DNA from: Escherichia coli phage phiS
Reading direction: 5' to 3' (one strand)
DNA length: 64,000 nucleotides
Sequence record: PP449093.1
The notes below the pieces were generated by a model that saw nothing but the letters and a program-made list of their open reading frames with translations, ran no database searches and had not been told where the DNA came from. Positions 1-64,000 of the stretch are shown piece by piece. Position numbers and translations under genes: made by a program. How positions within the stretch are numbered: the first letter of the stretch is position 1; every line of letters starts with the position of its first letter.

Positions 1-88
1 CATTGGCCTATGATAAAGCCGTTAAAGAACTTCATGGAGAATTTGCGGTTTTAAATTTCCCAAATGACTGATAAATGAGGAAAATATT

Positions 89-1912
89 ATGACAGATTTT
101 TTGATCCTTTCAGATAGGGAACATGTGATTCGCAGACCTCATATGTACGTGGGGAGCACAACGTATGAGGCTCAAAAACGCTTTTTGTTTGGTAAATGGC
201 AGTCTGTATCATACGTTCCCGGACTAGTTAAAATCATTGATGAGATCATCGACAACTCTGTAGACGAGGCGATTCGCACTAATTTTGAATTTGCCAATGT
301 GATTAGCGTCGATATCCAAAACAATATTGTTACGGTAACAGACAACGGTCGCGGTATTCCTCAACATATGGTTACTACACCAGAGGGCACGCAGATTCCG
401 CAACCTGTAGCCGCATGGACACGAACAAAAGCAGGGTCTAACTTTGATGATACCAATCGATTAACGCAAGGGATGAACGGTGTTGGGTCGTCGTTGTCAA
501 ATTTCTTTAGCGATTGGTTTACTGGTGTGACCTGTGACGGTGAAACAGAAATGACCGTTCAATGCACAAACGGTGCTGAAAATATCACATGGTCATCAAA
601 ACCATCAAAATTGAAGGGAACGAAGGTTACATTTTGTCCAGACTTCGACCACTTCGAAGGTTATATGATGGACAACTCTGTTTTAGATATTGTTCATGAT
701 CGTCTGCAATCATTGAGCGTAATCTTTCCTAAGATCACGTTTAAGTTTAATGGTAAACGTATTGTTAGTAAGTTCAAGGATTATGCTAAACTATACAATG
801 ATGATCCGTTTGTCATTGAAGATAAAAACTTCTCACTTGCCCTAGTTCCTGCGGTCGAGGGAGAAGGTTTTAAATCAGTATCCTTTGCTAATGGTCTGTT
901 TACCAAAAACGGGGGAACACACGTAGACTACGTGACAGATGATCTTTGTGAAGAGATTGTAAAACGAATCAAGAAAGAATATAAGGTTGATGTTACTAAA
1001 GCTGCGGTTAAGTCTGGATTGACCTGTATTCTTATTGTTCGTGAATTGCCAAACCTCCGTTTTGATTCACAGACAAAAGAACGATTGACTAATCCAACTG
1101 GTGATATCAAGCGTCATATTGATCTTGATTTTAAAAAGCTGGCTAAAGTCATTGCGAAGAAAGAAAACATTATCATGCCTATTATTGCTGTAGTCCTGGC
1201 ACGCAAAGAGGCAGCAGATAAAGCGGCAGCGACTAAGGCAGCAAAGGCAGCAAAACGGGCTAAGGTAGCAAAACACGTTAAAGCTAACCTTATTGGAACT
1301 GACGCAGAAACTACCCTGTTTTTGACGGAAGGTGATTCCGCGATCAACTATCTGATCTCTGTACGTGATCAAGATTTACATGGAGGTTTCCCGTTGCGAG
1401 GCAAAACTCTTACAACGTGGGAACAACCGGAGGCAAAGATCGTTAAGAACGCCGAAATTTTTAACATCATGGCGATCACTGGCTTGCAATTTGGTGTTGA
1501 TGCATTGGAAGTTATGCAATACAAAAATATTGCGATTATGACCGACGCTGATACTGACGGGATCGGGTCTATTAAACCTAGTCTGATCTCTTTCTTTGCA
1601 CGTTGGCCTGAATTGTTCGAAGATGGACGAATCCGGTTTATCAAAACACCTATTATCATTGCTGAACCAAAGAAAGGTGATGATGTTCGATGGTATTATG
1701 ACCTAGAAGAGTTCGAGAACGACCGAGATAATATCAAAGGTTACAACATTCGATATATCAAAGGTTTAGCATCGCTCACAGAATCAGACTATCATCGCGT
1801 GATCAACGATCCTGTCATGGAGATCATCACGTTACCGGAAAACTATAAAGAGCTATTCGATTTGCTCTATAGTGAAGATGCAGATCAGCGCAAAATTTGG
1901 ATGCAATCATAA
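89..1912 (+). CDS. 39: DNA topoisomerase II large subunit (GyrB-like), unsplit gp39
   Basis: 607-aa ORF; N-terminal region resembles T4 gp39 from memory; length covers T4 gene 39 plus gene 60 as one frame. Confidence 0.9.
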   Translation: MTDFLILSDREHVIRRPHMYVGSTTYEAQKRFLFGKWQSVSYVPGLVKIIDEIIDNSVDEAIRTNFEFANVISVDIQNNIVTVTDNGRGIPQHMVTTPEGTQIPQPVAAWTRTKAGSNFDDTNRLTQGMNGVGSSLSNFFSDWFTGVTCDGETEMTVQCTNGAENITWSSKPSKLKGTKVTFCPDFDHFEGYMMDNSVLDIVHDRLQSLSVIFPKITFKFNGKRIVSKFKDYAKLYNDDPFVIEDKNFSLALVPAVEGEGFKSVSFANGLFTKNGGTHVDYVTDDLCEEIVKRIKKEYKVDVTKAAVKSGLTCILIVRELPNLRFDSQTKERLTNPTGDIKRHIDLDFKKLAKVIAKKENIIMPIIAVVLARKEAADKAAATKAAKAAKRAKVAKHVKANLIGTDAETTLFLTEGDSAINYLISVRDQDLHGGFPLRGKTLTTWEQPEAKIVKNAEIFNIMAITGLQFGVDALEVMQYKNIAIMTDADTDGIGSIKPSLISFFARWPELFEDGRIRFIKTPIIIAEPKKGDDVRWYYDLEEFENDRDNIKGYNIRYIKGLASLTESDYHRVINDPVMEIITLPENYKELFDLLYSEDADQRKIWMQS

Positions 1913-1915
1913 CAC

Positions 1916-1943
1916 TTGACATACAAGGGAGATTCTCTATAAT
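1916..1943 (+). promoter_or_regulatory. sigma70-like early promoter (TTGACA, 16 nt spacer, TATAAT) with GGGAGA/TCTCCC dyad around the -10
   Basis: TTGACA at 1916-1921, TATAAT at 1938-1943; inverted repeat flanks the -10. Confidence 0.6.
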
Positions 1944-1977
1944 GGGAGTCTCCCTTTTCTTTTATGAGGATTTAATA

Positions 1978-2277
1978 ATGAGCAAAAAGAATAACATGAT
2001 GATGAGTATGGCAAAGTTCATGGAAGCAGACCTGATCAAAAATACAGTACAGCATGAACGCCAGCGCGAAGCCGCAGTGATTGCAGAACAAGGTTTTCAG
2101 GTTATCCGCAATCCACCTAAAGACACGGTTAAATCGAAATACAGAGACGATCTGAAAGACCATGAAGTACGGGAACTGGTTAATGATCTGCGTGACATTG
2201 CCATCAAATATCATGGTTATCAGTGCTTACGAGAACTGATCGCAGAGCGAGTAATGGACGCACTGAAAAAAGATTAA
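1978..2277 (+). CDS. hypothetical early protein (99 aa)
   Basis: ATG 12 nt after GAGGA; in frame with ORF-track 1897..2277, whose start lies inside the promoter. Confidence 0.55.
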   Translation: MSKKNNMMMSMAKFMEADLIKNTVQHERQREAAVIAEQGFQVIRNPPKDTVKSKYRDDLKDHEVRELVNDLRDIAIKYHGYQCLRELIAERVMDALKKD

Positions 2278-2284
2278 AAATCTG

Positions 2285-2313
2285 TTGACACTGGATCGGG
2301 GATATATCATAAT
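2285..2313 (+). promoter_or_regulatory. sigma70-like early promoter (TTGACA, 17 nt spacer, CATAAT)
   Basis: TTGACA 2285-2290, CATAAT 2308-2313; GGGGA/TCCCC dyad flanks the -10. Confidence 0.6.
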
Positions 2314-2343
2314 GTCCCCATCAAAAACAAAAGGTTGACTTAT

Positions 2344-2538
2344 ATGAAACCGTTTAAGAATGAAGAAACTCAAAAATTTTGTGAAAAAATTGCAGAAATC
2401 TACTTGACAGGGGATAAGGAAAAAGCTAATATTATGTTCAAAGAGTCGGTTTCCATGATGAAAGTAGCACGCTGGGAACTGATCGCAATGCAAGACCAAA
2501 TTCGTTATCTAGTAACAAAGGAGAATCAAAATGCGTAA
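2344..2538 (+). CDS. hypothetical early protein (64 aa)
   Basis: ATG after AAAAGG; ORF-track start at 2335 is a TTG inside the promoter region. Confidence 0.5.
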   Translation: MKPFKNEETQKFCEKIAEIYLTGDKEKANIMFKESVSMMKVARWELIAMQDQIRYLVTKENQNA

Positions 2539-2725
2539 CCATTACATCTAACTGGCAAGCCGTAAAGTTTCAGACCTGAAAGGCGTAATTGCTTACTATG
2601 AAGAAGTCCTGAAAAACAAAATTGCTGATTGGGAACGTAAAGAATACAGCAAGTGCTTAGAGAAAAGCCGCGCTGAACTGGTTGACGCAGAAGCCCATCT
2701 GCAATGGGTGATTGAAAATGTATAA
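2531..2725 (+). pseudogene. small ORF with consensus SD+ATG, in-frame TAA at codon 7, then a 58-codon open frame
   Basis: GGAGAATCAAAATG at 2518-2533; TAA at 2549-2551; downstream frame open to 2725 with no ATG. Confidence 0.3.
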
Positions 2726-2735
2726 GGAGTAGAAA

Positions 2736-2993
2736 ATGAATAGAAGTTTTGATTTTATGTTCGCCAAGTATCATCGAGACAAGAAATCGATGGACCTGTT
2801 TATGAAATGTCTGAGGTATGAATATGCGCACCTTCGTAAACACAAAATTGACCCGCAAGTTTCCTACGAAAACATCAAGAAATATGCGAAAGAAGTGATT
2901 GACAACGATTGCACCGTGACATATAATGCGTTTATTGATTTATGGGCGTGGGATGTAATCTACGCAGAGATGGACAAAGAAGATTTTAATTAA
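2736..2993 (+). CDS. hypothetical early protein (85 aa)
   Basis: ORF with AAGGAG SD. Confidence 0.55.
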   Translation: MNRSFDFMFAKYHRDKKSMDLFMKCLRYEYAHLRKHKIDPQVSYENIKKYAKEVIDNDCTVTYNAFIDLWAWDVIYAEMDKEDFN

Positions 2994-3007
2994 GTGAGGA
3001 TTATATT

Positions 3008-5116
3008 ATGAAAATGCATATTGATAATGAAGAAGTATTTGGTAGTGACCTGAGCGGTGCGGTTGATTTTTCACTGAAAGCAAGTAGCAAGGCTTTTATG
3101 GTGCTTTCTAAGAATACCTATCAATATTGTGAGCGTGCTTGCGTCCGTGAATATTCATGTAATGCTACCGACACTCACAAAGAAGCCGGAACCTTAGACC
3201 GTCCGTTTGATATTCATTTACCGACTGCAATCGAACCGTATTTTTCTGTGCGTGATTATGGTACTGGTATTCCGTCTAAGAAAGAATTAGAACAACTGTT
3301 TACGGTTTACTTTGAATCAACAAAAGACCAGACTAATGACTATATCGGATCTTTTGGTTTAGGTGCGAAGTCTGCGTATAGCTATACCGACACCTTTACA
3401 ATCGTAAACTATTACAATGGTCGCGCTTATGGCTTTACAGCATTTGTGCAAAACTCTATGCCGAAAATGGTGCAGATTTTCGACGAACCGACCTATGAAG
3501 ACAATGGTCTGAAAATCACTATTCCGGTGAAAGAAAAAGACATTCAGACATGGCATCGAGAAGCGCAATTTGTACTGCGTCATTTTGGGGAACACAAACC
3601 TAATATCAATGCAATCGAAATTAATTATTTCCCTAGCTTTGATAATTATTATGTGTGTAATGGGCGTGATAACGATTCCTATGTAGTATATGCAATCATG
3701 GGTAAGATTCAGTATCCGATCCCGTATGAATATGTTCGCGGAACATGGTTAGAAGCTGTAAACCGCCAGCACCAGACCATTTACATTAATTTTGAGTTGG
3801 GTGATCTGGACCTGATGCCATCGCGTGAAGAAGTTCACTTGTCAATTGAGACTAAAGCGAACATCGAAAAACGTATTGCAGAAATCAATGAAATGATGTT
3901 GGAAAAGGTCAAAGAGAAGATCGCCAACATTAAAACAGAGCGTAAACTTGCGCAATTTATGAGCGAGTATTCATCGACTCAACGCAATATTATTAGCAAG
4001 ATGGGTAAGATCGGACAATGGGATGATCCGGTAGCAATCTATAATAAGTTTGTGAATGCGGGTAAAGATTCGCCTAATGACGTAGAAGGTCAGGTGTATA
4101 CTCTGTATCGTACTCGTCACACAATCAGTAAATTGCGCCCTGCTTTCGTTAGAAGTCAATACAACATTACGCATTTTGTATGGATGCATAAAGAAGATAT
4201 TCTGTGTGTAATTGATGATACCGATAAACCGAAACTGCGTGCACTGACTCTTAACGGCATGGTCCAGGAATACGGAATCAATAAAAAGGTACTTGTGTTC
4301 CGTCAGCGCAACGAAAAACATATGGAGACTTTCGAGTACATCAAACAGTATTATGATGATTCTGAAATGACCGTGATTAAAGTGTCTGAGGCCGATGATC
4401 TGCGTGCTAAAGCAGTTAAACCGGAGAAGACCGAGCGTACACAACATGAAGCGACTCCTAAGCTGCCTAACGTGTATATCATGGAAAAGATTGGTGACAG
4501 TTGGCATAAAACCAGCCATCACATGAAAGCGGCAGAGATTCGCGAGTTATCAGGCTTGCACATGTTCCGCGTAGGTGATGCATTCGAAAGCCGTAGTCGT
4601 AAATCGATCCATAGTGAAAATACATTACACACGGCGCTTGACTACTTCGGGGTAACAAAGTATATTATTACCCGTAACGAGACACAAAAATATCTCGTTG
4701 ACGAACAATTGGAATGTGCGCTAGAATTTGTTCGCGGTAAGCTGGCTGGTCTGGCTAAGAAGGTTAAGACCAATCATCTGGGGTATGGCGAATATCTGGG
4801 TGTGATCACTATGTTGTTTCATGACGATGAACTAGAACGCTGTGTTCCAGAATTTATTGACAGACTGTACGGTCGTCATTATAATAAAGAGGTTTCCAAG
4901 TTACTCCTTCGCACCCGTTGGATTATGGACGAAGAAACTAAAAAGATTTGTGATGAAAAATTCACGGCAGCAAACGAACGAATTAAAGCAGTTTGTGCGA
5001 AGTTTAAAGAGAATAGCCCGTTACTGTATGATATTGTAGATAACTGGTATCGTATTCTGCATAACGACAAACGCGCACAAGACTTTATGAAACTGGTTAA
5101 GAATGTTAAATTTTAA
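3008..5116 (+). CDS. rIIA: rIIA protector-from-prophage-exclusion protein (GHKL ATPase-like)
   Basis: 702-aa ORF; histidine-kinase-like ATPase motifs (DYGTGIP, GSFGLGAKS); sits between gp39 and rIIB as in T4. Confidence 0.85.
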   Translation: MKMHIDNEEVFGSDLSGAVDFSLKASSKAFMVLSKNTYQYCERACVREYSCNATDTHKEAGTLDRPFDIHLPTAIEPYFSVRDYGTGIPSKKELEQLFTVYFESTKDQTNDYIGSFGLGAKSAYSYTDTFTIVNYYNGRAYGFTAFVQNSMPKMVQIFDEPTYEDNGLKITIPVKEKDIQTWHREAQFVLRHFGEHKPNINAIEINYFPSFDNYYVCNGRDNDSYVVYAIMGKIQYPIPYEYVRGTWLEAVNRQHQTIYINFELGDLDLMPSREEVHLSIETKANIEKRIAEINEMMLEKVKEKIANIKTERKLAQFMSEYSSTQRNIISKMGKIGQWDDPVAIYNKFVNAGKDSPNDVEGQVYTLYRTRHTISKLRPAFVRSQYNITHFVWMHKEDILCVIDDTDKPKLRALTLNGMVQEYGINKKVLVFRQRNEKHMETFEYIKQYYDDSEMTVIKVSEADDLRAKAVKPEKTERTQHEATPKLPNVYIMEKIGDSWHKTSHHMKAAEIRELSGLHMFRVGDAFESRSRKSIHSENTLHTALDYFGVTKYIITRNETQKYLVDEQLECALEFVRGKLAGLAKKVKTNHLGYGEYLGVITMLFHDDELERCVPEFIDRLYGRHYNKEVSKLLLRTRWIMDEETKKICDEKFTAANERIKAVCAKFKENSPLLYDIVDNWYRILHNDKRAQDFMKLVKNVKF

Positions 5117-5127
5117 GAGGTGATATT

Positions 5128-5259
5128 ATGACTAAACTGACCGCTATCCAGAAAGAAACCATCCGTAAACAATACGCTCGCGGCTTGACTAAAGGCGAAC
5201 TGGCACGAATCTATAATGTATCAGACCGCACAATCCGCAAGGTTGTAGAAGCAAAATAA
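5128..5259 (+). CDS. small helix-turn-helix protein (43 aa)
   Basis: AGAGGTGA SD then ATG; LTKGELARIYNVSDRTIRKV resembles an HTH; below ORF-track length cutoff. Confidence 0.45.
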   Translation: MTKLTAIQKETIRKQYARGLTKGELARIYNVSDRTIRKVVEAK

Positions 5260-5312
5260 TTCTGGTATAATGATGTGAATCGGGCGGCGATAGTCGCCCA
5301 ACTAATAGAGGA

Positions 5313-6314
5313 ATGAATACTATGACTAAAGCAAAAATCACCGTCTCTGACCGTAACGTTCAATGCCTGGATTCTGCGAAACAAATCAAACTGGCTAAAC
5401 AGTGGGGCGAAGGTAAGTTTACTACCCGCGAAGCACTTGCGGCAGCATTTGGTGTATCTCGTCGTACTGCTTCCCGTGTATTACTGATTCAGAAAGACGC
5501 AGTAGCGGAAGGTCGCAAGGCACTAGAAAAACGTAAAGCACGCCGTAAAACAAGTAAAGGAAAAGGCGGTGAACGCGCAAAAAAGCCCGTGACTACTACC
5601 TCAAAAATCGTAGCCATAGCCTCAACTAAGTTTATTACTATTACATGCGGTGACATTGTTTATATTGCTGATCCATCACATGTTAACTTTAAGGAAGCAC
5701 TGGAAGCAGTTAAGCAGAATGATTTTATTAAAGCAATTACGCTGATTGACATTAAGAAAGCGGTTGAAGTATATTATCACGGCGCTTTCCGTATCGAAAA
5801 TGGTATTGTGTATTATCATAATATTGTTCTTGATAATAATCTGACTCGTCGAGTTGTTGAGTCTATTAAAGAGAATAAGCCATATACGCACTATCTGAAC
5901 TTCTTTGAGAAGTGCAAGAAAAACCCTAGCCGTAAGGCGGTAGATCGTCTGTTTGACTTCTTAGAACACAACGACATTGAGATCGGGGAAGATGGTTGTT
6001 TCTATGCATGGAAACGTGTTGATGTTGATTATAAAGATTTCTTTACGCATACGTTTGATAATAGCCCAGGGCGCACGGTTAAAATGAAGCGTAAAGACGT
6101 TGGCCCAGATGATGATCGCACTTGCTCTAATGGCCTCCACGTTGCAGCGAAACACTATATTCCACACTATGGCGGTGGACGAGGCCGAATCATTAAATGT
6201 AAAGTTGATCCGCGTCACGTTGTAAGTATCCCGAAAGATTATGCGAATGCCAAAATGCGCTGTCATCGTTACTATGTGGTTGAAGATGTAACCGAAGGTT
6301 TTAGCCATTACTAA
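5313..6314 (+). CDS. rIIB: rIIB protein
   Basis: C-terminal two thirds resemble T4 rIIB from memory (SRLFDFL..IEI.EDG.FYAWK, FDNSPG, VVSIP.DY.NAKMR); start may be the ATG at 5322. Confidence 0.85.
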   Translation: MNTMTKAKITVSDRNVQCLDSAKQIKLAKQWGEGKFTTREALAAAFGVSRRTASRVLLIQKDAVAEGRKALEKRKARRKTSKGKGGERAKKPVTTTSKIVAIASTKFITITCGDIVYIADPSHVNFKEALEAVKQNDFIKAITLIDIKKAVEVYYHGAFRIENGIVYYHNIVLDNNLTRRVVESIKENKPYTHYLNFFEKCKKNPSRKAVDRLFDFLEHNDIEIGEDGCFYAWKRVDVDYKDFFTHTFDNSPGRTVKMKRKDVGPDDDRTCSNGLHVAAKHYIPHYGGGRGRIIKCKVDPRHVVSIPKDYANAKMRCHRYYVVEDVTEGFSHY

Positions 6315-6328
6315 CAGAGGAATTAATT

Positions 6329-6655
6329 ATGGTTGATATGAAAGTTACTTGCGAAAGTGCACATGTTGAAGTTGAAAGTAGCCAATATTCATTGCGTCCG
6401 TCCGGTCGCGTTACTGTGACTATGGATGATGTTGATTTGGTTAATAATGTTAGTGTTGAAGATATCGTTAATGAGTATGATCATAGCGAACTGCTAGACG
6501 CAATTCCTGAACATGTTGTGATCCAGCACGTAGTAAGCAATAATGATCCATCGACTTTCATTAAAGAATATGGCGCTGATGAAATGCTCGATGAAATTGG
6601 CGAAAAGATTGTTATTGCATGGCTTGAAAACAACGGCTATACTGTAGAACAATAA
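6329..6655 (+). CDS. hypothetical strongly acidic protein (108 aa)
   Basis: ORF with SD; about 23 Asp/Glu against 5 Lys/Arg. Confidence 0.55.
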   Translation: MVDMKVTCESAHVEVESSQYSLRPSGRVTVTMDDVDLVNNVSVEDIVNEYDHSELLDAIPEHVVIQHVVSNNDPSTFIKEYGADEMLDEIGEKIVIAWLENNGYTVEQ

Positions 6656-6663
6656 TCAACATA

Positions 6664-6686
6664 GGCCGCTTTGCGCGGCCTTTCTT
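6664..6686 (+). terminator. rho-independent terminator-like hairpin
   Basis: GGCCGC-TTTGC-GCGGCC followed by TTTCTT. Confidence 0.5.
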
Positions 6687-6700
6687 AGAGGGAATACATT

Positions 6701-6994
6701 ATGACGGTCACGGTTATTACCAAATACGACGACGAAAATGTGATTTACGGTGACGTGGTTGTTGTTCACGGTCGTAGCATGAAAGTTACTGGTAATTGTA
6801 AAGATGGTGCTATTATTTGCGGTGAATTGGTGAGAACAGTCAATCCTATCACCGACGAACAAAAGCGAGTTATTATCAGAAAACTTAAAGACAGTGGATA
6901 TTGTAACGTCGTGGTGATTCAAGAAAAAATTGAAGTAGGCCAGTTATACACAAACCAGAAAACAATTCCAGTATCAATGATAAAAGGCGGTTAA
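6701..6994 (+). CDS. hypothetical protein (97 aa)
   Basis: ORF with GAGGGA SD. Confidence 0.55.
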   Translation: MTVTVITKYDDENVIYGDVVVVHGRSMKVTGNCKDGAIICGELVRTVNPITDEQKRVIIRKLKDSGYCNVVVIQEKIEVGQLYTNQKTIPVSMIKGG

Positions 6995-7023
6995 TTTCCA
7001 GTATCAATGATAAAAGGCGGTTA
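6966..7023 (+). repeat. perfect 29-bp tandem duplication (2 copies)
   Basis: TTCCAGTATCAATGATAAAAGGCGGTTAA at 6966-6994 and 6995-7023; spans the stop of the 6701 ORF and the RBS of the 7027 ORF. Confidence 0.9.
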
Positions 7024-7026
7024 ATA

Positions 7027-7389
7027 ATGCTAGGTCATTCTAAAATAGAAGATTGCTCATTCAGAGCAATGAAAGATGATTTTTCAGTCCTGTACGCGTC
7101 TATCCGAGAGTTGTTTGTAGATTTTAAGCAATTCAGAGAATACAAAGGCGTTAAGATGCGGGAGTGGGTATTCTGGCCTTTCTATATCATTACTCTGTTT
7201 TCTATGGTATTTTGTTTTGTCGGGATCACGATCGCTAGCTTTGTTACTTGCGCTTTCCTGATTATCCGGTGTATCATGTTTGCTTTGATTGCTGCCCCGT
7301 TTATTGTTTCAATCCTTCCGTTAAAATGGCTATTGGATTGGGCTGATAAATCTGATAAAGTAAAGAATGTGATTTGTAAGCGTGTATGA
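7027..7389 (+). CDS. hypothetical membrane protein (120 aa)
   Basis: ORF with long hydrophobic segments in the C-terminal half. Confidence 0.55.
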   Translation: MLGHSKIEDCSFRAMKDDFSVLYASIRELFVDFKQFREYKGVKMREWVFWPFYIITLFSMVFCFVGITIASFVTCAFLIIRCIMFALIAAPFIVSILPLKWLLDWADKSDKVKNVICKRV

Positions 7390-7396
7390 GGTGAAG

Positions 7397-8743
7397 ATGA
7401 ATAAATCAGTTACTTACCGTAGCCTTGAAAGCATTGTACATAATGAAGCTAAGGAATATGCGATCTATTCTGCCGAGGAACGCGGGATTCCTCAATTAGT
7501 TGATGGTCTTAAACCAGTGCAACGCTTTGTTATGGAATGTGCTTTGCAAAAGAGTAAAGGCGACCGTAAGAAATTCCGTAAGATGGCAGATATTGGATCT
7601 GGTGTTGCTGAGTTGGGTTATCACCACGGGGAAACTAATGCCGTAGAAGCCGGATCACTCATGGCGAATACATGGAGCAATAATACTCCACTGCTTGATG
7701 GTCAAGGTAACTTCGGATCGCGTTTAGTCCAGAAAGCAGGTGCGGCACGTTATATCTTTGCTCGTGTGCATGAAAACTTCTTTAAAATCTATAAAGATAT
7801 GAATTGCGCACCTAAGCACGAAGATCTGGAACACATCCCGCCAGCGTTCTACTTGCCAGTTGTTCCAATGGTATTGGCTAACGGTATTAGTGGTATTGCT
7901 ACAGGGTATAAAACTGACATTTTACCGCATTCACTGGAAAGCCTTATTGAATGCACAGAGCTAGCACTTGCCGGAAAACTGGATAAAGAACCTAGTGTTC
8001 AATTCCCGAAATTCACGGGTAAAGTTATCCCACGAGATGATCGCGATGGTGTGATTCTTGAGGGTACATATGAACTAAACGGCAAGACTAAACTGACAAT
8101 ATCAGAAGTTCCTTATAAGTTCGACCGTGAAGAATATGTAGCGGTACTGGATGCACTGGAAGAAAAAGATCTGATTGTCTCATATAATGACCGTTGCTCT
8201 AAGGACGGATTCAGATTTGAAGTAACACTGAAACGCGATTATTTCAAAAGCGAAGATGAATCCGCTCGACATGAGCAGATCATGAAGGATTTTAAACTAA
8301 CGCAGTTAGTAGCACAGAATATCGTAGTGGTTAATGAACGTGGTTTAGTCGAAGTATTCGAGAAAGCGAGCGATCTGATCCGTCGATTCGTCGAAATCCG
8401 CTTAGGCTATATAGACAAACGCATTGAATTGATGCAAGCGGAAACGCTAGAAGCATACAATTATGCAATGGCTAAAGCCGAATTTATCGACCGCGTAATT
8501 AAGGGCGAAATCGAGCTACAGGGCAAGAAAAAGGCCGAGGTAATGCAATCCATCAATGGACATGAAAAACTGCGTCCATACGCCGATAAGCTAGTTTCTA
8601 TGCCATTGTATAGCGTTACTCAAGAAGAGTATGAACGACTGGTCAAAGATGCCGATAAACATCATAGTGAATATGAGTATTGGACAAAGACGACCGCAAT
8701 GAAGGAATATAAGAAAGATCTTAAAGAACTTAAGAAGGGTTGA
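7397..8743 (+). CDS. 52: DNA topoisomerase II medium subunit (GyrA-like)
   Basis: Matches T4 gp52 from memory (GLKPVQRF, LLDGQGNFGSR, ARYIFARV); ORF-track start at 7382 is GTG, ATG at 7397 follows GAGGTGA. Confidence 0.9.
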   Translation: MNKSVTYRSLESIVHNEAKEYAIYSAEERGIPQLVDGLKPVQRFVMECALQKSKGDRKKFRKMADIGSGVAELGYHHGETNAVEAGSLMANTWSNNTPLLDGQGNFGSRLVQKAGAARYIFARVHENFFKIYKDMNCAPKHEDLEHIPPAFYLPVVPMVLANGISGIATGYKTDILPHSLESLIECTELALAGKLDKEPSVQFPKFTGKVIPRDDRDGVILEGTYELNGKTKLTISEVPYKFDREEYVAVLDALEEKDLIVSYNDRCSKDGFRFEVTLKRDYFKSEDESARHEQIMKDFKLTQLVAQNIVVVNERGLVEVFEKASDLIRRFVEIRLGYIDKRIELMQAETLEAYNYAMAKAEFIDRVIKGEIELQGKKKAEVMQSINGHEKLRPYADKLVSMPLYSVTQEEYERLVKDADKHHSEYEYWTKTTAMKEYKKDLKELKKG

Positions 8744-8745
8744 TT

Positions 8746-8949
8746 ATGAAAGAATATCCAGAAGGCGGTTATATTGCATTTGTGTACAACAATAAAAAGA
8801 TTGTGCCAATGGTCGTTGAGACTATGGAAGAAGCCAACCGGATCACTATTGAATCTCTGAATAAGTTAGCAGAGATAACAAACACACCAGAACACAGAGC
8901 AACGATAGACTATTTGATGAAAGAATTTTTGGAGGGAAAGTATGACTGA
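8746..8949 (+). CDS. hypothetical protein (67 aa)
   Basis: ORF directly after gp52; ATG at 8746. Confidence 0.5.
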   Translation: MKEYPEGGYIAFVYNNKKIVPMVVETMEEANRITIESLNKLAEITNTPEHRATIDYLMKEFLEGKYD

Positions 8950-9337
8950 ACGACGCATTACTTCAAGTAATTTAGGCAATCATCATGCATGGATGGTTGA
9001 TCCAGACAAAAATCCTTATAAACTGTACGACACAACAATTCAACCGTGGGATACTGGCGTATGGAAAACATCACCGACAACAGCACCTATTATGACCGAT
9101 CCGAAACCGATTAGCCCGATGGCGGAACCAGTACAGATTAAGCCGTTACCATACCAGATAACGACGAATAGCATCGCCAACAAGCAAGAAAATGATATTG
9201 ATATGATCTACGAGATGATCAAACTTTGGCGTGATGTTTATCTTGGTGTTCTTTGCAACACAGATAAAAGTGCACATGCGGCAGCGGTACTTGCATCTCA
9301 TGCGGTAGACGAAGCCAAAAAGAAATTTAGTAAGTAA
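8942..9337 (+). CDS. hypothetical protein (131 aa)
   Basis: ORF with GGAGGGA SD; ATGA overlap with upstream gene. Confidence 0.55.
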   Translation: MTERRITSSNLGNHHAWMVDPDKNPYKLYDTTIQPWDTGVWKTSPTTAPIMTDPKPISPMAEPVQIKPLPYQITTNSIANKQENDIDMIYEMIKLWRDVYLGVLCNTDKSAHAAAVLASHAVDEAKKKFSK

Positions 9338-9346
9338 CTGATTATT

Positions 9347-9376
9347 AAGCCGATCCTTGTGGTCGGCTTTTTTATT
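9347..9376 (+). terminator. rho-independent terminator
   Basis: AAGCCGATC-CTTGTG-GTCGGCTT followed by a T-run. Confidence 0.7.
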
Positions 9377-9387
9377 TTAAAAAGTTG

Positions 9388-9416
9388 TTGACTTACAGAA
9401 TCCAACATCGCATAAT
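9388..9416 (+). promoter_or_regulatory. early promoter cassette (TTGACT, 17 nt spacer, CATAAT)
   Basis: AAAAGTTGTTGACT upstream A-tract and -35, CATAAT -10, conserved ACACCCATACC leader. Confidence 0.65.
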
Positions 9417-9447
9417 ACACCCATACCAAACAAAAGGAGAATCAAAG

Positions 9448-9720
9448 ATGTGCAACGAAAACAGCAAAGTGTTGGCAATTGCAGATAAAGTAGGTTACTG
9501 GAAATGCTGGGATGATATGGAGAAATTAGGCGGTCGCTATCTCGATAACTTAGAGTTGCATTATTGCCAAGCGCGTAATGCAGAAGTTGCGGGAGTAGCA
9601 ATCGAAGATATTCCGTCTAAAGTCTTCGGATTCTCTAAAGATGATACTCTAGAGTATGTTTTTAAGGCTGTAATGGATCAAGCATGGGAAGACGCAGAGA
9701 CACGCGCTCTTGATTGGTGA
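9448..9720 (+). CDS. hypothetical early protein (90 aa)
   Basis: ATG after GGAGAATCAAAG; ORF-track start at 9385 is the TTG of the -35 element. Confidence 0.6.
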   Translation: MCNENSKVLAIADKVGYWKCWDDMEKLGGRYLDNLELHYCQARNAEVAGVAIEDIPSKVFGFSKDDTLEYVFKAVMDQAWEDAETRALDW

Positions 9721-9724
9721 TAAT

Positions 9725-9943
9725 ATGAACTGGTATAAAATTTGGAAAAATCAGGTGGAGGCTTATCTAGGGTATAAGCCCACCGACGAAGAATTACTCG
9801 ATGCAATGTACGAAGACGGACTAAATCCGAAAGTAGCCGCGCAAGAATACGCGGAATGGATGAAGGTCGAAAAGAACCTAGAGGCAACGAAAAATTTTCA
9901 CGAAAATAATAAAAAAGCAGTTGACGCCAAAGGTCATCGGTAG
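9725..9943 (+). CDS. hypothetical early protein (72 aa)
   Basis: First ATG of ORF-track 9710..9943. Confidence 0.5.
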   Translation: MNWYKIWKNQVEAYLGYKPTDEELLDAMYEDGLNPKVAAQEYAEWMKVEKNLEATKNFHENNKKAVDAKGHR

Positions 9944-9949
9944 TATTAT
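9921..9949 (+). promoter_or_regulatory. early promoter cassette (TTGACG, 17 nt spacer, TATTAT)
   Basis: Promoter lies in the 3 prime end of the preceding ORF; conserved CCCATACCGAAACGAA leader. Confidence 0.6.
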
Positions 9950-9983
9950 ACCCCCATACCGAAACGAAGTGGAGGAAATAAAA

Positions 9984-10226
9984 ATGGTTAAAGTTAATGT
10001 TATCGAAGTTGCACTGTACGACGCTGGAATCTTCCTGAATGAAAAAGAAGCTGCCGTCCTCGACGAACTGAAAACTGTTTTTGTTCCTGTAGTAGAAGAC
10101 GTAGAAGCAATCAAAATCGCTTCTCGTAAACTGTCCCGTGAAGCATTTGACATGATTGATCCGGTTTTCAAAGTTATGCACGAATGCGCGGTTATGATGA
10201 CCGAAGAAGAAGCGAAAAATTTCTAA
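9984..10226 (+). CDS. hypothetical early protein (80 aa)
   Basis: ATG after GGAGGAAATAAAA; ORF-track start at 9921 is inside the promoter. Confidence 0.6.
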   Translation: MVKVNVIEVALYDAGIFLNEKEAAVLDELKTVFVPVVEDVEAIKIASRKLSREAFDMIDPVFKVMHECAVMMTEEEAKNF

Positions 10227-10233
10227 AAACCAG

Positions 10234-10262
10234 TTGACGTAAAGAAACGGGAGTAGTAAGAT
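10234..10262 (+). promoter_or_regulatory. early promoter cassette with GGGAGTAGTAAGATACTCCC hairpin around the -10
   Basis: TTGACG, 17 nt spacer, TAAGAT; 7-bp stems GGGAGTA/TACTCCC flank the -10. Confidence 0.65.
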
Positions 10263-10291
10263 ACTCCCATACCAAACGAAAGGAGAATCAC

Positions 10292-10504
10292 ATGAAATCT
10301 ATCGAGCAAGTAGTAACAGAGTTTATGAGCTACGAAGGAAACCGCATCTTTGGACGTTCTCAAGTTCGCGAGATCGTGGAAGAGGTCTCTGGAGAGTTTG
10401 CGGAATCTGGTCACGTTACCACGCAAGAACGTAAAGAAGAAGCAGTAAACCAGATCATGGCTATGCAGAAAATGCGTATTAATGCACGAGCGGGTAAAAA
10501 TTAA
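10292..10504 (+). CDS. hypothetical early protein (70 aa)
   Basis: ATG after GGAGAATCAC. Confidence 0.6.
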   Translation: MKSIEQVVTEFMSYEGNRIFGRSQVREIVEEVSGEFAESGHVTTQERKEEAVNQIMAMQKMRINARAGKN

Positions 10505-10511
10505 AAAGTAG

Positions 10512-10540
10512 TTGACACCGGATTAAGGGAGTAGTAAGAT
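10512..10540 (+). promoter_or_regulatory. early promoter cassette with GGGAGTAGTAAGATACTCCC hairpin
   Basis: TTGACA, 17 nt spacer, TAAGAT inside the dyad. Confidence 0.65.
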
Positions 10541-10573
10541 ACTCCCATCAAGAAAAACATTGAGGAATATATT

Positions 10574-11332
10574 ATGAAAAACATTATCGCTGCTATCGTT
10601 CTTTCTGCTACTGCTTTCGGTGCTAACGCTGCGTCCTTTGATTGCGCTAAAGCGACTACCAAATCAGAGAAGTTTATTTGTGCTAACGAGTCTATCTCCG
10701 CGCTGGATTCGAAACTTCATGAAGTATATGTTAAGGCTGTTAAGATTGATCCGTCTCTTAAACAAGAGCAACGCAACTGGAATAAAACTGTTCGTGATAC
10801 AATGATCAATATCGGGCAGATTCAGCCACTGGAGGCTGTATACAACGCTCAAATCCAAAACTTGATGAATGCATTACCTAAAGAAGAAACCGCGTCAGAA
10901 AGCGATTCAGAGACTTCTGTGAAGGTTGACGAAGAACAACCGAAACAGGAAGAAAAAGTGGTGGAAGAACCGAAGGTCGAAACTTTTACCTATCAATGCA
11001 CCGTTCGTTATGAGTGGAGTATGAAAGATGGAATTTCCACAAAAATTAAAGAAGCGCCACTGTATGCCAAATATGGAAATCAACCAGGAGATCTTAAAGT
11101 AACCATTAAAAATGGGAAGATGGTTGATTTTGTATACATTGATGAATACAACGTACACAAAGCAAACGTACAAGAAACCGTTATGACTAAAGGCGGGTTT
11201 TATAAGAATGTTGGCAAGAAAGATCTATATGAATACTCCGTTTTCGAACCAAACGACGGAACTATTCGATTTGAAAAACGTCATCCTACATTCGGTGGCG
11301 CAATTGATGTAGATCAATACGTTTGCAAGTAA
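10574..11332 (+). CDS. secreted protein with N-terminal LprI/DUF1311-like (lysozyme-inhibitor family) domain
   Basis: Signal peptide MKNIIAAIVLSATAFGANA; CxxAxTxxExxIC..LD..L..Y motif; acidic linker; C-terminal domain of about 120 aa. Confidence 0.55.
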   Translation: MKNIIAAIVLSATAFGANAASFDCAKATTKSEKFICANESISALDSKLHEVYVKAVKIDPSLKQEQRNWNKTVRDTMINIGQIQPLEAVYNAQIQNLMNALPKEETASESDSETSVKVDEEQPKQEEKVVEEPKVETFTYQCTVRYEWSMKDGISTKIKEAPLYAKYGNQPGDLKVTIKNGKMVDFVYIDEYNVHKANVQETVMTKGGFYKNVGKKDLYEYSVFEPNDGTIRFEKRHPTFGGAIDVDQYVCK

Positions 11333-11343
11333 GAGGTTAAATT

Positions 11344-11631
11344 ATGCAATTCAATAACATGAAGATTACAAAAGATTGGTGGAAGGCGATGCAAGATACT
11401 CCAGAAACCAAATTAAGCGAGACAACAACCACGATACAAGTTGATTACGAAGATCCGAAAGACATATACAGGGAAATTTTAATCAGAGAGCTTATAAAAG
11501 CTGGTAATTATCAAACACCGGACGGTCTTATTGACATGATGGTTAAAGGTCTGTATAGTGGTAAAAATCCAGATGTTTTACCGTGGTACGAGGGATATTT
11601 TAAAACATATCGTGACCACAACCGAAAATAA
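11344..11631 (+). CDS. hypothetical protein (95 aa)
   Basis: ORF with GAGG SD. Confidence 0.55.
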   Translation: MQFNNMKITKDWWKAMQDTPETKLSETTTTIQVDYEDPKDIYREILIRELIKAGNYQTPDGLIDMMVKGLYSGKNPDVLPWYEGYFKTYRDHNRK

Positions 11632-11654
11632 GTTGTTGACGTGAGGATTATATT

Positions 11655-11846
11655 ATGGTAATTTTTAATCGCGATGGTATCATAGTTCGGCAACATCCAT
11701 TCCTTGAATACTATCAGGTTGAACAATGGGGATATGGGGATTGCTCGCGATCATACGGTCAAAGCTGGGGATACCGTACAGTTTTTGAATCAACTAATAT
11801 TGACAAAGTACGACAGAAAGTTTTAGAACTTCTTAACGATAAGTGA
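11655..11846 (+). CDS. hypothetical protein (63 aa)
   Basis: ORF after GTGAGGATTATATT SD motif. Confidence 0.55.
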   Translation: MVIFNRDGIIVRQHPFLEYYQVEQWGYGDCSRSYGQSWGYRTVFESTNIDKVRQKVLELLNDK

Positions 11847-11856
11847 GGATTACATC

Positions 11857-12225
11857 ATGGAAATTCAAAACAATTACGAAAAATGTGTTATTATCAATGA
11901 TTTGCAACGTCAATTGCATCATTACGAAACCGATTATAAAACATCAACAAAAACCGGAAAGTTGAAAGTGTGGGAAGTCTGGTATAACCGAAACTATCTG
12001 GGAAGCATCCACAAACTTGATCGCAGTGATGTTTATACAATGCATGTGGGCGCTTGTGGTGAATCGGATGTAGCATTTAATTTCATGGAAGCACTTGCAT
12101 TCTATGTAGAATATCTGGTAGACTATATCGAGTTGGAAGAGGAAGTGGTAGAATTGCTTCCTCCACCGGAAGAAGCGCCGGAAGCAACGATCCTGAAAGC
12201 ATTAAAGAAAATCTTTGTTAAGTGA
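11857..12225 (+). CDS. hypothetical protein (122 aa), acidic C-terminus
   Basis: ORF after AGTGAGGATTACATC SD motif. Confidence 0.55.
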   Translation: MEIQNNYEKCVIINDLQRQLHHYETDYKTSTKTGKLKVWEVWYNRNYLGSIHKLDRSDVYTMHVGACGESDVAFNFMEALAFYVEYLVDYIELEEEVVELLPPPEEAPEATILKALKKIFVK

Positions 12226-12233
12226 GGTGAACT

Positions 12234-12566
12234 ATGAAAAATGTACTGATTGTGTGGGAACTGATTCCAGAAACTACTGAATTATACATGGTACAGGTTG
12301 ACAATAAAGAATTTGAAATTCTGAAACGCGTCAACTGCAAATATATTAACATTGATGACATGACCCCAGAAATGGACTATGTAAACTATGCTCTCATGCA
12401 GCCTAGTTGGATTATGGATGAAACTAAAGCAGACGCCGAATCACTGGGTGTACCGGAAGAAGTATTAGCGAAATGGCATCAATTCAAAGTTGAAATAAAA
12501 GAGGGTGAACCGTTTATTCCTAGCGGTATGATCGATGCGGTGATTGTAACAGGTTTTCATCTGTAA
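12234..12566 (+). CDS. hypothetical protein (110 aa)
   Basis: ORF after AGTGAGGTGA SD. Confidence 0.55.
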   Translation: MKNVLIVWELIPETTELYMVQVDNKEFEILKRVNCKYINIDDMTPEMDYVNYALMQPSWIMDETKADAESLGVPEEVLAKWHQFKVEIKEGEPFIPSGMIDAVIVTGFHL

Positions 12567-12578
12567 GGACATTATACA

Positions 12579-12911
12579 ATGTTTAATTATGACAAATATG
12601 AATCATGGAAAGCAACCGAATTGAAAGAGGCAGCGCGGTTAATCACACCGCGTCTTTATCCGGTGTTGTTTAGCGCCGATAAAGTAACAAGGGAAGTAAA
12701 CGAGGCGCTATCGGTTTTAGGCTATCTGATCGATAAAGTAGAGAAAACATCGGTATTCACAAATAGCGTAGAATATACCAGATATCGAGTGTTTTTAGAT
12801 TCCTTGCTCGTTGTCATTAAGGCACTAAATGATCATAACTACACCATGAACATGACGAAAATAATCGACGAAGCAAGAATTATGACAGAGAATATTTTCG
12901 GTAAATTTTGA
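12579..12911 (+). CDS. hypothetical protein (110 aa), paralog of 13026..13349
   Basis: C-terminal ...DEARIMTENIFGKF resembles ...KDARKLAENVYGKF of the neighbour. Confidence 0.55.
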   Translation: MFNYDKYESWKATELKEAARLITPRLYPVLFSADKVTREVNEALSVLGYLIDKVEKTSVFTNSVEYTRYRVFLDSLLVVIKALNDHNYTMNMTKIIDEARIMTENIFGKF

Positions 12912-12913
12912 TT

Positions 12914-13039
12914 ATGAAAGATGATGAATCATTGAAAATTGCACTGGTTATGCTATTACAAGGTATAGAATTAGCAAACCACGAAAAAATGTTGAAACAA
13001 CAGCGTGAAATTATGAGAGGTGATTATGATCGAGTTTGA
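12914..13039 (+). CDS. possible small ORF (41 aa)
   Basis: ATG directly after the upstream stop; overlaps start of the next gene; weak. Confidence 0.3.
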   Translation: MKDDESLKIALVMLLQGIELANHEKMLKQQREIMRGDYDRV

Positions 13040-13349
13040 AATTGACAACTTTCACGAAAAAGCAGAAGACCTAACCAAAATTTTGATTAGTCGAGGTGCA
13101 TATAATACGAAAGATATTATAAAAGAAGTTAATGTAGCGATGGACGCGATCCGAAAGGAATTTAAACACATTTCAGCGATTGGAGAAAATGGTCATCTTG
13201 AAGATGTTGAGCTGGTAGCACTGCGACGCTATTACTTCTTTGTTGATTGTATCATTGATCTAGCTAAAAATTATAGTCATTACATGAAAGATATTGTAAA
13301 AGATGCACGTAAGCTGGCAGAGAATGTTTACGGGAAGTTTCCAGAATGA
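13026..13349 (+). CDS. hypothetical protein (107 aa), paralog of 12579..12911
   Basis: ATG after GAGAGGTGA; shared C-terminal motif. Confidence 0.55.
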   Translation: MIEFEIDNFHEKAEDLTKILISRGAYNTKDIIKEVNVAMDAIRKEFKHISAIGENGHLEDVELVALRRYYFFVDCIIDLAKNYSHYMKDIVKDARKLAENVYGKFPE

Positions 13350-13594
13350 AATTAGAGCAAGCGATTGTATACTTTGAGATGGGCTATGATATTGCTCGTG
13401 TAGAGTGGGAAGATGGTGATTTTGTCCGATTGATTGATCTTCCAGAAACAGCTATTGCACTGGTCAAAGTAGAAAACGGCATACAACGAAATTACGCGTT
13501 CTCTGACGAAGACAAACAAGCAGATGACTGGTACGCTACATGTTTTCATCATACAGCGTCAAAATGTGATTCAGGGGCTTCTATGCGCCAATAA
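13346..13594 (+). CDS. hypothetical protein (82 aa)
   Basis: ATGA overlap with upstream gene. Confidence 0.5.
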   Translation: MKLEQAIVYFEMGYDIARVEWEDGDFVRLIDLPETAIALVKVENGIQRNYAFSDEDKQADDWYATCFHHTASKCDSGASMRQ

Positions 13595-13597
13595 AAA

Positions 13598-13626
13598 GAA
13601 GGGGAGGCCGAAAGGCTTCCCCTTTA
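13598..13626. terminator. bidirectional terminator hairpin between convergent genes
   Basis: AAGGGGAGGCC-GAAA-GGCTTCCCCTT with A/T runs on both sides. Confidence 0.6.
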
Positions 13627-13628
13627 AG

Positions 13629-14285
13629 TTATCTAATCCTTCCGAGGATTCTGGCAGATTGATTGCAAAGAGTATCTAAATTCTCAATGTCAATATCCGG
13701 TTTATTCTTCCATGCAATGGAGATACTACCAGAATAGACATTATCGAGATTGAATATAGGACAAGAATACATAACCCCTATATCGATACTCTCTAATTTC
13801 TTTTCTCTTGATGGAATATACTGGAAATCTTTATCGGTAAAATAGGATTTACCTAAAAGATGTCTACGATATTCTTCACTCGTTTTATTGATAGGGAATC
13901 CGCCTAAATTTTTTTCATCGATTGTATGCGGTAGCTTTCCTTCATATGCCACCAAATCAACAAAATAGTTTAGGTTTTTCGGACGAAAACTAAAAACAGC
14001 AGAAAAATCGGCATCAGCCGACACATGAACTATCTGTAACTGCTCCTGTGCTGCATTATCAAAATTGCGGTCTTTCTCTACCTGGAGAACGTGAGCATAA
14101 GTCTCATAACGAGTCTCTTTATAAAGCGCAAATAACTCGTTTTTACTATAAACGACAAATGCTAATATAGACAACACGACGGCAGCAAAAACACGAAGTA
14201 CGAGCAACTCCGTGCTTTTAGTTGTGAAAATAGCGCGCAGGACATTTGAGATAGCAAAGTCTTTCCCTTTTTCAGAAACTTGCAT
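13629..14285 (-). CDS. t: holin
   Basis: 218 aa; resembles T4 holin T from memory (EQLQIVH.S.DADFSAVYSFRPKNLNYFVD..AYEGKLP, MYSCP.FNLDN.Y.G, ARILGR). Confidence 0.9.
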   Translation of the reverse strand: MQVSEKGKDFAISNVLRAIFTTKSTELLVLRVFAAVVLSILAFVVYSKNELFALYKETRYETYAHVLQVEKDRNFDNAAQEQLQIVHVSADADFSAVFSFRPKNLNYFVDLVAYEGKLPHTIDEKNLGGFPINKTSEEYRRHLLGKSYFTDKDFQYIPSREKKLESIDIGVMYSCPIFNLDNVYSGSISIAWKNKPDIDIENLDTLCNQSARILGRIR

Positions 14286-14318
14286 ATAATGCCCTAAGAT
14301 AACTATGACAGTGTACTC

Positions 14319-14558
14319 TTATTTAGGTAGTTGACTATCACTAGGTTTATCTTGCTCGTTGCTATCTTCTGACTGATCTTTATTAAACTCCTTATAAAGT
14401 TCTTCCACAAAACGATCATCAATTGGCGTATTGGTATAAGCCGCAAGACGACGAGCGCAATAGAAGAAAATTTTAGTGAGCATTTTTTCACTAATTAACT
14501 TTGACAATAATTTCATTCCGAAATTAGACAAAGCACCAATGACGATATTATAGACCAT
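14319..14558 (-). CDS. hypothetical small protein (79 aa), hydrophobic N-terminus, acidic C-terminus
   Basis: Minus-strand ORF with AAGGAG SD 7 nt upstream; between holin and gp38. Confidence 0.5.
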   Translation of the reverse strand: MVYNIVIGALSNFGMKLLSKLISEKMLTKIFFYCARRLAAYTNTPIDDRFVEELYKEFNKDQSEDSNEQDKPSDSQLPK

Positions 14559-14622
14559 AGCCGTTTCTCCTTAGTAGTTTCCCTTCCGTGGGAGTTTTCC
14601 TTAATTCTTTTTATAATTAAGT

Positions 14623-15405
14623 CTAAACAGCCGGTCCGTAAATGGCTCCGCGATTTTGCCACGTTGGGGCAGACCCTATAACAGCATAACCGGCATCGCC
14701 GCCATTGTATTCATATCCTTGACCACGAATATTACATCTACCTCCTGCGGCGCCTACCTCACCACCGCTTCCGCCATTATAGACATCGTTCATGGACCCC
14801 GAACCAGGCGCATAAAGAGTACCAGCAGTTGCGCCTGATTGCATGTTGGCAGATCCACCAGCAGCACCAAACGGACGACCGCCGCCACCACCAAAAGTTA
14901 ATTTCATTGGTTTCGTAGGAGAATAATACCCACCACCTCCACCGCCACCGCCGCCAGCGATAGCACCGCCATTATTAATTCTTAGCCTCCCACCAATATC
15001 ATTTTGAATACAATGACCCCCAGCTGATCCAGGACTATTGCTACCGCCATTCCCTCCACGACCATACATCGTTACGCCATGTATATTCAACTGAACATAT
15101 TCATTCGGTGTATCTCCATACATAAAGAATAAAGGAACATCTTTAGAATATGATACTAAATCTCCAGTGATATTAAACACTATAGGTGTACTACCTGCCT
15201 CAAAGCATCTATCACGGAACCACTGACCATTGAAGTTATGGTCTGCTCCAAGTGTATGAATAATTTCTCGCGAGCGACCTGCAAATTGACTCATCCAGCA
15301 AGGAACACCCAATCTTAATTGACCAGCCGCTTGACTCATCCATCGTTGTCCTGTTTCATTTACGGATGAACTACCAATCCAACCAGGAACACCAACTACT
15401 GCCAT
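14623..15405 (-). CDS. 38: T2-type receptor-recognising tail fibre adhesin gp38
   Basis: N-terminus [51 protein letters not shown] as recalled for T2-family gp38; glycine-rich motifs (GGGGGGGGG) separating variable segments. Confidence 0.9.
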
Positions 15406-15441
15406 AATTTATACTCCAAAGGGGGCATTGCCCCCTTGTTG

Positions 15442-18342
15442 TTAGAATTTAAAATATTTACTAATTTTGCGAGCAATTTTAGTGAAGAAAGGAGTTTTCA
15501 ATTCTTTAATTTCTTCACTCATTTCCTGAATAGCCTTAATTAAAAGAGCATTCACAGCAGAGTTAGAAATTGTCAGAACATCGTCTGGATTATCAAGATT
15601 GCCAACCTTTGAAGATTTTACAGCTTCCGGTAATATTTCTTGTAAATCCTGTGCGATAATGCCGATCTCGTGACCGATAATTTCACGGTCTTTAAGAGAT
15701 TTAACTTTATCGTAAGTTTTCACTTTCAGTTTGCCAATTAAACTTAACGCATTTCCTGTATAATCTTCTATATTGTCTTTAAGGCGACGATCTGAACGAA
15801 TATACACATCGTTAAAGCTACCGTTTCCGGTTGCGTTAAATTCACCGCTTGCGTGGAATTGGAACTCCCCAGCTTGAACATGAAGAACAGCGGCTGCGGT
15901 ATTATTACCATCACCGGGACAATGAACGTCCATAGCAGCGATATATTGACGCCCCCAATCAACCGCTTTCCAAACAGCATGAGCACTGTCAATACTTTTC
16001 TGGCAGTCAACCAACAAACCAGCAGGGCGGTCTCTCCATGAAACATATGCACCACCATCAACTTCACCACGGATAAGTCCTTGATCTGCGGCATAAGGAA
16101 CACGCCCTTCCAGTTGAATCATTGCGCCCTTAAAGTGATGACTAAATGGTCCACCGTGGTTATTGCGAATATGTAAAATACCCTCATCGGTCGCCCAAAT
16201 AACAGCCTTTTCTGTTTCGCTAGCATCTCTAAACCAGATATGGCGTGCACCAGTTGAGTTTTTGATGGTTATTCCATTAGGTCCACGCACGGTCAAAGCA
16301 CCGGATACATCAAATAAAACGGTGTCATCTGTTCTACGTTCCGTATAGAAGTGATAACCTTTGGAATCACCGATTTCCATTACTGCCGCGCGTCCAACTT
16401 CTGAATTTCCCCAATTGTTGATAGAGAATCGTTCAGAGCTATTATTCATCTGATTTAGGTATAATGTACCGTCAGTGAAGGTTTCGCCAAAGAATCTGGT
16501 TTTAACGCCGTTAGTACCCCCCACGCGTTCAAATTCAGCCAAGAAACCTTTGGAATCTCGCATACTCAAAACGTTATTGCGTCCTGTATTACTGTTACCC
16601 CAATGGATTAATTCAATATAGTCCATTGACTGACGAGACCCTGATCTAAACACCATATTATCTTCGATGCGGGTGCTACCATCAATTCCCAGATGTAAAC
16701 AGCGTGCGGTAGCTGTGCCACCTAGATCTAATCCACCTTCGGCGAAATCATAGCTGAATGGTCTACGAGTATTCCAATTTCCAAAAGAATCTTTTAAATC
16801 GGTAGTCAGTATATGGAAACTAGTACCATCATTTCTAAAAATTAAGCCATAATTGCCACCTTTAACAGCCAAACGAGCATTTTCAGATAATGCAACTTCG
16901 CTATTCATTACAATTTTCTGGCCTTTACCGCCAGTAATATGCAATTCACCGTTTTCGATCAAGTTTATTGAGTTTTGACCGTTATCGTTCCACCAAATAA
17001 AATCTTTGGTCGTCAAATCACCAAAACCAAACCAGCCATTACGAACATCTTGACCAGTGCGATAATCCATAAAATTAAAATGGCTTGCTTCGTTTGGTCC
17101 TCGACGAATATCAATACCAGCATTAGAACCGGAACCTAAGCCACCATCGATGGTCAATCTACGAATATGCAAACCGGTTACAGCCGAAAGCAATAATTGT
17201 TGGGTTACATCGGTATATCCAGTAGCAAGACGATAATTTTGGTCATCAACACTTTCGTGCCAGATAGTGGCAGGACCAGAGCTTCTAAACCGACGTAACA
17301 TCTTTTTAGCATTTGTCGGTTGTTCGTTCATATGCTCAATGTCATATTGTCCTTGATGGTTGCCAGCAAAATTTAATGTTCCACGGTTACTGAAACTGTT
17401 AAAAGAGCGTATTGTATATGCATCATAGATATGATCAGCTACAGGTTTTTCGCCTACATATTCAGGTCGATCAAGTACAGTTAAATTAACATCGCTGGAC
17501 GCTTGATATTCAGCCATTACCATATTAGTAAATTCGAAGTAACATGCATAGATATCATAAGTGTCATCACCTGTATTAATGGCACAAAATTGATTTTCGT
17601 AACCGGAAACATGATGATACGCAACAAAGTTAATTCCTTTAGGCGAACCGTTGCTAGTCCTTATAACAAGTTCAATAATATTACATTGTCCAGTTCGTCC
17701 TACGTTCCACCCATTTCCACCAATCAATCTAATTTTCAAGCCACGTCCGTCATTTTGCGGAATAAAGGCGGTAGCAATTTTAAACCATCCACTTTCTACA
17801 CCAAAGTTGATGGTCTTCTGGAACATCCGATCTACTTCTTGCTTGCTGTATACATTCAATTCCGACGGACTAGGCTTATCTCCTTCGTGATACATGCGAT
17901 ATGAATATGCTAATACACCATCGGCATTATAACCATAGGTTTTTACAGTAGGGACAATGCTAGAACCATAAGTAAAATCAAACCCACGAGCATGATTGAT
18001 ACCGCTAGGATGGGGAATATGCAAAGCAAGTGCTAGATGACCATCCATATCATTAGTGCGAAATGCCCCGAATTTGTCAAGATTTCGTGCGGTCGGATCA
18101 TCGAAATAGTTTGCGGTATTACTCCACACAAGGTCACCCACAACCACGCGACCGTTTACATTAAAGCCTTTGTCATAAACAGGAGGGCAGCTTAAATTAA
18201 CAATTTGCCCATCATCATTTTTTGTAAGCAGATATTGGTCTGCTAAGTTAATTGCCAACTCTCCCGGATTCATCGTACCAGCATCCGGTTTACGTCCGGC
18301 TGCGCTAGTGCGTTTAAACTGGATTCTGTTTAAATCTGCCAT
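15442..18342 (-). CDS. 37: long tail fibre distal subunit gp37 with C-terminal intramolecular-chaperone-like domain
   Basis: N-terminus matches T4 gp37 pattern (M.DL..IQFKR...G..P...GELAINL.D); C-terminal SDRRLKDNIED motif resembles peptidase S74 self-cleaving chaperone domains. Confidence 0.85.
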   Translation of the reverse strand: MADLNRIQFKRTSAAGRKPDAGTMNPGELAINLADQYLLTKNDDGQIVNLSCPPVYDKGFNVNGRVVVGDLVWSNTANYFDDPTARNLDKFGAFRTNDMDGHLALALHIPHPSGINHARGFDFTYGSSIVPTVKTYGYNADGVLAYSYRMYHEGDKPSPSELNVYSKQEVDRMFQKTINFGVESGWFKIATAFIPQNDGRGLKIRLIGGNGWNVGRTGQCNIIELVIRTSNGSPKGINFVAYHHVSGYENQFCAINTGDDTYDIYACYFEFTNMVMAEYQASSDVNLTVLDRPEYVGEKPVADHIYDAYTIRSFNSFSNRGTLNFAGNHQGQYDIEHMNEQPTNAKKMLRRFRSSGPATIWHESVDDQNYRLATGYTDVTQQLLLSAVTGLHIRRLTIDGGLGSGSNAGIDIRRGPNEASHFNFMDYRTGQDVRNGWFGFGDLTTKDFIWWNDNGQNSINLIENGELHITGGKGQKIVMNSEVALSENARLAVKGGNYGLIFRNDGTSFHILTTDLKDSFGNWNTRRPFSYDFAEGGLDLGGTATARCLHLGIDGSTRIEDNMVFRSGSRQSMDYIELIHWGNSNTGRNNVLSMRDSKGFLAEFERVGGTNGVKTRFFGETFTDGTLYLNQMNNSSERFSINNWGNSEVGRAAVMEIGDSKGYHFYTERRTDDTVLFDVSGALTVRGPNGITIKNSTGARHIWFRDASETEKAVIWATDEGILHIRNNHGGPFSHHFKGAMIQLEGRVPYAADQGLIRGEVDGGAYVSWRDRPAGLLVDCQKSIDSAHAVWKAVDWGRQYIAAMDVHCPGDGNNTAAAVLHVQAGEFQFHASGEFNATGNGSFNDVYIRSDRRLKDNIEDYTGNALSLIGKLKVKTYDKVKSLKDREIIGHEIGIIAQDLQEILPEAVKSSKVGNLDNPDDVLTISNSAVNALLIKAIQEMSEEIKELKTPFFTKIARKISKYFKF

Positions 18343-18410
18343 TTTATAAAATCCTTAAACGGTTATTAGAATAATATTATTTAGAAAAGCGGGGATTCTC
18401 CCCGCTAGAA

Positions 18411-19901
18411 TTAGAAAGTACCAAAATCAATTACCGCATTGAGCGGAACAGCGCCAACCTCATCAGGAGTTGGTTTATGTCCTTCGTGGTATAATTCAAA
18501 GGTATCGGTGTCCTGAGTATTGCCACGAGATTTAACGAAAATAATTTTAGAATCATGTGTGATTCCTAGTTTCTCGTGCGCTTTAATATCGCTAACACGA
18601 TGAATCATTGCTGTACCATTTAAGCTATTAAGTCCAGCGTAGCAATTATCACCATTATAGTTAGCTTCGGCTGTATGAACGCCGTTTGCAGCAGGAACCG
18701 TCAACGCACCTGTCATGGTATCGCCAGTCACATTAACATAGCGAGCATCAGCCAATTTACGGTGATCTACATAGTTCCATGCGGTCCACGAGTTACCGGA
18801 ACAAGAACGCCAGCAAACAGGATGATTAATTGATTCAGGGTAATAGACCTGAACAACTCGAACAGTACCAACCGCATCTTCCGGTCGATATACCATCAAA
18901 ACACCGTTATAATAGCTATCAGATGGTTTATTTTGTCCGGCTTCGGCATTCTCCACCCTGAACATACCGCGATTAATAAGGGTATTCCAATCAACATTTC
19001 CAATGATAGTTGGACTAGCTACCATTGCTTTTTTCTCAAAGTAGCTCAATCTAACCAGATCATTAGGTCCAGATGGATCGGTTGTCACAAGCATTTTGGG
19101 CGCTTGCAAATTACCTTCCATAATGTCACCAGCACGCTTAACTTGCGCGTCATTGGTGACATTACCCAATCCTACGTCGGCTTTAGTAGGCTTGTTGTTG
19201 GTATGATAAAAATTACCTTCACTACCGTTAACAAAAATTTTAGGCTCGTTCTTGCTACGAAATACTAAAGTATCAAGAACGTTTCCATAATAAATGTTTT
19301 CAGCATCGAAAGTAATAAAATCCCGATCCCTCGCAACCAGCTTAGAATCAACCGACAATTTAAAATTAACCGTGTTTAAATTATAAGTTCCGGTGATTGT
19401 ATCGCCTTGTCTGGAAACCAAATCCAAATCATTGTTTGTTGGCTTATTAACAGGACTATAGACGCGTTGACCAGTGTCTTTAATGGTTGTCCCTTCGATG
19501 GTCCCTTTAGTTTTAAAATCACCTGTGGTAGTGTCAATATAAGCCATGATAACATCATCACGAGCATTAACAAAACCAATAGATTTCCACGAATGCAGAC
19601 CCCAACTTACGCCATCAAAGTTAGCCGCATCACTATTTCCTTTAAAGATCCCGTTCTTTTTGGTTTCTCCACCGGATGCGCTACCTACGCTTAAACCTTC
19701 CTCAAAATGGACCTGCTTTTGAAATGTGCCACCGTCTTTAGCACTAACAGCATCAAAATCGGCAGCCGAAGGTTTATCAAAAGCGGTATAGATTTTATGA
19801 CCTTTGTAGAAAAGCTGATCCCCCGCTGGCTGGATCGTCAAGTTTCCTTGCGTCCAAATGGGAGATCCGCCTACAGTAGATCCATGTTTCAAATCTGCCA
19901 T
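18411..19901 (-). CDS. 36: long tail fibre distal connector gp36 (extended, 496 aa)
   Basis: N-terminus MADLKHGSTVGGSPIWTQGN resembles T4 gp36; position between gp35 and gp37. Confidence 0.8.
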   Translation of the reverse strand: MADLKHGSTVGGSPIWTQGNLTIQPAGDQLFYKGHKIYTAFDKPSAADFDAVSAKDGGTFQKQVHFEEGLSVGSASGGETKKNGIFKGNSDAANFDGVSWGLHSWKSIGFVNARDDVIMAYIDTTTGDFKTKGTIEGTTIKDTGQRVYSPVNKPTNNDLDLVSRQGDTITGTYNLNTVNFKLSVDSKLVARDRDFITFDAENIYYGNVLDTLVFRSKNEPKIFVNGSEGNFYHTNNKPTKADVGLGNVTNDAQVKRAGDIMEGNLQAPKMLVTTDPSGPNDLVRLSYFEKKAMVASPTIIGNVDWNTLINRGMFRVENAEAGQNKPSDSYYNGVLMVYRPEDAVGTVRVVQVYYPESINHPVCWRSCSGNSWTAWNYVDHRKLADARYVNVTGDTMTGALTVPAANGVHTAEANYNGDNCYAGLNSLNGTAMIHRVSDIKAHEKLGITHDSKIIFVKSRGNTQDTDTFELYHEGHKPTPDEVGAVPLNAVIDFGTF

Positions 19902-19934
19902 AAAGTAACCTCAAAAATTAGTTATAGTTCCGAG

Positions 19935-19942
19935 TATTTATA
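19935..19942 (-). promoter_or_regulatory. T4-type late promoter TATAAATA upstream of gp36
   Basis: Plus-strand TATTTATA = minus-strand TATAAATA, about 34 nt upstream of the gp36 ATG. Confidence 0.5.
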
Positions 19943-20059
19943 GAATGTTAACAAAATATCGCTTCGCGACGTGCCGTAGGCACTGACTATTTTTTAACCG
20001 AAACAAATTTTCTATTATTCTAAAGATCTTTCTTCGTTTTGGTTATGTTTTAACCAACT

Positions 20060-20093
20060 GTATAAAAATAAAGCCGACCACGAGGATCGGCTT
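20060..20093 (-). terminator. rho-independent terminator downstream of gp35 (minus strand)
   Basis: Reverse complement of the 9347 terminator (AAGCCGAYC..GRTCGGCTT) followed by a T-rich run on the minus strand. Confidence 0.55.
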
Positions 20094-20103
20094 GTTAAAA
20101 ATG

Positions 20104-21243
20104 TTAATCAACATCGAACTCTTTAAAGTTGTTGGATGTGATGTGTTTATTATCTCTAGGCAGTTTAAGAAGACTCATTACAGGGTTAGTAAAATCACCG
20201 TTATCCTGAATGTGAGTTGTTCTAACACCATTAACACCAAATGAAGTAGGACCAGTAGTTTTGACTACTCCACTGATCGGCGTTATTAGTATGTTTCTAA
20301 TTTTAACAATACCTTCATTTGAGTTGGTTGGATATCTGATACAACCAGTGGCAACACTATCAACTCCTTCAGGTACGGTATAGACGGCTTCAAACTTTTC
20401 CCATTGATCTTTCTGGCTGGCATTATAACGAACGCCAGTTTGATATTGTCCATCAGTGAAGTAGTTGTGATAGAAACGCGCTGTTACGTTGGCTGCGGCT
20501 GCGGCACTATCACGGAACAATTCAAAGGATATTGATAGTTTGTCACCTGCCTTTATGTTAAAATATTCAAGTGGTGCGCTGATCTCATCATGAGGCCATT
20601 GTATTAGCTCGAAATGTTCGGCATCTTCGCTAACATATTCAACCGGATTATCTAAAAATCGTTGTGGTGTTCCTGTTATTGCAAGATCGTCTATAGTATC
20701 ATAAACTTTCTCGATCTGTATAGACGAATCTTGACCTTCCCCGTTCGTTGCTTGCATCCCTTCGCACACAATTTTGCCCATTTTAGTAGAATAAATTGCT
20801 GCATAGGATACACGAGGCATTTGCTGTAACAAAATGTGATTCGGGAATGATACAGATCCCAGCTTAGAAAATATATCATCACTTATCGGATCTGCAAACA
20901 ATTCTCCATGCGTTGCCATCGCAATGATATAGTCACCTTTCAGCAAATAAAGATAATCACGCATTGCCAATACAGCACCACGACCATAGAATACCTTTTC
21001 TTCGTGCAATTGTCCAGTTGGAGTAAGAACTTTAAAGTTTAGGCCAGTCTCATAGCCAGCGCCAACGATCTCCACTCCATTAAATCTAATTCTTGCTGGT
21101 TTGGTAGAATCCGCATTAGATCCGCGCACTTCCAGCTTATACATCACAGAGTTGTTTTCTGAAATGCTTGTAAATGTCGCGGAGTCTTCGTCGAAATGCG
21201 CAAACTTAATTCCAGTATTGCGTAATTCTATCTCTTGTGTCAT
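20104..21243 (-). CDS. 35: long tail fibre hinge protein gp35
   Basis: 379-aa ORF between gp34 and gp36; size and position as T4 gp35 (372 aa). Confidence 0.7.
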   Translation of the reverse strand: MTQEIELRNTGIKFAHFDEDSATFTSISENNSVMYKLEVRGSNADSTKPARIRFNGVEIVGAGYETGLNFKVLTPTGQLHEEKVFYGRGAVLAMRDYLYLLKGDYIIAMATHGELFADPISDDIFSKLGSVSFPNHILLQQMPRVSYAAIYSTKMGKIVCEGMQATNGEGQDSSIQIEKVYDTIDDLAITGTPQRFLDNPVEYVSEDAEHFELIQWPHDEISAPLEYFNIKAGDKLSISFELFRDSAAAAANVTARFYHNYFTDGQYQTGVRYNASQKDQWEKFEAVYTVPEGVDSVATGCIRYPTNSNEGIVKIRNILITPISGVVKTTGPTSFGVNGVRTTHIQDNGDFTNPVMSLLKLPRDNKHITSNNFKEFDVD

Positions 21244-21276
21244 AATAACCCCATAGGGGGCTTTCGCCCCCTTTAA

Positions 21277-24200
21277 TTAGTCTTCCCAGATAAAATCTAC
21301 GGTACGAGTCAGATTATTGGCAATAATTTTAACATTACCAACCTTGATCCAGTCACGAACCGTCATAGAGTTCATTAAACCACCTTCGGCAACCACTGCC
21401 CCGATTTCCTGAGCGGTAGGCTTGTTCTGTTTGGTGTAAATTTCGCCCCATGCGGTCCATTGACCATCTGTACCGGAACGGATATAATGCTTATGAGTAC
21501 CATCAGGCGACCAGATTTGGGTAAGGCCGTTTTCATCAGTACCCCATTGCATCAATGTACCATTTTTCTTTTCTGGGTAGGTTTCTTTGATGTTCTGGGT
21601 AGTAACTCGCATATTCCAGAAACCGATGTTACCGATTGCAGGAGCGGTTGCCGCGCTAGCTTCATGCTTAACAGAAACAATAGGCGCATTATCCATAGTC
21701 AGCTTACCGACCATTGTATCGCCAGCATTCTTAACAAACTGACGGTTAAGAACTTCGTCGGCGTTTCCTGCGTGTACGATCTGATATTTCTGTCCGGCGA
21801 TCTCTGTAGTTAACGTTTGATAACCTGCCTTGATGTTAACACTTCCACCGTGACCGATATTCAACATACCGTCTGGAGAGCGAGTCATTGCCGGATTGGA
21901 GTGGTCTACAATATATAAACCGCCTTGCTTCGCATACAGGTTACGACCTGCTATGAAGTCTCTATATGCTAACGCATCGCCGTCACGTTCCATAGCAAAG
22001 GCATAATGTTCAACAGATCCAGAATCGTCAATCTTACAGAAAGCGATAGCATCACTATTAACTGCTTGCGCCGTTCCAGTGCCACCAACGATAATAGACC
22101 ATGAGTTTTCCATACCTTCTGACAAGGTTGTGCCATGCAGAGTAATTCCGGTGTGACCGTCAACTCCACGCTCACCCAATACCAGATGACCATTACTCGG
22201 ATCGTCAGTCGAGTTCTTAGTCACAAACAGAGTTTCAAAGGAACCGGATTTTAAGCACTCTAAATCGCCCTTCACGTTAACGTTTTTATTAAACGTGTAA
22301 TTGCTCTCAATGGTCTGGTCAATGTCTCTACGCGCCCATTTAGCGGCCTCTACGTTACCCAATTTCAAACTATTCTGAGCGGTTGCCATTTTAGGTAAGA
22401 AATTAGCAAGTGCGTAGTTTAATCCTTTCGGAGTTACCGCAATCCCATCATGCTGATATTCATCAAGCTCTTGAGTAGAACCTTGCAGATTATCACCAAC
22501 AAAACAGTTTTCCTGAGTAGCAACTTTCAAGAATCCACGACGCGCTTCGGTTGCTTTCCATGTATCCTCTGTATGGACAACATATTTGAAATTCTTCGGA
22601 GAAATTGCTACATTGTCCAGTGCACCAGCGACGGTTTCGGCTTGAGTACCAACTCTGATAATACCTTCTTTACCTTCGGTGGCCTTTTTGCCTTGCAGCT
22701 TTTTAGGAGTAATGATCGTGGCGTCATCTTCTCCCACATCGGTAAGCTGACTAGTAGCAACTTTCGCGACACCTTTTGTATCTTCGGTTGCATCAAGACC
22801 GCTGATCGTGATACCTTGCCATAAATCACCCGTAAGGTTAAGCCCCTGATTCGGATCTACTCTCAAACGCTGTGCTTTCTCAAAGAAGGTTTTAATCTTC
22901 AATGGAGTAGAAATGCGAGCATCGTCACGACCTGCGTCAAATTCCGGCTGAGTTGCAATTTCTGCTAAACCATGTAAAGTTTCAGTTGCGCGGCGAGTAT
23001 GCAGCTTTTTAGGCGTGATGATATGGTTATCACTCTGGCCTAAGTTAGTTTCTTCCTGCGTAGCAATTTCAGCGATACCAGTACGCGATTCGGTAGCAGT
23101 ACGCTTGGTTAACGTGCGAGTAGTGATCAGCATTGCATCTTGCGGGGTTGCTTCTGTAGCCCCTTGCACTTCCGCGTCAGTTGCCAGATAACCAACACCA
23201 CGGGAAGTTTCGGTCGCCTTAACTTCGTTGATGTTTTGTGGTGTAACGATTTTAGCATGGTCATTGATGTTATAGACCCCTGTACCAGCTTCGCCACGTC
23301 GAGCGGCAGCACTACCACCCATCTGAACAATTTCAGCGATACCAGCAAGGTCTTCCGACGCGCGACGTTCCTCTAATTTCTTAGGGGTGATTGCGCGTGT
23401 ATCGTCTAAACCTACGTTGGTTTCTTCCTGAGTTGCAATCTCCAACACGCCTCGATGTTCTTCGGAAGCAACACACGCATTTAGTTTTTTAGGAGTTACG
23501 ATCACATCATCAAGAAAATTTGCCCCTGTATGTTGGTGCGTTTCTTCTTGAGTAGCGATTCTAGCAATACCTCGACGCGTTTCGTTTGCAGTCTTATTGG
23601 CAAGCATTTTTGGCGTTACTGCAACTTCGTCGCTAGGATTATCTTCATGGTTTTTGTTGGTTTCGTCCTGTGTTGCAAGCGCAATAACACCAACACGCTC
23701 TTTACGAGTCGGATCTACTCGTTCTACGATCGGGTGAGCATGTGCTACCAACCAGTGTTTCTTACCATCATCACCTTCTGAATAAGAGAACTCCAGATAA
23801 GGTACATAATCATTTGCAGCGTTGAAAGACAATTCAGACACTTCCTTCCATGTATCGGTCCCATTGAACGGGTACTCGCTACGCTTAGGAAACTGAACCA
23901 TGTTTTTCTGCATAAGGATTTTTGTATCCTCTTCTGCGGTAACGATTCGGCAATTCTGGTTTCCGTGCATATACTGCATAGAAATTTGGATACGATCACC
24001 ATGCTCGACGCTGGTCGGTAAAGTCAAGGTAACATCACGATCACCAAATACTGCAACATAGCTATTGGGGGACAAGCGAGTATCACTAATGATAGGATTC
24101 AAGCGAACAGACTGATCACCATCCCACAAACGCCATAAGTTTTCCGGTTTGTCAAATATGAATACACCATGACCGCTACGCTTACCAACAATTTCTTTTA

Positions 24201-25017
24201 CCCCGAAAGTACCGATCGATTGTTCTTGCGCACCTTCATGCACTTTTACCGTAACATGGTTGGTTGCAGTCAATCCGTCAAGATCGGTAGTCTGGATCAT
24301 ATCACCGTTATTAGCAAACTTAGGAAGCATCAAAACAATGTTACCCAAAGAACTACGGCGGAATACCTGATCACCGTTTTGCATCTGGATCGGGTCGATA
24401 GATGGTTGTGCATATACCCCGCGTGGCTCCGTTCCCGTCTGGTAAACGTGCCAGCGATTGCGAACAAAAATGAAGTAGTTCATTGCATAAGGGGTAGTAC
24501 AGTACCATTTGCGGTTGTTTACCACACCATTATGATAGAACTCATGACCAACCGAAAGGAACGATAACTCATTAACACCGCACTTGCCACCGATATCTTT
24601 TACTGTTATAGTGTCGCCCTCTACCGGATTTGTAGGCATTGAGAATGTCAAGTTTGCAAACTGACAGTCCGCTGCGATATAATCACCGGACTTTAAAGGA
24701 GTATCGCCGGAAGTTGCTGCAACATAATCCCAACGTGGGTCCGTGCGCAGTGCTTGCCATTTAGTCGGGTCAAAATCACCTGCTGGTTTTGTGATATCTT
24801 CTTTTGCATAATACGGACGGTTTTGATAGATTGTAGTGCCGTATTGATCATAACCGCGAGTTGCGTCATACTGAGTAATACCATTATGGTAATTGAAAAA
24901 TTCAACGTTGACCGCATCGGTGTTGACATTCTTATCAGCCAATGCTACATTGACGACCTTTTCATTACCAGCGTCAAAGCCAAATGTGGCCTTGAAATGT
25001 TGAGAAAAATCTGCCAT
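21277..25017 (-). CDS. 34: long tail fibre proximal subunit gp34
   Basis: 1246 aa; N-terminus and internal repeats (..IATQ.E.N.G.DDT..ITPKKL..R.ATE..) resemble T4 gp34. Confidence 0.9.
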   Translation of the reverse strand: MADFSQHFKATFGFDAGNEKVVNVALADKNVNTDAVNVEFFNYHNGITQYDATRGYDQYGTTIYQNRPYYAKEDITKPAGDFDPTKWQALRTDPRWDYVAATSGDTPLKSGDYIAADCQFANLTFSMPTNPVEGDTITVKDIGGKCGVNELSFLSVGHEFYHNGVVNNRKWYCTTPYAMNYFIFVRNRWHVYQTGTEPRGVYAQPSIDPIQMQNGDQVFRRSSLGNIVLMLPKFANNGDMIQTTDLDGLTATNHVTVKVHEGAQEQSIGTFGVKEIVGKRSGHGVFIFDKPENLWRLWDGDQSVRLNPIISDTRLSPNSYVAVFGDRDVTLTLPTSVEHGDRIQISMQYMHGNQNCRIVTAEEDTKILMQKNMVQFPKRSEYPFNGTDTWKEVSELSFNAANDYVPYLEFSYSEGDDGKKHWLVAHAHPIVERVDPTRKERVGVIALATQDETNKNHEDNPSDEVAVTPKMLANKTANETRRGIARIATQEETHQHTGANFLDDVIVTPKKLNACVASEEHRGVLEIATQEETNVGLDDTRAITPKKLEERRASEDLAGIAEIVQMGGSAAARRGEAGTGVYNINDHAKIVTPQNINEVKATETSRGVGYLATDAEVQGATEATPQDAMLITTRTLTKRTATESRTGIAEIATQEETNLGQSDNHIITPKKLHTRRATETLHGLAEIATQPEFDAGRDDARISTPLKIKTFFEKAQRLRVDPNQGLNLTGDLWQGITISGLDATEDTKGVAKVATSQLTDVGEDDATIITPKKLQGKKATEGKEGIIRVGTQAETVAGALDNVAISPKNFKYVVHTEDTWKATEARRGFLKVATQENCFVGDNLQGSTQELDEYQHDGIAVTPKGLNYALANFLPKMATAQNSLKLGNVEAAKWARRDIDQTIESNYTFNKNVNVKGDLECLKSGSFETLFVTKNSTDDPSNGHLVLGERGVDGHTGITLHGTTLSEGMENSWSIIVGGTGTAQAVNSDAIAFCKIDDSGSVEHYAFAMERDGDALAYRDFIAGRNLYAKQGGLYIVDHSNPAMTRSPDGMLNIGHGGSVNIKAGYQTLTTEIAGQKYQIVHAGNADEVLNRQFVKNAGDTMVGKLTMDNAPIVSVKHEASAATAPAIGNIGFWNMRVTTQNIKETYPEKKNGTLMQWGTDENGLTQIWSPDGTHKHYIRSGTDGQWTAWGEIYTKQNKPTAQEIGAVVAEGGLMNSMTVRDWIKVGNVKIIANNLTRTVDFIWED

Positions 25018-25045
25018 TATTGGGTCTCCTTTTATAGTATGTTCA

Positions 25046-25053
25046 TATTTATA
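25046..25053 (-). promoter_or_regulatory. T4-type late promoter TATAAATA upstream of gp34
   Basis: Minus-strand TATAAATA about 28 nt upstream of the gp34 ATG; AGGAG SD in between. Confidence 0.55.
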
Positions 25054-25091
25054 AAATAAGGCTTGATAGAAACAAAAGAGGATGATATATT

Positions 25092-25277
25092 ATGGTTAAA
25101 TTTGATTTGTCAGATGGTGCAAAATGGGTAGTTGACAGAATCCCTGATAAGGATTACAATTATTTCCGTGCCGAATTAAACAATGCAATTCTGCGAGTTA
25201 TGGAGAAATACGGGTATGATCGTGAAGTATCTAACTCGTTTGGCGAATATGTTGTTGTGAGAGTGGAGAGAACTTAA
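25092..25277 (+). CDS. hypothetical protein (61 aa)
   Basis: ORF with AGAGGA SD. Confidence 0.5.
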   Translation: MVKFDLSDGAKWVVDRIPDKDYNYFRAELNNAILRVMEKYGYDREVSNSFGEYVVVRVERT

Positions 25278-25279
25278 TT

Positions 25280-26227
25280 ATGACGTATAACCCGTTTACA
25301 AAAACTACCGCTACACTTAATGATTTCTTCGATGATCCAGAAGATAAACTACCGGAAGGTGTGCATTTGATTGATATGTCACAGCTTATGATTGCTACTA
25401 TCTCTCATACATTTAAACCGGAAGATCCTATTAATGAAGGCATGATCCGTCATCTTATTCTTGACACCATGCGTTATAATATGACAAAATTCAAAGAGCA
25501 ATACCCAATAACGGTACTTGCATTCGATTCAAGCAAAGGTTACTGGCGACGTGATATCGCCCCTTACTATAAACGCAACCGTAAGGAAAAACGAGACGCA
25601 GATCCGCGTGATTGGGAGATGATCTTTGCTGCGATCAATAAGATCACCGAAGAGTTTAAAGAGAACATGCCTTATCACGTTATTAAGGTTGACAAAGTTG
25701 AGGCAGATGATATAATCGCTGTGTTAACTAAAAAGTTTTCTGTAGAAGGTCGTCAGGTGCTAATCAACTCCGGCGATGGTGACTACACACAGTTACACAA
25801 ATACAAAAATGTGAAACAGTGGGCGCCAGTACAGAAAGCATGGAAGAAATGCAAATATGGTAGCCCTTACAAAGACCTTATGGTAAAATGTGTTAAGGGT
25901 GACGCAAAAGACGGTGTGGCTTCTGTCAAGTGTCGTAGTGATTTCATTATCTCTCGACTGGAAGGGGAACGAGCTAAACCAATTGCAACCAAATGGTTAG
26001 AGCAAATTTTCGATGCCGAAGATCCAAAGTCTTTGATGACAGAGGAAGAAGCACGACGTTTTGACGAAAACCGCGAACTTATTGATTTCGATTACATCCC
26101 AGACAATATTCAGAATCAGATTCTGGAGTCATGGGAAAAATCTAAACCAGCACCACGCGGTAAAATTTATAACTATTTTGTAACAAATGCGTTAGTTAAA
26201 ATGTTGCAGAAAATTGGTGAGTTCTAA
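25280..26227 (+). CDS. rnh: RNase H (5 prime-3 prime exonuclease, FEN-1 family)
   Basis: Strong resemblance to T4 RNase H (GYWRRD, YKKNRK, DKVEADDIIAVLTKKFS, GDGDYTQLHKY.NVKQW, GKIYNYFV). Confidence 0.9.
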   Translation: MTYNPFTKTTATLNDFFDDPEDKLPEGVHLIDMSQLMIATISHTFKPEDPINEGMIRHLILDTMRYNMTKFKEQYPITVLAFDSSKGYWRRDIAPYYKRNRKEKRDADPRDWEMIFAAINKITEEFKENMPYHVIKVDKVEADDIIAVLTKKFSVEGRQVLINSGDGDYTQLHKYKNVKQWAPVQKAWKKCKYGSPYKDLMVKCVKGDAKDGVASVKCRSDFIISRLEGERAKPIATKWLEQIFDAEDPKSLMTEEEARRFDENRELIDFDYIPDNIQNQILESWEKSKPAPRGKIYNYFVTNALVKMLQKIGEF

Positions 26228-26237
26228 GGGTTGACAT

Positions 26238-26834
26238 ATGAAAGAACTTGAATTAAAATACTATGCACACTCACAAATTGGCGTCGAAACCATCTGTGAT
26301 TTGTGGGTAGCAATGTATGACGGGTACAATCTCGTAGACCGAGATAACATTCTAAAACACGAATTTTATTATGATACCGAAGATCATGCACTGCGTCGAA
26401 AAGGAATTTATGCTCGACTTGACGTTAATAGATCATTGATCATGGTCAAAATAGGTGATGGTGAATCTGGACCATTCAACCGAGAAGAAATTACTTTTTC
26501 AACAATGGATGATTTCTATCATTATGTTGATAGTCTGGGTGTTAACTCCGACCTTATCGTTCCTTTACTGCAAGTAAAGACATATCGCAAGTCATTGACA
26601 CTTGACCTTGAGGGTGCTATAGTGGAAATGTGCAAAGACACTTTCTATTATTGCATAGTCGGCGAAAGAATGGGAGAGGCTCACTATGAACTTGAGTTCG
26701 AGTTAAAATCAGGTGATGAAAAAGCACTTGGCATTATCCGAGAAATGATGCTAGAATATGTGGGTGACGATTTAAGTCCTAGCGAAATCTCAAAAGCTGA
26801 ACGTGGTTTTCAATTAATGACGAAAGAGGGTTAA
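26238..26834 (+). CDS. CYTH-like (triphosphate tunnel metalloenzyme / class IV adenylate cyclase-like) protein
   Basis: N-terminal ELELK (ExExK signature); conserved Arg/Lys/Glu pattern; C-terminal HYELEFELK strand; no T4 counterpart recalled at this locus. Confidence 0.5.
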   Translation: MKELELKYYAHSQIGVETICDLWVAMYDGYNLVDRDNILKHEFYYDTEDHALRRKGIYARLDVNRSLIMVKIGDGESGPFNREEITFSTMDDFYHYVDSLGVNSDLIVPLLQVKTYRKSLTLDLEGAIVEMCKDTFYYCIVGERMGEAHYELEFELKSGDEKALGIIREMMLEYVGDDLSPSEISKAERGFQLMTKEG

Positions 26835-26839
26835 ATATT

Positions 26840-27115
26840 ATGACTGAACAGAAAAAAGAAAAAGTAGTATTCGATGAAAATGTACACGGAAATACCCTGG
26901 CACAACTGATTAAAGAAGCCAGCGATCAGAAAACCATTCAAGAAGCATATGGCGATAAGATCAAAGAGATCAAACAGCGTGCTAAAGAAGAATTAGGCGT
27001 AGATGGTAAAATGTGGGGCATTCTGTTTAAACTGTATCACCAGCAACAGCGCGAAACCTTCGAAGCAGAACGCGATGAAGCAGTAGAACTCTATGATCGG
27101 GTGTTCAATGCTTAA
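26840..27115 (+). CDS. dsbA: double-stranded DNA-binding protein DsbA (late transcription)
   Basis: 91 aa; resembles T4 DsbA (DE..HG..LA..IKEASD, ELGVDGKM, FEAE..E.VELYD.VF). Confidence 0.8.
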   Translation: MTEQKKEKVVFDENVHGNTLAQLIKEASDQKTIQEAYGDKIKEIKQRAKEELGVDGKMWGILFKLYHQQQRETFEAERDEAVELYDRVFNA

Positions 27116-27362
27116 TGAACATGCGGTAAAAGCCGCGAACAAAACAGCAAACGGTCTTGCAATCGAAAAACTGGTTGTTGAAGAGGGATTGACTTATCTT
27201 GAAGCGACCACTCAGTTTGTAGAGGAAAACTCTATAGAATATGGTCACTATCAGAAGTATATTCCGGTGTCCATTATTGACAAGATCACACAAGAATGTA
27301 TAGTAAATAGAACACTCAGGAAGGGAGTGATCGACGAACCGACCAACACTCTCGATATTTAA
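27108..27362 (+). CDS. 33: late transcription co-activator gp33
   Basis: IEKLVVEEGLTYLEATTQFVEENSI resembles T4 gp33; start ATG uncertain (27093, 27108 or 27114). Confidence 0.7.
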   Translation: MLNEHAVKAANKTANGLAIEKLVVEEGLTYLEATTQFVEENSIEYGHYQKYIPVSIIDKITQECIVNRTLRKGVIDEPTNTLDI

Positions 27363-27371
27363 GGGGTATGT

Positions 27372-28052
27372 ATGATCAGAAACCGTCTTCCTCCAGATCC
27401 AGATATGCGAATTAATGCTAAATCTGTGTATATGTTATATTGCATGATGAAAGCTCATATGAACGGGCGTTATGATTGCGTAAAATATAATTGGAGGATG
27501 CGGTTATCTGATGCCGCATTCAATAAACGCAGAGATAAGTATTATTTCGCGAAATTAGCGGAAAAATACAATCTAAGAGAATTATACTTTCTATTCCTAA
27601 GCAATCTGGTAGCCAATACCGATGCATGGGTAGGTGAAATCACTGATGTTGACGCATACGGCTTTTATATGGAATACATAGGAAAGATAACCGATGCAGC
27701 AACACGATTTGACGATGACATTAAAAGTCTGGTATACTTCTCCGAGAAACGCGGGGTTACTCTTAAAGAGCTAATTACATACAATCCCGCAACCGAAACT
27801 AGCGGTATCTTTAAACTACTGCAAAATCGGATTATATCGTTTGAGTCGTTTATGTTGTTAGATAGCTTTCTAAATATAATCGACGAACACGACAAGGTAG
27901 CCAAAGACTTGATTTGGCAAACTTATAGTGTTAAAATGAAGGCGTACAAGAAACTACTTGTTATTGACGCCGCAAAAGCAAGAGCATTATTTGTTAAAGT
28001 AGTTAAAGAGTGTAAAGAAATATCTCAATTAAAAGCCGAAACAAATAGTTGA
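27372..28052 (+). CDS. 59: helicase loader / gp41 assembly protein gp59
   Basis: Resembles T4 gp59 (KSVY.LY.M.K.HMNG.YD..KYNW.MR.SDAA..KRRDKY.F.KL.EKY, FLSNLVAN.DAW.G.I.D.DA). Confidence 0.9.
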   Translation: MIRNRLPPDPDMRINAKSVYMLYCMMKAHMNGRYDCVKYNWRMRLSDAAFNKRRDKYYFAKLAEKYNLRELYFLFLSNLVANTDAWVGEITDVDAYGFYMEYIGKITDAATRFDDDIKSLVYFSEKRGVTLKELITYNPATETSGIFKLLQNRIISFESFMLLDSFLNIIDEHDKVAKDLIWQTYSVKMKAYKKLLVIDAAKARALFVKVVKECKEISQLKAETNS

Positions 28053-28076
28053 CAAGTAAACTTAAATCTGTATAAT
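28049..28076 (+). promoter_or_regulatory. sigma70-like promoter upstream of gene 32
   Basis: TTGACA, 16 nt spacer, TATAAT. Confidence 0.55.
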
Positions 28077-28118
28077 AGTCTAGCAAATTAATAGTTAATG
28101 TATAAAAGAGGTATAATT

Positions 28119-29066
28119 ATGAACATTTTTCGTCGTCAAGATTCTTCCAAACTGCAAGCTCAACTGGCAGCACTGAAAGGTAGCAACGGCTTCTCCAAAG
28201 AAGATCCGAAAGAGTGGAAGATTAAGACTGATGCAGCAGGTAACGGTGAAGCCCTGATTCGCTTCCTGCCGTCTAAGACAGAAGACGGTCTGCCGATTGT
28301 GAAACTGGTAAACCATTCCTTCAAAGTTAATGGCAAATGGTATTGGGAAAACTGCTCCAGCACCCACGGTGATTTTGATTCTTGCCCTGTGTGCAAATAT
28401 ATTAACGAAAAAGATCTGTACAATACCGATAAAACAGAATGGCAACTGATTAAGCGTAAAGCCTCTTACTACGCAAATATTCTGGTACTGAAAGATCCTC
28501 AAGCACCAGAAAATGAAGGTAATGTATTCAAATTCCGCTTCGGTCAGAAAATTTATGATAAGATCGTTGCAATGGTGAACGTGAATACCGACATGGGCGA
28601 AGTTCCGGTAGATGTAACTTGTGTGTTCTCCGGTGCTAACTTCCTCCTGAAAGCTAAGAAGGTTGATAAACACCAGAACTATGATGATTCTCGTTTCATG
28701 CAGCAATCACAGCTTCCGAAAATTGAAGACGAAGCATATCAGAAATATCTGATGGAAAACATGGTTGACCTGAGTGAGATTGTAGCGCCTAGCCAGTTTA
28801 AACCGTTCGATGAACTGGAAACCAAATTTAAGAAAACTATGGGCGTTTCTATGGTAGCTGGTGCTGCGGCTTCCAGTGCTGCGGCAGCGATTAACAGCCA
28901 GCTTGACGATTTTGACGCACAGATGAATGCATTCGATTCTGGTATAACCGCAGCTAGCACGGCGTTAGATTCTTCCGCTGATGACCTGATGGCATCTCTG
29001 GACCTGGGTGGCGGTACTTCCTCCGCTTCTGATCTGGATGATCTTGACGCTCTGTTAGGGATGTAA
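28119..29066 (+). CDS. 32: single-stranded DNA-binding protein gp32
   Basis: Resembles T4 gp32 (IRFLPSK, KWY.E.CSSTHGD.DS, CKYI...DLYNTD, PENEG.VFK.RFG.KI.DKI.AM, acidic Ala-rich C-terminus). Confidence 0.9.
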   Translation: MNIFRRQDSSKLQAQLAALKGSNGFSKEDPKEWKIKTDAAGNGEALIRFLPSKTEDGLPIVKLVNHSFKVNGKWYWENCSSTHGDFDSCPVCKYINEKDLYNTDKTEWQLIKRKASYYANILVLKDPQAPENEGNVFKFRFGQKIYDKIVAMVNVNTDMGEVPVDVTCVFSGANFLLKAKKVDKHQNYDDSRFMQQSQLPKIEDEAYQKYLMENMVDLSEIVAPSQFKPFDELETKFKKTMGVSMVAGAAASSAAAAINSQLDDFDAQMNAFDSGITAASTALDSSADDLMASLDLGGGTSSASDLDDLDALLGM

Positions 29067-29074
29067 TGAATTTT

Positions 29075-29104
29075 AAAGCCTTCCTTCGGGGAGGCTTTTT
29101 TATT
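29075..29104 (+). terminator. rho-independent terminator after gene 32
   Basis: GCCTTCC-TTCG-GGGAGGC followed by TTTTTTATT. Confidence 0.7.
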
Positions 29105-29128
29105 GCCTAAAATTTTATGAAAAAGGTG

Positions 29129-29156
29129 TTGACATGCTGATGTTAGGATGTATAAT
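29129..29156 (+). promoter_or_regulatory. sigma70-like early promoter
   Basis: AAAAAGGTGTTGACA, 16 nt spacer, TATAAT, ACAAACATCGAAAC leader. Confidence 0.6.
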
Positions 29157-29186
29157 ACAAACATCGAAACAAAGGAGGATAAAAAT

Positions 29187-30431
29187 ATGAAAACTTACTT
29201 TGCAAAAGATGTTTGTTATATTATCAAAAATAAATCCGTCTCAAAAACACCAGAACATTACGAGAATCTCTCAATAAGTTATGCATTGTCTCATGGTTTC
29301 GTTTATTTGGGGTTTATTGGAGAATATTCTGGATGCCAAACCCTGTCAAATTTTGAATGTAAAAGACATGGAACGTTTGCGGTCAGAGTAAAAAATCTAA
29401 ATCATGCTAAACATGGTTGCCCAAACTGTGCCCTTGAGAATAGGGCAGAAAAAAGAAAATTGAGTATAGAAAAGATTTATAACGACATAAATCGAATCTG
29501 TGATGAGAACGGAACCATAGAATTAACAGAAATTAAAGGTGGGTATAAAACAACAAAAACACGAAATTTATTTTTTAAATGTAAATTGTGTAATGGCATG
29601 TTTAATACATCACATGATCATTTAAAACGAGGTCAAGCATGTCCAAAATGTCGGTATAAAAAAATTTCTGTGTGTAATACTAGAAACCAACTTGATATTG
29701 AACTTGACATAAAAATAGAATGTAAAAAAAGAAAAACCGTTGAATTTGTAGAATTTGAAAATGGATATTGCAGATACAAGTCAAAAAATTTAATAATGAG
29801 ATGTTTGCGTGGACACGGAAATTACACAACAACAGCAAACGACTTTTTTAAGGGATGTGGTTGTCCTACATGCGGAGGAACGAAAAGACTAACAGAAAAA
29901 CAAGCATCTGAACAAATGATAAAAGAGTGTGAAATTAGAGGTTATGATTTTTTGGGATTTTTTAATGGGTATAAAAAGTCGGCAGAACCTAATGCAAAAT
30001 TAAAATGTAAACGCAGCGGGGTAAGTTTTTATACATCACACAACAATTTTATGAAAGGACAAAACTGTAAGTGTTGCTCTGAATTTGGATATAGAACAAC
30101 GAAATCTGGTGTTTTCTATGTACAGAAACTGTTAGAAAATAATATTTTTTGTGGTGTTAAATTTGGTGTAACCAATAGAACAACAAAAGAACGAATTGGA
30201 GGTCAATCTCGCCTTTCCAAATTCGACCACGAGATCTTTTATGAACTTACTTTACAAGACGGTCAAAAGATCTTAGACTTAGAGAACAAGATCAAGGAAG
30301 CGATGAAAGGTAAAACTTCCTATATCTCAAAAGAAGATATGCCGGATGGCTACACAGAGACAGTAGCACCGTCCGAATTGAGCACTATCATGTATATCGT
30401 AAAATCTTTTGAAAAAGAGTTGACAAAGTAA
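29187..30431 (+). CDS. Cys-rich protein: four tandem zinc-ribbon-like repeats plus C-terminal GIY-YIG-like domain
   Basis: Four repeats of about 28 aa ending in GCPxC / CPKC / CPTCGG / CKCC; C-terminal GVFYVQ...KFGVTNRTTKERI...EIFYEL; locus matches the T4 segG neighbourhood. Confidence 0.5.
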   Translation: MKTYFAKDVCYIIKNKSVSKTPEHYENLSISYALSHGFVYLGFIGEYSGCQTLSNFECKRHGTFAVRVKNLNHAKHGCPNCALENRAEKRKLSIEKIYNDINRICDENGTIELTEIKGGYKTTKTRNLFFKCKLCNGMFNTSHDHLKRGQACPKCRYKKISVCNTRNQLDIELDIKIECKKRKTVEFVEFENGYCRYKSKNLIMRCLRGHGNYTTTANDFFKGCGCPTCGGTKRLTEKQASEQMIKECEIRGYDFLGFFNGYKKSAEPNAKLKCKRSGVSFYTSHNNFMKGQNCKCCSEFGYRTTKSGVFYVQKLLENNIFCGVKFGVTNRTTKERIGGQSRLSKFDHEIFYELTLQDGQKILDLENKIKEAMKGKTSYISKEDMPDGYTETVAPSELSTIMYIVKSFEKELTK

Positions 30432-30447
30432 CATAGTATTGTATAAT
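30420..30447 (+). promoter_or_regulatory. sigma70-like early promoter
   Basis: TTGACA, 16 nt spacer, TATAAT, CGAACATCGAAAC leader; near-duplicate of the 29129 promoter. Confidence 0.6.
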
Positions 30448-30478
30448 ACGAACATCGAAACAAAGTGAGGATTACATT

Positions 30479-30808
30479 ATGTGGACTGTAGAACAAGAAG
30501 TTAACGGATCAATCGAAATTCTGTCTTGTGGTACTATTGAGGAATGTCTTAATACAGCCAACCGCAATTGTATTACAATTTATGAGTCTCGTCGCGGTGA
30601 TGGTAGTTTAATTCAAAGTGATTATCGTTACACTGCCGATAAAATTATCTTTCGTTTCTGGGAAAATGGTGTTAACGTTGGTGTCAGCCTACTGAAAAAG
30701 TATCGTGACTATTCAGAACGCTATTATGTTTGCCCTGATGATGGCACAGTGTTTAAAACAGAGATTAACGAAGAAAACGTTAACGAAAACTACCTTAAAA
30801 TGGTCTGA
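30479..30808 (+). CDS. hypothetical protein (109 aa)
   Basis: ORF after AGTGAGGATTACATT SD motif. Confidence 0.55.
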   Translation: MWTVEQEVNGSIEILSCGTIEECLNTANRNCITIYESRRGDGSLIQSDYRYTADKIIFRFWENGVNVGVSLLKKYRDYSERYYVCPDDGTVFKTEINEENVNENYLKMV

Positions 30809-30821
30809 TAGGAGATATATT

Positions 30822-31403
30822 ATGATTCAATGTGTATTTGCGATTGGTGACACTAAAATGTCGGATGAAAATTGGGCGTTTGGTTTTAAAGGCGGCTTAC
30901 CGTGGGGTCGTCCAATCAAAAAGGATATGGAAAACTTTAAAATGCGCACTATGGGAGATGTTGATCTTGCGGCGGTGGTAATGGGACGTAATACCTTTGA
31001 AAGTCTCCCTAAAGCACTGGAAGGTCGTGTGAATGTGGTTGTTAGCACCGATACCAGTAAGCCAGCACCGAAAGCAAAAAACGGCGACCAACCAGATGTG
31101 TATACCGCGATTACTAATGATGGTGGATTGAAGGAATTATTAGAAGTCATAGAGAAATTGCAAGGTTTGGTAAGCGTTATTGGTGGACCTTCCCTGATTG
31201 AAAAAGCAGTTGACTTTGCGGACCGTATTGTGTTAACGTATGTTCAACGTTCAGGGATCAACGATCCATTTGAATATGATGTTGGTATATCTAAGGAAAT
31301 GATTCAGGAATTGTATTTTGACTTTGTAACCAAAGAAGAACATAATTACTTCCTTGATAATTACCTGATCAGCGAACAAATTTTAGAACGTAAGAAGGCG
31401 TAA
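30822..31403 (+). CDS. frd: dihydrofolate reductase
   Basis: 193 aa; DHFR motifs (GLPWGRP.KKD...F...T, V.GR.TFESLP, VIGGPSL); ATG at 30822 after GGAGA, ORF-track start at 30705 is further upstream. Confidence 0.85.
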   Translation: MIQCVFAIGDTKMSDENWAFGFKGGLPWGRPIKKDMENFKMRTMGDVDLAAVVMGRNTFESLPKALEGRVNVVVSTDTSKPAPKAKNGDQPDVYTAITNDGGLKELLEVIEKLQGLVSVIGGPSLIEKAVDFADRIVLTYVQRSGINDPFEYDVGISKEMIQELYFDFVTKEEHNYFLDNYLISEQILERKKA

Positions 31404-31404
31404 C

Positions 31405-31497
31405 ATGAAAATTCTGACAGATTATGAGTGCAAACATTGTGGTGAATCTTTGATGTTTGCTGGTAGTCGGTGCTTACATTGCGGACGGGAGCAATAA
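31405..31497 (+). CDS. small zinc-ribbon peptide (30 aa)
   Basis: CKHCGE...CLHCG between frd and td; below ORF-track cutoff. Confidence 0.4.
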   Translation: MKILTDYECKHCGESLMFAGSRCLHCGREQ

Positions 31498-31766
31498 TGA
31501 AAGTCGGTATTATTCAATTATGGACGGCTACCAGTGAAAACTACGCAGTAGCCGTAGATTATTACGGGTTACAATATCTCTATGATGAAGCTAAAGCGTC
31601 ATGGCTTCCAGTACAGGAAAATAGCGACATTTCAAGACCTGTTACTGTATTCGATCCTGGAGTTGTCTTTATCGATATTGACGAGACAGTAGCAAAACTG
31701 CGTAAGAAAGCAATCAACAAGAAAAAGGTGATGTGGGATGAAAGAATATTTGAAACTGTTGCGTGA
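31497..31766 (+). CDS. hypothetical protein (89 aa)
   Basis: TAATG overlap with the upstream peptide; in frame with ORF-track 31470..31766. Confidence 0.5.
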   Translation: MKVGIIQLWTATSENYAVAVDYYGLQYLYDEAKASWLPVQENSDISRPVTVFDPGVVFIDIDETVAKLRKKAINKKKVMWDERIFETVA

Positions 31767-32958
31767 TGTTCTTGATAATGGCTGGCCTCGTGAAGACCGA
31801 ACTGGGGTAGGTACGCTCTCTAAATTCGGCGCAGAGATGCGAATTGATTTAAGCAAGGGTTTCCCATTACTGACCACTAAAAAGATGGCTACAGCCTCTG
31901 TAATTGGCGAATTGCTATGGTTTATGGAGGGATCACTTGACCGCCGTCGCTTACAGGAAATTACACGCGGCAAGTTTGACGAAGAAGCCTTCGACATTTG
32001 GCGCGGCAACTGTCTTGATATGAAAGAAAAGAATCCTTTGCGATTCAATGGTTATAATGTCGGCAATATGTATGGTATGGCGTGGCGACGCAAACCGATT
32101 CATCCACACGGTGAAATCAAAATTAAGCGCGTTAAGAGCAAATATACACATACATTTAAGCACCCGTGGGTAGAAGACTTTACGCCAACCAATGAAACAG
32201 AAGACCGTTTATGTGCTATCTGGCGTGGTATGCGTTATGAAGAGTTTGATTGTATTCTGGTAGCAGACCACTGGAAGACTCAATCTAATTTTGTTAATGA
32301 TGCATATTGCTTGTGGGGATTCCAGGAATGGGTAGATAGTGGTTATTTCGATTATCTGCTTGATAGTGATTATCTGGGCGGTGACATTTTAGCACCGGAT
32401 ACCACGATCTTTGTTAGTATGGACGTAGACACATCAAGCCCTAAAGACGATGAGGAATATGTATATCGCCAGAAGATTTGGGAAGACCAGTTACAAAACG
32501 TGATTGAACAAATTAAAAACAATCCAACAGATCGCCGGATCATTATTGACTCATGGAACGTACAAGGAACACATAATGCTGTATTAGGTGTATGTCATCC
32601 TTTCGTGCAATTCTATGTCAATGAAGGTAAACTGTCTTGTATGTGGTTTCAGCGAAGCGTAGACAGCTTTTTGGGCTTGCCCTTTAACGTCGCCAGCTAT
32701 GCGCTGTTAACTCACATCATAGCGAAAATGTGTGATCTTGAGGTAGGAGAACTGATTTTCTCTGGTGGAGATACTCACATTTACAAAAACCACTTTGATC
32801 AAGTTATGGAACAGTTAAGCCGTGTTCCGTTTGATAAACCAACAATTGAGTTGCCGGAATTTAAATCTTTAGATGAGATATTGACAAAGACTCCGAAAGA
32901 CTTTAAAATTCACAACTATCAAAGCCATCCAGCGATCACAGCTCAAATGGCAGTATAA
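31738..32958 (+). CDS. td: thymidylate synthase with about 130-aa insertion in the small domain, intron-less
   Basis: ThyA motifs (DRTGVGT, MYGMAWRR, DRRIIIDSWN, CHPFVQFYV, DSFLGLPFNVASYALLTHI, GGDTHIY); continuous 406-aa frame. Confidence 0.9.
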   Translation: MKEYLKLLRDVLDNGWPREDRTGVGTLSKFGAEMRIDLSKGFPLLTTKKMATASVIGELLWFMEGSLDRRRLQEITRGKFDEEAFDIWRGNCLDMKEKNPLRFNGYNVGNMYGMAWRRKPIHPHGEIKIKRVKSKYTHTFKHPWVEDFTPTNETEDRLCAIWRGMRYEEFDCILVADHWKTQSNFVNDAYCLWGFQEWVDSGYFDYLLDSDYLGGDILAPDTTIFVSMDVDTSSPKDDEEYVYRQKIWEDQLQNVIEQIKNNPTDRRIIIDSWNVQGTHNAVLGVCHPFVQFYVNEGKLSCMWFQRSVDSFLGLPFNVASYALLTHIIAKMCDLEVGELIFSGGDTHIYKNHFDQVMEQLSRVPFDKPTIELPEFKSLDEILTKTPKDFKIHNYQSHPAITAQMAV

Positions 32959-32962
32959 ACAA

Positions 32963-32985
32963 AGGGGGCGAAAGCCCCCCAAATA
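32963..32985 (+). terminator. GC-rich hairpin after td (weak terminator or RNA stability element)
   Basis: GGGGGC-GAAA-GCCCCC; no clear T-run. Confidence 0.35.
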
Positions 32986-33028
32986 TGGAGGATAAACTTG
33001 TTCCTGCTAAAATATGAAGTGAGGTAAT

Positions 33029-35272
33029 ATGATTAAAAATGTTGTTAAGTCTTCCGGTCTGACTGTTCCGTTTGAAAAAGAAAAAGTAATGAAAATTCTT
33101 GAAGCGGCAGCCGAAGGTCATAACGTTGATCCATATGAATTGTTTGATATGGTTGAACCACTTCTGACAGAAGGTATGTCTACCAATGATATCCAGAAAG
33201 TATTGATTAAGGTCGCAGCAGATAACATTACTGTAGAAACACCAGATTATCAATATGTAGCAAGTAACCTTGCAATGTTCGCGCTTCGCAAATCAGTATA
33301 CGGTCAATTCCAACCGATTGATTTTTATAGCCATATTGAGCGTAATATTGCAACCGGAAAATATGATCGCGAAATTCTGCAAAAGTATTCCCGCGAAGAA
33401 GTGGAATATCTGGAGAAATTCATCGATCATAAACTTGATTTTAAAATGACCTACGCTGGTGCGATGCAGTTAAAAGAGAAATATCTTGTTCAGGATCGCA
33501 GCACTAAGAAAATCATTGAAACACCGCAGTTTGCGTATATGCTGATCGGTATGTGCTTACATCAAGAAGAGACAGAAAATCGACTTGAACATGTGATTGA
33601 TTTTTATAATGCTGTTGCGAATAAGCAAATTTCTCTGCCTACTCCGATTATGGCGGGTGTGCGTACCCCGACACGACAATTTAGTTCGTGTGTGGTTATT
33701 GAAAGTGATGACTCATTGCAGGGCATCAACGAAACAGCAAATGCAATCATCAAGTATATTAGTAAGCGTGCTGGTATCGGTATCAATGCTGGTATGATTC
33801 GCGCGGAAGGATCTAAGATCGGGCATGGTGAAGTTCGTCATACTGGCGTTATCCCATTCTGGAAACATTTTCAGACTGCCGTTAAGTCATGCTCACAAGG
33901 CGGTATTCGTGGCGGGGCGGCGACTCTCTATTACCCAATGTGGCATTTAGAGTTTGAAAGTCTTATTGTGTTGAAGAACAACAAAGGGGTAGAAGATAAC
34001 CGCATTCGTCATCTTGATTACGGCGTACAGATTAATAACCTGATGGTAGAGCGATTCCTTAAACGGGATTACATTACTCTGTTTAGTCCAGATGTTGCAG
34101 GTGGCTTGTTGTGGGATCTGTACTTCCGAGATGAGGAAGGTTTCCGCCAGCTTTACGAAAAACTGGAAAAAGATCCGAGTGTTCGTAAAACTCGTGTTAA
34201 AGCCGAAGACCTGTTTTTAGCGGTAGCAATTGAACGTTTTAACACTGGTCGAATCTACCCAACATTCACAGACAACATGAACAATCACGGGGCGTTTATT
34301 CGTAATGTAGCACCAATTAAACAATCTAACCTGTGTTGTGAAATTGCTCTGCCAACAAAACCGATGGGTCGTGATGATTCAGAAATTAGCCTATGTACTT
34401 TGGCAGCATATGTTTTAGGTAATTTCGATATCGAAAATATGGAAGAAGTAGAACGCATTGCTATGGTTATGGTGCGTGCACTTGACAACCTGTTAGATTA
34501 TCAGGATTATCCTGTAGAACAAGCTCTGACAGCCAAAAAACGTCGCTCTCTGGGTGTTGGTGTTACTAACTTTGCATCATATCTAGCAGATAATTTCTTC
34601 ACATATGAAGACGCTAACGAGTTTACGCATAAAACGTTTGAACGCTTGCAATATGCTCTGATTAAGGCTAGTGTGCGACTGGCTAAAGAGAAGGGTGCTT
34701 GCGAACTGATGCACGAAACACGTTATGGTCGCGGTGAACTGCCTATCGACTGGTACAAAAAGACAGTAGATGAACTGGTTGATCCGGTGTATGAGATGGA
34801 TTGGGAAGAACTGCGCGAAGACCTGAAAAAATATGGCATTCGTAACAGTACACTTTCGGCGCTGATGCCGTGTGAGTCGTCTTCTCAGGTATCTAACAGC
34901 ACAAACGGTATTGAACCGCCTCGCGGGATTGTATCGGTTAAAGGATCGAAAGAAGGGCAATTTAATCAGGTTATTCCGAACGTAGAGAATAATGCTGATG
35001 TTATTGACCTGCTTTGGACACTGATCAAGAAAGGTAACAAGCCTTATCTGACACTGGCAGCGATCATGCAGAAGTTTGTAGATCAGGCGATTAGTTCCAA
35101 TACATCCTATGATCCAAGCACTTATAAGACTGGTAAAGTCGATATTGCTGATGTGTTAGATGATATGTTGTTCGCTCAACATTACGGTCTGAAAACCCTG
35201 TATTATGCGAACGTTCGCGACGGTGCAGATGGTACGGAAGACGCTAGCGAGTGCTCATCTTGCAAGCTGTAA
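33029..35272 (+). CDS. nrdA: aerobic ribonucleotide reductase large subunit
   Basis: 747 aa; class Ia RNR alpha motifs incl. catalytic NLCCEI and C-terminal CxxC. Confidence 0.95.
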   Translation: MIKNVVKSSGLTVPFEKEKVMKILEAAAEGHNVDPYELFDMVEPLLTEGMSTNDIQKVLIKVAADNITVETPDYQYVASNLAMFALRKSVYGQFQPIDFYSHIERNIATGKYDREILQKYSREEVEYLEKFIDHKLDFKMTYAGAMQLKEKYLVQDRSTKKIIETPQFAYMLIGMCLHQEETENRLEHVIDFYNAVANKQISLPTPIMAGVRTPTRQFSSCVVIESDDSLQGINETANAIIKYISKRAGIGINAGMIRAEGSKIGHGEVRHTGVIPFWKHFQTAVKSCSQGGIRGGAATLYYPMWHLEFESLIVLKNNKGVEDNRIRHLDYGVQINNLMVERFLKRDYITLFSPDVAGGLLWDLYFRDEEGFRQLYEKLEKDPSVRKTRVKAEDLFLAVAIERFNTGRIYPTFTDNMNNHGAFIRNVAPIKQSNLCCEIALPTKPMGRDDSEISLCTLAAYVLGNFDIENMEEVERIAMVMVRALDNLLDYQDYPVEQALTAKKRRSLGVGVTNFASYLADNFFTYEDANEFTHKTFERLQYALIKASVRLAKEKGACELMHETRYGRGELPIDWYKKTVDELVDPVYEMDWEELREDLKKYGIRNSTLSALMPCESSSQVSNSTNGIEPPRGIVSVKGSKEGQFNQVIPNVENNADVIDLLWTLIKKGNKPYLTLAAIMQKFVDQAISSNTSYDPSTYKTGKVDIADVLDDMLFAQHYGLKTLYYANVRDGADGTEDASECSSCKL

Positions 35273-35280
35273 AATAAGTG

Positions 35281-35309
35281 TTGACGCGGGGAGAAATCCC
35301 CGCTATAAT
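35281..35309 (+). promoter_or_regulatory. early promoter with palindromic GC-rich spacer
   Basis: TTGACG, spacer CGGGGAGAAATCCCCGC (17 nt dyad), TATAAT. Confidence 0.65.
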
Positions 35310-35341
35310 ACAACCATCAAAAACAAGTGAGGATTTTTATT

Positions 35342-35509
35342 ATGACCAAATTAAAATGTGTTGCTGTAGATTTTGAGCTAGCTGATAGCTTTGTTGTCGG
35401 TGATGTATATGATGCTCGACATGATGGGGCTTGCTACTACGTTGAGGATGAATATGGCGTAGAATGGGCTATTCTTCCTGATGATAAATGCTTTGAGGTT
35501 GTAGGATAA
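35342..35509 (+). CDS. hypothetical protein (55 aa)
   Basis: ATG after GTGAGGATTTTTATT; ORF-track start is a GTG in the SD. Confidence 0.5.
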   Translation: MTKLKCVAVDFELADSFVVGDVYDARHDGACYYVEDEYGVEWAILPDDKCFEVVG

Positions 35510-35682
35510 TGGCTACTGTATGGTTATTGATTGCAATCAGCAATTCAATGTATAATTACGGAAATATGTCAAGCATTGAGTTTGCAACAAAGCAGGATTG
35601 CGTTAAAGCTCGCGAGGTTATCCGCGAAGACAATAAACGCTTTATGAATCTGTACTGTGTTGAAAAGCAGAAGGTGAACTAA
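35509..35682 (+). CDS. small protein with hydrophobic N-terminus (57 aa), paralog 1
   Basis: TAATG coupling; MATVWLLIAISNSMY...; below ORF-track cutoff. Confidence 0.45.
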   Translation: MATVWLLIAISNSMYNYGNMSSIEFATKQDCVKAREVIREDNKRFMNLYCVEKQKVN

Positions 35683-35849
35683 TGGCTACATTATGGTTAT
35701 TGCTTTCCGTTAGTGTTGGTGTGTATAATAAAGGCACGGTCACTGGTGTAGAGTTTACATCTCATCAAAGTTGTTTTGAGGCTTTGCGGGAACTACAACA
35801 GGATAGCGAAATAAACAGAAATACTAAGTTCTTTTGTGTTAAAAAGTGA
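35682..35849 (+). CDS. small protein with hydrophobic N-terminus (55 aa), paralog 2
   Basis: TAATG coupling; MATLWLLLSVSVGVY...; tandem duplicate of the preceding gene. Confidence 0.45.
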   Translation: MATLWLLLSVSVGVYNKGTVTGVEFTSHQSCFEALRELQQDSEINRNTKFFCVKK

Positions 35850-35918
35850 TAGTGAGGTGAATTAATCCTTCTTCTGGATACCTGATAAATAATGGTATAC
35901 AGAAAAGAGGATTTATTC

Positions 35919-36566
35919 ATGAACTTACAAAAACTACACGACGCAATCATAGAAAAAGCAAAGATGAGAGGAACCGTTGAAGGATATAAGGAAACACATC
36001 ACATTTTACCGCGATCTATGGGTGGCAGTGATGAAGTCGATAACCTGATTGATTTGACAGCAAAAGAACATTTTGTTATTCATCACCTGCTAGCAAAAAT
36101 TCATGGTGGACCTATGGCGCAAGCATTTGGTATGATGTGTTTGGCAAAAAATGCTAAGACCAATAAAAGAGATTATGTTGTTTCGTCTAGGGTATATGAA
36201 CAAGCTAGGGTACTGATATCTGAACAAAGAAAGGGTAAGCCTATGAAAGAAGAAACGCGAAGAAAGATTAGCGAATCTTCAAAGGGTGTATTGAAATCAG
36301 AAGAAACAAAAGCTAAAATGCGTAAACCAAAAACAAAGGAGCACGCGTTAAACATTTCAAAAGCTAGAATGGGAAGTAAAAATCCTATGTTTGGTAAACC
36401 ATCACCAACTAAAGGAATACCACATAGCGAGGAAATGAGAAAGCTGATTGCACAAAGGACAAAGGAAGCAACGATGGCAGATCCTTGTCCGCATTGCGGT
36501 AAAATTACCAATAAAGGCAATGCTCTACGATGGCACTTTGATAACTGTAAAATGAGGAATATGTGA
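35919..36566 (+). CDS. mobE: HNH homing endonuclease (MobE-like) between nrdA and nrdB
   Basis: HNH motif ETHHILPRSMGGSDEVDNLIDLTAKEH; C-terminal NUMOD-like repeats; same location as T4 mobE. Confidence 0.75.
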   Translation: MNLQKLHDAIIEKAKMRGTVEGYKETHHILPRSMGGSDEVDNLIDLTAKEHFVIHHLLAKIHGGPMAQAFGMMCLAKNAKTNKRDYVVSSRVYEQARVLISEQRKGKPMKEETRRKISESSKGVLKSEETKAKMRKPKTKEHALNISKARMGSKNPMFGKPSPTKGIPHSEEMRKLIAQRTKEATMADPCPHCGKITNKGNALRWHFDNCKMRNM

Positions 36567-37760
36567 ATGGGAAATACGGTATTTAATCGTGAACATGTTG
36601 ATATTATGAATGAACCGATGTTTCTGGGTAGCGGTTTAGGTATCGCTCGTTATGATATTCAGCGTCATCAAGTATTTGAAGAATTAATTGAAAAATCTCT
36701 GTCATTTTTCTGGCGTCCAGAAGAGATTTCACTTGCAACTGACCGCATTCAATATCTTAATATGGGTGACGTTGAAAAGCGTTTCTTTACTGAAAACTTG
36801 AAGTATCAGACATTACTTGATTCTATTCAAGGTCGCGCACCGTCCGCAGCATTTGGTCCAATTGTATCTGATCCAACTCTCGATACATGGTTACAAACAT
36901 GGACATTCAGCGAAACGATTCATAGCCGCAGTTATACTCACATTATGCGTAACTGTTTTATTGATCCGGCTAGTGAGTTCGACCAGATCATCGATAACCC
37001 TGCTATCATGAAGCGAGCGGAATCTATCGGGAAATATTATGATGATGTTCTTTATTGGATTCGTAAGTATGAGAATGCAAAAGAAGATCTCCGCTATTGG
37101 GAAGAAGAAGTTCTCCACCACTATTGGGAAGAACGAGACGATCAGACAGAATTAGATGATGCAAGAAGATTTTTTGAAGATACAAAACGAGATCTGATGG
37201 CTTCGATTTATCTGTGTGCACACTGCGTAAATGCACTGGAAGCAATTCGTTTTTATGTGTCCTTTGCATGTACTTTCAGCTTTGCCGAACGTGGTTTACT
37301 GGAAGGTAACGCGAAGATCATGAAATTTATTGCGCGTGATGAACAACTTCACTTAAAAGGCACACAATACATTATTCGTCAATGGCAAACGGGGGTTGAT
37401 GGTGATGAGTGGAAACAGATTGCGGAAGAACTTGAAGGCGAAGCAACGAAAATCTTTCTGGATGTTGTCGAGCAAGAAAAAGAATGGGTAGACCACCTAT
37501 TCGCAATGGGGGCAATTCCTAACCTGTCACCGGAAATTCTGAAAACCTATGTAGAATACCTGGCAGATTCCCGTATGCGCGCCGCCGGACTGAAAAGCCC
37601 GTTTAGTGTTCGTCGTCATCCGTTACCGTGGATGCGTAAATGGTTGAACTCTGACGAAGTACAGAATGCAGCGCAGGAAGTAGAGATTATGTATCTGGTA
37701 TCTCAGGTTAATACCGATTTAACAGACGACGACTACAACCGATTCGGGAAATATCTATGA
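36567..37760 (+). CDS. nrdB: aerobic ribonucleotide reductase small subunit, intron-less
   Basis: 397 aa; class Ia beta motifs (FFWRPEE, NLKYQTLLDSIQGR, WTFSETIHSRSYTHI, NALEAIRFYVSFAC.F.FAERG). Confidence 0.95.
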   Translation: MGNTVFNREHVDIMNEPMFLGSGLGIARYDIQRHQVFEELIEKSLSFFWRPEEISLATDRIQYLNMGDVEKRFFTENLKYQTLLDSIQGRAPSAAFGPIVSDPTLDTWLQTWTFSETIHSRSYTHIMRNCFIDPASEFDQIIDNPAIMKRAESIGKYYDDVLYWIRKYENAKEDLRYWEEEVLHHYWEERDDQTELDDARRFFEDTKRDLMASIYLCAHCVNALEAIRFYVSFACTFSFAERGLLEGNAKIMKFIARDEQLHLKGTQYIIRQWQTGVDGDEWKQIAEELEGEATKIFLDVVEQEKEWVDHLFAMGAIPNLSPEILKTYVEYLADSRMRAAGLKSPFSVRRHPLPWMRKWLNSDEVQNAAQEVEIMYLVSQVNTDLTDDDYNRFGKYL

Positions 37761-38233
37761 TATATTTTGTCGATTTAGATTTTACGATCACAGATCCAAC
37801 GCATCGACTAGCAAAGATGCCAACCGAAAATCTTGATAAAGTCGAGTCGTGGATCGAATATAACAAGGCATGTGGGGGAGATTCCCCCATTTACGATGTA
37901 ATTCGTGTTATTAATGCTCTTTCCGACAACGGGCATTTGATTTACATCCTCACCGGACGAAGTTCACATGCTTACATGGAAACAATTGATTGGTTAATTT
38001 CTAACGGGGTGTGTTTTGATAAAATCTTTATGAGAGGCCGTACCGATTCCCGTAAAGACTATCACATCAAATTAGAGGTAATTAAATCCTTTGATAAAGA
38101 TGAAGTTGTCGGAGTCTTTGAGGATAACCCAGAAGTGATTAAAGTTTTGCGTGAAAATGGTTATCGTGTCTTTGACGTAGGAAATCACAAAGATAAGACG
38201 CGAGCGGATATTGCAAATCACGGTCATGATTAA
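37757..38233 (+). CDS. HAD-superfamily phosphatase (stand-alone, resembles the Pnk phosphatase domain)
   Basis: DLDFT (DxDxT), ILTGR, K, FEDNPEV motifs; aligns by eye with the C-terminal domain of the Pnk at 41735. Confidence 0.6.
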   Translation: MIYFVDLDFTITDPTHRLAKMPTENLDKVESWIEYNKACGGDSPIYDVIRVINALSDNGHLIYILTGRSSHAYMETIDWLISNGVCFDKIFMRGRTDSRKDYHIKLEVIKSFDKDEVVGVFEDNPEVIKVLRENGYRVFDVGNHKDKTRADIANHGHD

Positions 38234-38244
38234 TGTTTGTTCAA

Positions 38245-38270
38245 AGTCGCCCATAGTGGCGACTTTTTTT
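38245..38270 (+). terminator. rho-independent terminator
   Basis: AGTCGCC-CATAGTG-GCGACT followed by TTTTTTT. Confidence 0.7.
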
Positions 38271-38281
38271 GTTATTGGGTG

Positions 38282-38310
38282 TTGACAATCGGATCGTGGT
38301 ATAGCATAAT
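38282..38310 (+). promoter_or_regulatory. early promoter cassette (TTGACA, 17 nt spacer, CATAAT)
   Basis: Conserved GCACCCATCGAAACGGAGGA leader. Confidence 0.65.
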
Positions 38311-38334
38311 GCACCCATCGAAACGGAGGAACAT

Positions 38335-38553
38335 ATGGAAACAGAAGAACAAGTCATTGCATATTTTCATCGTAAAAAGATGAAACTTAGAATCGAAAAA
38401 CAGTACATCAATCACTACATTGACCAAGTTCACTTAACAAGTACACCTTACCTATTCCGGTTGATAAACCCTAGAAAACGGTGGGAGAAGTTGGATAGAA
38501 ACACAAAAATAATTGATAAGCTCACCCAATGGTGGAATGAATACAACAAGTAA
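38335..38553 (+). CDS. hypothetical early protein (72 aa)
   Basis: ORF after promoter cassette. Confidence 0.6.
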   Translation: METEEQVIAYFHRKKMKLRIEKQYINHYIDQVHLTSTPYLFRLINPRKRWEKLDRNTKIIDKLTQWWNEYNK

Positions 38554-38560
38554 AAAGTAG

Positions 38561-38589
38561 TTGACACTGAATAACGGGGGTAGTAAGAT
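38561..38589 (+). promoter_or_regulatory. early promoter cassette with GGGGGTAGTAAGATACTCCC hairpin
   Basis: TTGACA, 17 nt spacer, TAAGAT. Confidence 0.65.
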
Positions 38590-38622
38590 ACTCCCATCGA
38601 AACGAAACAAAGGAGAATCAAA

Positions 38623-38841
38623 ATGAAATTTACTTGCACCGACTCTATCAACAAACACTTTGTAGTGGGCGAAGTATACGAATCTACTACTATTCGTCAA
38701 CGTGACCTGATGGGTCGCCTTTACAATCAGCCAGTATTCATTATTGGTGAAGAATTGTTCTACATTGAAAACCGTCCGTGGGTTGCTTTCAATAAACGAG
38801 GACGCAAGGTAGCAAAATTCGAACTTGTCATTAAAAAGTAG
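38623..38841 (+). CDS. hypothetical early protein (72 aa)
   Basis: ORF after promoter cassette. Confidence 0.6.
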   Translation: MKFTCTDSINKHFVVGEVYESTTIRQRDLMGRLYNQPVFIIGEELFYIENRPWVAFNKRGRKVAKFELVIKK

Positions 38842-38870
38842 TTGACAGCATATCACGGGAGTAGTAAGAT
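38842..38870 (+). promoter_or_regulatory. early promoter cassette with GGGAGTAGTAAGATACTCCC hairpin
   Basis: TTGACA, 17 nt spacer, TAAGAT. Confidence 0.65.
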
Positions 38871-38903
38871 ACTCCCATACCAAAACAACTAAGGAGTATC
38901 AAG

Positions 38904-39302
38904 ATGATTAAATTTCAAACTCGCAAAGACGTTCTGGACTTCGTTAAAGTTTTCGGTTACGCTGCATTGCAACATGCAATGGACAAAATGACCATCTCCC
39001 CAGATCAGACTATGCTGATCCGTATGGTTAAAGCAACCGCCTACAAAAACGACATTACCCTCTCAGAAATCAACGACGGTAATACTGTCCGCGAGGTAAT
39101 TGTTTCTTTCGAATCACCGAAAATTGGCGGTTTTCATACCACGATGTTAGGTGAAATCACTGTCACTGTATACGGGCAAGGTGGCGGAGTGTTTACCGTC
39201 AAAGAAGCAATGGAAAATGGAACGCTGAACAAAGAAAAACTGGAATTTGTCCTGAAAATCATCAAGGAGCGTAACGAAGCTCGCGATATTCTGGAAAGTT
39301 AA
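38904..39302 (+). CDS. hypothetical early protein (132 aa)
   Basis: ORF after promoter cassette. Confidence 0.6.
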   Translation: MIKFQTRKDVLDFVKVFGYAALQHAMDKMTISPDQTMLIRMVKATAYKNDITLSEINDGNTVREVIVSFESPKIGGFHTTMLGEITVTVYGQGGGVFTVKEAMENGTLNKEKLEFVLKIIKERNEARDILES

Positions 39303-39309
39303 TAAGGTG

Positions 39310-39335
39310 GGCGGGAGAAATCCCGCCTTTGTTGT
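39310..39335 (+). terminator. terminator-like hairpin
   Basis: GGCGGGA-GAAA-TCCCGCC followed by TTTGTTGT. Confidence 0.55.
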
Positions 39336-39352
39336 GACGTGAGGAAAGGATA

Positions 39353-39814
39353 ATGATTAATGAGCTAATAGAAAACTATGGATTCGTTAAATATTCATGT
39401 TTAGAGTGTAAAGATGGTGATGTGATTCTACCGCCTCAGAAGAACCGTTTAAATGTTCTTTACGCTATTGTTGTTGATGATGAACTGGTATACATTGGTC
39501 AGACTGTTAATCTCAGAAAGCGGATCAATTATTACCGGACTAGCATTAACAGACAAACACCAACAGCGGATACTCGCAAGAGTAAGAATATTCATAAGGC
39601 GCTAGAGGAAGGTAAGACAGTAACATTCTATTACCGACAGTGCTTTGAGTTGTACATCGAGAATCCAACGGGTAAGGATATTATAAGCACTGCCGATATC
39701 GAAGAACCTGTTTTGATCACCAAATTTAAACCAGAATGGAACACAAATTATGTCAACAAAAGAAAACAACAAAAAAGTTTTAGCATTGTTCAAAAATCTG
39801 ATGGTACTATGTGA
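39353..39814 (+). CDS. denA: endonuclease II
   Basis: Resembles T4 DenA (YAI...DELVYIG.T.NLRKRINYYRT.INR, EG..V.FY.RQCF). Confidence 0.85.
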   Translation: MINELIENYGFVKYSCLECKDGDVILPPQKNRLNVLYAIVVDDELVYIGQTVNLRKRINYYRTSINRQTPTADTRKSKNIHKALEEGKTVTFYYRQCFELYIENPTGKDIISTADIEEPVLITKFKPEWNTNYVNKRKQQKSFSIVQKSDGTM

Positions 39815-40919
39815 CGGATCTGATACGTTCTATTACAAAGATGAAATTACGGCGATGCAAACCCGTATGCGCATTTTTAGCTATCTGTACTTGAGCAAAC
39901 CGGAAATGTGGAATAAACCAGATGCGTTAGAGTGTCGCGGGATCATGTTTGAAATTGACGATAAAGGTCGTCCGGTCCGCATCGCATCTCGTCCTATGGA
40001 GAAGTTTTTTAATTTGGGTGAGAATGATCGCGCTCGCTTTAAGCCGGAAGATGTGGAAATGGTCATGGACAAAATGGACGGTAGTCTAGTAAGTACATAC
40101 ATTGATAACGGCTATGTTCAGTTGAAGTCTAAAGCGGCCTTGTACTCAAGCCAGGCAGAGAGAGCAAACGGTCTTCTGTATTCAGAGAAGTATGCGGATC
40201 TACGCGCTAAGATTGCTGATATTGGGTCTGATTATACTTTCAACTTTGAATATACAGCGCCCAGCAACCGAATTGTTGTAGAATATTCTGAACCGTCGCT
40301 AACACTTCTGAATGTACGCCATAACGTCACAGGAGAGTATGTACCGCATCAAATGCTATTCGCTGATGCAATCCTACGTCCTCATCTGGTAAATGCGTTA
40401 CAGGTTGATTCAGCGCGTTTTAGCAATATTCTTGATGAAGTTCGGATCGCAGAAGGTATCGAAGGAATTGTTGCACGCACTAAAGACGGTCAAATGTTCA
40501 AAGTGAAGAGTGAATGGTATATTGGTGTGCATAACATTAAAAACACATCGATGTTTCCTAATAACCTGATCTACTATGTAGTAGAAAGTGAAACCGATGA
40601 TTTGCGTGCTGCATATGAAGGCGAACCGGAAGCACTGGAACGAATCGAGCTATTCGAGGAAGCATTCAGGTCTATTCTTCGCAATGCCTTCACGACAGCA
40701 ACAGAATTTTATAACGCACACGCGGGAGAAGACAGAAAGACATATGCATCCAATGCGACTATCGAATCACGTAAACATGGTGATGCACAAGCATATATTT
40801 TCATGTGTCTGATGATTGCATTTGATGGTCTTGATTATGACCGTATTCTGGATTCAATGAAAACTTACTATCTACGGAATTATAAGAAACTGATTCCGGC
40901 TGATAAGATTGATTGGTAA
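39750..40919 (+). CDS. rnlA: RNA ligase 1 (T4 gene 63 type)
   Basis: RIFSY.Y, PDALECRGIMFE, RIASRPMEKFFNL.EN, KxDGSLVSTY nucleotidyl-transferase motif; exact start uncertain, overlaps denA. Confidence 0.8.
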   Translation: MSTKENNKKVLALFKNLMVLCDGSDTFYYKDEITAMQTRMRIFSYLYLSKPEMWNKPDALECRGIMFEIDDKGRPVRIASRPMEKFFNLGENDRARFKPEDVEMVMDKMDGSLVSTYIDNGYVQLKSKAALYSSQAERANGLLYSEKYADLRAKIADIGSDYTFNFEYTAPSNRIVVEYSEPSLTLLNVRHNVTGEYVPHQMLFADAILRPHLVNALQVDSARFSNILDEVRIAEGIEGIVARTKDGQMFKVKSEWYIGVHNIKNTSMFPNNLIYYVVESETDDLRAAYEGEPEALERIELFEEAFRSILRNAFTTATEFYNAHAGEDRKTYASNATIESRKHGDAQAYIFMCLMIAFDGLDYDRILDSMKTYYLRNYKKLIPADKIDW

Positions 40920-40925
40920 TAATAA

Positions 40926-40948
40926 GCGGGGCTAGTTCCCGCCTTTTG
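40926..40948 (+). terminator. terminator-like hairpin
   Basis: GCGGG-GCTAGTT-CCCGC followed by CTTTTGTC. Confidence 0.5.
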
Positions 40949-40962
40949 TCGTTGGGGGTAAT

Positions 40963-41286
40963 ATGTCAAAGCTGATATACATTGTTATCATCTCTGTCTT
41001 GCTAGGGGTAGGTGGTAATATGTGGTGGGAAAATAAAAAGGAGGTAGATCGACTGAATCAGGAATTTACAGAGTATAAGAAAAAGACAGATGAAAAGATG
41101 AAGATTGTAGACTCGCTACAAAAGGAGATGTACGGAATAAGAACTAAGTTTGCAGAAGAACAAAACAAAGCAATGAAAGACGCTACACGAGGCTATGTAG
41201 TAGCACAAAAACCCAAGTTGGTAGAGAAACAGCTTAATGACTCATTTAAGGAGTTTACCGAAGAATTAAAGGAGGCTACTAAATGA
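40963..41286 (+). CDS. inner-membrane spanin candidate (Rz-like)
   Basis: N-terminal TM segment then coiled-coil-rich periplasmic region; immediately upstream of a lipoprotein ORF and pseT, as T4 pseT.3. Confidence 0.55.
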   Translation: MSKLIYIVIISVLLGVGGNMWWENKKEVDRLNQEFTEYKKKTDEKMKIVDSLQKEMYGIRTKFAEEQNKAMKDATRGYVVAQKPKLVEKQLNDSFKEFTEELKEATK

Positions 41287-41735
41287 GCATAGAAATATTG
41301 CATACACAAGATCAGATAAGCAATTTTAATCTGGTTGATTATCTGGGGATAGGTGCAAGCATTATTATCCTGATGGTGTTTTCAATTTTCGTGATACACT
41401 GGATGTTTAAGAAAGCACATAAGAATTTTCAGACCGCCATAATCCATGTCTTCGCTGTGCCTATTGTATTTGCGCTTTCTTCGTGTACACTGGACCATTA
41501 TTCACAGGAACCGAAATTACATCCTCCACTACCAGCACCAATAGAAAAAGTTGACATTGACCTGAAAGTGGATACAATAGACGGTAAACCTAGAGTTTCT
41601 ATGTCGTGGGAGGACTCCCAAAAATTCAGAGTCTGGCTTGCGGATATTAAGAGATATACACTTGAAAGTAAGTTGATCATGTGTTATTATCGAAAAGAAC
41701 TTAATGAGGAACGGTGCAAACCGAAGGAGAAATAA
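41283..41735 (+). CDS. outer-membrane spanin candidate (lipoprotein; alternative start 41403)
   Basis: Internal Met at 41403 gives signal peptide plus lipobox ALSSC and a Pro-rich mature region; the longer frame from 41283 adds an N-terminal TM segment. Confidence 0.5.
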   Translation: MSIEILHTQDQISNFNLVDYLGIGASIIILMVFSIFVIHWMFKKAHKNFQTAIIHVFAVPIVFALSSCTLDHYSQEPKLHPPLPAPIEKVDIDLKVDTIDGKPRVSMSWEDSQKFRVWLADIKRYTLESKLIMCYYRKELNEERCKPKEK

Positions 41736-42613
41736 TGCCGAAATGTGAAGTGATTTTAACCGTTGGTTGTTCTGGGTCCGGTAAAACTACATGGGCTATG
41801 GAAACGTGTAAACGGTTTAGTAATTATCGTAATGTGAATCGCGATGATCTTCGTCTTATGTTGTTTGGTGTTGACTCACATTTGAAATACAAGTATACTA
41901 AGGAAAAAGAAAAACTGGTAGAGTCTATTCAGAGAATGATTGCTCGTGAGACTCTATCACGCGGTTTGAGTATCATTATCTCCGATACCAACCTGAAAGA
42001 AAAACATCGTGTATTCTACAAAGAACTTGCAAAAGAATTTAACGCGGTGTATACTGAACAAGTGTTCAATGAACCGTTTGAGACACTAAAGAAACGTAAT
42101 TTCTATCGCGGCGAGAAAGCAATTCCACTTTCTCATTTGCGTAACCAATTTTATCTGATGCAGGAATATATGGGTCAAGAAGTATACAAACCGAATACCA
42201 TGCTGCCGAAGGCAGTGATCTTTGATATTGATGGAACATTAGCGGATAAGGGCGGTCGTCATCCGTTTGACTGGACAAAGGTCAAAGAAGATAAACCTCG
42301 TCCGCAAGTGATCGAAATGCTTAAACTGTATCGTGATAATGGCTATCGTATCATTACATGCTCAGGGCGTGAGGATGTTTGCGAAGAAGATACTCTGCAA
42401 TGGTTGCGTGAACAGGGTATTGAACCGAGTGATCACTTTCAACGTGAAACTAATGATCGTCGTCCTGATCATGAAGTGAAGAAAGAGATTTTCTTCTCTG
42501 AAATTGCACCGCGTTATCATGTTGTGTTGGCAGTAGATGATCGTGATCAAGTGGTTGACATGTACCGCTCAATTGGTGTAGAATGTTTTCAGGTTAACTA
42601 CGGAGACTTTTAA
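41735..42613 (+). CDS. pseT: polynucleotide 5 prime-kinase / 3 prime-phosphatase
   Basis: P-loop GCSGSGKTT, NRDD, then HAD domain AVIFDIDGTLA...SGRE...DDRDQVV; resembles T4 Pnk; ATG after AAGGAGA. Confidence 0.9.
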   Translation: MPKCEVILTVGCSGSGKTTWAMETCKRFSNYRNVNRDDLRLMLFGVDSHLKYKYTKEKEKLVESIQRMIARETLSRGLSIIISDTNLKEKHRVFYKELAKEFNAVYTEQVFNEPFETLKKRNFYRGEKAIPLSHLRNQFYLMQEYMGQEVYKPNTMLPKAVIFDIDGTLADKGGRHPFDWTKVKEDKPRPQVIEMLKLYRDNGYRIITCSGREDVCEEDTLQWLREQGIEPSDHFQRETNDRRPDHEVKKEIFFSEIAPRYHVVLAVDDRDQVVDMYRSIGVECFQVNYGDF

Positions 42614-42816
42614 TGTTTACCGATAAAATCAAGCAATTAGGCGAAGCACTTGCTAAACGTGGTTTTAGTGTTGATATTGAACCAGCGCCAGTTATGCCGT
42701 TTAGCGATGAACGTCGCAGTGTATATGTCATCATGAGAAATAATCATGGTGTGAATACATTCAATGTAAAACAGTATAGCGACGGATCAGTAGAATACTT
42801 TCGCGTATACGGTTAA
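42613..42816 (+). CDS. hypothetical protein (67 aa)
   Basis: TAATG overlap with pseT. Confidence 0.5.
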   Translation: MFTDKIKQLGEALAKRGFSVDIEPAPVMPFSDERRSVYVIMRNNHGVNTFNVKQYSDGSVEYFRVYG

Positions 42817-42837
42817 TTAATATGTGAGGATTATATT

Positions 42838-43344
42838 ATGTTGTCACAAACTTACATGCAGATCGCCTATCTGATCGCAAAGAACTCTAAATGTGTTTCG
42901 TGGAAGGTAGGCGCACTGATCGAAAAAGACGGGCGAATCATTTCTACTGGATTTAACGGAACTCCAGCAGGGCAAGTAAATTGTAGCTGTCATGCACATA
43001 AAAACGGTTGGCTGGATGATGACGGCAAAATGATCCCAGAAAAACGACCAGAGCATAGTGCATGGTCACAGAAAAACGAGATCCATGCTGAATTAAATGC
43101 TATTTTGTTTGCTGCCCGTAGCGGTGTATCGATTGAAGGCGCTAGTATGTGGTGTACTGCTTCACCGTGTCCAGATTGCGCTAAAGCAATTGCAAACAGT
43201 GGAATTAAACATTTATACTATTGCGACACATATGATCGAAATGGTGGGCGTGATTGGGCTGATATTTTGGATAAAGCCGACATTACGGTTACGCGTATTC
43301 CAAAAGCATTATTGGCTGATTTGAAGGGTATTGATAATGACTGA
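42838..43344 (+). CDS. cd: dCMP deaminase
   Basis: Resembles T4 Cd (SKC.SWKVGA.IEK.GRIISTG.NG.PAG, HAELNAILFAAR.G.SIEGA.M..T.SPCPDCAKAIA.SGIK). Confidence 0.9.
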   Translation: MLSQTYMQIAYLIAKNSKCVSWKVGALIEKDGRIISTGFNGTPAGQVNCSCHAHKNGWLDDDGKMIPEKRPEHSAWSQKNEIHAELNAILFAARSGVSIEGASMWCTASPCPDCAKAIANSGIKHLYYCDTYDRNGGRDWADILDKADITVTRIPKALLADLKGIDND

Positions 43345-43657
43345 ACAAATTGATAATATCGCACTTCGTGAAGCACTCAAGAAAATGTTTTCGGTCGGTA
43401 CTCACTCTTTGCAGTTTACTAAGAAAGATGGTACTGTCCGTGAGATGATCGCCACGCGAGATCCGGCACTGATGCCGTTTGAAACATACGAAAAGTGGTT
43501 AGTTCCTAATGTTGAAAAACCGCGTAAAGAATCAGAAACATCTTTGCCAGTATATGAAATTGCAGTTGAAGGTTTCCGTAGTTTTGGGCTTGATAGTCTG
43601 ATTAATGTAGATGGATTGACTCCAGCGCAGATCATCGAAATGTACGGTGGTAGTTGA
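43337..43657 (+). CDS. hypothetical protein (106 aa)
   Basis: ATG inside ORF-track 43331..43657 (track start TTG). Confidence 0.5.
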   Translation: MTEQIDNIALREALKKMFSVGTHSLQFTKKDGTVREMIATRDPALMPFETYEKWLVPNVEKPRKESETSLPVYEIAVEGFRSFGLDSLINVDGLTPAQIIEMYGGS

Positions 43658-43659
43658 CA

Positions 43660-44271
43660 ATGGAAATAAAAGATGATAATATCATATTACCAGCACCGGA
43701 AGAATGGAGACAAGCTGTAGGTTATCCGTGGTATGAAATCTCTAATTATGGTAGATTGAGATCTATTGACCGAAATATCGAATTTTATAGAGAAGTTTCT
43801 CCTGGTAATATTAAGCTAGTAAAACAAAAACGTGCTGGTAAAATAATAAAACCGATTTTAGACCGATATGGGTATTATTATTCAACACTGTCAAAACAAA
43901 AAGACAATGGTAAAATCTCAGTTAAAGCCGAAAAGATACATCGACTTGTAGCAAATGCATTTCTAGGAGACGTTACCGGACTGGAGGTTAACCACATCAA
44001 TGGTGTAAAAACCTGCAATTATGTGTGGAATTTAGAAATAGTAACCTTACTAGAAAATATGAGACATTCATTTAGAACTGGACTCAATAACAATGTTGGT
44101 GAAAACCACTCACGGGCAAAACTGACAAATGCGCAAGTCGAAGAAATAATGCGACTCAAAGGAAAGGTTAAGAAGCAAATTATAGCCGATATGTTTAATG
44201 TTTCTTATTGTTGTATAGCGCAAATACATTCTGGTCTGCGGCGAAATCCAAAGGTCGCTAAATATAAATAA
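43660..44271 (+). CDS. HNH homing endonuclease (NUMOD4/HNH_3-like)
   Basis: WYEISNYGRLRS and VNHINGVKTCNYVWNLEIVT motifs. Confidence 0.7.
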   Translation: MEIKDDNIILPAPEEWRQAVGYPWYEISNYGRLRSIDRNIEFYREVSPGNIKLVKQKRAGKIIKPILDRYGYYYSTLSKQKDNGKISVKAEKIHRLVANAFLGDVTGLEVNHINGVKTCNYVWNLEIVTLLENMRHSFRTGLNNNVGENHSRAKLTNAQVEEIMRLKGKVKKQIIADMFNVSYCCIAQIHSGLRRNPKVAKYK

Positions 44272-44307
44272 TTTACTATTGAACTGAATTGAAGAGGTAA
44301 GAAAATT

Positions 44308-44631
44308 ATGACCGTTAAAACTCCTAAAGCACTTGGTGACTATGTGATCATTGAAGCTAAAGCGGAAAGCGCAGGGACCGAAGTAAAGAGCGACTTTGGT
44401 ATTATCATCGAACAAAAACGAACTATGGGAGAGATTCCTTTAGTCGGTAAGATTATTGATATCGGTGATAACGTTGATAAAGAATTGCTGGGTAAGACTG
44501 TATTGCTTCCTCATGGGAAACTTAATAAAGTTCCTCATCCAGACGTTATTAACGGCGTTAAGAAGGAAGAAGAGATCGACCTGAAATGGACTGTAACACA
44601 CAAACAGAATATTGTGGTAGTTTACGGTTAA
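44308..44631 (+). CDS. 31: co-chaperonin GroES analog gp31
   Basis: 107-aa ORF at the T4 gene 31 locus (between cd and ligase); GroES-like pattern (GDYVII, mobile-loop-like segment). Confidence 0.65.
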   Translation: MTVKTPKALGDYVIIEAKAESAGTEVKSDFGIIIEQKRTMGEIPLVGKIIDIGDNVDKELLGKTVLLPHGKLNKVPHPDVINGVKKEEEIDLKWTVTHKQNIVVVYG

Positions 44632-44642
44632 TGATTTTAAAC

Positions 44643-44667
44643 GGCGGGAAATAATCCCGCCTATATT
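44643..44667 (+). terminator. terminator-like hairpin
   Basis: GGCGGGA-AATAA-TCCCGCC followed by TATATTTTG. Confidence 0.5.
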
Positions 44668-44713
44668 TTGGCTATATGATTTTGTAAGTTATTGATTATT
44701 AAGGAATTTTATT

Positions 44714-44878
44714 ATGAAAACTATGAATGTAAACATCCACGAAATCCATACCGAAGTATTCACCGATGAAGACCAGTTTGGTGTATGGGTAAATCCTCAT
44801 TCGATTACTATCGATATTCCTAATGACGATTATGATCCGTTCTCTCTGATTAGCGAGATTAGTTTCAATGACTTCTGA
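44714..44878 (+). CDS. hypothetical small protein (54 aa)
   Basis: ATG after AAGGAATTTTATT; below ORF-track cutoff. Confidence 0.4.
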   Translation: MKTMNVNIHEIHTEVFTDEDQFGVWVNPHSITIDIPNDDYDPFSLISEISFNDF

Positions 44879-45347
44879 AATTGATATCTATGCGGGTGGA
44901 CCTTATCCATCGGGTGAATTGAGTAATTTCAATAAAAGACCATTCCGTCTATTTGGTTGTGATATTAACAGCACAGAAGGATTTTTACAGGGGCTAAGAT
45001 TTAAGAACCCTCAGAGACAAAGAGAAATCTTTTTGATGCACGGTGGCAAAGCAAAAAGAACCGGAAGAACTGAAAAGATTGAGAATCACATGTTATATTT
45101 TCAGGGTCGCCAGATTCATCGAATGAGTGAGCATTATTACAGACTGGTACATCTGGCATTTGTTACGATGGCACGGAATAACCCAGAATTTTGTAAAGCA
45201 TTACTCGCTACAGGAAATAAGAAATTACGTCATAGCATAGGTGGAACTGATCCGTTAAAGACTATATTGACTGAATCGGAATTTTGTAGTATCCTCAATG
45301 ATATTCGTGAACGTTTAACAAAACGAGGTGAAAATGTCAATTCTTAA
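44868..45347 (+). CDS. NADAR (YbiA/DUF1768)-like protein
   Basis: GELSNF, STEGFLQGLRF and ALLATG...L.H segments resemble the NADAR fold family; by-eye assignment. Confidence 0.45.
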   Translation: MTSEIDIYAGGPYPSGELSNFNKRPFRLFGCDINSTEGFLQGLRFKNPQRQREIFLMHGGKAKRTGRTEKIENHMLYFQGRQIHRMSEHYYRLVHLAFVTMARNNPEFCKALLATGNKKLRHSIGGTDPLKTILTESEFCSILNDIRERLTKRGENVNS

Positions 45348-46830
45348 TATCATTAACCAGCTTGCAGCGACCGACAAAACATCGCTGAAAGAAAAGATCC
45401 TGAAAGAATCCGCAAGTAATGAAACTCTGAAAGAATGCTTTTATCTGGCATATTGCAAACAGGTTACGTTTGGCGTAAAGAAATACGATAAACCATCGCG
45501 TTATTCGTCTGTATTGTCTTTATCCGGTGCATTACAGGTCTTTAAAAATAAACTTGCCACGCGTCAAGTAACTGGTAATGCAGCATTACAGCTAGTTACC
45601 GATACTCTGACTTGCTTGTCAGAGGATGATGCTAAAGTTGCAATGATGGTCCTGAATCGTGATCTGGAGTGTGGTTGTTCCGCTACCACTGCAAACAAGG
45701 TATGGAAGAAACTGATCCCCCAGCAACCGTGCCACCTTGCATCGTCATGTTCTGATAAGACTATTGCCAATATCAAATATCCGGCGTATGCACAACTTAA
45801 AAGCGATGGCGCTCGTGGTATGGCTGATATTGACGGGGAAACATTAGCAATCTATACCCGCTCAGGTAATACCTATCAAGGGCTTGATGATTTGTTTGCG
45901 GTTTTAGAGCGTCTACGAGGCCGTGGAATTGTTCTAGATGGCGAATTGGTATATATGCCTACCCTTTCGCAAACACCAGCGCAGAACTTCGTTGAGAGCG
46001 TTTATGATGGTACTCTGTCATGGATATTTGAAGAAGAGGAAATGCCATTAACGCCAGTAGCGGAAGCAGTGAAAGAATCCGTTGTTGCAGATCGTCAGAC
46101 CGGAAATGGTATCCTCAACAAATCACTTAAAGGAACTATTCCAAAAGAAGAAGCCCAATGTATTGTTTACACTGTCTGGGATGTTATCGACCGTGATGTG
46201 TATTACGGAAACGAGAAAGCAACGAAGCAATATAAAGATCGATTCGAAGAACTAAAACAGATTGTTGAAGAACTTAACGATCCTCGTGTTCAGATAATCG
46301 AAAATACTGTAGTTAACAATATCGATGAAGCTCGCGAAGTATATCATCGCTATGTAAACATGGGATTAGAAGGCATTATCCTTAAAAATTTACATGGTGT
46401 ATTTGAAGATCGTCGCAGTAAAGATCAGGTTAAATTTAAAGAAGTGATTGACTTCGACGCGGAAATTGTTGATGTATATCCGCATAGTAAAGATCCTAAT
46501 AAGGTAGGCGGTTTTACTGTCCGTAGTGCGTGCGGACGAATGATGACTAACACCGGATCGGGATTGACCGACACCACAACCGAAAAAGGCGATGATGGTA
46601 TTGAACGTGTGATTCCGTTTGACCGTCGAAATGAACTTGACCGAGAAATGTTATGGGCTGACCGTCATAACCTGATTGGAAAAGTCATTGAGATGACATG
46701 CAACGGGTATATCCGCAGCAAATCACGTAAAGAAGATGAACCGGAGTTCTCTTTATTTCTCCCAATCATAAAACGTATTCGCTACGACAAGACCACTGCA
46801 AATACAGTAAAAGAGGTATTCGATGTGTGA
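45334..46830 (+). CDS. 30: ATP-dependent DNA ligase gp30
   Basis: Resembles T4 DNA ligase (AQLKSDGAR adenylation motif, LDGELVY, SLKGTI.KEEAQC, EGIILKN, KFKEVID.D, GGF). Confidence 0.9.
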   Translation: MSILNIINQLAATDKTSLKEKILKESASNETLKECFYLAYCKQVTFGVKKYDKPSRYSSVLSLSGALQVFKNKLATRQVTGNAALQLVTDTLTCLSEDDAKVAMMVLNRDLECGCSATTANKVWKKLIPQQPCHLASSCSDKTIANIKYPAYAQLKSDGARGMADIDGETLAIYTRSGNTYQGLDDLFAVLERLRGRGIVLDGELVYMPTLSQTPAQNFVESVYDGTLSWIFEEEEMPLTPVAEAVKESVVADRQTGNGILNKSLKGTIPKEEAQCIVYTVWDVIDRDVYYGNEKATKQYKDRFEELKQIVEELNDPRVQIIENTVVNNIDEAREVYHRYVNMGLEGIILKNLHGVFEDRRSKDQVKFKEVIDFDAEIVDVYPHSKDPNKVGGFTVRSACGRMMTNTGSGLTDTTTEKGDDGIERVIPFDRRNELDREMLWADRHNLIGKVIEMTCNGYIRSKSRKEDEPEFSLFLPIIKRIRYDKTTANTVKEVFDV

Positions 46831-47299
46831 TAATGAAGGGGCGAAAGCCCCTAAACCTAAAAAATTGTCAAAGAAAGAGCAACGCCAGATCCTGAAAATG
46901 AAATATGGTGGACGTTGTGCCTATTGTGGCGAGGAACTAGGGGATCGCTGGCACGCAGACCACATCAAACCAGTATTGCGACGCTCAAAGGTAGTCTATG
47001 ATGAAAATGGACGAATTGCCCGTAATGATGATGGATCGTGGAAGTATAAGGTTGTAGGAATGCATAAACCGGAGCATGATATACTTGATAACATGAATCC
47101 GGCGTGTGTGCAATGCAATCTTTACAAAAGCTGTATGGGCTTAGAATACTGGCGTAAGTGTATACGCGAGAACTTCCAGAAGTACATTCAGCACAATATG
47201 GGATTGCGAGCGGCTAAACGCTTTGGCTTGCTGTCAATTCATGACCAGCCAGTAGAATTTTATTTCGAAAAGTACGAGCGCGAGCATCAAGAAAAATAA
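46823..47299 (+). CDS. HNH endonuclease
   Basis: CAYCGEEL...HADHIKP...NMNPACVQCN. Confidence 0.7.
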   Translation: MCDNEGAKAPKPKKLSKKEQRQILKMKYGGRCAYCGEELGDRWHADHIKPVLRRSKVVYDENGRIARNDDGSWKYKVVGMHKPEHDILDNMNPACVQCNLYKSCMGLEYWRKCIRENFQKYIQHNMGLRAAKRFGLLSIHDQPVEFYFEKYEREHQEK

Positions 47300-47313
47300 T
47301 TCAAAAAAAGTTG

Positions 47314-47342
47314 TTGACAGGGGATCACCGATCCCCTATACT
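47314..47342 (+). promoter_or_regulatory. early promoter with palindromic spacer GGGGATCACCGATCCCC
   Basis: TTGACA, 17-nt perfect dyad spacer containing two GATC, TATACT. Confidence 0.65.
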
Positions 47343-47387
47343 ACACACATCAAAACGAAACACACTTTCTTAAACGGAGAATCAAAA

Positions 47388-47555
47388 ATGTTCCAGACTA
47401 AAGCAGAATGCGAAGCATACATTGTAGCAAACCACGGTGAAGACTACCTGAAATTCGATATCGTAGTAGCACAGAAGATCACCGGAATGGTTGCAAAATA
47501 TCTGGGTGTTAAAGAAGGTTACTATCCAAGCAACGCACCAGAAATTAACAAATAA
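47388..47555 (+). CDS. hypothetical early protein (55 aa), paralog of 50645..50812
   Basis: MFQTKAECEAYIVANHGEDYLKFDIVVAQKI... against MFETKAACEAYIIETYGEDYLKFDIVVAQKI... Confidence 0.55.
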   Translation: MFQTKAECEAYIVANHGEDYLKFDIVVAQKITGMVAKYLGVKEGYYPSNAPEINK

Positions 47556-47558
47556 TAG

Positions 47559-47587
47559 TTGACAATGATTAAAGGGAGTAGTAAGAT
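47559..47587 (+). promoter_or_regulatory. early promoter cassette with GGGAGTAGTAAGATACTCCC hairpin
   Basis: TTGACA, 17 nt spacer, TAAGAT. Confidence 0.65.
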
Positions 47588-47619
47588 ACTCCCATAAAGA
47601 CAACAAACGGAGAATCAAA

Positions 47620-47799
47620 ATGAAAGCTATCGAAGTTCAGAAGTACATGGAACTCATCATTGAAGGTAAAGCACATACAGTATTGACTACCCACGTAGGA
47701 TATGATAAAAATGTGCATATGCTGGTAGACAATATCGGTTGGATGAAGTTTAATCCTAACGAGAATGTACAAGCTCAAGAAATGACCATCCCTTTCTAA
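47620..47799 (+). CDS. hypothetical early protein (59 aa)
   Basis: ATG after GGAGAATCAAA; below ORF-track cutoff. Confidence 0.5.
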   Translation: MKAIEVQKYMELIIEGKAHTVLTTHVGYDKNVHMLVDNIGWMKFNPNENVQAQEMTIPF

Positions 47800-47811
47800 G
47801 AGGAATATATT

Positions 47812-48090
47812 ATGATGCGAATTACTGCAACGCTGGATAAGACACACAAAGAAAGATTTTTCGGTATGATCTTAAAAACGCCGATTTTCGATAATTACCT
47901 TTATGTTGACTATGACGGTCACATTAGCTATAAATGTAAAAATGATATTCGTGATTCCTTTGGTGATAAATCACAAGCCGATATTCATGACCACTGGTGG
48001 AACCATGACGAACCTTTACGAGTTATCGCAGTTGATGTAAAAACAACAAAAGAAGCTGATAAGGTAGTGAATGATTATGAGCAAATTTAA
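47812..48090 (+). CDS. hypothetical protein (92 aa), member of a 4-gene paralog family
   Basis: Shared Y.YVD..L.I.Y ... HW ... V.A.D pattern with 48491, 48816 and 49513 ORFs. Confidence 0.55.
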   Translation: MMRITATLDKTHKERFFGMILKTPIFDNYLYVDYDGHISYKCKNDIRDSFGDKSQADIHDHWWNHDEPLRVIAVDVKTTKEADKVVNDYEQI

Positions 48091-48286
48091 AGAATACAAA
48101 GCATATCAACAGATTTTGCGAGTATACGCACCAGAGTTCGCCGAAAAGATGATGGAAGATGCATCAAAATGCCCGTCCTTTTCTGGAAACAAAAACCATT
48201 ATTCGACTGGTATTGTGTCATGGAAAGAAACCGCATATACTCAACAATGGATAGAGGTTTTCTCAAAAACTCTTGATTGGTGTTAA
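48071..48286 (+). CDS. hypothetical protein (71 aa), MSKFK family paralog 1
   Basis: MSKFKEYKAY...MMEDA...GIVSWKETAY. Confidence 0.5.
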   Translation: MIMSKFKEYKAYQQILRVYAPEFAEKMMEDASKCPSFSGNKNHYSTGIVSWKETAYTQQWIEVFSKTLDWC

Positions 48287-48288
48287 TT

Positions 48289-48504
48289 ATGAGCAAATTT
48301 AAAGATTATCGAGCATATAAAGCGATCTGCGATATATTCGATGAAAAGACCGCTCATGCAATGATGGAAGATGCAGAACAATATGAATCATTCGTCAATT
48401 CCAAAGATTGCACAGTAAACGGGATTGTGTGCTGGAAAGATACAAAGTATGAAGAAAAATGGATTACTGTGTATTACGGAGAACTAGAATATGAAATTAA
48501 CTAA
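48289..48504 (+). CDS. hypothetical protein (71 aa), MSKFK family paralog 2
   Basis: MSKFKDYRAY...MMEDA...GIVCWKDTKY. Confidence 0.5.
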   Translation: MSKFKDYRAYKAICDIFDEKTAHAMMEDAEQYESFVNSKDCTVNGIVCWKDTKYEEKWITVYYGELEYEIN

Positions 48505-48811
48505 AAAGATTTTCCCAGAATTGCGTAACTGTCTGTTATTGGTTACTGAATATAAGCCGTATGCGATCTACTTGTATGTTGATGAAAATCTGAAAATCCG
48601 TTACTATGATTATACGTCTCCAGTGATGAAATCATTTGCTCACTCGATAGCAAATAACTGTATGAATCACAATCATTGGGTATCAGAAACGGATGACGAT
48701 GCGTCAGAAGTTGTAGTGGTTGCATGGAATCTATCACCAGCGGAAGCAGATCAAGCACGCATTAAGCATTATGCGAAAAACAATTGGTTTGACCTTATAA
48801 GTGAGGACTAA
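48491..48811 (+). CDS. hypothetical protein (106 aa), 4-gene paralog family
   Basis: YLYVDENLKIRYYDY...HNHW...VVAWN. Confidence 0.55.
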   Translation: MKLTKKIFPELRNCLLLVTEYKPYAIYLYVDENLKIRYYDYTSPVMKSFAHSIANNCMNHNHWVSETDDDASEVVVVAWNLSPAEADQARIKHYAKNNWFDLISED

Positions 48812-48815
48812 TATT

Positions 48816-49094
48816 ATGTTCAAAGTAGGTGATAAGTTTATTCTTAGTCGTGATATTCTACCTAATCTGAAAGGTTGTATCATCAATCCTAGTAAAAATT
48901 CATGGTTTTATCTGTTTATCGACGACAAACTGAATGTACGCGCCGAATATAAAGAAGGTCTTCGCACTGGCCTCGGTTTCTTTAACGATCACGATCATAG
49001 CCATTGGCTAAACGGTGGATTCGAAGCAACGGTGCTCGCGGTTGATGTGACCTACACAAACATCATAGAAAAATATCAAAAAATTATTTTATAA
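48816..49094 (+). CDS. hypothetical protein (92 aa), 4-gene paralog family
   Basis: FYLFIDDKLNVRAEY...HSHW...VLAVD; ATG after GTGAGGACTAATATT. Confidence 0.55.
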   Translation: MFKVGDKFILSRDILPNLKGCIINPSKNSWFYLFIDDKLNVRAEYKEGLRTGLGFFNDHDHSHWLNGGFEATVLAVDVTYTNIIEKYQKIIL

Positions 49095-49100
49095 AAAGTG

Positions 49101-49129
49101 TTGACATAAGATCGGGTGTATAGCATAAT
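49101..49129 (+). promoter_or_regulatory. early promoter cassette with GGGTGTAT..ATACACCC dyad around the -10
   Basis: TTGACA, 17 nt spacer, CATAAT. Confidence 0.65.
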
Positions 49130-49175
49130 ACACCCATCGAAACGAGATACACTTTCTAACTAGGAGAATCAAATT

Positions 49176-49463
49176 ATGGCATACATCACCATCACTCTGA
49201 AAGTTAACAAATTTGCTCACGCTGCACACGAAACCGATAATGCAATCCGTAACAACAAGTTCGCACGTCTGGTACGCGATGCGGTAGCTAAAGAGTTCAA
49301 CTTCAAATTTGCCGATGGTAAAGTTATCACTAAATGGACTCATGACGGCGAAACTAAAGTAGAACTTGCTGACAACTTCGCAAATCAGGAATATGCACAC
49401 CGTCGCATTAATGAAATTATCAGCGATGAACTCTACTACGGTGTACAGGAAGGACTGTTTTAA
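49176..49463 (+). CDS. hypothetical early protein (95 aa)
   Basis: ATG after GGAGAATCAAATT. Confidence 0.6.
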   Translation: MAYITITLKVNKFAHAAHETDNAIRNNKFARLVRDAVAKEFNFKFADGKVITKWTHDGETKVELADNFANQEYAHRRINEIISDELYYGVQEGLF

Positions 49464-49512
49464 TATATGGGGCGTTAAGCCACTTTTAATCTATCTGAAT
49501 GAGGATATCACT

Positions 49513-49821
49513 ATGAAAAATCTTGTAGTTGAATTTACCCGCGAGAATTTACCACAATTACGCAACTCTCTGCTTAAACTAGAGAACAGTAATTATGATG
49601 TATATTTTTACATCACAGAAGACCTAGAGATCCTTTACGCAGATTATCCAGGTCCGATCCGTACTTTCGAAACAGCATCAAAGTATAAAAATGTTTACGG
49701 TCATGAGCACTGGTTACGAGAAAACCCAGGTCGCAAGAAAGCACGCGTTAAAGTGCTGGCGATTGACATAACACCAGCATACGCCGACCGGATTGCACAG
49801 AATGATTATTTGTCTAAATGA
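49513..49821 (+). CDS. hypothetical protein (102 aa), 4-gene paralog family
   Basis: VYFYITEDLEILYADY...HEHW...VLAID; ATG after GAGGATATCACT. Confidence 0.55.
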   Translation: MKNLVVEFTRENLPQLRNSLLKLENSNYDVYFYITEDLEILYADYPGPIRTFETASKYKNVYGHEHWLRENPGRKKARVKVLAIDITPAYADRIAQNDYLSK

Positions 49822-49828
49822 TTTTATT

Positions 49829-49857
49829 AGCCGACCTTAGCGTCGGCTTTTTTATTG
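49829..49857 (+). terminator. rho-independent terminator
   Basis: AGCCGAC-CTTAGC-GTCGGCT followed by TTTTTTATT. Confidence 0.7.
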
Positions 49858-49877
49858 CATAAAATTTTAAAAAAGAA

Positions 49878-49906
49878 TTGACACCAGATCACGCCTATAG
49901 CATAAA
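49878..49906 (+). promoter_or_regulatory. early promoter cassette (TTGACA, 17 nt spacer, CATAAA)
   Basis: Conserved ATACACCCATCAAAACGAGATACC leader. Confidence 0.6.
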
Positions 49907-49947
49907 TACACCCATCAAAACGAGATACCACTTAGGAGAATCAAACA

Positions 49948-50217
49948 ATGGCACTGACTAAAACCACTACCAACTTTGCAAAACGTCACGGCTTCGACCT
50001 TGAAATCAATAGCTTTAACGATTACACCCTTCTGTGTGTATATGAAATCGAAAATGATTGCGAGTGGATGTTCAGCTATCGCGTAAACGAAGACGGATCT
50101 TTCACTTGGAACGGAAATATCTATCTTGCACAGGAAGTAAAAGAAGAACTTCCGGCGACCATCAAAGATGAGAAACATTTACGTCAAGTTTTAAAATTTA
50201 TTTCTGAAAATATCTAA
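49948..50217 (+). CDS. hypothetical early protein (89 aa)
   Basis: ATG after GGAGAATCAAACA. Confidence 0.6.
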   Translation: MALTKTTTNFAKRHGFDLEINSFNDYTLLCVYEIENDCEWMFSYRVNEDGSFTWNGNIYLAQEVKEELPATIKDEKHLRQVLKFISENI

Positions 50218-50225
50218 AAAAGTTG

Positions 50226-50254
50226 TTGACACTAAAGTAAGAACATAGCATAAT
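50226..50254 (+). promoter_or_regulatory. early promoter cassette (TTGACA, 17 nt spacer, CATAAT)
   Basis: AAAAAGTTGTTGACA ... CATAATACACCCATACCGAAACGAA. Confidence 0.65.
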
Positions 50255-50287
50255 ACACCCATACCGAAACGAACTGGAGAATCAAAA

Positions 50288-50569
50288 ATGAAATTCATCA
50301 AAGCAACCGAAATCCTGAAAAACAAAGAAGCATACATCGGAAACATCGTTGGTATGAACATTCGCGGCGCTGGTAGCCAGTGGACCAAACTGGTTGATGT
50401 TAAAGCTAAAGGCGATAAAATTGAGTTCACTGTAAAAATGCTTACGCATAACGCACATATGGGTATCAAGACAAAAACGATGGCAGCAGATAAAAGCATT
50501 AACTATCAGGATCTGGGTGATTGGCTGAACTGGTGCAAAATGCACAACATCGAAACTAATCACGAATAA
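50288..50569 (+). CDS. hypothetical early protein (93 aa)
   Basis: ATG after GGAGAATCAAAA. Confidence 0.6.
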   Translation: MKFIKATEILKNKEAYIGNIVGMNIRGAGSQWTKLVDVKAKGDKIEFTVKMLTHNAHMGIKTKTMAADKSINYQDLGDWLNWCKMHNIETNHE

Positions 50570-50582
50570 TTTAAAAAAGTTG

Positions 50583-50611
50583 TTGACGGGGATCGGGAGA
50601 TCCCCTATAAT
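50583..50611 (+). promoter_or_regulatory. early promoter with palindromic spacer GGGGATCGGGAGATCCCC
   Basis: TTGACG, 17 nt GC-rich dyad spacer with two GATC, TATAAT. Confidence 0.65.
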
Positions 50612-50644
50612 ACACACATACCGAAACGAAATAGGAGAATCAAA

Positions 50645-50812
50645 ATGTTCGAGACTAAAGCAGCATGTGAAGCATATATCATTGAAACCTACGGTGAAGA
50701 TTATCTGAAATTTGACATTGTAGTAGCACAGAAGATTGTAGGGATGGTTGCGAAATACCTGGGTGTTAAAGAAGGTTACTATCCTAGCAACGCACCAGAA
50801 ATTAACAAATAA
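50645..50812 (+). CDS. hypothetical early protein (55 aa), paralog of 47388..47555
   Basis: About 85 percent identical to the 47388 product by eye; same promoter class. Confidence 0.55.
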   Translation: MFETKAACEAYIIETYGEDYLKFDIVVAQKIVGMVAKYLGVKEGYYPSNAPEINK

Positions 50813-50826
50813 TTTTATAAAAAGTG

Positions 50827-50855
50827 TTGACAGGGGAGGATAACTCCCCTACAAT
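50827..50855 (+). promoter_or_regulatory. early promoter with palindromic spacer GGGGAGGATAACTCCCC
   Basis: TTGACA, 17 nt dyad spacer, TACAAT. Confidence 0.6.
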
Positions 50856-50895
50856 ACAACCATCAAAACGAGATACCACTTAGGAGAATCAAACA

Positions 50896-51147
50896 ATGGC
50901 TAACATCGAAACCGCAAAGAAAATCGCTAAAGACCTGAACGTTAAAGGCTTCCGTAAACTGAAATTACAGCGTGTACGCTACACCATCGGCAAACAGTGC
51001 TCTTTCATGAGCGAAGAAATTGCTAACAGCCTGATTGATAACCTGATTGCGGCTGGCTGGGAAGTTGCGGATCTGAAAACTTGCCGCGAACTGGCTAACA
51101 AAGGTCTTTTAGATTCTGTTACTATCAAACCAATGGGGGCAGCGTGA
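50896..51147 (+). CDS. hypothetical early protein (83 aa)
   Basis: ATG after GGAGAATCAAACA. Confidence 0.6.
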   Translation: MANIETAKKIAKDLNVKGFRKLKLQRVRYTIGKQCSFMSEEIANSLIDNLIAAGWEVADLKTCRELANKGLLDSVTIKPMGAA

Positions 51148-51680
51148 ACAATATAGACTGGAAGAAATACTTTAATTATGATCCTGATACTGGTATTCTT
51201 ACATGGAAGGAGAGAACAGATATACACCCATCAAGAATAAAACAATGGAATGCTGCATGGGCTGGAAAGGAGGTCGGGTCACTAGGAAGTGGTGGACGTT
51301 ATCTTGAATCGTCAATAAAAATTGACGGTAAAATTATTAACTACAAAGTTCATCGAGTATGTTATATTATCCACAATGGACCTATACCAGAAGGATATGA
51401 AGTAGACCATATTAATCACATTAAGACAGATAATAGAGCGGTGAATTTTGAACTTAAGACACATCAAGACAACATGAGGAATCAAACAAAATCTAAAAAG
51501 AATACAAGCGGACACAGTGGAATACATAAAAACAAATACAATAAATGGGTAGTTAGAATTGGCAGCGGTCGTCGTGGTGATAGAAAATATCTAGGATGCT
51601 TCGATACATTAGAAGAAGCTATAGAGGTTAGAACCAAAGCAGAAAGAGAGCATGGCTATCATGAAAACCACGGAAAGTAA
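51144..51680 (+). CDS. HNH homing endonuclease with AP2-like DNA-binding domain
   Basis: VDHINHIKTDNRAVN HNH motif; C-terminal SGHSGIHKNKYNKWVVRI...YLGCFDTLEEA; GTG start overlapping the upstream stop. Confidence 0.7.
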   Translation: MNNIDWKKYFNYDPDTGILTWKERTDIHPSRIKQWNAAWAGKEVGSLGSGGRYLESSIKIDGKIINYKVHRVCYIIHNGPIPEGYEVDHINHIKTDNRAVNFELKTHQDNMRNQTKSKKNTSGHSGIHKNKYNKWVVRIGSGRRGDRKYLGCFDTLEEAIEVRTKAEREHGYHENHGK

Positions 51681-52386
51681 ACTTATATTCTGTAATTTTG
51701 ATGGGTCCGGTATCATGGGTCTAGAATGGGCGAAAGCAGGTCATAAGGTGATCTGCTTTAACGCAGATGATGCGGATCATGGAACATATAAAAAATACAA
51801 CACTCGATTTGAGCATCCCAACCTAACATATGTTAATGCATGGATTGACCTAGATTGGTTGGAAAGGGCAATGGACCTTGAATGGGGCAAACCGGATATG
51901 ATCTTTGCGTTTCCTAGCTGTTCAAATTTAGCGGTTAGTGGCGCTGCACATTTTGAGCGTAAGCGAAAAACTCTAGGTCCACTCATTCAGCATAGAGATG
52001 TTCAAACAGCTAAAATAACCGCTTATTTGGGTGAATGGCTAGGAGTTCCCTACATGATAGAGAATCCTGTAAGCGTTATCTCTAGCATGTGGCGTAAGCC
52101 TGATTATATGTTCCATCCGTGGGAATATGGCGGTTATTTGCCGGAAGATGATAAACATCCTACTTTTCCTGAGTATATTGCCGCCCGTGATATGTACCCG
52201 AAAAGGACTTGCTTATGGACCGGACAAGGCTTTATAATGCCAGAAAAGAAACCGTTGCAGATTAATAAAGGGTACAGTAAACAGCATTCTAAGCTAGGCG
52301 GGAAAGGAACGAAAACAAAGACTATAAGGTCACTTACCCCGCGAGGATTCGCAAAGGCAGTATTTGAAGCAAATAAGGATCTATAA
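51652..52386 (+). CDS. compact C5-cytosine-methyltransferase-fold protein (244 aa, no obvious target-recognition domain)
   Basis: Motif I FCNFDGSGIMG; motif IV-like FAFPSCSNLAVSG (Cys kept, Ser where PC has Pro); motif VI ENP; C-terminal RSLTPRGFAKAV resembles motif IX. Confidence 0.5.
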   Translation: MAIMKTTESKLIFCNFDGSGIMGLEWAKAGHKVICFNADDADHGTYKKYNTRFEHPNLTYVNAWIDLDWLERAMDLEWGKPDMIFAFPSCSNLAVSGAAHFERKRKTLGPLIQHRDVQTAKITAYLGEWLGVPYMIENPVSVISSMWRKPDYMFHPWEYGGYLPEDDKHPTFPEYIAARDMYPKRTCLWTGQGFIMPEKKPLQINKGYSKQHSKLGGKGTKTKTIRSLTPRGFAKAVFEANKDL

Positions 52387-52715
52387 TGAGATTGTTTAAG
52401 TATTCGCTAACGTCAAATTACGATAAACAAGGTCATTGCATCCGTTGCCCTGATTGTCATAACCATAACATCGAAAGCAAGATCACCGATCATATTGATG
52501 GACTTTGGTCGCCAGCAAGTGAAATAGAATACTATTGCGCTGATTGTGGAATTGTAGTAGCATATTGGGCATACGGATCATATGATCCATACTTCCAGAT
52601 GGGAGAGCGTTCAATCCCTGCGCTTATCTGGAGAATTAAGAACAATATCCGCCATTCATGGGATGAGTTATTAAAAGATATTGATTTACGTGATGATCCA
52701 TTCAGGAGACTATAA
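52386..52715 (+). CDS. zinc-ribbon protein (109 aa)
   Basis: CIRCPDC and YCADCG cysteine clusters; start overlaps upstream stop. Confidence 0.5.
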   Translation: MRLFKYSLTSNYDKQGHCIRCPDCHNHNIESKITDHIDGLWSPASEIEYYCADCGIVVAYWAYGSYDPYFQMGERSIPALIWRIKNNIRHSWDELLKDIDLRDDPFRRL

Positions 52716-52716
52716 C

Positions 52717-53235
52717 ATGAACAGATTAACCCCTAAACGCCGTTACTATACCAATACTAAAAACTTTGTCATCTCTGTTTATGAGGCGTGGTTAGAAGAT
52801 GGCTATATCAACATGAACCCAGATTATCAGCGTCCTTTGGTATGGGACACCGAAAACAAACGTATGTTTATCGAAAACCTGATTAATGATTTTCCGGTTG
52901 GTGCTATCGCAATGGCTAAGATTGATGATGGCTCTCGATATGAGATCGAAATCGTGGACGGTAAACAGCGTTTAAACGCAATATTCTCCTTCATGAAGGA
53001 TGAGTTTAGCATTGCTGGTAATGATGATTCTATGCTGTATTACAGTGATTTTACGCCAGCAGAAAAGCGACGTTTCCGAAATCTCGGACTACCCGCGATA
53101 ATGATGGAAGAGAGCACACGAGAAGACCGATTAGAGTATTTCTACAAAACAAACTTTTTCGGTGTCCCTCAATCGGAAGAACATCGCCAGCATGTGATTT
53201 CCCTATTGCAAGATGAGCAATTAAAAAATAACTAA
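52717..53235 (+). CDS. DUF262 / ParB-like nuclease-domain protein (172 aa)
   Basis: YQRPLVW and IVDGKQRLNAI (DGQQR-type) motifs; ATG after AGGAGAC; ORF-track start 52681 is TTG. Confidence 0.55.
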   Translation: MNRLTPKRRYYTNTKNFVISVYEAWLEDGYINMNPDYQRPLVWDTENKRMFIENLINDFPVGAIAMAKIDDGSRYEIEIVDGKQRLNAIFSFMKDEFSIAGNDDSMLYYSDFTPAEKRRFRNLGLPAIMMEESTREDRLEYFYKTNFFGVPQSEEHRQHVISLLQDEQLKNN

Positions 53236-53242
53236 AAAGTTG

Positions 53243-53272
53243 TTGACAGGGGGATCGGTGATCCCCTATAAT
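53243..53272 (+). promoter_or_regulatory. early promoter with palindromic spacer GGGGGATCGGTGATCCCC
   Basis: TTGACA, 18 nt dyad spacer with two GATC, TATAAT. Confidence 0.65.
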
Positions 53273-53308
53273 GCACACATACCGAAACGAACTACTAAGG
53301 AGTATCAA

Positions 53309-53521
53309 ATGGCTAACATCGAAATCATCATTACCGACGTAACTTATGACCGCATTAACGAAATCGGTACTGCATTACTGGAAGATGAAACAACTCGTAC
53401 CATCAACTACGCAGAATACGTTGAAATGCGTGGCTGGATTAAACGAGTAGGAAAATATACCCTGATTGAAAAAGACTATTCAGGATATACCTTAGAGCAA
53501 TTGCTCGATGGTGCATTATAA
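53309..53521 (+). CDS. hypothetical early protein (70 aa)
   Basis: ATG after AAGGAGTATCAA; N-terminus MANIE shared with the 50896 product. Confidence 0.55.
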   Translation: MANIEIIITDVTYDRINEIGTALLEDETTRTINYAEYVEMRGWIKRVGKYTLIEKDYSGYTLEQLLDGAL

Positions 53522-53525
53522 TAAA

Positions 53526-53546
53526 GGGGGCGTTAAGCCCCGTTTT
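53526..53546 (+). terminator. terminator-like hairpin
   Basis: GGGGC-GTTAA-GCCCC followed by GTTTTC. Confidence 0.55.
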
Positions 53547-53587
53547 CATAAATATAGGTTTATAGGTTATCAACTAGAGGATATAAA

Positions 53588-55639
53588 ATGTTTAACTTAG
53601 AAATCGACGATCTAATGATTGAATCTTTCGAGAAATGGCTGTTGACGGAAGAGGAAGAAAACTTTGGTAGTATTGCCCCGGTACAGTGCTTAAAGCCTAA
53701 GCAGAATCCTAAACAGCTTTTTGCAGTACAGACACGCGATAAAGATGTGATTGTCCGTCTTTGTAACTTCACCAACAAAACACCTAAAATCATTCGTATG
53801 GGTGACAAGACAGCACATGTTGTACTGTGCGAAATGAACAAAAGCGGTCGTATTGTACAGCTTAAAAATGGTCTAGGCGATAACCCGATTGCAGTTATGG
53901 CAAGTGCTTTTGATGTGGTTATGGAAACAGCCCGTAAAGCGCAATTAGACGCTGTTATGTTCCGTTTTAACGTATCCCGCATGAAAGGTAAGACCGAACT
54001 GGTTAAGCGCGTTATAGAGCGTTTGGTGCGTCGTACACCGAAGTTTGAAGTATTCCAGCAGGAAGTAATGACCAGCAAAAAGATCGCTTTAGTTGTTGTC
54101 AAGCGTCGCGGTATGGCGATTGATAAGATTAAAGGGATTAAACTTGATGATTCCTTGTTCACTAAAGTAGAAAGTGATTTAGGTGATCGCTGGGTATCTA
54201 AGGCTACTGGTGAATCTCTGACTAAAGATGAGGCGTATGCGGCTAGTCTTGTGTCAGAAGAAGAACGAAACGCGGAAGCGGAACAACGCGTAGCGGCTAA
54301 ATCTCGTTTGACTAAAGAAGAAATGCTGAAAACTCAAGCGACCTATAACAGCGACTATGTGAATCATCCAGAAAAAATTAATCTTAAACCGGAAGAAGAT
54401 ATCACCGAAGCCGAACCTAAGAAACAGTTTAATACTCTGATTGATCGTCAAGCCTTAGAACGTTCAACCGCTCGTTCTCTGAATGAATGGACAAGTGATA
54501 TTATCACTCGCTATGGTTTCATGCGTACTATTTTTGAAAGCGAAGCCGATGCAAAATACGCAGTAAGCGAACTGGTAAAAGTTCAGGATCAATATGATCC
54601 GTTGTCTGCGGAAGTTATCGCAGCATCAATCAAACGCTTAAAAGAAATCATGAGCGAGGAAGTATTCGAAAACAAGATCACCGCCCTGGCAATGGATCGA
54701 GTAGACCAGTCTATGCCAGCAGATGTAAAAGCTGAAATGCTGCGTAGTCATATCACCCAGATTAAAACCGATGCCCTACGTAATGTTGCTTCCGGTATGT
54801 TTGAAGCAATTGCTAGCAACATGGGTGAAATGATGGCAGATATTGATCTTGATCTGCCGGGCGCGGAAGGTTTTGTATTGAGCGAATATGCCGATGCAGC
54901 ATACATCAATATGAACAACTTCCTAACCGACCGTAAGCTGGAAGAGTTTGAAGGCATCGCAGATCCAGAAGAATTGGTCAAGATGTGCGATGCACTGGAT
55001 AATGCCTTCTCTAACTATGGTGTTAAACTTGATCCGGGTACTATTCTGTATCGTGGTATGGACTTCCGGTCGCAAATGTGGGAAACTGCACGTAAGCAAA
55101 AAGCGTTTTACTTTAAAAACTATGTGAGCACTTCCCTTGCACCTAACATTTTTGGTGGCTGGAATGCAAACGTGGCTAGTGCCATTGCTGGTGTTGATTC
55201 TATGGCTGGCTCTCGCGGTGAAGGTGGCGCTAATGTTGCTTTCTCCATTGCTGGCGCGGAAAACATCCCTGTATTGCCAGTAGGTAACAAAGCATTTGCT
55301 TACAAAGAATGCGAGATTTTACTTCCTCGCGGTGTTGTGTTATCCTTTGATACGGTAACTCGTGCTACGGCATCGACGGATTCACAAGAAACATATTACA
55401 TTGAGGCACATATTATGAACAAAAGTGAACTGGCAGCATTACAAGAATCTGGCGAAATGATCGCGGACGGTGATGCATTCATCCGTGAAGGTGTTGTTAA
55501 ACCTGCTTCTGACCTGTCTTTCTCCAGCTTCATTAGCGAAGCTAAAACCGAACGTAAGAAAGCAGATAAGGCAACTCTACGTCAGCTTATCGCTGATCTG
55601 GTATCTGTAGACGCAATGCCAGATAAATTTAAAATGTAA
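53588..55639 (+). CDS. alt: Alt-like ADP-ribosyltransferase (head-packaged type)
   Basis: 683 aa; N-terminal region resembles T4 Alt (LCNFTN...MGDK..H, LFTKVES.LGD); C-terminal R (YRG) - STS (VSTSLA) - ExE (ECEILLPRG) motifs. Confidence 0.8.
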   Translation: MFNLEIDDLMIESFEKWLLTEEEENFGSIAPVQCLKPKQNPKQLFAVQTRDKDVIVRLCNFTNKTPKIIRMGDKTAHVVLCEMNKSGRIVQLKNGLGDNPIAVMASAFDVVMETARKAQLDAVMFRFNVSRMKGKTELVKRVIERLVRRTPKFEVFQQEVMTSKKIALVVVKRRGMAIDKIKGIKLDDSLFTKVESDLGDRWVSKATGESLTKDEAYAASLVSEEERNAEAEQRVAAKSRLTKEEMLKTQATYNSDYVNHPEKINLKPEEDITEAEPKKQFNTLIDRQALERSTARSLNEWTSDIITRYGFMRTIFESEADAKYAVSELVKVQDQYDPLSAEVIAASIKRLKEIMSEEVFENKITALAMDRVDQSMPADVKAEMLRSHITQIKTDALRNVASGMFEAIASNMGEMMADIDLDLPGAEGFVLSEYADAAYINMNNFLTDRKLEEFEGIADPEELVKMCDALDNAFSNYGVKLDPGTILYRGMDFRSQMWETARKQKAFYFKNYVSTSLAPNIFGGWNANVASAIAGVDSMAGSRGEGGANVAFSIAGAENIPVLPVGNKAFAYKECEILLPRGVVLSFDTVTRATASTDSQETYYIEAHIMNKSELAALQESGEMIADGDAFIREGVVKPASDLSFSSFISEAKTERKKADKATLRQLIADLVSVDAMPDKFKM

Positions 55640-55656
55640 TTTTTAAGAAATAATGG

Positions 55657-55685
55657 TTGACTCAAACGGGGACTAGTTTTATACT
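55657..55685 (+). promoter_or_regulatory. promoter-like element with hairpin (TTGACT, 17 nt spacer, TATACT)
   Basis: CGGGGACTAG..ACTAGCCCCG dyad around the -10; may also terminate alt transcripts. Confidence 0.5.
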
Positions 55686-55717
55686 AGCCCCGTTTTCTGT
55701 TATATGGGAGGTTTAAA

Positions 55718-56542
55718 ATGTTCAAGAAATTACAGGATTTTCGTCTTTCGGAAGAAGCACGCGAATCAATGATGGAACGTATGGATAATTACATCGAAAC
55801 ATATGGCATCGAGGGGATTAATGGTTACATGATCACTGAGATGATCAGCGATCAGATTAACTTTGATGATTATGTGAAGGTTATCCGCTTCCTTGAGCGT
55901 GAGACACAAGATTATGGATTTGTCAAGAAAATCATTAATGTGATGTATGAAGTACACTCCGAAGACTTTGGAGATAATGTATTCAAACATTACAAACATA
56001 ACAATATAACCCCAGCAGAATATAATGCAATCTGTGATTATGTGTCTGAACAATACGAATGGGTAAATGGTGCTCTCTTAGGGGAAGAAGACATGACCGA
56101 TGAGATATCAGAGATTGTTGATTTGATGGATTGTGTCATGGATAAAACCGAAAAGTTAAACGGTACTCTTTATCGCGGTCAACATCTTGACATTCAGACA
56201 ATAGAGCGTATTATTGAAGATAAGGAATTTACCTTTAAAAACTTTGTGTCGACCAGCATGACACCAATCATCTTTGGAGGCTGGCTTTCAAACAGCACTA
56301 GCCTTTATTGTGAGAATCGATATGAATCAATGACCGGAAAGATGCAACATTCTTGTAATGTATCGTGGGTAATTGACGTAAAAGATCATAAAGGTTTTGT
56401 CGTTGGGTCAATTGCATGGAACCCTTGCGAATGTGAAGTAATTTTACCGCGCGGGACTTGCGTCAAGGTAAACGACGTAGTAGAATCTTTCGGCGATGAG
56501 AATCGTAGACAATTTACAATTTTCGGTGAGGTGACTAAATGA
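55718..56542 (+). CDS. second ADP-ribosyltransferase (Alt C-terminal domain paralog / Mod-like)
   Basis: LYRG, VSTSMT and PCECEVILPRG motifs parallel the catalytic region of the upstream Alt-like protein. Confidence 0.65.
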   Translation: MFKKLQDFRLSEEARESMMERMDNYIETYGIEGINGYMITEMISDQINFDDYVKVIRFLERETQDYGFVKKIINVMYEVHSEDFGDNVFKHYKHNNITPAEYNAICDYVSEQYEWVNGALLGEEDMTDEISEIVDLMDCVMDKTEKLNGTLYRGQHLDIQTIERIIEDKEFTFKNFVSTSMTPIIFGGWLSNSTSLYCENRYESMTGKMQHSCNVSWVIDVKDHKGFVVGSIAWNPCECEVILPRGTCVKVNDVVESFGDENRRQFTIFGEVTK

Positions 56543-57024
56543 AAATGATTAAACTGATTGGTCTTGCGGCTGCATTCATGCTTACTGGTTGTGCCAACAT
56601 GGAAGCTATGATGAATGCTAAATCAGATCCGGTTTTCTTGCTTCGTGAATGTAAAGCAGCATATGCAAGTGATGGTCAGATCGAATCATGCTTTATTTCT
56701 AAAATGGAACGTCGAGACGTAGATCGAGTTAAAGTTGGTTTAGCACCACAAACTCAGATGTTCAAGGATGCAATCAAAGAAGCGCGGGAAGAGAAAGAAC
56801 AAGAAGAAAAGAAGCGTCAAGAAGAATTGCGCAAGCAGAAAGAAGAGTCTAAACAACTTGATAAGATGAAAGCACGGGATCGCTGTATCATCATGTCTGA
56901 CATGCAGATAGAGCAAGAAGCAAGAAAGGCAGCATTAAACGGTGATTATGACCGTTATGAAGAACTTAACAGCGCAGAATTTCAAACTAAGGCACTAAAA
57001 TATTGCAATGATTTAGCAAAATAA
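56539..57024 (+). CDS. lipoprotein with coiled-coil region
   Basis: Signal peptide with lipobox LTGC; Lys/Glu-rich helical segment. Confidence 0.6.
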   Translation: MKMIKLIGLAAAFMLTGCANMEAMMNAKSDPVFLLRECKAAYASDGQIESCFISKMERRDVDRVKVGLAPQTQMFKDAIKEAREEKEQEEKKRQEELRKQKEESKQLDKMKARDRCIIMSDMQIEQEARKAALNGDYDRYEELNSAEFQTKALKYCNDLAK

Positions 57025-57051
57025 AAAGGCGGGGGATAATCCCCGCCTTTC
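57025..57051. terminator. bidirectional terminator between convergent genes
   Basis: AAAGGCGGGGA-TAA-TCCCCGCCTTT. Confidence 0.7.
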
Positions 57052-57056
57052 GCTTA

Positions 57057-57989
57057 TCAGAACCAGTTAGTGACAGTATTCACCACACGCCCACCAACGC
57101 CATTTAGACGCGATAAAGCATTACCAGCAGCAGATAACCCACTATCAAGTAAATTATTGCCGAAAGTGTTTGTTATTGCGTTTATTGCCTTATCCTCAAT
57201 CCATTCTCGCGCGGCTTGCTCTCCTACAGCACCAGTTTGCATAGAACGATATGCGAAAGTAACATCGAATGTTGTGATTTCGTTGTTGTTTTCATAGTTT
57301 AATTCCGGTGCACTCACACCAACAGGAACACAACCATTAAACATCATGATCGTGTGAGGAACTCCCATTCGGTTATGTAAGTTGACCTGAATATCTGCTT
57401 CAACGTCAACAGGAAGCGCACGAAGCCCTGTAACGGGGTCTTCTACTGAGTTAACCCAATCCTGCATTGCTCTATAGTTTGATGCGCTAGAGTCCATTCT
57501 AAAGCTCAATACAAGCGGATCAAAATCACGTCCGGTAATTCGAATGTTTGGCGCATTGTGGTTACGGTCCATTTCATAATTCAATCTGTTTTCTGGAACC
57601 TTAACAGCATACACCAGAAGACCGCTTGTCTTATATGCCATATTGAACCAGTCAAGCGCATACGTACCAACATCAAATTGCCCCAGAAGAGATTGAACTA
57701 CGCGGGATGACATTGCACCTAAAAGATACTTTTTGACACCGGATGAATCAACAGCACGCCTAACACCCTGTACAGCAAGATTTGTTAATGCGTCAGTATA
57801 ATCACCACGAGTAATCCCGAAATAGTCATTTAATGCATTTGGTATAATATCATATACCGCACCGCCCATACTTTCTAGGATCGCTTGTGTCTTATTACTT
57901 GGAGTGGTGGCAAATGCCACGCTGAATAAGTTGGATCGCTGAAAGTCAAGGTTAGCGGCTTGTTCGTTAAAATCATTTAAATCAAACAT
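57057..57989 (-). CDS. 54: baseplate tail-tube initiator gp54
   Basis: Resembles T4 gp54 (NRLNYEMDRNHNAPNIRITGRDFDPLVLSFRMDS.A.NYRAMQDWVNSV.DPVTGLRALP.DVEADIQVNLH). Confidence 0.9.
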   Translation of the reverse strand: MFDLNDFNEQAANLDFQRSNLFSVAFATTPSNKTQAILESMGGAVYDIIPNALNDYFGITRGDYTDALTNLAVQGVRRAVDSSGVKKYLLGAMSSRVVQSLLGQFDVGTYALDWFNMAYKTSGLLVYAVKVPENRLNYEMDRNHNAPNIRITGRDFDPLVLSFRMDSSASNYRAMQDWVNSVEDPVTGLRALPVDVEADIQVNLHNRMGVPHTIMMFNGCVPVGVSAPELNYENNNEITTFDVTFAYRSMQTGAVGEQAAREWIEDKAINAITNTFGNNLLDSGLSAAGNALSRLNGVGGRVVNTVTNWF

Positions 57990-59047
57990 TATACCGCACT
58001 CCCAAATATAGTACCACGGGAAAGTGTCAAGATCTCTCTAAATGATACTTCCAGAACAAAGGTACTAGGCAAGTTAGGAGAAATAGCAAGGCCATTAAAC
58101 TTACCATCAGGCGACTTGTCCAGACGTACACTTGAGATCTGAGCGGGACCAAATGCATCGCTACGCCCTTCAAACGATGTACGCTTACCGAAGTTAGAGA
58201 TCATCCATATTGTCGGGTTAGATACAGTAATTGCGTTTGATAGAAAATCGGTGATCCCTTCAAACAGCGTATCATTTCTCTTTGCCTCGGCTGGAGTGGA
58301 TTTGCTCAATAGTGTATTTTTATACCACGCATCAACTTCCGCTTTTAATTCTTTTGCGGTGCTGGAAATACCACTAGAACCATAAGACAACTCTAAAAAC
58401 GTTTCGTATATGATCAGAATATTGCGAAGGTCTTCAATACTACGTGGGGTTAGATGCCATACGTAGTTTTTCGTTCGTGCGTCAGCACCCGCATACATGC
58501 TTCGCGCAGTATTATAAATCTGTTCACCGTGATCGGCAAGGTATCCACCAGTAATACTTTCGATACCACCAAAAACGGCAGTAGATGCCATATTAGAAAG
58601 AGCACCGCCTAAAGTACCACCGCCGCGAGAAATAACAGATTCACCAACATCATTAAACTTATGGCTGGCAGCGTCAACGTCAGATTGACTACGAGGAAGA
58701 AGAATATTAGCAATTGCCTCTCGGTCAAATGCAACATTTCTCCCACCCAAATTTAAATCAAAACCAGCGATATTAACACTACCGCCAAAACCGCTAGCAA
58801 CATTTTTCTTTTTCCTGAAATCACGCAACGATCCGGTAGTACGAGATGTATAATCGTATGCAGTGAATAACAGACCATTATTATATAAGTCGTTGATATA
58901 ATAACCGCTAGCATCATTACCGCTAGCACGTTCAGCGGGGAATTGAGCGGTTAATGTTTTCCCTTTATTTTTTGAGGTAAAACCAGCGGAGGTTTTAACC
59001 CCCGCTTTAAAGCTATCAACGACATCATTGATAACACTAATTTTCAT
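57989..59047 (-). CDS. 48: baseplate tail-tube cap gp48
   Basis: 352-aa ORF between gp54 and gp29; size and order as T4 gp48. Confidence 0.75.
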   Translation of the reverse strand: MKISVINDVVDSFKAGVKTSAGFTSKNKGKTLTAQFPAERASGNDASGYYINDLYNNGLLFTAYDYTSRTTGSLRDFRKKKNVASGFGGSVNIAGFDLNLGGRNVAFDREAIANILLPRSQSDVDAASHKFNDVGESVISRGGGTLGGALSNMASTAVFGGIESITGGYLADHGEQIYNTARSMYAGADARTKNYVWHLTPRSIEDLRNILIIYETFLELSYGSSGISSTAKELKAEVDAWYKNTLLSKSTPAEAKRNDTLFEGITDFLSNAITVSNPTIWMISNFGKRTSFEGRSDAFGPAQISSVRLDKSPDGKFNGLAISPNLPSTFVLEVSFREILTLSRGTIFGSAV

Positions 59048-60780
59048 TAAAAGTTCCCCATATTAATTGTACCCGGGGCATCAATTCTAGTTGTTGGTGC
59101 ACCCTGTTTAATAGTTCTATTGTTTGTTACAATTTGTGTATTATTTACGTTTGAGGTCTGGTTTGTCGTTTGTTGCTGGATTGCAGCTTGTTTCTGCATT
59201 TGTTCAGTACGTTCCGCTTGTTTTGCTGTTTCCGTTTCAGTTGCAGGAACCGGCTGTGTTTGCACAACACCCTTAGTTTTATCAGCATACATCTCATCAA
59301 ATTTTTCAATAAGACGCTCTAACTGAGAACGATCACTTTCAACTAATGTAGGATCTTGAACTTGCTCACGGTAAACATCAATATCCTTTTTCAACTCTCC
59401 CATTCTTTCTTTGTCATAGTCACCGCTCAAATTCTCCATAACTTCATTAATATTATTGATCGCGCCCTCGCTTTTAATTCTAAGTTTACGACTAGCAGAT
59501 CGTTGTTCAGCAGAAACAGACTTGTATTCCCCGCGTTTTAATTCTTCTTGTCGTTTCTCTGCGTCAACATCCTTTTGATCTCGCCAACCCAGACTAACAA
59601 GACCTTCGTTAACTTTATCCTTAATAGAATCCCCAATAGCTTCGCCAATATCACGGGCTTTTCCGGTCCAACCAGTACGCTCTCCATATTTGTCTTCTTC
59701 GTGTTCAGACTCGACCTTATCCATTAATTCGAGTTCTCTTTCATTTGGCGTATAGCCTTGAGCGACAGCAGATTTTAAAGCACCATATTCTAACTTATCG
59801 GCATAATCACCCATACCAGGGATCATACGAAGAATTTTAGCAATACCAGTAGTGATAATTCGATCAAGTTGGATAAAGGTTTTATAGAATGCATCACCAA
59901 TACCCATAACAAGAGATTTAATTAACTCTCCATATTCGCCTTTAGACCAATAATCTCGAACCTGACGAACAGTAGTTAAAATATCGCTAATAGGACCAGC
60001 CCATCCTCCGGCCTTATCCATAAATTCCTTGAATTTTGTTTCGAATAAATCACTCCAATATCTGAAATGAACCATCAGGGTATCAATGACAAAAACAATA
60101 CCCATCAAAATAGCACCCCATTTTGCGGCTTCTGCCATAGCGGTCAATGTGATCTTAAATAACATCCCTAAGACCTTATTAGAGATACCTATGGTTTCTT
60201 TAAATCCTCCACGAACAACTTTAAGAAGATTTTCCATAGAATCCGCATTACGCTTATCTGTGGCGTTCTTTTTCTTTCGGTCATCAACATCTGGTTTTTT
60301 CTTTGGAAGACCTTGATAGTTGTCATTGTTAGGCTGTTCCGGTACAGTAGGCAAAACTGGCTGAGGTGATGGCATTGTTTGCGGTTGTTCCGGTTTTTTC
60401 AATGCTTCTTCAATCGCACCAATACCACTAGCCATTTTACTGACAACACCAAATCTACGTTCCATCATAACACCAAAACCACGTAATTTCTCATTCATCT
60501 GAGAAGAGAAATTATTGAGTTTTTGCAATTCTTCATAAGTTTTTTGGGTATTGCCAGCGGTAGATTGTGTATTTTCTGCCGTCAATTCATTGGCTGCGGT
60601 GTTATCCTCTACCGCACCAACAACTTCATTAGATTTTTGTTCCACTGTCTCCGCCACCAATTCGGTAGCGGCTTGCAAATTATCAATAGAATCAAGTTTA
60701 TCTAATTTGTTAATTTTATCAATCGGGTTTTCTTCCGCTTCCTTGCGCATCCCGCGAAATGATGTTAATGCGTCATTCAT
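59047..60780 (-). CDS. 29: baseplate hub subunit / tail length determinator gp29
   Basis: 577-aa ORF in T4 gp29 position; coiled-coil-rich. Confidence 0.75.
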   Translation of the reverse strand: MNDALTSFRGMRKEAEENPIDKINKLDKLDSIDNLQAATELVAETVEQKSNEVVGAVEDNTAANELTAENTQSTAGNTQKTYEELQKLNNFSSQMNEKLRGFGVMMERRFGVVSKMASGIGAIEEALKKPEQPQTMPSPQPVLPTVPEQPNNDNYQGLPKKKPDVDDRKKKNATDKRNADSMENLLKVVRGGFKETIGISNKVLGMLFKITLTAMAEAAKWGAILMGIVFVIDTLMVHFRYWSDLFETKFKEFMDKAGGWAGPISDILTTVRQVRDYWSKGEYGELIKSLVMGIGDAFYKTFIQLDRIITTGIAKILRMIPGMGDYADKLEYGALKSAVAQGYTPNERELELMDKVESEHEEDKYGERTGWTGKARDIGEAIGDSIKDKVNEGLVSLGWRDQKDVDAEKRQEELKRGEYKSVSAEQRSASRKLRIKSEGAINNINEVMENLSGDYDKERMGELKKDIDVYREQVQDPTLVESDRSQLERLIEKFDEMYADKTKGVVQTQPVPATETETAKQAERTEQMQKQAAIQQQTTNQTSNVNNTQIVTNNRTIKQGAPTTRIDAPGTINMGNF

Positions 60781-61295
60781 GATAGGCGATCCAATATGTT
60801 AATTCCACCATAGATAGTACCTTCCGGTGTATCCAGTGCAATAGTTTTTCTTAATCCTGTAGCCCAATCCATAATAAAAGCTGGGAAATCATGGAAGTCT
60901 ACGCTAGGATCGTGATAATGATGACTCAAGAAATCAGCGTCATCGATAATGGGGTCAGAAGTATACATTGGATTTTTAAATTTAAAGACTTTACCATTTA
61001 AAGTAAATTCAGTCTCTGTACAAATATACACATCAGACAGCTTAAGACCATCTTTTTCTTCCAGACACTTACCATTAAACGCACAAAGGTTAAGCATAAC
61101 CAATTCCGACTCGGCAGCGTTTAACCCAGGACAGATTGAATCAAGAAGAATCTTTAATGTTTCATCACAGCTACGAACATCTTTTAATAATCGATGTTGC
61201 TTAATCCCCATTTTTGGGATCTTAATATGTTTCCCGTTTATCTCTAATTTTTTTACAGGAACAACAAATTTTAACATAGGTTTAGTTTCTGTCAT
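60777..61295 (-). CDS. 28: baseplate hub distal subunit gp28
   Basis: 172-aa ORF in T4 gp28 position. Confidence 0.7.
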   Translation of the reverse strand: MTETKPMLKFVVPVKKLEINGKHIKIPKMGIKQHRLLKDVRSCDETLKILLDSICPGLNAAESELVMLNLCAFNGKCLEEKDGLKLSDVYICTETEFTLNGKVFKFKNPMYTSDPIIDDADFLSHHYHDPSVDFHDFPAFIMDWATGLRKTIALDTPEGTIYGGINILDRLS

Positions 61296-62404
61296 TATAT
61301 CTTACCTTCAAATTTGACTTCCTGTAATTCTTCGCTGTTACCGATCATATACAGGTGAGTTAATGATTGCTCTCGGCTAATTTCATGCACAACTTCGTCA
61401 ACAATAAAATCATTGCGTGCTTGTTGTTTCTCATCAAAGAATCGAATAACCATGCCGGGGCGCAACGAAAAATTACCGTGACACACGGCGGTAGCATATG
61501 AATCATATTGTTCTATTGTGGCAAGTTTAGAACCTTCCAAAAACGCATTCTTATAAGTTAAATTACCATAAGCGCCACCATGAGCAAAGTGTGCAATATT
61601 ATCCCCATTACCAACAACAATTTTATTATACTGCTTAGTAACAAAATCAATAGTTGTGTATGTCACATTGCTAAATGAATTTTTAACTTTAGCATTGCTC
61701 TTAGTCTGCCACTCGAAATTAAAAACCATCAGATTAGGCGACATATCAATAAATTGCCCCATGAGTCTAGGCTCACAGATTATAGCTGGTATTGGCTCAT
61801 TTTTTAATATTGTATCGTATCCAGCAATCGTTATACCATCAAAATCTTCCCAGCAATACACGAAAGACTCGGTTTCTACGCTTTGCCCGTATGCCCTAAC
61901 AAAATCCATATAGTCATTTATGGTACTAACCCACGGACAACGAGGAATAACAACGTTATCACCCTTTATAGTAGGTTTCCATAAAGGAACTTCCTTATAG
62001 ATGGCATCAATCATGCTAGTTACGTTATTAACCGCGTTATTTGTCAATGAGCGAGAAAATTTAAGGTTTAATGTTTCGTGATAGCTCTTTAACTGGAATG
62101 TTAAAATATTGTCGGATTTTTGGTCAATTGTTACATTACTATGAGAGATCCCATAGATTCGGTTAAACACTTCATCTGTATTAGCAGTGGACAGCGAAAT
62201 CTGAATAATCTCTCGTCCGTTTAATTTTGTATGCATCGCTTTATTATCATAGAATTGCAACAATCCTTCATTGACCCCACGGATCGAATCACGCAGAGTC
62301 ATTGTAACAAAGGTAGCACCCAACTCTATAAAGCGATGATTTAGAAACGCCTCATAATCCTGATAAAGTTTTATTGAGACATTAGGAAACCCCGTTCTTT
62401 GCAT
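61295..62404 (-). CDS. 27: baseplate hub subunit gp27
   Basis: 369-aa ORF in T4 gp27 position. Confidence 0.75.
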   Translation of the reverse strand: MQRTGFPNVSIKLYQDYEAFLNHRFIELGATFVTMTLRDSIRGVNEGLLQFYDNKAMHTKLNGREIIQISLSTANTDEVFNRIYGISHSNVTIDQKSDNILTFQLKSYHETLNLKFSRSLTNNAVNNVTSMIDAIYKEVPLWKPTIKGDNVVIPRCPWVSTINDYMDFVRAYGQSVETESFVYCWEDFDGITIAGYDTILKNEPIPAIICEPRLMGQFIDMSPNLMVFNFEWQTKSNAKVKNSFSNVTYTTIDFVTKQYNKIVVGNGDNIAHFAHGGAYGNLTYKNAFLEGSKLATIEQYDSYATAVCHGNFSLRPGMVIRFFDEKQQARNDFIVDEVVHEISREQSLTHLYMIGNSEELQEVKFEGKI

Positions 62405-63152
62405 TATTTGCCTCTTTTACGTCTTTCTCGACCAGTGTCAGTGCAATGTTTCTCTCAATCGGTAACATATCCATAAGATCACTGATAGAATAATTTGATT
62501 TTGCCAATAGATGGTTTATTCGATAAAAGATGAATAACTCATCTGGATTCAACAACAATTTGAATAATGGAAGAAGACCTATGTATTTCAGGTCATGACT
62601 TTCACAACAAGATATCTTTTGTTCGATCTTGATTGTGTGCATCTGCTTAACAACTTCTTCAAATTCAGCAAATGAGATTGAATCGATAACCTGTTCTCTA
62701 ACTTCTTCCGGTAATTCAGTCCATAGATAATCATTAATACCATCAGATACACGCTCTATCGCATCCAGAAACGTTTTTGCATAGTCGGTTGATGGTTTAA
62801 CATACCGGAAAGTTATTTTAAGCCCTGCGGCCTCTAGAACGATTGGTTTTAGTGCTTCAACCTGTAAGTTAAGCAACATTTTTCTTTCTTTGTTGCAAGT
62901 CGGGCAAGTAAAACAAAGCGGTATCTTAGTTTTACCAATTGAACTAGTAAAGACATTCAGGAAAATATATTCACGAAATGCCGGATCTACTTCTGGATAT
63001 ATTTCTTCTAATAGCTCATCCAGAATCGTTTGTTCTTCTTCTGGATTCATCTTAATTTCAGTTGACACCAGAAGGAAATCTCTATAATCTTTTACCGTGA
63101 ATGGTTTAAATCTCTGCACACCTTCCGGTAGTTTTATTCGGATAATATTCAT
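62382..63152 (-). CDS. 51: baseplate hub assembly catalyst gp51
   Basis: 256-aa ORF in T4 gp51 position; late promoter upstream. Confidence 0.7.
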   Translation of the reverse strand: MNIIRIKLPEGVQRFKPFTVKDYRDFLLVSTEIKMNPEEEQTILDELLEEIYPEVDPAFREYIFLNVFTSSIGKTKIPLCFTCPTCNKERKMLLNLQVEALKPIVLEAAGLKITFRYVKPSTDYAKTFLDAIERVSDGINDYLWTELPEEVREQVIDSISFAEFEEVVKQMHTIKIEQKISCCESHDLKYIGLLPLFKLLLNPDELFIFYRINHLLAKSNYSISDLMDMLPIERNIALTLVEKDVKEANNAKNGVS

Positions 63153-63172
63153 GGTATAATCCCCCTTTCGGG

Positions 63173-63180
63173 TATTTATA
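63173..63180 (-). promoter_or_regulatory. T4-type late promoter TATAAATA upstream of gp51
   Basis: Minus-strand TATAAATA about 20 nt upstream of the ATG, AGGGGG SD between. Confidence 0.55.
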
Positions 63181-63222
63181 AAATACTAAATAATTCTATG
63201 TGTTTATAAAGGGTGTTTTATT

Positions 63223-63852
63223 ATGCAATACTTTTTCAAGATCCAATTAGGCGAAAAGTTGATACACGCCCGTGCTTTCACCTTCGGCGAATTTCAAAAA
63301 CTGGTAGCAGCAAAAGAGACTGGCAAGCTGTCAGAGGTTGTTATAGAGATCATACATGAATGTACGGGGATCAATGCATTAGAGCTAGAGAAATGCGAAG
63401 CAGAATATATTTTTCTTCTCTTATGGTGTCACAGCCTCAATAAGATGAAAATTGATGCTACTTGGGTGTGTGGTGTATGCAATAAAGAGAAAGTATACTC
63501 TCTTGATGTTTCACGCACACAGATACCAGAAGTTGAACCGTATATTCTGGACTTAGGACAAGTAAAAATCAAGTTTCGTCAACCTAAGTTTACAGAAGAT
63601 GTTGATATTATGCAGATGGTAATTGCATGTATCGAATATATCGTGATCGGCGATCAGCAATTCAATATAGACGACCTGAACGCACAGGACTTTGACCGCG
63701 TGCTGGATATGCTTACCACGGATAAAGTGGAAGAAGTGATCGACGAGCTAACAAGAAATCAAATCACGCTGGCAGTACCGATCAAGTGCGAATGCGGGGA
63801 ATCTGGTGTATATTCATTATCAGGTCTATCCAGTTTCCTTAAAATTCTTTGA
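63223..63852 (+). CDS. 26: baseplate hub subunit gp26
   Basis: 209-aa ORF divergent from gp51, as in T4. Confidence 0.7.
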   Translation: MQYFFKIQLGEKLIHARAFTFGEFQKLVAAKETGKLSEVVIEIIHECTGINALELEKCEAEYIFLLLWCHSLNKMKIDATWVCGVCNKEKVYSLDVSRTQIPEVEPYILDLGQVKIKFRQPKFTEDVDIMQMVIACIEYIVIGDQQFNIDDLNAQDFDRVLDMLTTDKVEEVIDELTRNQITLAVPIKCECGESGVYSLSGLSSFLKIL

Positions 63853-63860
63853 GGTATAAC

Positions 63861-64000
63861 ATGGCAACTATTAATCAGATGTATACTGATTTGGATCTCA
63901 ATATATCCAGATCGTGGAATAACGACGTTAAAAAGAACATAGGGATTAAAGCGGTTAAGGATTCTATTCTACTGATCGTGACTACTCGCAAGGGATCTCG
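63861..64000 (+). CDS. 25: baseplate wedge subunit gp25 (5 prime partial, continues past window end)
   Basis: N-terminus MATINQMYTDLDLNISRSWNNDVKKNIGIKAVKDSILLIVTTRKGS resembles T4 gp25. Confidence 0.75.
   Translation, partial: MATINQMYTDLDLNISRSWNNDVKKNIGIKAVKDSILLIVTTRKGS

Follow-up and report, generated by a model that had tools for sequence, protein, structure and literature searches.

The long tail fiber tip of Escherichia coli phage phiS: a gp37 ending in an S74-type intramolecular chaperone beside a gp38 adhesin of the T2/T6/S16 kind

How is the receptor-binding tip of the long tail fiber built in Escherichia coli phage phiS, and which host molecule would it touch? Two adjacent genes raise this question in the 64,000-nucleotide stretch of DNA that we analyzed (sequence record PP449093.1; hereafter the window). 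On the minus strand, which carries all features described here, the open reading frame g37 (15442..18342; 966 codons plus stop) encodes a protein of PHROG 1699, long tail fiber distal subunit (E 1e-157). The next gene downstream is g38 (14623..15405; 260 codons plus stop), whose product is a monomeric tail-fiber tip adhesin. An exact look-up returned WWV92262.1 for gp37 and WWV92261.1 for gp38, both from phage phiS. We put the probability at about 90% that these proteins form a standard receptor-binding tip of the T2/T6/S16 type.

The C-terminus of gp37 reads ...GNGSFNDVYIR-SDRRLKDNIEDYTG...KYFKF, followed by the stop codon. The sequence-only reading of this locus held that the last 118 residues start with SDRRLKDNIED. 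The motif is indeed present near the C-terminus, but the interval chosen for it begins one codon early. Positions 15445..15798 comprise 118 codons, of which the first (CGT, 15796-15798) specifies R849, and the serine of the motif is residue 850 (codon 15793-15795). Counted from this serine, the module therefore has 117 residues (850-966; 15445..15795). It opens with S850-D-R-R-L-K855 (15778..15795), a serine and a lysine in the Ser/Lys+5 spacing. S850 is predicted to be the nucleophile and the first residue past the scissile bond, and K855, five residues further on, would serve as the general base.

The proposed resemblance of this module to peptidase S74 intramolecular chaperones (IMCs) holds far above chance. 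Pfam PF13884 (Peptidase_S74) matches gp37 residues 850-909 along its entire length (profile positions 1-58 of 58; E 2.3e-15; 57.0 bits, where the gathering cut-off is 22 bits), and it matches the 118-residue piece alone with E 1e-16. S74 domains sit at the very C-terminus of trimeric fiber or spike proteins, and so does this match, which opens the 117-residue module that closes the 966-residue distal subunit. Across 27 homologues with 26-72% identity, the S, D, L, K and N of the gp37 motif are invariant, S850 and K855 among them.

Structural comparisons yield the same class. A profile search of the PDB with the gp37 C-terminus recovered 6f45_A (S16 gp37; 3e-17), the tail fiber 8jov, the autoprocessing domain of MyRF (7dc3) and the IMC of GA-1 (3gud). 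In 3gud, the first residues of the released chain are SDERHK, aligned with SDRRLK of gp37. A search with the single sequence gave 6f45, 7dc3 and 8jov only; 3gud was reached only by the profile, and 3gw6 only by a fold search. In the IMC fold, short helices and a beta-hairpin core precede a long C-terminal helix. An AlphaFold2 model of the 152-residue C-terminal fragment (pLDDT 80.5) places a helix at 113-149; because it shows one chain of what works as an intertwined trimer, this model can be used to check the fold alone and not the geometry of the active site. Its top PDB matches in Foldseek are all IMCs, namely 7dc3 (E 2e-6, TM 0.61), then 3gud and 3gw6 (endoNF), these two with a probability of about 1.0, and unrelated folds all appear at E of 0.7 or above. 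On the evidence of its sequence, its catalytic motif and the fold predicted for it, the C-terminus of gp37 is an S74-type IMC. Beyond the point where an S74 helix usually stops, the module continues into a basic, aromatic tail of 17 residues (TPFFTKIARKISKYFKF; residues 950-966, 15445..15495) that is present in gp37 of T6, fPS-65, KarlGJung, FL04, MIZ4 and Skers, and is missing in T2 and in more distant S74 domains.

The gene adjoining g37 had been called a glycine-rich, T2-type gp38, and the family is right, although the allele within it is T6-like. The protein matches Pfam GP38 (PF05268; E 2.2e-72, 243.9 bits) and Gp38_N (PF21721; E 1.3e-19, 70.3 bits), each with a gathering cut-off of 25 bits, and in the PDB it finds the PP01 gp38 receptor-binding domain (9v85, E 4e-79) and S16 gp38 (6f45_D, E 3e-48). 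It is an adhesin rather than a T4-type chaperone. The N-terminal attachment domain defined by PF21721 (residues 1-42; 15280..15405) carries W9, W22 and W37, which are invariant among eight gp38 proteins, T2 included; such tryptophan prongs enter pockets on the gp37 tip (PMC7917993). Glycine makes up 23% of the whole protein and 32% of residues 112-260, with runs of nine and five. The receptor-binding end (residues 115-257; 14635..15063), delimited by alignment and by these runs, consists of glycine-rich motifs and the hypervariable segments (HVS) between them. The motifs are invariant, and the differences from close T6-type relatives fall nearly all between them. In relatives, these segments set receptor choice (PMC7917993; PMC3157838; PMC12032242; bioRxiv 10.64898/2026.04.02.716166).

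The same four sources describe how close relatives complete their tips, in that trimerization is followed by removal of the IMC, and gp38 docks on the bared tip. By homology, we infer a similar course in phiS. The gp37 protein would be synthesized as a 966-residue precursor, and residues 850-966 of three copies would associate to nucleate trimerization and the folding of the preceding beta-structured tip, for which the chaperone would be required. Once the trimer has folded, S850, activated by K855, would attack the R849-S850 bond and free the IMC trimer. The predicted mature gp37 (residues 1-849; 15796..18342), delimited by alignment with the S16 cleavage site, would end in ...NDVYIR849, and release of the IMC would bare a flat hydrophobic tip built of ...DVYIR849 strands. 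This trimeric tip is the likely docking face for one copy of gp38, attached through its N-terminal domain with W9, W22 and W37. The loops between the polyglycine motifs (HVS1-4) would then touch an outer-membrane protein, most likely Tsx to judge from the closest characterized adhesins.

How firm is the choice of Tsx? Aligned with adhesins of known receptor, phiS gp38 is 94% identical to that of FL04, 92% to those of KarlGJung and fPS-65, 88% to that of T6 and 53% to that of T2. This places it in the T6-like Tsx clade, such that the term "T2-type" in the sequence-only reading is true as the name of the family. Tsx is the receptor of FL04, FL15 and KarlGJung (Lutz et al. 2025, PMC12032242; BASEL collection), and T6 gp38 is placed among the Tsx-type adhesins (PMC12032242; BASEL collection). 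The assignment is nevertheless a weak one, because ten residues of gp38 are private to phiS, because a single HVS3 substitution switches another gp38 from OmpF to OmpW (bioRxiv 10.64898/2026.04.02.716166), and because the receptor mapped for fPS-65 in Yersinia is the LPS inner-core heptose (PMC7917993). The private residues (T164, K165, P166, K168, A182, A186, M205, D207, V208 and Y231) all lie in HVS2-4; they are defined by comparison with five of the nearest relatives, among them at least three Tsx users (FL04, KarlGJung and T6). HVS2 has been rewritten, with TKPMK where the relatives have FSQMR.

These changes could mean that an unaltered tip architecture presents a gp38 with a non-standard target, either another porin or a loop variant of Tsx, instead of Tsx from E. 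coli K-12. Besides the clustering of the private residues and the documented effect of single substitutions, the distance to known proteins speaks for this possibility, since the phage collection holds no record that spans the whole of gp38 at more than 93.8% identity. Against it stand the 92-94% overall identity to proven Tsx binders and the finding that gp38 phylogeny predicts the receptor well (PMC12032242). We regard a non-standard target as unlikely, but as the most serious of the alternatives. More doubtful still is the proposal that gp38 specificity has shifted off canonical Tsx and that, separately, the 17-residue tail gives the released IMC trimer a second role after cleavage. Tsx is the most likely receptor of phiS gp38, as judged from its sequence.

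Is the IMC of phiS gp37 actually removed, and by its own action? Drexler, Riede and Henning are said to have worked on gp37 and gp38 of T2 and T6 in 1986. The motif VYIR/SD (the slash marks the predicted or mapped cut) is common to gp37 of T2, T6, fPS-65, KarlGJung, FL04, MIZ4 and Skers, and T2, T6 and the fPS phages have the wider context VYIR/SDxRLK without any difference. In T2 and T6, the C-terminus of gp37 is proteolytically removed and gp38 then caps the fiber (Trojet et al. 2011, PMC3157838). The phiS sequence DVYIR/SDRRLK also aligns with the mapped S16 site DLNVS/SDRRIKK, at which, according to PMC7917993 (citing Dunne 2018), the last 113 residues of S16 gp37 are autocleaved to expose the docking face for gp38. 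By this likeness, phiS gp37 is probably cut at R849/S850, with the IMC freed by autoproteolysis.

Two other fates can be imagined for the module, both of them very improbable. It might be kept in the virion as an uncleaved structural cap, with gp38 binding elsewhere or serving assembly only. Nothing specific favors such a cap, apart from the extra 17-residue basic tail of the T6-type module, and it is difficult to reconcile with a Ser/Lys dyad and surrounding motif that are intact and invariant, with a cleavage context shared with T2 and T6, for which processing is reported, and aligned with the S16 site, and with the full conservation of the docking domain at the N-terminus of gp38, tryptophans included. 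Alternatively, a separate host or phage protease might remove the gp37 C-terminus, in which case the S74 likeness would reflect a folding role only. This fate is equally hard to credit. The cited portion of PMC3157838 credits the original T2 work with establishing the processing and does not state there which protease is responsible, which leaves room for a second enzyme; but self-cleavage by a Ser-Lys dyad is what defines the S74 family, phiS gp37 has the two residues in the right spacing, and PMC7917993, as noted above, reports autocleavage for the S16 homologue. Self-cleavage by the IMC is much the likelier account. Least credible of all is a gp38 that acts as a T4-style assembly chaperone outside the virion while gp37 itself binds the receptor, which the gene name and position would suggest by analogy with T4, but which conflicts with a Pfam scan (E up to 0.01) that returned the adhesin families PF05268 and PF21721 alone, with the homology of gp38 to the crystallized S16 and PP01 adhesins, and with a gp37 that lacks the T4-type distal extension and has a terminal IMC instead.

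The 36-nucleotide spacer between g37 and g38 contains a G+C-rich hairpin (15420..15436), followed by GGAG, the ribosome-binding site of g38. RNA folding gives this hairpin -18.2 kcal/mol (z -2.4), and it is conserved in eight phages, with T2 carrying a compensatory GGGC-UUCG-GCCC version. A promoter and terminator scan of positions 14200-15900 produced counts no higher than those from shuffled sequence, and the hairpin was not called a terminator because only three U residues follow it. The tip cassette is mosaic and sits within a Krischvirus backbone; the IMC and the gp37 distal domain (residues ~620-849) are of the ACG-C40/U115/Skers type, and no GxHxH His-box recombination motifs were found at the gp37 mosaic junction. 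Because gp38 lies about 55 kb away from g37 in some Krischvirus phages (bioRxiv 10.64898/2026.04.02.716166), we searched the whole window for a displaced second gp38 or S74 domain; tblastn with both modules returned self matches only.

Together, these data confirm the observation of a gp37-gp38 tip in phiS and support its interpretation. The arrangement is an ordinary one that has already been described, and for phages of the T2/T6/S16 type it belongs to textbook knowledge. Published work covers how T2-type gp37 is processed, how the IMC acts and how glycine-rich motifs and hypervariable segments function in gp38. The phiS tip opens no new question, and its practical value lies in annotation. 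The deposited labels for gp37 and gp38 are just "tail fiber" and "tail fiber protein"; they could be replaced by a gp37 precursor with an S74 IMC (predicted cut R849/S850) and a gp38 adhesin of the Tsx clade, which would supply the correct mature tip for structural modeling and for host-range engineering.

Among the closest known systems is the gp37-gp38 tip complex of Salmonella phage S16 (PDB 6F45). It shares with phiS the order g37-g38, an IMC that autocleaves (as predicted for phiS) before SDRR[IL]K, and a gp38 in which a tryptophan-bearing N-terminal attachment domain is joined to a polyglycine sandwich that carries variable loops. The two differ in the residues before the cut (DLNVS in S16, DVYIR in phiS) and in the length of the IMC (113 residues in S16 and 117 in phiS, because of the 17-residue basic tail). 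Furthermore, the S16 adhesin binds OmpC, whereas the phiS allele falls in the Tsx clade, and the backbones belong to different genera.

The T2 and T6 tips, for which gp37 processing and gp38 capping are reported, resemble that of phiS in their cleavage context. T6 is the nearer of the two in its gp38, whereas T2 is distant in gp38 and has an IMC without the basic tail; both phages have a Tequatrovirus backbone, unlike the Krischvirus setting of the phiS cassette. Farther away are the endosialidase and GA-1 neck appendage IMCs (3GW6 and 3GUD), C-terminal domains that were reportedly described by Schulz et al. in 2010. They share the Pfam family, the Ser-Lys dyad with serine first and the fold found by Foldseek, but are only 12-17% identical, and they serve tailspikes or appendages rather than a fiber that is later capped by a separate adhesin.

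Other close counterparts are found in Krischvirus FL04, FL15 and MIZ4 and in Tequatrovirus KarlGJung, whose gp38 proteins are 92-94% identical to that of phiS; FL04 and MIZ4 also share the order g37-g38-small ORF-holin. In contrast, the IMCs of FL04, MIZ4 and KarlGJung are only 64-69% identical to the phiS IMC, and phiS gp38 has its ten private substitutions in HVS2-4.

The 966-aa minus-strand ORF at 15442..18342 is assigned to gp37, the distal subunit of the long tail fibre, on the strength of its match to PHROG 1699 ('long tail fiber protein distal subunit', E 1e-157). Its C-terminus reads ...GNGSFNDVYIR SDRRLKDNIEDYTGNALSLIGKLKVKTYDK...EIKELKTPFFTKIARKISKYFKF*, with the stop codon at 15442-15444. 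The sequence-only reading had proposed that the last 118 residues form an S74-like module. The module holds, but its start shifts by one codon: the 118-codon interval 15445..15798 opens with R849 rather than Ser, and SDRRLK begins with Ser850 (codon 15793-15795), so the module counted from this Ser comprises 117 residues (aa 850-966; 15445..15795, minus strand).

Four independent tests agree that this segment is a predicted S74 intramolecular chaperone (IMC). Specifically, the Pfam family PF13884 (Peptidase_S74, 'Chaperone of endosialidase') covers aa 850-909 with all 58 profile positions, with a score of 57 bits where the gathering cut-off is 22 (E 2.3e-15). The catalytic motif is likewise present. 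When the gp37 fragment is aligned with 26 database homologues (26-72% identity), S850, D851, L854, K855 and N857 (S36, D37, L40, K41 and N43 of the fragment) are among the columns without variation, and so are three positions in the GxIAQ motif, G894, A897 and Q898. On this alignment S850 and K855 are assigned as the Ser-Lys dyad of the family, in which Lys lies five residues past Ser. The solved structures found with a profile built from the alignment are 6f45_A (S16 gp37, E 3e-17), 8jov (a tail fibre, 5e-14), 7dc3 (MyRF autoprocessing domain, 1.6e-10) and 3gud (IMC of the GA-1 neck appendage, E 3e-3). The crystallised 3gud chain, already released, starts at SDERHK, which aligns with SDRRLK of gp37. 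Finally, an AlphaFold2 model of aa 815-966 (mean pLDDT 80.5) predicts a fold of short helices and two beta-hairpins that ends in a long helix. Its top matches in the PDB are IMC structures only (7dc3, E 2e-6, TM 0.61; 3gud; and the endosialidase IMC 3gw6), and all further matches have E values above 0.7.

The IMC ends in a basic, aromatic tail of 17 residues, TPFFTKIARKISKYFKF (aa 950-966; 15445-15495, minus strand), which extends beyond the point where the S74 helix normally ends. This tail is common to T6-type gp37 proteins and is missing from T2 and from distant S74 domains.

The sequence around the putative cut, NDVYIR↓SDRRLK, has close counterparts in T2 (VYIR↓SDIRLK), MIZ4 (VYIR↓SDDRLK), Skers (VYIR↓SDRRLK), and T6, fPS-65, KarlGJung and FL04 (VYIR↓SDSRL[K/N]). 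In S16, the last 113 residues of gp37 are reported to be autocleaved after trimerisation at DLNVS↓SDRRIKK, which exposes the face on which gp38 docks (PMC7917993, summarising Dunne et al. 2018). For T2 and T6, Trojet et al. (PMC3157838, citing Drexler, Riede and Henning 1986) report that proteolysis removes the C-terminus of gp37 and that gp38 then caps the fibre. By homology, the DVYIR↓SD.RLK arrangement in the window points to a precursor that would yield gp37(1-849) and a released IMC(850-966). The proposals that the module instead persists as an uncleaved cap, or that a separate protease cuts the gp37 C-terminus, both have little or no support. The T6 record AF052605.1 reads SDSRLNINK, with Asn where all other sequences have the catalytic Lys, and carries an X a few residues upstream; the Asn is probably a sequencing error of this 1998 entry and not a true loss of the dyad.

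After a 36-nt spacer, the next gene (14623..15405, minus strand) encodes the 260-aa gp38, which the earlier reading had described as a glycine-rich adhesin of the T2 type. This description is borne out. The protein matches Pfam families GP38 (PF05268, E 2.2e-72) and Gp38_N (PF21721, aa 1-42, E 1.3e-19), and, among adhesins with crystal structures, those of PP01 (9V85, E 4e-79; identified as PP01 gp38 in PMC12892980) and S16 (6F45_D, E 3e-48). These matches assign gp38 to the adhesin type, and the rival view that it is a T4-style chaperone was rejected on the same grounds, retaining little or no support. Glycine makes up 23% of the protein and 32% of its C-terminal 149 residues, including G9 and G5 runs. 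W9, W22, W37 and every Gly motif are invariant among eight gp38 proteins (window, FL04, MIZ4, fPS-65, KarlGJung, T6, Skers and T2).

Among adhesins of characterised receptor, the comparison suggested by the sequence-only reading, the closest are those of the Tsx users FL04 (94% identity) and KarlGJung (92%); identities to the other proteins are 93% (MIZ4), 92% (fPS-65), 88% (T6), 69% (Skers) and 53% (T2). Tsx is the published receptor of KarlGJung, and Lutz et al. (2025, PMC12032242) report that FL04 and FL15 require it and that the receptor is predictable from gp38 phylogeny, which together make Tsx our best guess for the window protein. This guess carries caveats. Compared with FL04, MIZ4, fPS-65, KarlGJung and T6, the window allele has ten residues of its own (T164, K165, P166, K168, A182, A186, M205, D207, V208 and Y231), and all ten fall in hypervariable segments HVS2-4, between the Gly-rich motifs. 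No record in the phage collection is more than 93.8% identical over the whole of gp38. In another gp38, one substitution in HVS3 (Q206L) reportedly changes the receptor from OmpF to OmpW (bioRxiv 10.64898/2026.04.02.716166).

The g37-g38 spacer holds a G+C-rich hairpin, A-GGGGGC-AAU-GCCCCC-U (15420-15436, minus strand), directly before the GGAG ribosome-binding site of g38, which starts at 15405. The hairpin is kept in eight T-even-type phages with a variable loop, T2 has a compensatory GGGC-UUCG-GCCC stem-loop instead, and the equivalent site in fPS-65 is annotated as a terminator. It is likely an element of mRNA stability or processing, or a weak terminator. Downstream of g38, also on the minus strand, lie a 79-aa ORF (14319..14558; PHROG 402, unknown function, E 5e-20) and holin gene t (13629..14285; PHROG 860, E 1e-87). 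The 79-aa ORF is conserved at this place in Krischvirus MIZ4, Skers and FL04 and is absent from the g38-holin position in all five annotated Tequatrovirus records (fPS-65, KarlGJung, T2, ACG-C40 and U115); it may be the RB49 'small ORF of unknown function' in the g38 position (Trojet et al. 2011, PMC3157838). In a block of small ORFs on the plus strand, upstream of the holin, one of 252 aa (10574-11332) begins with a sequence resembling a signal peptide, MKNIIAAIVLSATAFGANAASFDC..., continues with an acidic middle part rich in Lys and Glu, and may encode a secreted or periplasmic phage protein.

Outside the tip cassette, the window is assigned to a Krischvirus (RB49/JSE-like) genome, with 20000-44000 about 95% identical to kaaroe, JSE and FL04. 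Affiliation changes were mapped within 13600-19950. The holin and 79-aa ORF (13600-14612) are 97% identical to Krischvirus Skers, and against Tequatrovirus holin genes a single 168-bp stretch aligns at ~71%. In turn, gp38 and gp37 aa ~613-966 (14633-16505) are 90.5% identical to Tequatrovirus U115, and the N-terminal part of gp37 with gp36 (16487-19950) is 91.7% identical to Krischvirus FL20. By these alignments the fibre tip is a Tequatrovirus-like mosaic between Krischvirus flanks, with an outer breakpoint near 16487-16505. At an inner breakpoint, 15828 (gp37 aa 839), the T6, fPS-65, KarlGJung, FL04 and MIZ4 alignments end, ten residues ahead of the cut site, a position corresponding to the 'tight cut' of PMC7917993. 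At another, 14932, the ACG-C40 alignment ends within gp38, in its G9 run. At the protein level the IMC is 100% identical to that of ACG-C40, and the receptor-binding half of gp38 is assigned to a lineage other than this ACG-C40-like IMC. Mosaicism of this kind at the long-tail-fibre locus is described by Trojet et al. (PMC3157838). In the window g38 adjoins g37, an arrangement shared with FL04, MIZ4 and Skers. Five other phages of Krischvirus have gp38 ~55 kb from g37, according to a 2026 preprint (bioRxiv 10.64898/2026.04.02.716166). A search for a second gp38 copy within the window found none.

The original finding is correct but ordinary. Its value lies in a sharper annotation of two generically named proteins, whose exact sequences in Escherichia coli phage phiS are WWV92262.1 (gp37) and WWV92261.1 (gp38), with no more than 'tail fiber protein' and 'tail fiber' as names, and in a testable guess at the receptor. 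The DVYIR↓SD.RLK arrangement at the cut is the same as in the fPS phages, whose aligned site is DVYIR↓SDGRLKI (Salem et al. 2021, PMC7917993) and for which a flat gp37 tip is predicted from the DVYIR strands, with the conserved gp38 Trp residues inserting there (PMC7917993). By every property testable from sequence and model, the gp37 IMC and gp38 are members of the S16/T2/T6 system, and the pair would work as it does in those phages.

Follow-up and report, generated by a model that had tools for sequence, protein, structure and literature searches.

A putative T5orf172-type homing endonuclease gene carrying an array of CapR-type zinc modules in a polymorphic slot 3' of gene 32 in a Krischvirus coliphage

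The open reading frame at 29187–30431 of the window (the whole 64,000-nucleotide stretch of Escherichia coli phage phiS, record PP449093.1, that was analysed) is probably a free-standing gene of the homing-endonuclease type, belonging to the T5orf172 family within the GIY-YIG superfamily, and occupies a slot 3' of gene 32. Its product is most likely a site-specific homing-type endonuclease, with cleavage, zinc binding, the target and homing all inferred. The gene is a real but fairly ordinary addition to the known class of selfish 'homing' nucleases of phages, and we recommend the annotation 'putative T5orf172-type endonuclease' in place of 'hypothetical protein'.

The source phage of the window belongs to Krischvirus, the RB49-like T4-type coliphages. 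Positions 28000–31500 are 92.6% identical to Escherichia phage kaaroe and approximately 89–91% identical to RB49, Phi1, GEC-3S, JSE and others across 65–74% of their length. The local gene order is dsbA, a late transcription regulator, gene 59, gene 32, the nuclease ORF, a 109-aa ORF, frd, a small ORF and td. The features of the locus are as follows.

27372–28052: gene 59.
28098–29066: gene 32.
29075–29098, plus strand: intrinsic terminator stem-loop 3' of gene 32, a 10-bp stem followed by a T run (terminator scan).
29129–29156, plus strand: predicted sigma-70 early-type promoter upstream of the nuclease gene (TTGACA-16-TATAAT, 12 of 12 consensus matches).
29149–29179, plus strand: left copy of a duplicated -10 box, leader and ribosome-binding site (TGTATAATACAAACATCGAAACAAAGGAGGA), of which a 26-nt stretch is 96% identical to 30440–30465.
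29187–30431, plus strand: nuclease coding sequence for 414 aa, with four CapR-type zinc modules ahead of a T5orf172-type GIY-YIG domain.
30420–30447, plus strand: second consensus promoter (12 of 12 matches), predicted to serve the downstream 109-aa ORF.
30440–30470, plus strand: right copy of the duplicated -10 box, leader and ribosome-binding site.
30479–30808, plus strand: downstream 109-aa ORF, given as context, at a genetic exchange boundary.

The reading frame named in the first-pass annotation holds to the nucleotide, with an ATG at 29187, AAGGAGG ahead of it at 29172–29178, a stop codon at 30429–30431 and a product of 414 aa; the other frames and the opposite strand contain only ORFs of 40–52 aa across this interval. 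The gene has what is predicted to be its own consensus early promoter and ribosome-binding site, and the position homologous to 29129–29156 is an annotated promoter in GEC-3S. A perfect early-type promoter counts against a homing reading, as the homing endonuclease genes of T4 use middle or late promoters, not early ones (PMC2988022). The second promoter has its -35 box within the last codons of the nuclease gene, and the GEC-3S annotation marks the same embedded promoter and minus_35 inside BN201_0241. The stem-loop at 29075–29098 is also present at the empty site of JSE, is an annotated terminator in GEC-3S, and would correspond to the stem-loop part of a promoter/terminator cassette of the PeSL type. 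The GC content of the nuclease gene is 32.7% (31.7% in its N-terminal part), compared with 40.1% for the window. By tblastn and blastn, the gene has no paralogue elsewhere in the window and its conserved 3' segment is present there only once; Pfam gave no match for the 109-aa ORF.

The locus had initially been equated with the position of segG in T4, which was placed between gene 32 and frd. This was mistaken: T4 segG, whose target is gene 32, is located between that gene and gene 59, while frd.3, frd.2 and frd.1 occupy the interval between 32 and frd (PMC2988022). The segG-equivalent position in the Krischvirus phages Skers and MIZ4 holds an HNH endonuclease gene; gene 32 can therefore be flanked by two different nuclease genes within the genus.

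Turning to the protein, the N-terminal 300 residues form an array of candidate zinc modules. They hold 22 of the 23 cysteines, the remaining one lying after residue 300, and their cysteine content of 7.3%, compared with 1.4% across the window's long ORFs, bears out the description of the protein as Cys-rich. There are four repeats, each with a terminal C-x-x-C (CPNC at 78, CPKC at 152, CPTC at 226 and CKCC at 294), and a first knuckle lies approximately 20 residues before each pair (CKRH at 58, CKLC at 132, CLRGH at 206 and CKRS at 274). The number of repeats and their C-x-x-C ends agree with the initial description, which had assigned them a length of about 28 aa; the latter does not hold, as the period is 74, 74 and 68 aa, each unit comprising approximately 56 aa plus a linker, with an inter-knuckle span of approximately 24–28 aa. 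Repeats 2–4 are mutually related (local alignment z = 9.3–12.6, with none of 500 shuffles reaching the observed score), and repeat 1 is more divergent (z = 1.3–3.8). The Pfam model CapR (PF21817) matches the protein in four stretches with 42.4 bits (cut-off 24.2; E = 8.1e-11), the best stretch being residues 101–155 in the second repeat, and by this match the proposed zinc-ribbon repeats are modules of the zinc-ribbon/treble-clef type. The modules and their putative ligands are as follows.

29250–29438, plus strand: zinc module R1, aa 22–84; putative ligands C58, H61, C78 and C81.
29466–29660, plus strand: zinc module R2, aa 94–158; putative ligands C132, C135, C152 and C155.
29688–29882, plus strand: zinc module R3, aa 168–232; putative ligands C206, H210, C226 and C229.
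29895–30086, plus strand: zinc module R4, aa 237–300; C274, C294 and C297.

In R4 the first knuckle, CKRS, lacks a second ligand; C274, C294 and C297 are invariant (28 homologues), and C296 may substitute for the missing ligand. In the AlphaFold2 model, each module consists of one long helix, three short strands and a short helix ahead of the second knuckle; R1, modelled as a helix, three strands and the knuckles, reaches a pLDDT of approximately 94. The full-length model has a pLDDT of 87 and a pTM of 0.36, which together suggest well-folded beads that have no fixed mutual orientation. A Foldseek search of the PDB with the full-length model returned nothing significant (best E = 0.08), so that by this route the zinc module has no recognizable solved relative, and a whole-protein sequence search of the PDB gave chance-level matches only.

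The remainder of the protein comprises a single domain.

30099–30428, plus strand: T5orf172-type GIY-YIG domain, aa 305–414, with Tyr311, Lys325-Phe-Gly327, Arg336, Glu366, Gly388, Thr390, Glu391 and Thr392.

Several lines of evidence support the assignment of this C-terminus to the T5orf172 type of the GIY-YIG superfamily, as judged from homologues and models. PHROG 681, annotated 'endonuclease', matches the protein with E = 8.5e-71. The Pfam models T5orf172, MUG113 and GIY-YIG gave no match at E ≤ 1, whether the whole protein or the domain alone was scanned, and scans of the protein with Pfam, NCBIfam and PADLOC directly identified no nuclease or defence family; a weak SbcD_C match (E = 0.04–0.24) was set aside as chance. 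The T5orf172 link is thus made through homologues, profile alignment and predicted fold, without a direct Pfam match. A search with residues 298–414 against 1.8 billion representatives retrieved 396 relatives at E ≤ 1e-3, and in the best 150 of these the domain is C-terminal in proteins of 77–621 aa. An alignment of 40 members was assembled from the nuclease domain and 39 homologues. MUG113 matches 19 of these 40 (best E = 5.8e-8), T5orf172 matches 10 (best E = 8.5e-8) and GIY-YIG matches one, and CapR modules are found in 15 and DUF4379 modules in 17. With tblastn, 'putative homing endonucleases' of T5-like phages were matched at E = 1e-16. Among predicted structures of viral proteins (BFVD), 97 models match at E ≤ 1e-3, and the names they bear include T5 Orf172, homing endonuclease, GIY-YIG domain-containing and CapR homology domain-containing.

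The predicted fold is consistent with this assignment. The domain model has a pLDDT of 96.8 and a beta-beta-alpha-beta-alpha core, in the order beta1-beta2-alpha1-beta3-alpha2 around a three-stranded sheet, and resembles solved GIY-YIG domains. The motifs GVFYV (containing Tyr311) and KFGVT (325–329), together with Arg336 and Glu366, are conserved among homologues, in keeping with the GIY-YIG or T5orf172 likeness first noticed in their spacing. All 40 aligned sequences share E366, G388, E391 and T392, and conservation reaches 90% or more at Y311, K325, G327 and R336. Motif 2 reads K-F-G, not YIG, with Phe326 in place of the second GIY-YIG tyrosine. The putative catalytic positions were assigned from an alignment with the sequence of Odn, a phage ICP1 protein: the domain profile aligns to Odn with E = 7.9e-4 over 92 columns, setting Arg336 on an Odn arginine and Glu366 on Odn E180, and the E180A substitution in Odn abolishes cleavage in vitro and in vivo (PMC8263062). 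By this alignment, the domain keeps the Arg and Glu that are needed for catalysis in the tested relative. Identity with the Seg type was considered and rejected: comparison by hhalign with SegG and I-TevI gave E = 0.12 and 0.17, respectively, over only 9–13 columns, and the nuclease domain is C-terminal here.

Comparison across the genus identifies the slot 3' of gene 32 as polymorphic. Among 58 Krischvirus records it is empty in approximately 6, filled by an unrelated 109-aa ORFan in approximately 22, and occupied by a nuclease allele in approximately 27. The slot is precisely empty in JSE, FL20, KMB43, LF73P4 and PHB13; at the JSE site, gene 32 is followed by a single terminator stem-loop, a single consensus early promoter and a single leader/RBS, and then by the 109-aa ORF, whereas at the occupied site in the window the promoter and leader appear twice, upstream of the nuclease gene and at its end. 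The ORFan fills the slot in phages of the KFS-EC type; this extra ORF was checked as a possible remnant of the nuclease gene or duplicate of the downstream ORF, and proved to be neither. The alleles examined encode 182 to 541 aa, and homologues carry 2–6 modules. Their zinc arrays are approximately 40% identical to one another, and modules of the window protein share at most 41% identity with any module of the other alleles. Recent module duplications, with copies as much as 86% identical, are seen in several other alleles.

The 3' end of the gene behaves differently from the rest.

30209–30431, plus strand: backbone-like 3' segment (the last ~74 codons), with 93–98% nucleotide identity between alleles, compared with approximately 55–65% in their 5' parts.

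Against RB49, sliding nucleotide identity is 95–100% up to 29171, approximately 55–65% across 29172–30208 and 90–100% across 30209–30448, and the flanks of the gene are 95–100% identical. The 3' segment occurs once per genome in 23–27 Krischvirus records. A scan of the whole window with Rfam gave no matches, so that a known RNA element does not account for conservation of the segment. Differences within the last 74 codons are mostly synonymous (for example, 11 synonymous versus 3 non-synonymous), a pattern that indicates purifying selection on the nuclease domain. The crossover point varies by allele, lying near codon 328 in JEP8 and near codon 346 in RB49; MIZ4 shares only the last ~13 codons, and its copy is decayed, being split into three ORFs. 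The downstream 109-aa ORF has 84% amino acid identity to its counterpart in JSE and 67% to those in kaaroe and RB49, while the nuclease has 98% identity to that of kaaroe; this switch from kaaroe-like to JSE-like sequence places an exchange boundary at the 3' end of the nuclease gene. Mosaic boundaries lie at both ends of the gene and within it. Close relatives differ at the same site, and there are signs of invasion and decay and recombination tracts that end at the gene. This presence/absence polymorphism, together with the mosaic flanks, fits the earlier suggestion of a different mobile nuclease. Comparison of occupied with empty sites yielded no target site, the flanks being almost identical.

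We propose that the zinc modules would jointly read a long DNA site, and that the C-terminal domain would cut DNA nearby through metal-ion catalysis involving Glu366 and Arg336. In a mixed infection, the break in a genome without the allele would be repaired from the carrier genome, and repair would copy the gene, along with neighbouring gene 32 and frd markers, into the recipient. Homology for such exchanges could come from the repeated promoter/leader and from the 3' end that alleles have in common, and the promoter within the last codons may make clean loss of the gene costly. Our search of the literature found no cleavage, zinc-binding or super-Mendelian inheritance result for any CapR-array T5orf172 protein. 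A more elaborate picture, which we consider a long shot, is that the slot is a battleground of rival nuclease alleles: the 3' segment and repeated promoter would provide fixed homology arms and the zinc array an exchangeable specificity cassette, each allele cutting the array DNA of others or the empty or ORFan-filled slot, replacing them and dragging gene 32 and frd markers with it. If true, an early-expressed nuclease would drive target specificity to diversify in a frequency-dependent way at one locus of a T4-type phage.

Other explanations account for parts of these observations. A perfect early promoter, set against the middle or late promoters of T4 homing genes, would suit a domesticated nuclease of benefit to the phage, made early to cut a competitor (a co-infecting phage, a satellite or host DNA), with a swappable zinc array that sets specificity. 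A single locus combining a backbone-like 3' end with very different arrays of 2–6 modules would be expected from a specificity arms race, and precedent exists in Odn and Odn-like coliphage genes. However, Odn uses a borrowed RepA_N domain, and the window protein has neither RepA_N nor any other domain borrowed from a known target; no defence-system model matched it. Further, the gene is missing in many close relatives, replaced by the ORFan in others and broken in MIZ4, and this combination of absence, replacement and decay indicates that it is dispensable. We therefore regard domestication as unlikely. Possibly, the nuclease plays no part in its own mobility: the unrelated ORFan in the slot and the repeated promoters mean that promoter-cassette recombination could explain gain and loss without it, the gene being a passenger of PeSL shuffling that is moved by recombination between copies of the early promoter and leader. 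The recurrence of the upstream promoter and leader downstream of the gene, the exactly one copy at the empty JSE site and the presence of the 109-aa ORFan in the same slot of ~22 genomes fit such a passenger, and RB49 and phi1 are the basis of the PeSL model (PMC2839356). Yet the right-hand repeat lacks a stem-loop and has its -35 box inside the coding sequence, and allele-replacement crossovers fall at varied places within the nuclease domain, not at the promoter repeat. Purifying selection on this domain also implies that it does something. We consider the passenger explanation quite unlikely; it covers mobility only, and is compatible with a homing-type reading.

Lastly, the protein could be a sequence-specific DNA-binding regulator that does not cleave, such as a CapR-like repressor, in which the T5orf172 domain serves as a DNA-binding or dimerization module. 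The founding member of the zinc module family, CapR, represses transcription and binds a -35 element, T5orf172 was initially annotated as a DNA-binding domain, and the canonical second tyrosine is replaced by phenylalanine. Nevertheless, the window protein keeps a T5orf172 domain that is absent from CapR, Arg336 and Glu366 are conserved or invariant in distant homologues and align with Odn (Glu366 with its catalytic Glu), and the T5orf172 domain of Odn is an active nuclease. A purely regulatory role is very improbable.

Under the homing-type nuclease reading, which we prefer, T4-type coliphages would join the phages known to carry zinc-array T5orf172 homing nucleases, a class described only recently. 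The locus offers a natural series in tractable E. coli phages, comprising empty and ORFan-filled sites, intact alleles with 2–6 modules and a decayed copy. Such a series would allow homing, array-encoded specificity and exchange around the essential gene 32 to be tested directly.

Among known systems, CapR, from the satellite PLE of Vibrio cholerae, shares the zinc module family PF21817 and its two Cys pairs. It is a zinc-finger DNA-binding protein whose four cysteines, in pairs 20–26 residues apart, are needed for DNA binding, and the N-terminal parts of ICP1 T5orf172 proteins are its relatives (Netter et al., PMC8096241). Unlike the protein described here, with four modules and a nuclease domain, CapR is a single-module repressor that has no nuclease domain. 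Odn (ICP1 Gp88, origin-directed) resembles the window protein in its C-terminal T5orf172 domain with conserved Arg and Glu (E180, corresponding to E366), and differs in that the window protein carries four CapR-type zinc modules.

SegG, other Seg proteins and I-TevI share the GIY-YIG-superfamily fold with the nuclease domain but differ in their reversed domain order and DNA-binding domains, and show no significant profile similarity. As with segG, the gene is free-standing, adjoins gene 32 and has the promoter of the downstream gene embedded in its coding sequence, an arrangement in T4 seg and mob genes that is said to favour retention (PMC2988022); unlike it, the gene lies on the other side of gene 32. 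The locus also resembles the PeSL cassettes of RB49 and phi1 (Arbiol et al. 2010) in having a non-essential gene, repeated strong early promoters, a terminator stem-loop and a single-copy empty site in relatives. It departs from them in carrying a nuclease rather than an ORFan as cargo, in having crossovers inside the gene and in its flanks, with a stem-loop (29075–29098) and promoter (29129–29156) upstream and a promoter only (30420–30447) downstream. We found no description of the Krischvirus nuclease gene in the literature, and it is absent from the PeSL paper (PMC2839356).

The closest parallel is with T5orf172 proteins bearing CapR, DUF723 or DUF4379 arrays, such as ICP1 Gp165 and Gp174 and proteins of Vibrio phage Helene and of T5-like and Aeromonas phages, in which zinc modules likewise precede a C-terminal T5orf172 domain. 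In a survey of 229 T5orf172 genes, 87% carry such modules, often repeated, and DNA-binding regions are swapped on homologous T5orf172 domains, with the genes located at genetic exchange boundaries (Barth, Dunham & Seed, PMC10448857). T4 has no T5orf172 genes according to that survey, whose supplements do not list RB49-type phages or the Krischvirus gene. The domain order that was initially called inverted is indeed the reverse of that in Seg proteins and I-TevI; it is not a new arrangement, as zinc modules followed by a C-terminal nuclease are the standard architecture of T5orf172 homing genes and have already been described (Netter 2021; Barth 2021, 2023; PMC10448857, PMC8096241). In common with this class, the gene lies beside an essential replication gene at an exchange boundary, its DNA-binding regions are swapped and its module number varies via internal duplication. 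Unlike the members listed in that survey, it resides in a Straboviridae genome, that of a Krischvirus. Further differences are that its product scores under the Pfam threshold for T5orf172, that a single fixed slot is contested by many alleles, and that the last third of the gene resembles phage backbone.

The interval between gene 32 and the 109-aa ORF that follows the nuclease gene was delimited in the window and in two of the comparison loci from related phages:

29067..30478, window: slot downstream of gene 32, up to the 109-aa ORF
2583-2703, locus L003: the corresponding slot
719-1222, locus L010: the corresponding slot

Across approximately 58 Krischvirus genomes, this slot occurs in three states: empty, occupied by an unrelated 109-aa ORFan (for which Pfam returned no match), or occupied by the T5orf172 gene. 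In phage MIZ4, the nuclease allele (L007 1456-2307) is divided into three successive ORFs of 41, 36, and 185 aa, which combined match a single unbroken 274-aa homologue; the split reflects either decay of this copy or errors in sequencing.

Turning to the downstream flank, the 109-aa ORF at 30479..30808, to which no function is assigned, shares 84% identity with its counterpart in JSE and 67% with those in kaaroe and RB49, whereas the adjoining nuclease gene is 98% identical to the kaaroe allele. The differing affinities of these neighbors place a recombination boundary at the nuclease gene's 3' end. Elsewhere in the window, a 22-nt segment at 49848..49869 matches, at 95% identity, the A-rich region at 29096-29117, upstream of the early promoter, and this sequence match suggests a further copy of the early promoter cassette. 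A search of the whole window (1..64000) against Rfam yielded no family at gathering score.

On the other side of gene 32, in the gene 59–gene 32 interval that segG occupies in T4, Skers (L006 1-84) and MIZ4 (L007 1-345) have an HNH homing endonuclease; no HNH homing endonuclease is present in the equivalent interval of the window (about 28053-28097). A patch at 28060..28180, covering the gene 59/32 junction and the beginning of gene 32, shares just 79–88% identity with kaaroe, RB49, and JSE and includes a 12-nt gap, with neighboring sequence 97–100% identical. This patch may be a recombination scar adjoining the HNH insertion site of the other phages.

Further downstream lies the thymidylate synthase gene:

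31738..32958, window: td, thymidylate synthase, 406 aa, Pfam model matched in two stretches

The window td contains an in-frame insertion of approximately 130 aa, at roughly residues 116–248, and td is of similar length in RB49, JSE, and kaaroe. The T4 td gene is interrupted not by an insertion in frame but by an intron that carries I-TevI.

Follow-up and report, generated by a model that had tools for sequence, protein, structure and literature searches.

Apparent repeated in-frame insertion of an endonuclease-like module, without intron or intein, into one surface loop of thymidylate synthase in many unrelated phages

Homing endonuclease genes are not known to persist in essential genes except inside self-splicing introns or inteins, in the gaps between genes, or where they have split a gene. 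The td gene of phage T4 holds a group I intron with I-TevI; this element is an RNA intron near the LGLPFN-coding region, and its enzyme is of the GIY-YIG type. Inteins with homing-endonuclease domains occur in phage and archaeal genes for RNR, ThyX and polymerases. Free-standing phage homing endonucleases are represented by MobE of T4, which lies between nrdA and nrdB, and by HNH enzymes of the I-HmuI type, and split genes by nrdA/mobE of Aeromonas phage Aeh1 and gene 39/60 of T4. Inserts are also known in thymidylate synthase (TS) itself, namely a 50-residue insert in the small domain of the Lactobacillus casei enzyme and eukaryotic insert 1.

The window analysed here is a stretch of 64,000 nucleotides from Escherichia coli phage phiS (PP449093.1). 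The source phage was assigned to Krischvirus (RB49/Phi1-like coliphages). Its td region matched 58 phage records at 96–98% nucleotide identity, all of them Krischvirus and each with the same td gene of 406–410 aa. The gene order around td was gene 32, a variable 'endonuclease' ORF, frd, td, nrdA and nrdB. The td gene occupies 31738..32958 on the + strand, as do its parts given below, and encodes 406 aa plus stop (ORF list, PF00303, TIGR03284 and td in Phi1 and RB49); in the Phi1 and RB49 records the gene is labelled td or plain thymidylate synthase.

Td was matched by PF00303 in two pieces (Pfam, E=4.9e-85, 285 bits against a cutoff of 24.3) and by TIGR03284 thym_sym (NCBIfam, 284.5 bits against a cutoff of 108). 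In a phmmer search against the PDB (E ~1e-68), residues 1–82 of E. coli ThyA corresponded to Td residues 1–82, and ThyA 110–264 to Td 250–406. The N-terminal core (aa 1–118, 31738..32091) contains the DRTG motif, E58, the small domain with 'RFNGYNVGNMY' and W116-R117, and the C-terminal core (aa 250–406, 32485..32955) contains D-Q, DRRII, the catalytic C286-H287, QRS-D, N317 and GDTHIY; both were delimited by the ThyA alignment and by invariant alignment columns. Residues R21, E58, W88, Y112, R266/R267, C286, R306, D309, N317, H347 and Y349 of Td were invariant or nearly invariant in the TS alignment. Their counterparts in E. coli ThyA are the catalytic and substrate-binding residues R21, E58, W80, Y94, R126/R127, C146, R166, D169, N177, H207 and Y209. 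Judged by its sequence, Td is a complete ThyA-type thymidylate synthase in which every one of these residues is conserved, and a functional enzyme of this type is the best explanation of the td product.

Between the W-R motif (residues 116–117) and D-Q (residues 250–251) lies an in-frame insert of residues 119–249 (32092..32484), delimited and characterised with TS alignments, hhalign, tblastn, AF2 and dN/dS. It stands in place of a loop of 8–10 residues in E. coli ThyA (about residues 100–109) and thus amounts to about 123 extra residues in one block. A preliminary description of this DNA had proposed a thymidylate synthase with a single large in-frame insertion, and this was borne out by the two-piece PF00303 match, by the two halves of ThyA flanking the insert and by a frame open throughout. 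The roughly 130 extra residues that it had placed between the GxxWR and DRRII motifs are exactly residues 119–249. Its location of the insert in the variable small domain needs correction: the classical TS small domain precedes the GxxWR motif and the insert occupies the loop after W-R. As to whether the extra residues form one insert or are spread along the protein, residues 119–249 are one contiguous block, and a smaller excess of about 17 residues is located upstream, within the small domain (Td 83–118 vs ThyA 83–99). The neighbouring 427-aa 'endonuclease' ORF (29148–30431) was considered as the source of the insert and rejected; it belongs to another family, is homologous to CapR and has treble-clef zinc fingers.

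The AF2 model of Td, made with a 21-sequence alignment, had a mean pLDDT of 92.2 and a pTM of 0.90. Ten-residue block means were 77 for residues 111–120 and 89–98 from residue 121 through the end of the insert. The insert is thus a confidently predicted folded domain, and its first and last strands can be read as a two-strand stalk. The predicted N-side stalk strand (aa 126–130, 'EIKIK', 32113..32127) belongs to a flank, 'h-x-[VI]-K-[KR]-[KR]', that is kept in all insert-bearing TS. The helical core of the module (aa 153–200, 32194..32337) comprises 'RLCAIWRGM', 'VADHWKTQSNFVNDAY' and 'CLWGFQEWVD', with predicted helices at 153–168, 177–180, 182–189 and 195–200 and with the family-invariant W, W, F and D among its residues. 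It is followed by a putative relic beta-hairpin (aa 206–227, 'YLLDSDYLGGDILAPDTTIFV', 32353..32418), predicted as strands 206–209 and 224–227 with no helix after them, which is the counterpart of the L-D-K-D...YSxxTC motif of the family. The C-side stalk strand (aa 241–249, 'YVYRQKIWE', 32458..32484; strand predicted at 241–245) leads back into the TS core, and its '[YF]-V-x-R' flank is conserved in insert-bearing TS.

Like the known TS inserts, this one is a surface insertion tolerated by the TS fold, and the loop just after W-R corresponds to the position of eukaryotic insert 1 in the human enzyme. The known inserts have 12–50 residues and are not known to form an independent domain or to descend from an endonuclease, whereas the inserts described here have 131–285 residues and a separate predicted folded domain. 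As in T4, the td gene of a T4-type phage appears to have been invaded by a mobile endonuclease element; unlike T4 td, Krischvirus td has no intron, and its HNH-like module is placed in the loop that follows W-R.

Whole-protein searches returned other long thymidylate synthases of 441–559 aa, in which the extra length lay entirely at the same loop; one of them is a protein of Klebsiella phage phiKp_21 annotated 'hypothetical protein'. The long inserts share the motif series LYxxWxxMxxRCY...Y..G.V.VCxRWxNFxNFxxD...LDKDY..G..YSPxTCxF.....N and matched phrog_2081 'HNH endonuclease' (E=1.7e-33) and also phrog_953, 374, 3377 and 8790 (PHROGs). A tblastn search with one long insert gave 1440 phage records, mostly free-standing genes labelled either hypothetical or HNH endonuclease. 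When 1.84 billion representative proteins were searched exhaustively with HMMER, 17,146 clusters matched at E<=1e-3, of which 4,438 did so at E<=1e-10. About 67 of the best 150 family clusters were TS whose N- and C-terminal halves enclose the module, and the remainder were free-standing proteins of 170–720 aa, some with two tandem modules. At least 60 distinct TS clusters carried a longer module at this loop. Fold matches in BFVD included proteins named homing endonuclease. On these comparisons, together with the hhalign and tblastn results for the short inserts and Krischvirus td given below, the source insert is a reduced homolog of a family of phage homing-endonuclease-like modules (phrog_2081/953/374/3377).

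No Pfam or NCBIfam family was found within the module for the source insert, the long inserts or the free-standing members, and no Pfam HNH model matched any of the three. The family differs from canonical HNH enzymes (D-H) in having D-K-D; its consensus has no catalytic His, even in free-standing members, and in the source insert both the motif and the helix Asn are degenerate or absent. Nuclease activity of the family, which lacks the canonical His, is putative. A word-indexed protein search gave no matches with the insert alone and 13 with the insert profile, searches of PDB sequences with insert profiles gave nothing or spurious matches to the Get1 coiled coil, and Foldseek against the PDB gave nothing significant. 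Comparison with the beta-beta-alpha-metal restriction endonucleases PacI and Hpy99I gave weak scores, a null Foldseek result, no sequence similarity and different catalytic residues.

Free-standing members occur in thousands of phage genomes. They were found between nrdA and nrdB in phage ESCO9, beside DNA polymerase in ICP1 (gp59) and, in Vibrio phage K408 (VPHK408_0176), two genes upstream of an insert-less td, positions similar to those of free-standing phage homing endonucleases such as MobE. They often run on into an AP2-like or I-HmuI NUMOD-like DNA-binding domain (weak matches, outside the module), a further likeness to enzymes of the I-HmuI type. The td module departs from free-standing homing endonucleases in being fused inside the host ORF. 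With the split genes it shares an endonuclease in an essential gene whose function survives without splicing, but those yield two host polypeptides and a separate endonuclease, whereas Td is one polypeptide with the module as an internal domain. A likely instance of a gene split by endonuclease insertion was also noted at locus L007.

Among cultured phages, the module was found in td of unrelated groups: the genus Krischvirus, the Klebsiella jumbo phages KP13-7 and phiKp_21 with Escherichia phage UE-S1, the Asteriusvirus ph0011, the Bacillus Bastillevirinae phage 015DV002 and Vibrio phage D69. Phage ph0011 alone carries the insert when compared with about 50 related jumbo phages (121Q, PBECO4, SP27 and others), which have an insert-less td of 930 nt and flanks of 81–85% identity. 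DNA homology between the td genes of ph0011 and PBECO4 was confined to nt 1–274 and 1387–1641. The centre of ph0011 td is about 1.1 kb of foreign DNA that covers the small domain and the insert and runs on for about 75 codons downstream, and this foreign small domain bears the 'FNGYN.GNMY' signature, as in Krischvirus td. Phage 015DV002 is likewise the sole insert carrier among its Bastillevirinae relatives. Compared with td of its nearest relative, fHSPT3 (885 nt), it has about 270 aa cleanly inserted between '...QWGsWG' and 'vnQ...'; identity of the flanks was 80–100% in most 20-residue windows, and beside the insertion it was 60% in the last 10 residues upstream and 50–60% in the first 40 downstream.

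In a tree of TS cores, most insert-bearing enzymes grouped together, and two (P0015 and P0089) were nested among insert-less enzymes; the insert-less TS in the tree were picked by similarity to the source Td, so that counts of independent gains are rough. The core of P0015 is 86% identical to that of the insert-less P0106, and a 281-aa insert stands in P0015 in place of a 30-aa loop. Presence and absence at one site together with mosaic flanks, as looked for in a mobile element, were found for long inserts only and not for the Krischvirus copy. This presence and absence among close relatives, with mosaic flanks, suggests horizontal, homing-like spread. The pattern is what would be expected of homing with co-conversion, short of proof of endonuclease-driven transfer, and ordinary recombination could also give it. 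Since the compared flanks are only 75–87% identical in DNA, no recent transfer is caught by these comparisons. Homing is the inferred mechanism.

Full-size modules embedded in TS measure about 245–285 aa and are in-frame at the same loop. A model of a 245-aa long insert (pLDDT 94.4) showed two stalk strands, a small beta domain at the N-terminus, a helical region with the W/M/RCY/RW/NF/D residues, a strand-strand-helix unit (strands 162–164 and 179–181, helix 183–189) bearing L-D-K-D, YSxxTC and the conserved Asn, and a C-terminal strand-strand-helix element at its end. The family signature consists of W, M-x-x-R-C-Y, Y, G, V-x-x-R-W, N-F-x-x-D, L-D-K-D, Y-S-x-x-T-C and N. All signature residues were present in the long TS inserts at 72–100%, and long TS-embedded modules and free-standing proteins keep the same near-invariant residues (D-K-D at 92–98%, Asn at 86–90%).

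The source insert does not carry the full signature. It retains W, M, V, W, F, D, L and T; the R-C-Y...Y-x-G segment is missing, D-S-D stands for D-K-D, Y is replaced by L, S by A and C by T, and the Asn helix is gone. Short inserts of the Krischvirus type in general are without the N-terminal beta domain, RCY...Y, the motif helix and the C-terminal element; their D-K-D is degenerate, and they show these replacements of Y, S and C. Long TS-embedded and free-standing modules are basic (median net charge +7), whereas the source insert has a net charge of −11 and its globular part a pI of 4.05. Invariant residues specific to the short inserts, 'AYCLWGFQEWVD' and 'APDT.IF', are not common to free-standing members. 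Intermediate inserts of 163–200 aa exist, for example in Vibrio phage D69, so that insert sizes form a graded series from full to reduced.

Pairwise dN/dS values (Nei-Gojobori; pairs of the source phage, Phi1, RB49 and P0002) were 0.12–0.29 for the insert and 0.01–0.11 for the TS core, and RB49-type phages have a 12-nt indel within the insert that keeps the frame (406 vs 410 aa). It follows that the insert is translated and that purifying selection acts on it, less strictly than on the core. At the greatest distances, amino-acid identity was 50% for the insert and 65% for the core in P0005, and 38% and 62% in P0006. The insert was present in all 58 Krischvirus records found, which therefore offer no empty site to home into. 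Short-insert relatives at 88%, 60% and 52% overall identity came from uncultured T4-like phages with the same gp32-frd-td-nrdA synteny.

These results probably mean that the TS loop after W-R permanently holds a compact folded remnant of a homing-endonuclease-like module within a functional enzyme. Across many unrelated phages the same module would have been inserted repeatedly into this one surface loop, in-frame and with neither intron nor intein. A full-size module would have entered an ancestral td in-frame through homing-like gene conversion. Neither RNA nor protein splicing would have been needed, as two antiparallel stalk strands may hold the module off the catalytic core and so allow it to be tolerated. 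The module may then have spread horizontally between phage td genes. Along the T4-like branch from which Krischvirus arose, the module would have shed its N-terminal beta domain, RCY...Y segment, D-K-D...N motif, Asn-bearing helix, C-terminal part and positive charge. It would there have become fixed and been whittled to an acidic domain of 131 residues. The Krischvirus copy would thus be a domesticated or decaying relic within an active enzyme, probably inactive as a nuclease, persisting as an integrated domain under purifying selection. Speculatively, it may keep an old target site interrupted and the locus thereby immune to related endonucleases.

Several other readings were weighed against this one. 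T4 td has its group I intron and inteins are known in phage nucleotide-metabolism genes (ThyX inteins), and the segment might accordingly be removed before the mature enzyme forms, by such an intron, an intein or translational bypassing. Removal of any of these kinds is very improbable: the ORF is unbroken, selection at the protein level extends across the insert, the indel of RB49 keeps the frame, and the insert is modelled as a well-packed domain on its stalk. The preliminary description had already set aside a T4-type intron and noted no intein splice-junction residues, and both points stand. A group I intron was rejected on the continuous ORF and on the Rfam search of 31400–33300, which gave no RNA family at E<=1. 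An intein was rejected on the absence of any Pfam match to a Hint/intein domain in Td or the long inserts and on the junctions, where the insert starts K119-P-I and ends ...K-I-W-E before D250, with no C/S/T nucleophile and no terminal HN. The td modules do resemble endonuclease-bearing inteins in being in-frame, endonuclease-related insertions at a conserved site of a nucleotide-metabolism gene, sporadic in distribution and degenerating over time; they differ in having neither Hint domain nor junction nucleophiles and in staying in the mature protein as a loop-inserted domain. A lineage-specific loop expansion that resembles the endonuclease-like family by chance would account for the score of the source insert alone against phrog_2081 (E=0.31) and for its lack of a Pfam match. 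It is hardly credible beside the alignment of a profile of seven short inserts with a profile of 25 free-standing proteins (hhalign 97.3%, E=2.5e-11, 102 columns) and the tblastn search with the long insert, which reached Krischvirus td directly (E=2e-11), and the shared position, the stalk flanks and the graded sizes (127–285 aa) tie the short inserts to the long ones. That the Krischvirus insert is still an active site-specific endonuclease, making Td bifunctional, is suggested by its homology and by a folded domain under selection, and is nonetheless highly unlikely: residues that are nearly invariant in the family have degenerated or disappeared, both the N-terminal beta domain and the C-terminal part are missing, the charge is negative, and no empty site is left in the Krischvirus records. 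Given the losses of the beta domain, RCY...Y, D-K-D...N with its helix, the C-terminal part and the positive charge, the insert most likely no longer binds or cuts DNA.

The main rival to a decaying relic is an adaptive accessory domain, in which TS would have recruited a DNA- or protein-binding module, perhaps as a tether to the replisome or the dNTP-synthesising complex or for regulation, with the Krischvirus version perhaps reshaped as an acidic domain for interactions. Both the selection data and the residues specific to short inserts are compatible with such a role; purifying selection and 'AYCLWGFQEWVD' fit a new function equally well. The strong charge switch, the very high model confidence with a defined orientation relative to the core, and retention in syntenic T4-like phages down to 52% identity also speak for it. 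On the other side, the sporadic occurrence among near relatives and the mosaic flanks look selfish, most TS, those of sister phages included, work without an insert, free-standing relatives sit at classical homing-endonuclease positions, and no search pointed to a partner or ligand. An adaptive origin is accordingly rather unlikely, and the relic of a homing-endonuclease-like module is preferred.

For the full-size modules, for example those of KP13-7, UE-S1, ph0011, 015DV002 and D69, it is conceivable, although somewhat doubtful, that they are active site-specific endonucleases working within the TS polypeptide. If so, a homing endonuclease could reside in an essential gene in a third form besides the intron and the intein, as a loop domain on permanent display; dimeric TS might supply two nuclease heads, and the Krischvirus insert would be a fixed, disarmed end-stage, possibly exapted. 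Active long forms would also be natural nuclease-enzyme fusions and a simple testable system for the invasion, tolerance, decay and perhaps co-option of a selfish nuclease. Beside introns, inteins and placement between or across genes, the data point to another solution, in which a surface loop of TS that tolerates insertion bears the translated module as a domain on a stalk.

The literature covered, which was incomplete, described neither a TS bearing an endonuclease-like insert nor the td insert of RB49 or Krischvirus. The Krischvirus insert is a degenerate member of an apparently undescribed class of endonuclease-like modules carried in TS in-frame and unspliced. Dozens of distinct TS lineages carry the module, among Straboviridae, jumbo phages, Herelleviridae and Vibrio phages, and neither Pfam nor NCBIfam includes its family, which comprises more than 17,000 representative clusters. 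In several phage genomes the insert has led to TS genes being labelled 'HNH endonuclease' or 'hypothetical protein'.

Thymidylate synthases carrying the endonuclease-like module were found under other names in three phages. The Vibrio phage D69 protein (L013:1557-2990) was annotated as 'HNH endonuclease', and those of Escherichia phage ph0011 (L015:1578-3218) and Klebsiella phage phiKp_21 (P0010) as 'hypothetical protein'; all three were matched by PF00303, the Pfam thymidylate synthase model, in two pieces. P0125 (448 aa, truncated by the contig end) is a divergent protein of the thymidylate synthase superfamily with an unusual N-terminal region, and reads 'RRIYINLW' where canonical enzymes have DRRII..SWN. 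Since the full module is present in this divergent protein too, in the loop where the other insert-bearing thymidylate synthases have it, module insertion may reach beyond canonical ThyA enzymes.

At 50% identity, the module family comprises over 17,000 representative clusters, and no model for it was found in Pfam or NCBIfam. Its conserved motif is D-K-D, as against D-H in canonical HNH enzymes. Free-standing members were located between nrdA and nrdB in Escherichia phage ESCO9 (L018:3019-3675) and, in Vibrio phage K408 (L003:1387-2208), two genes upstream of a thymidylate synthase without insert.

Within the td insert itself, a 12-nt in-frame indel was mapped to about 32245-32260 of the window (insert codons 170-175), where 'EFDC--ILV' in the window and Phi1 corresponds to 'EFDSEYNLFLV' in RB49-type phages (L002, RB49). 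This indel accounts for the td forms of 406 and 410 aa within one genus.

L010, a contig from a close relative (the context of thymidylate synthase P0002), contains two additional ORFs that the sister contig L009 lacks: an HNH_3 ORF lying between genes 59 and 32 (L010:742-1338), and one for a DNA methylase, which separates nrdA from nrdB (L010:8587-9426). This region is a mobile-gene hot spot. In L007, an uncultured T4-like phage with a short-insert td (P0005), nrdA apparently consists of two separate ORFs (476 and 324 aa; L007:4689-7876), and the 237-aa ORF between them shows a faint match of the I-HmuI NUMOD-like type. The arrangement has the look of a genes-in-pieces ribonucleotide reductase, resembling the one described in Aeromonas phage Aeh1.

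In the window, gene 32 and frd are separated by an ORF of 427 aa (29148-30431, + strand). Treble-clef zinc-finger motifs recur in its product (CPNC, CPKC, CPTC) alongside a CapR homology domain, its Phi1 and RB49 counterparts are annotated 'endonuclease', and its size differs between relatives (340, 405, 427, 460 and 485 aa). This ORF is probably one more variable gene of the homing-endonuclease-like kind, with no kinship to the td insert. The small ORF at the start of td (31470-31766, + strand; 89-98 aa; ORF236 in Phi1 and RB49), whose product had no match in Pfam, shares 29 nt with the start codon region of td.
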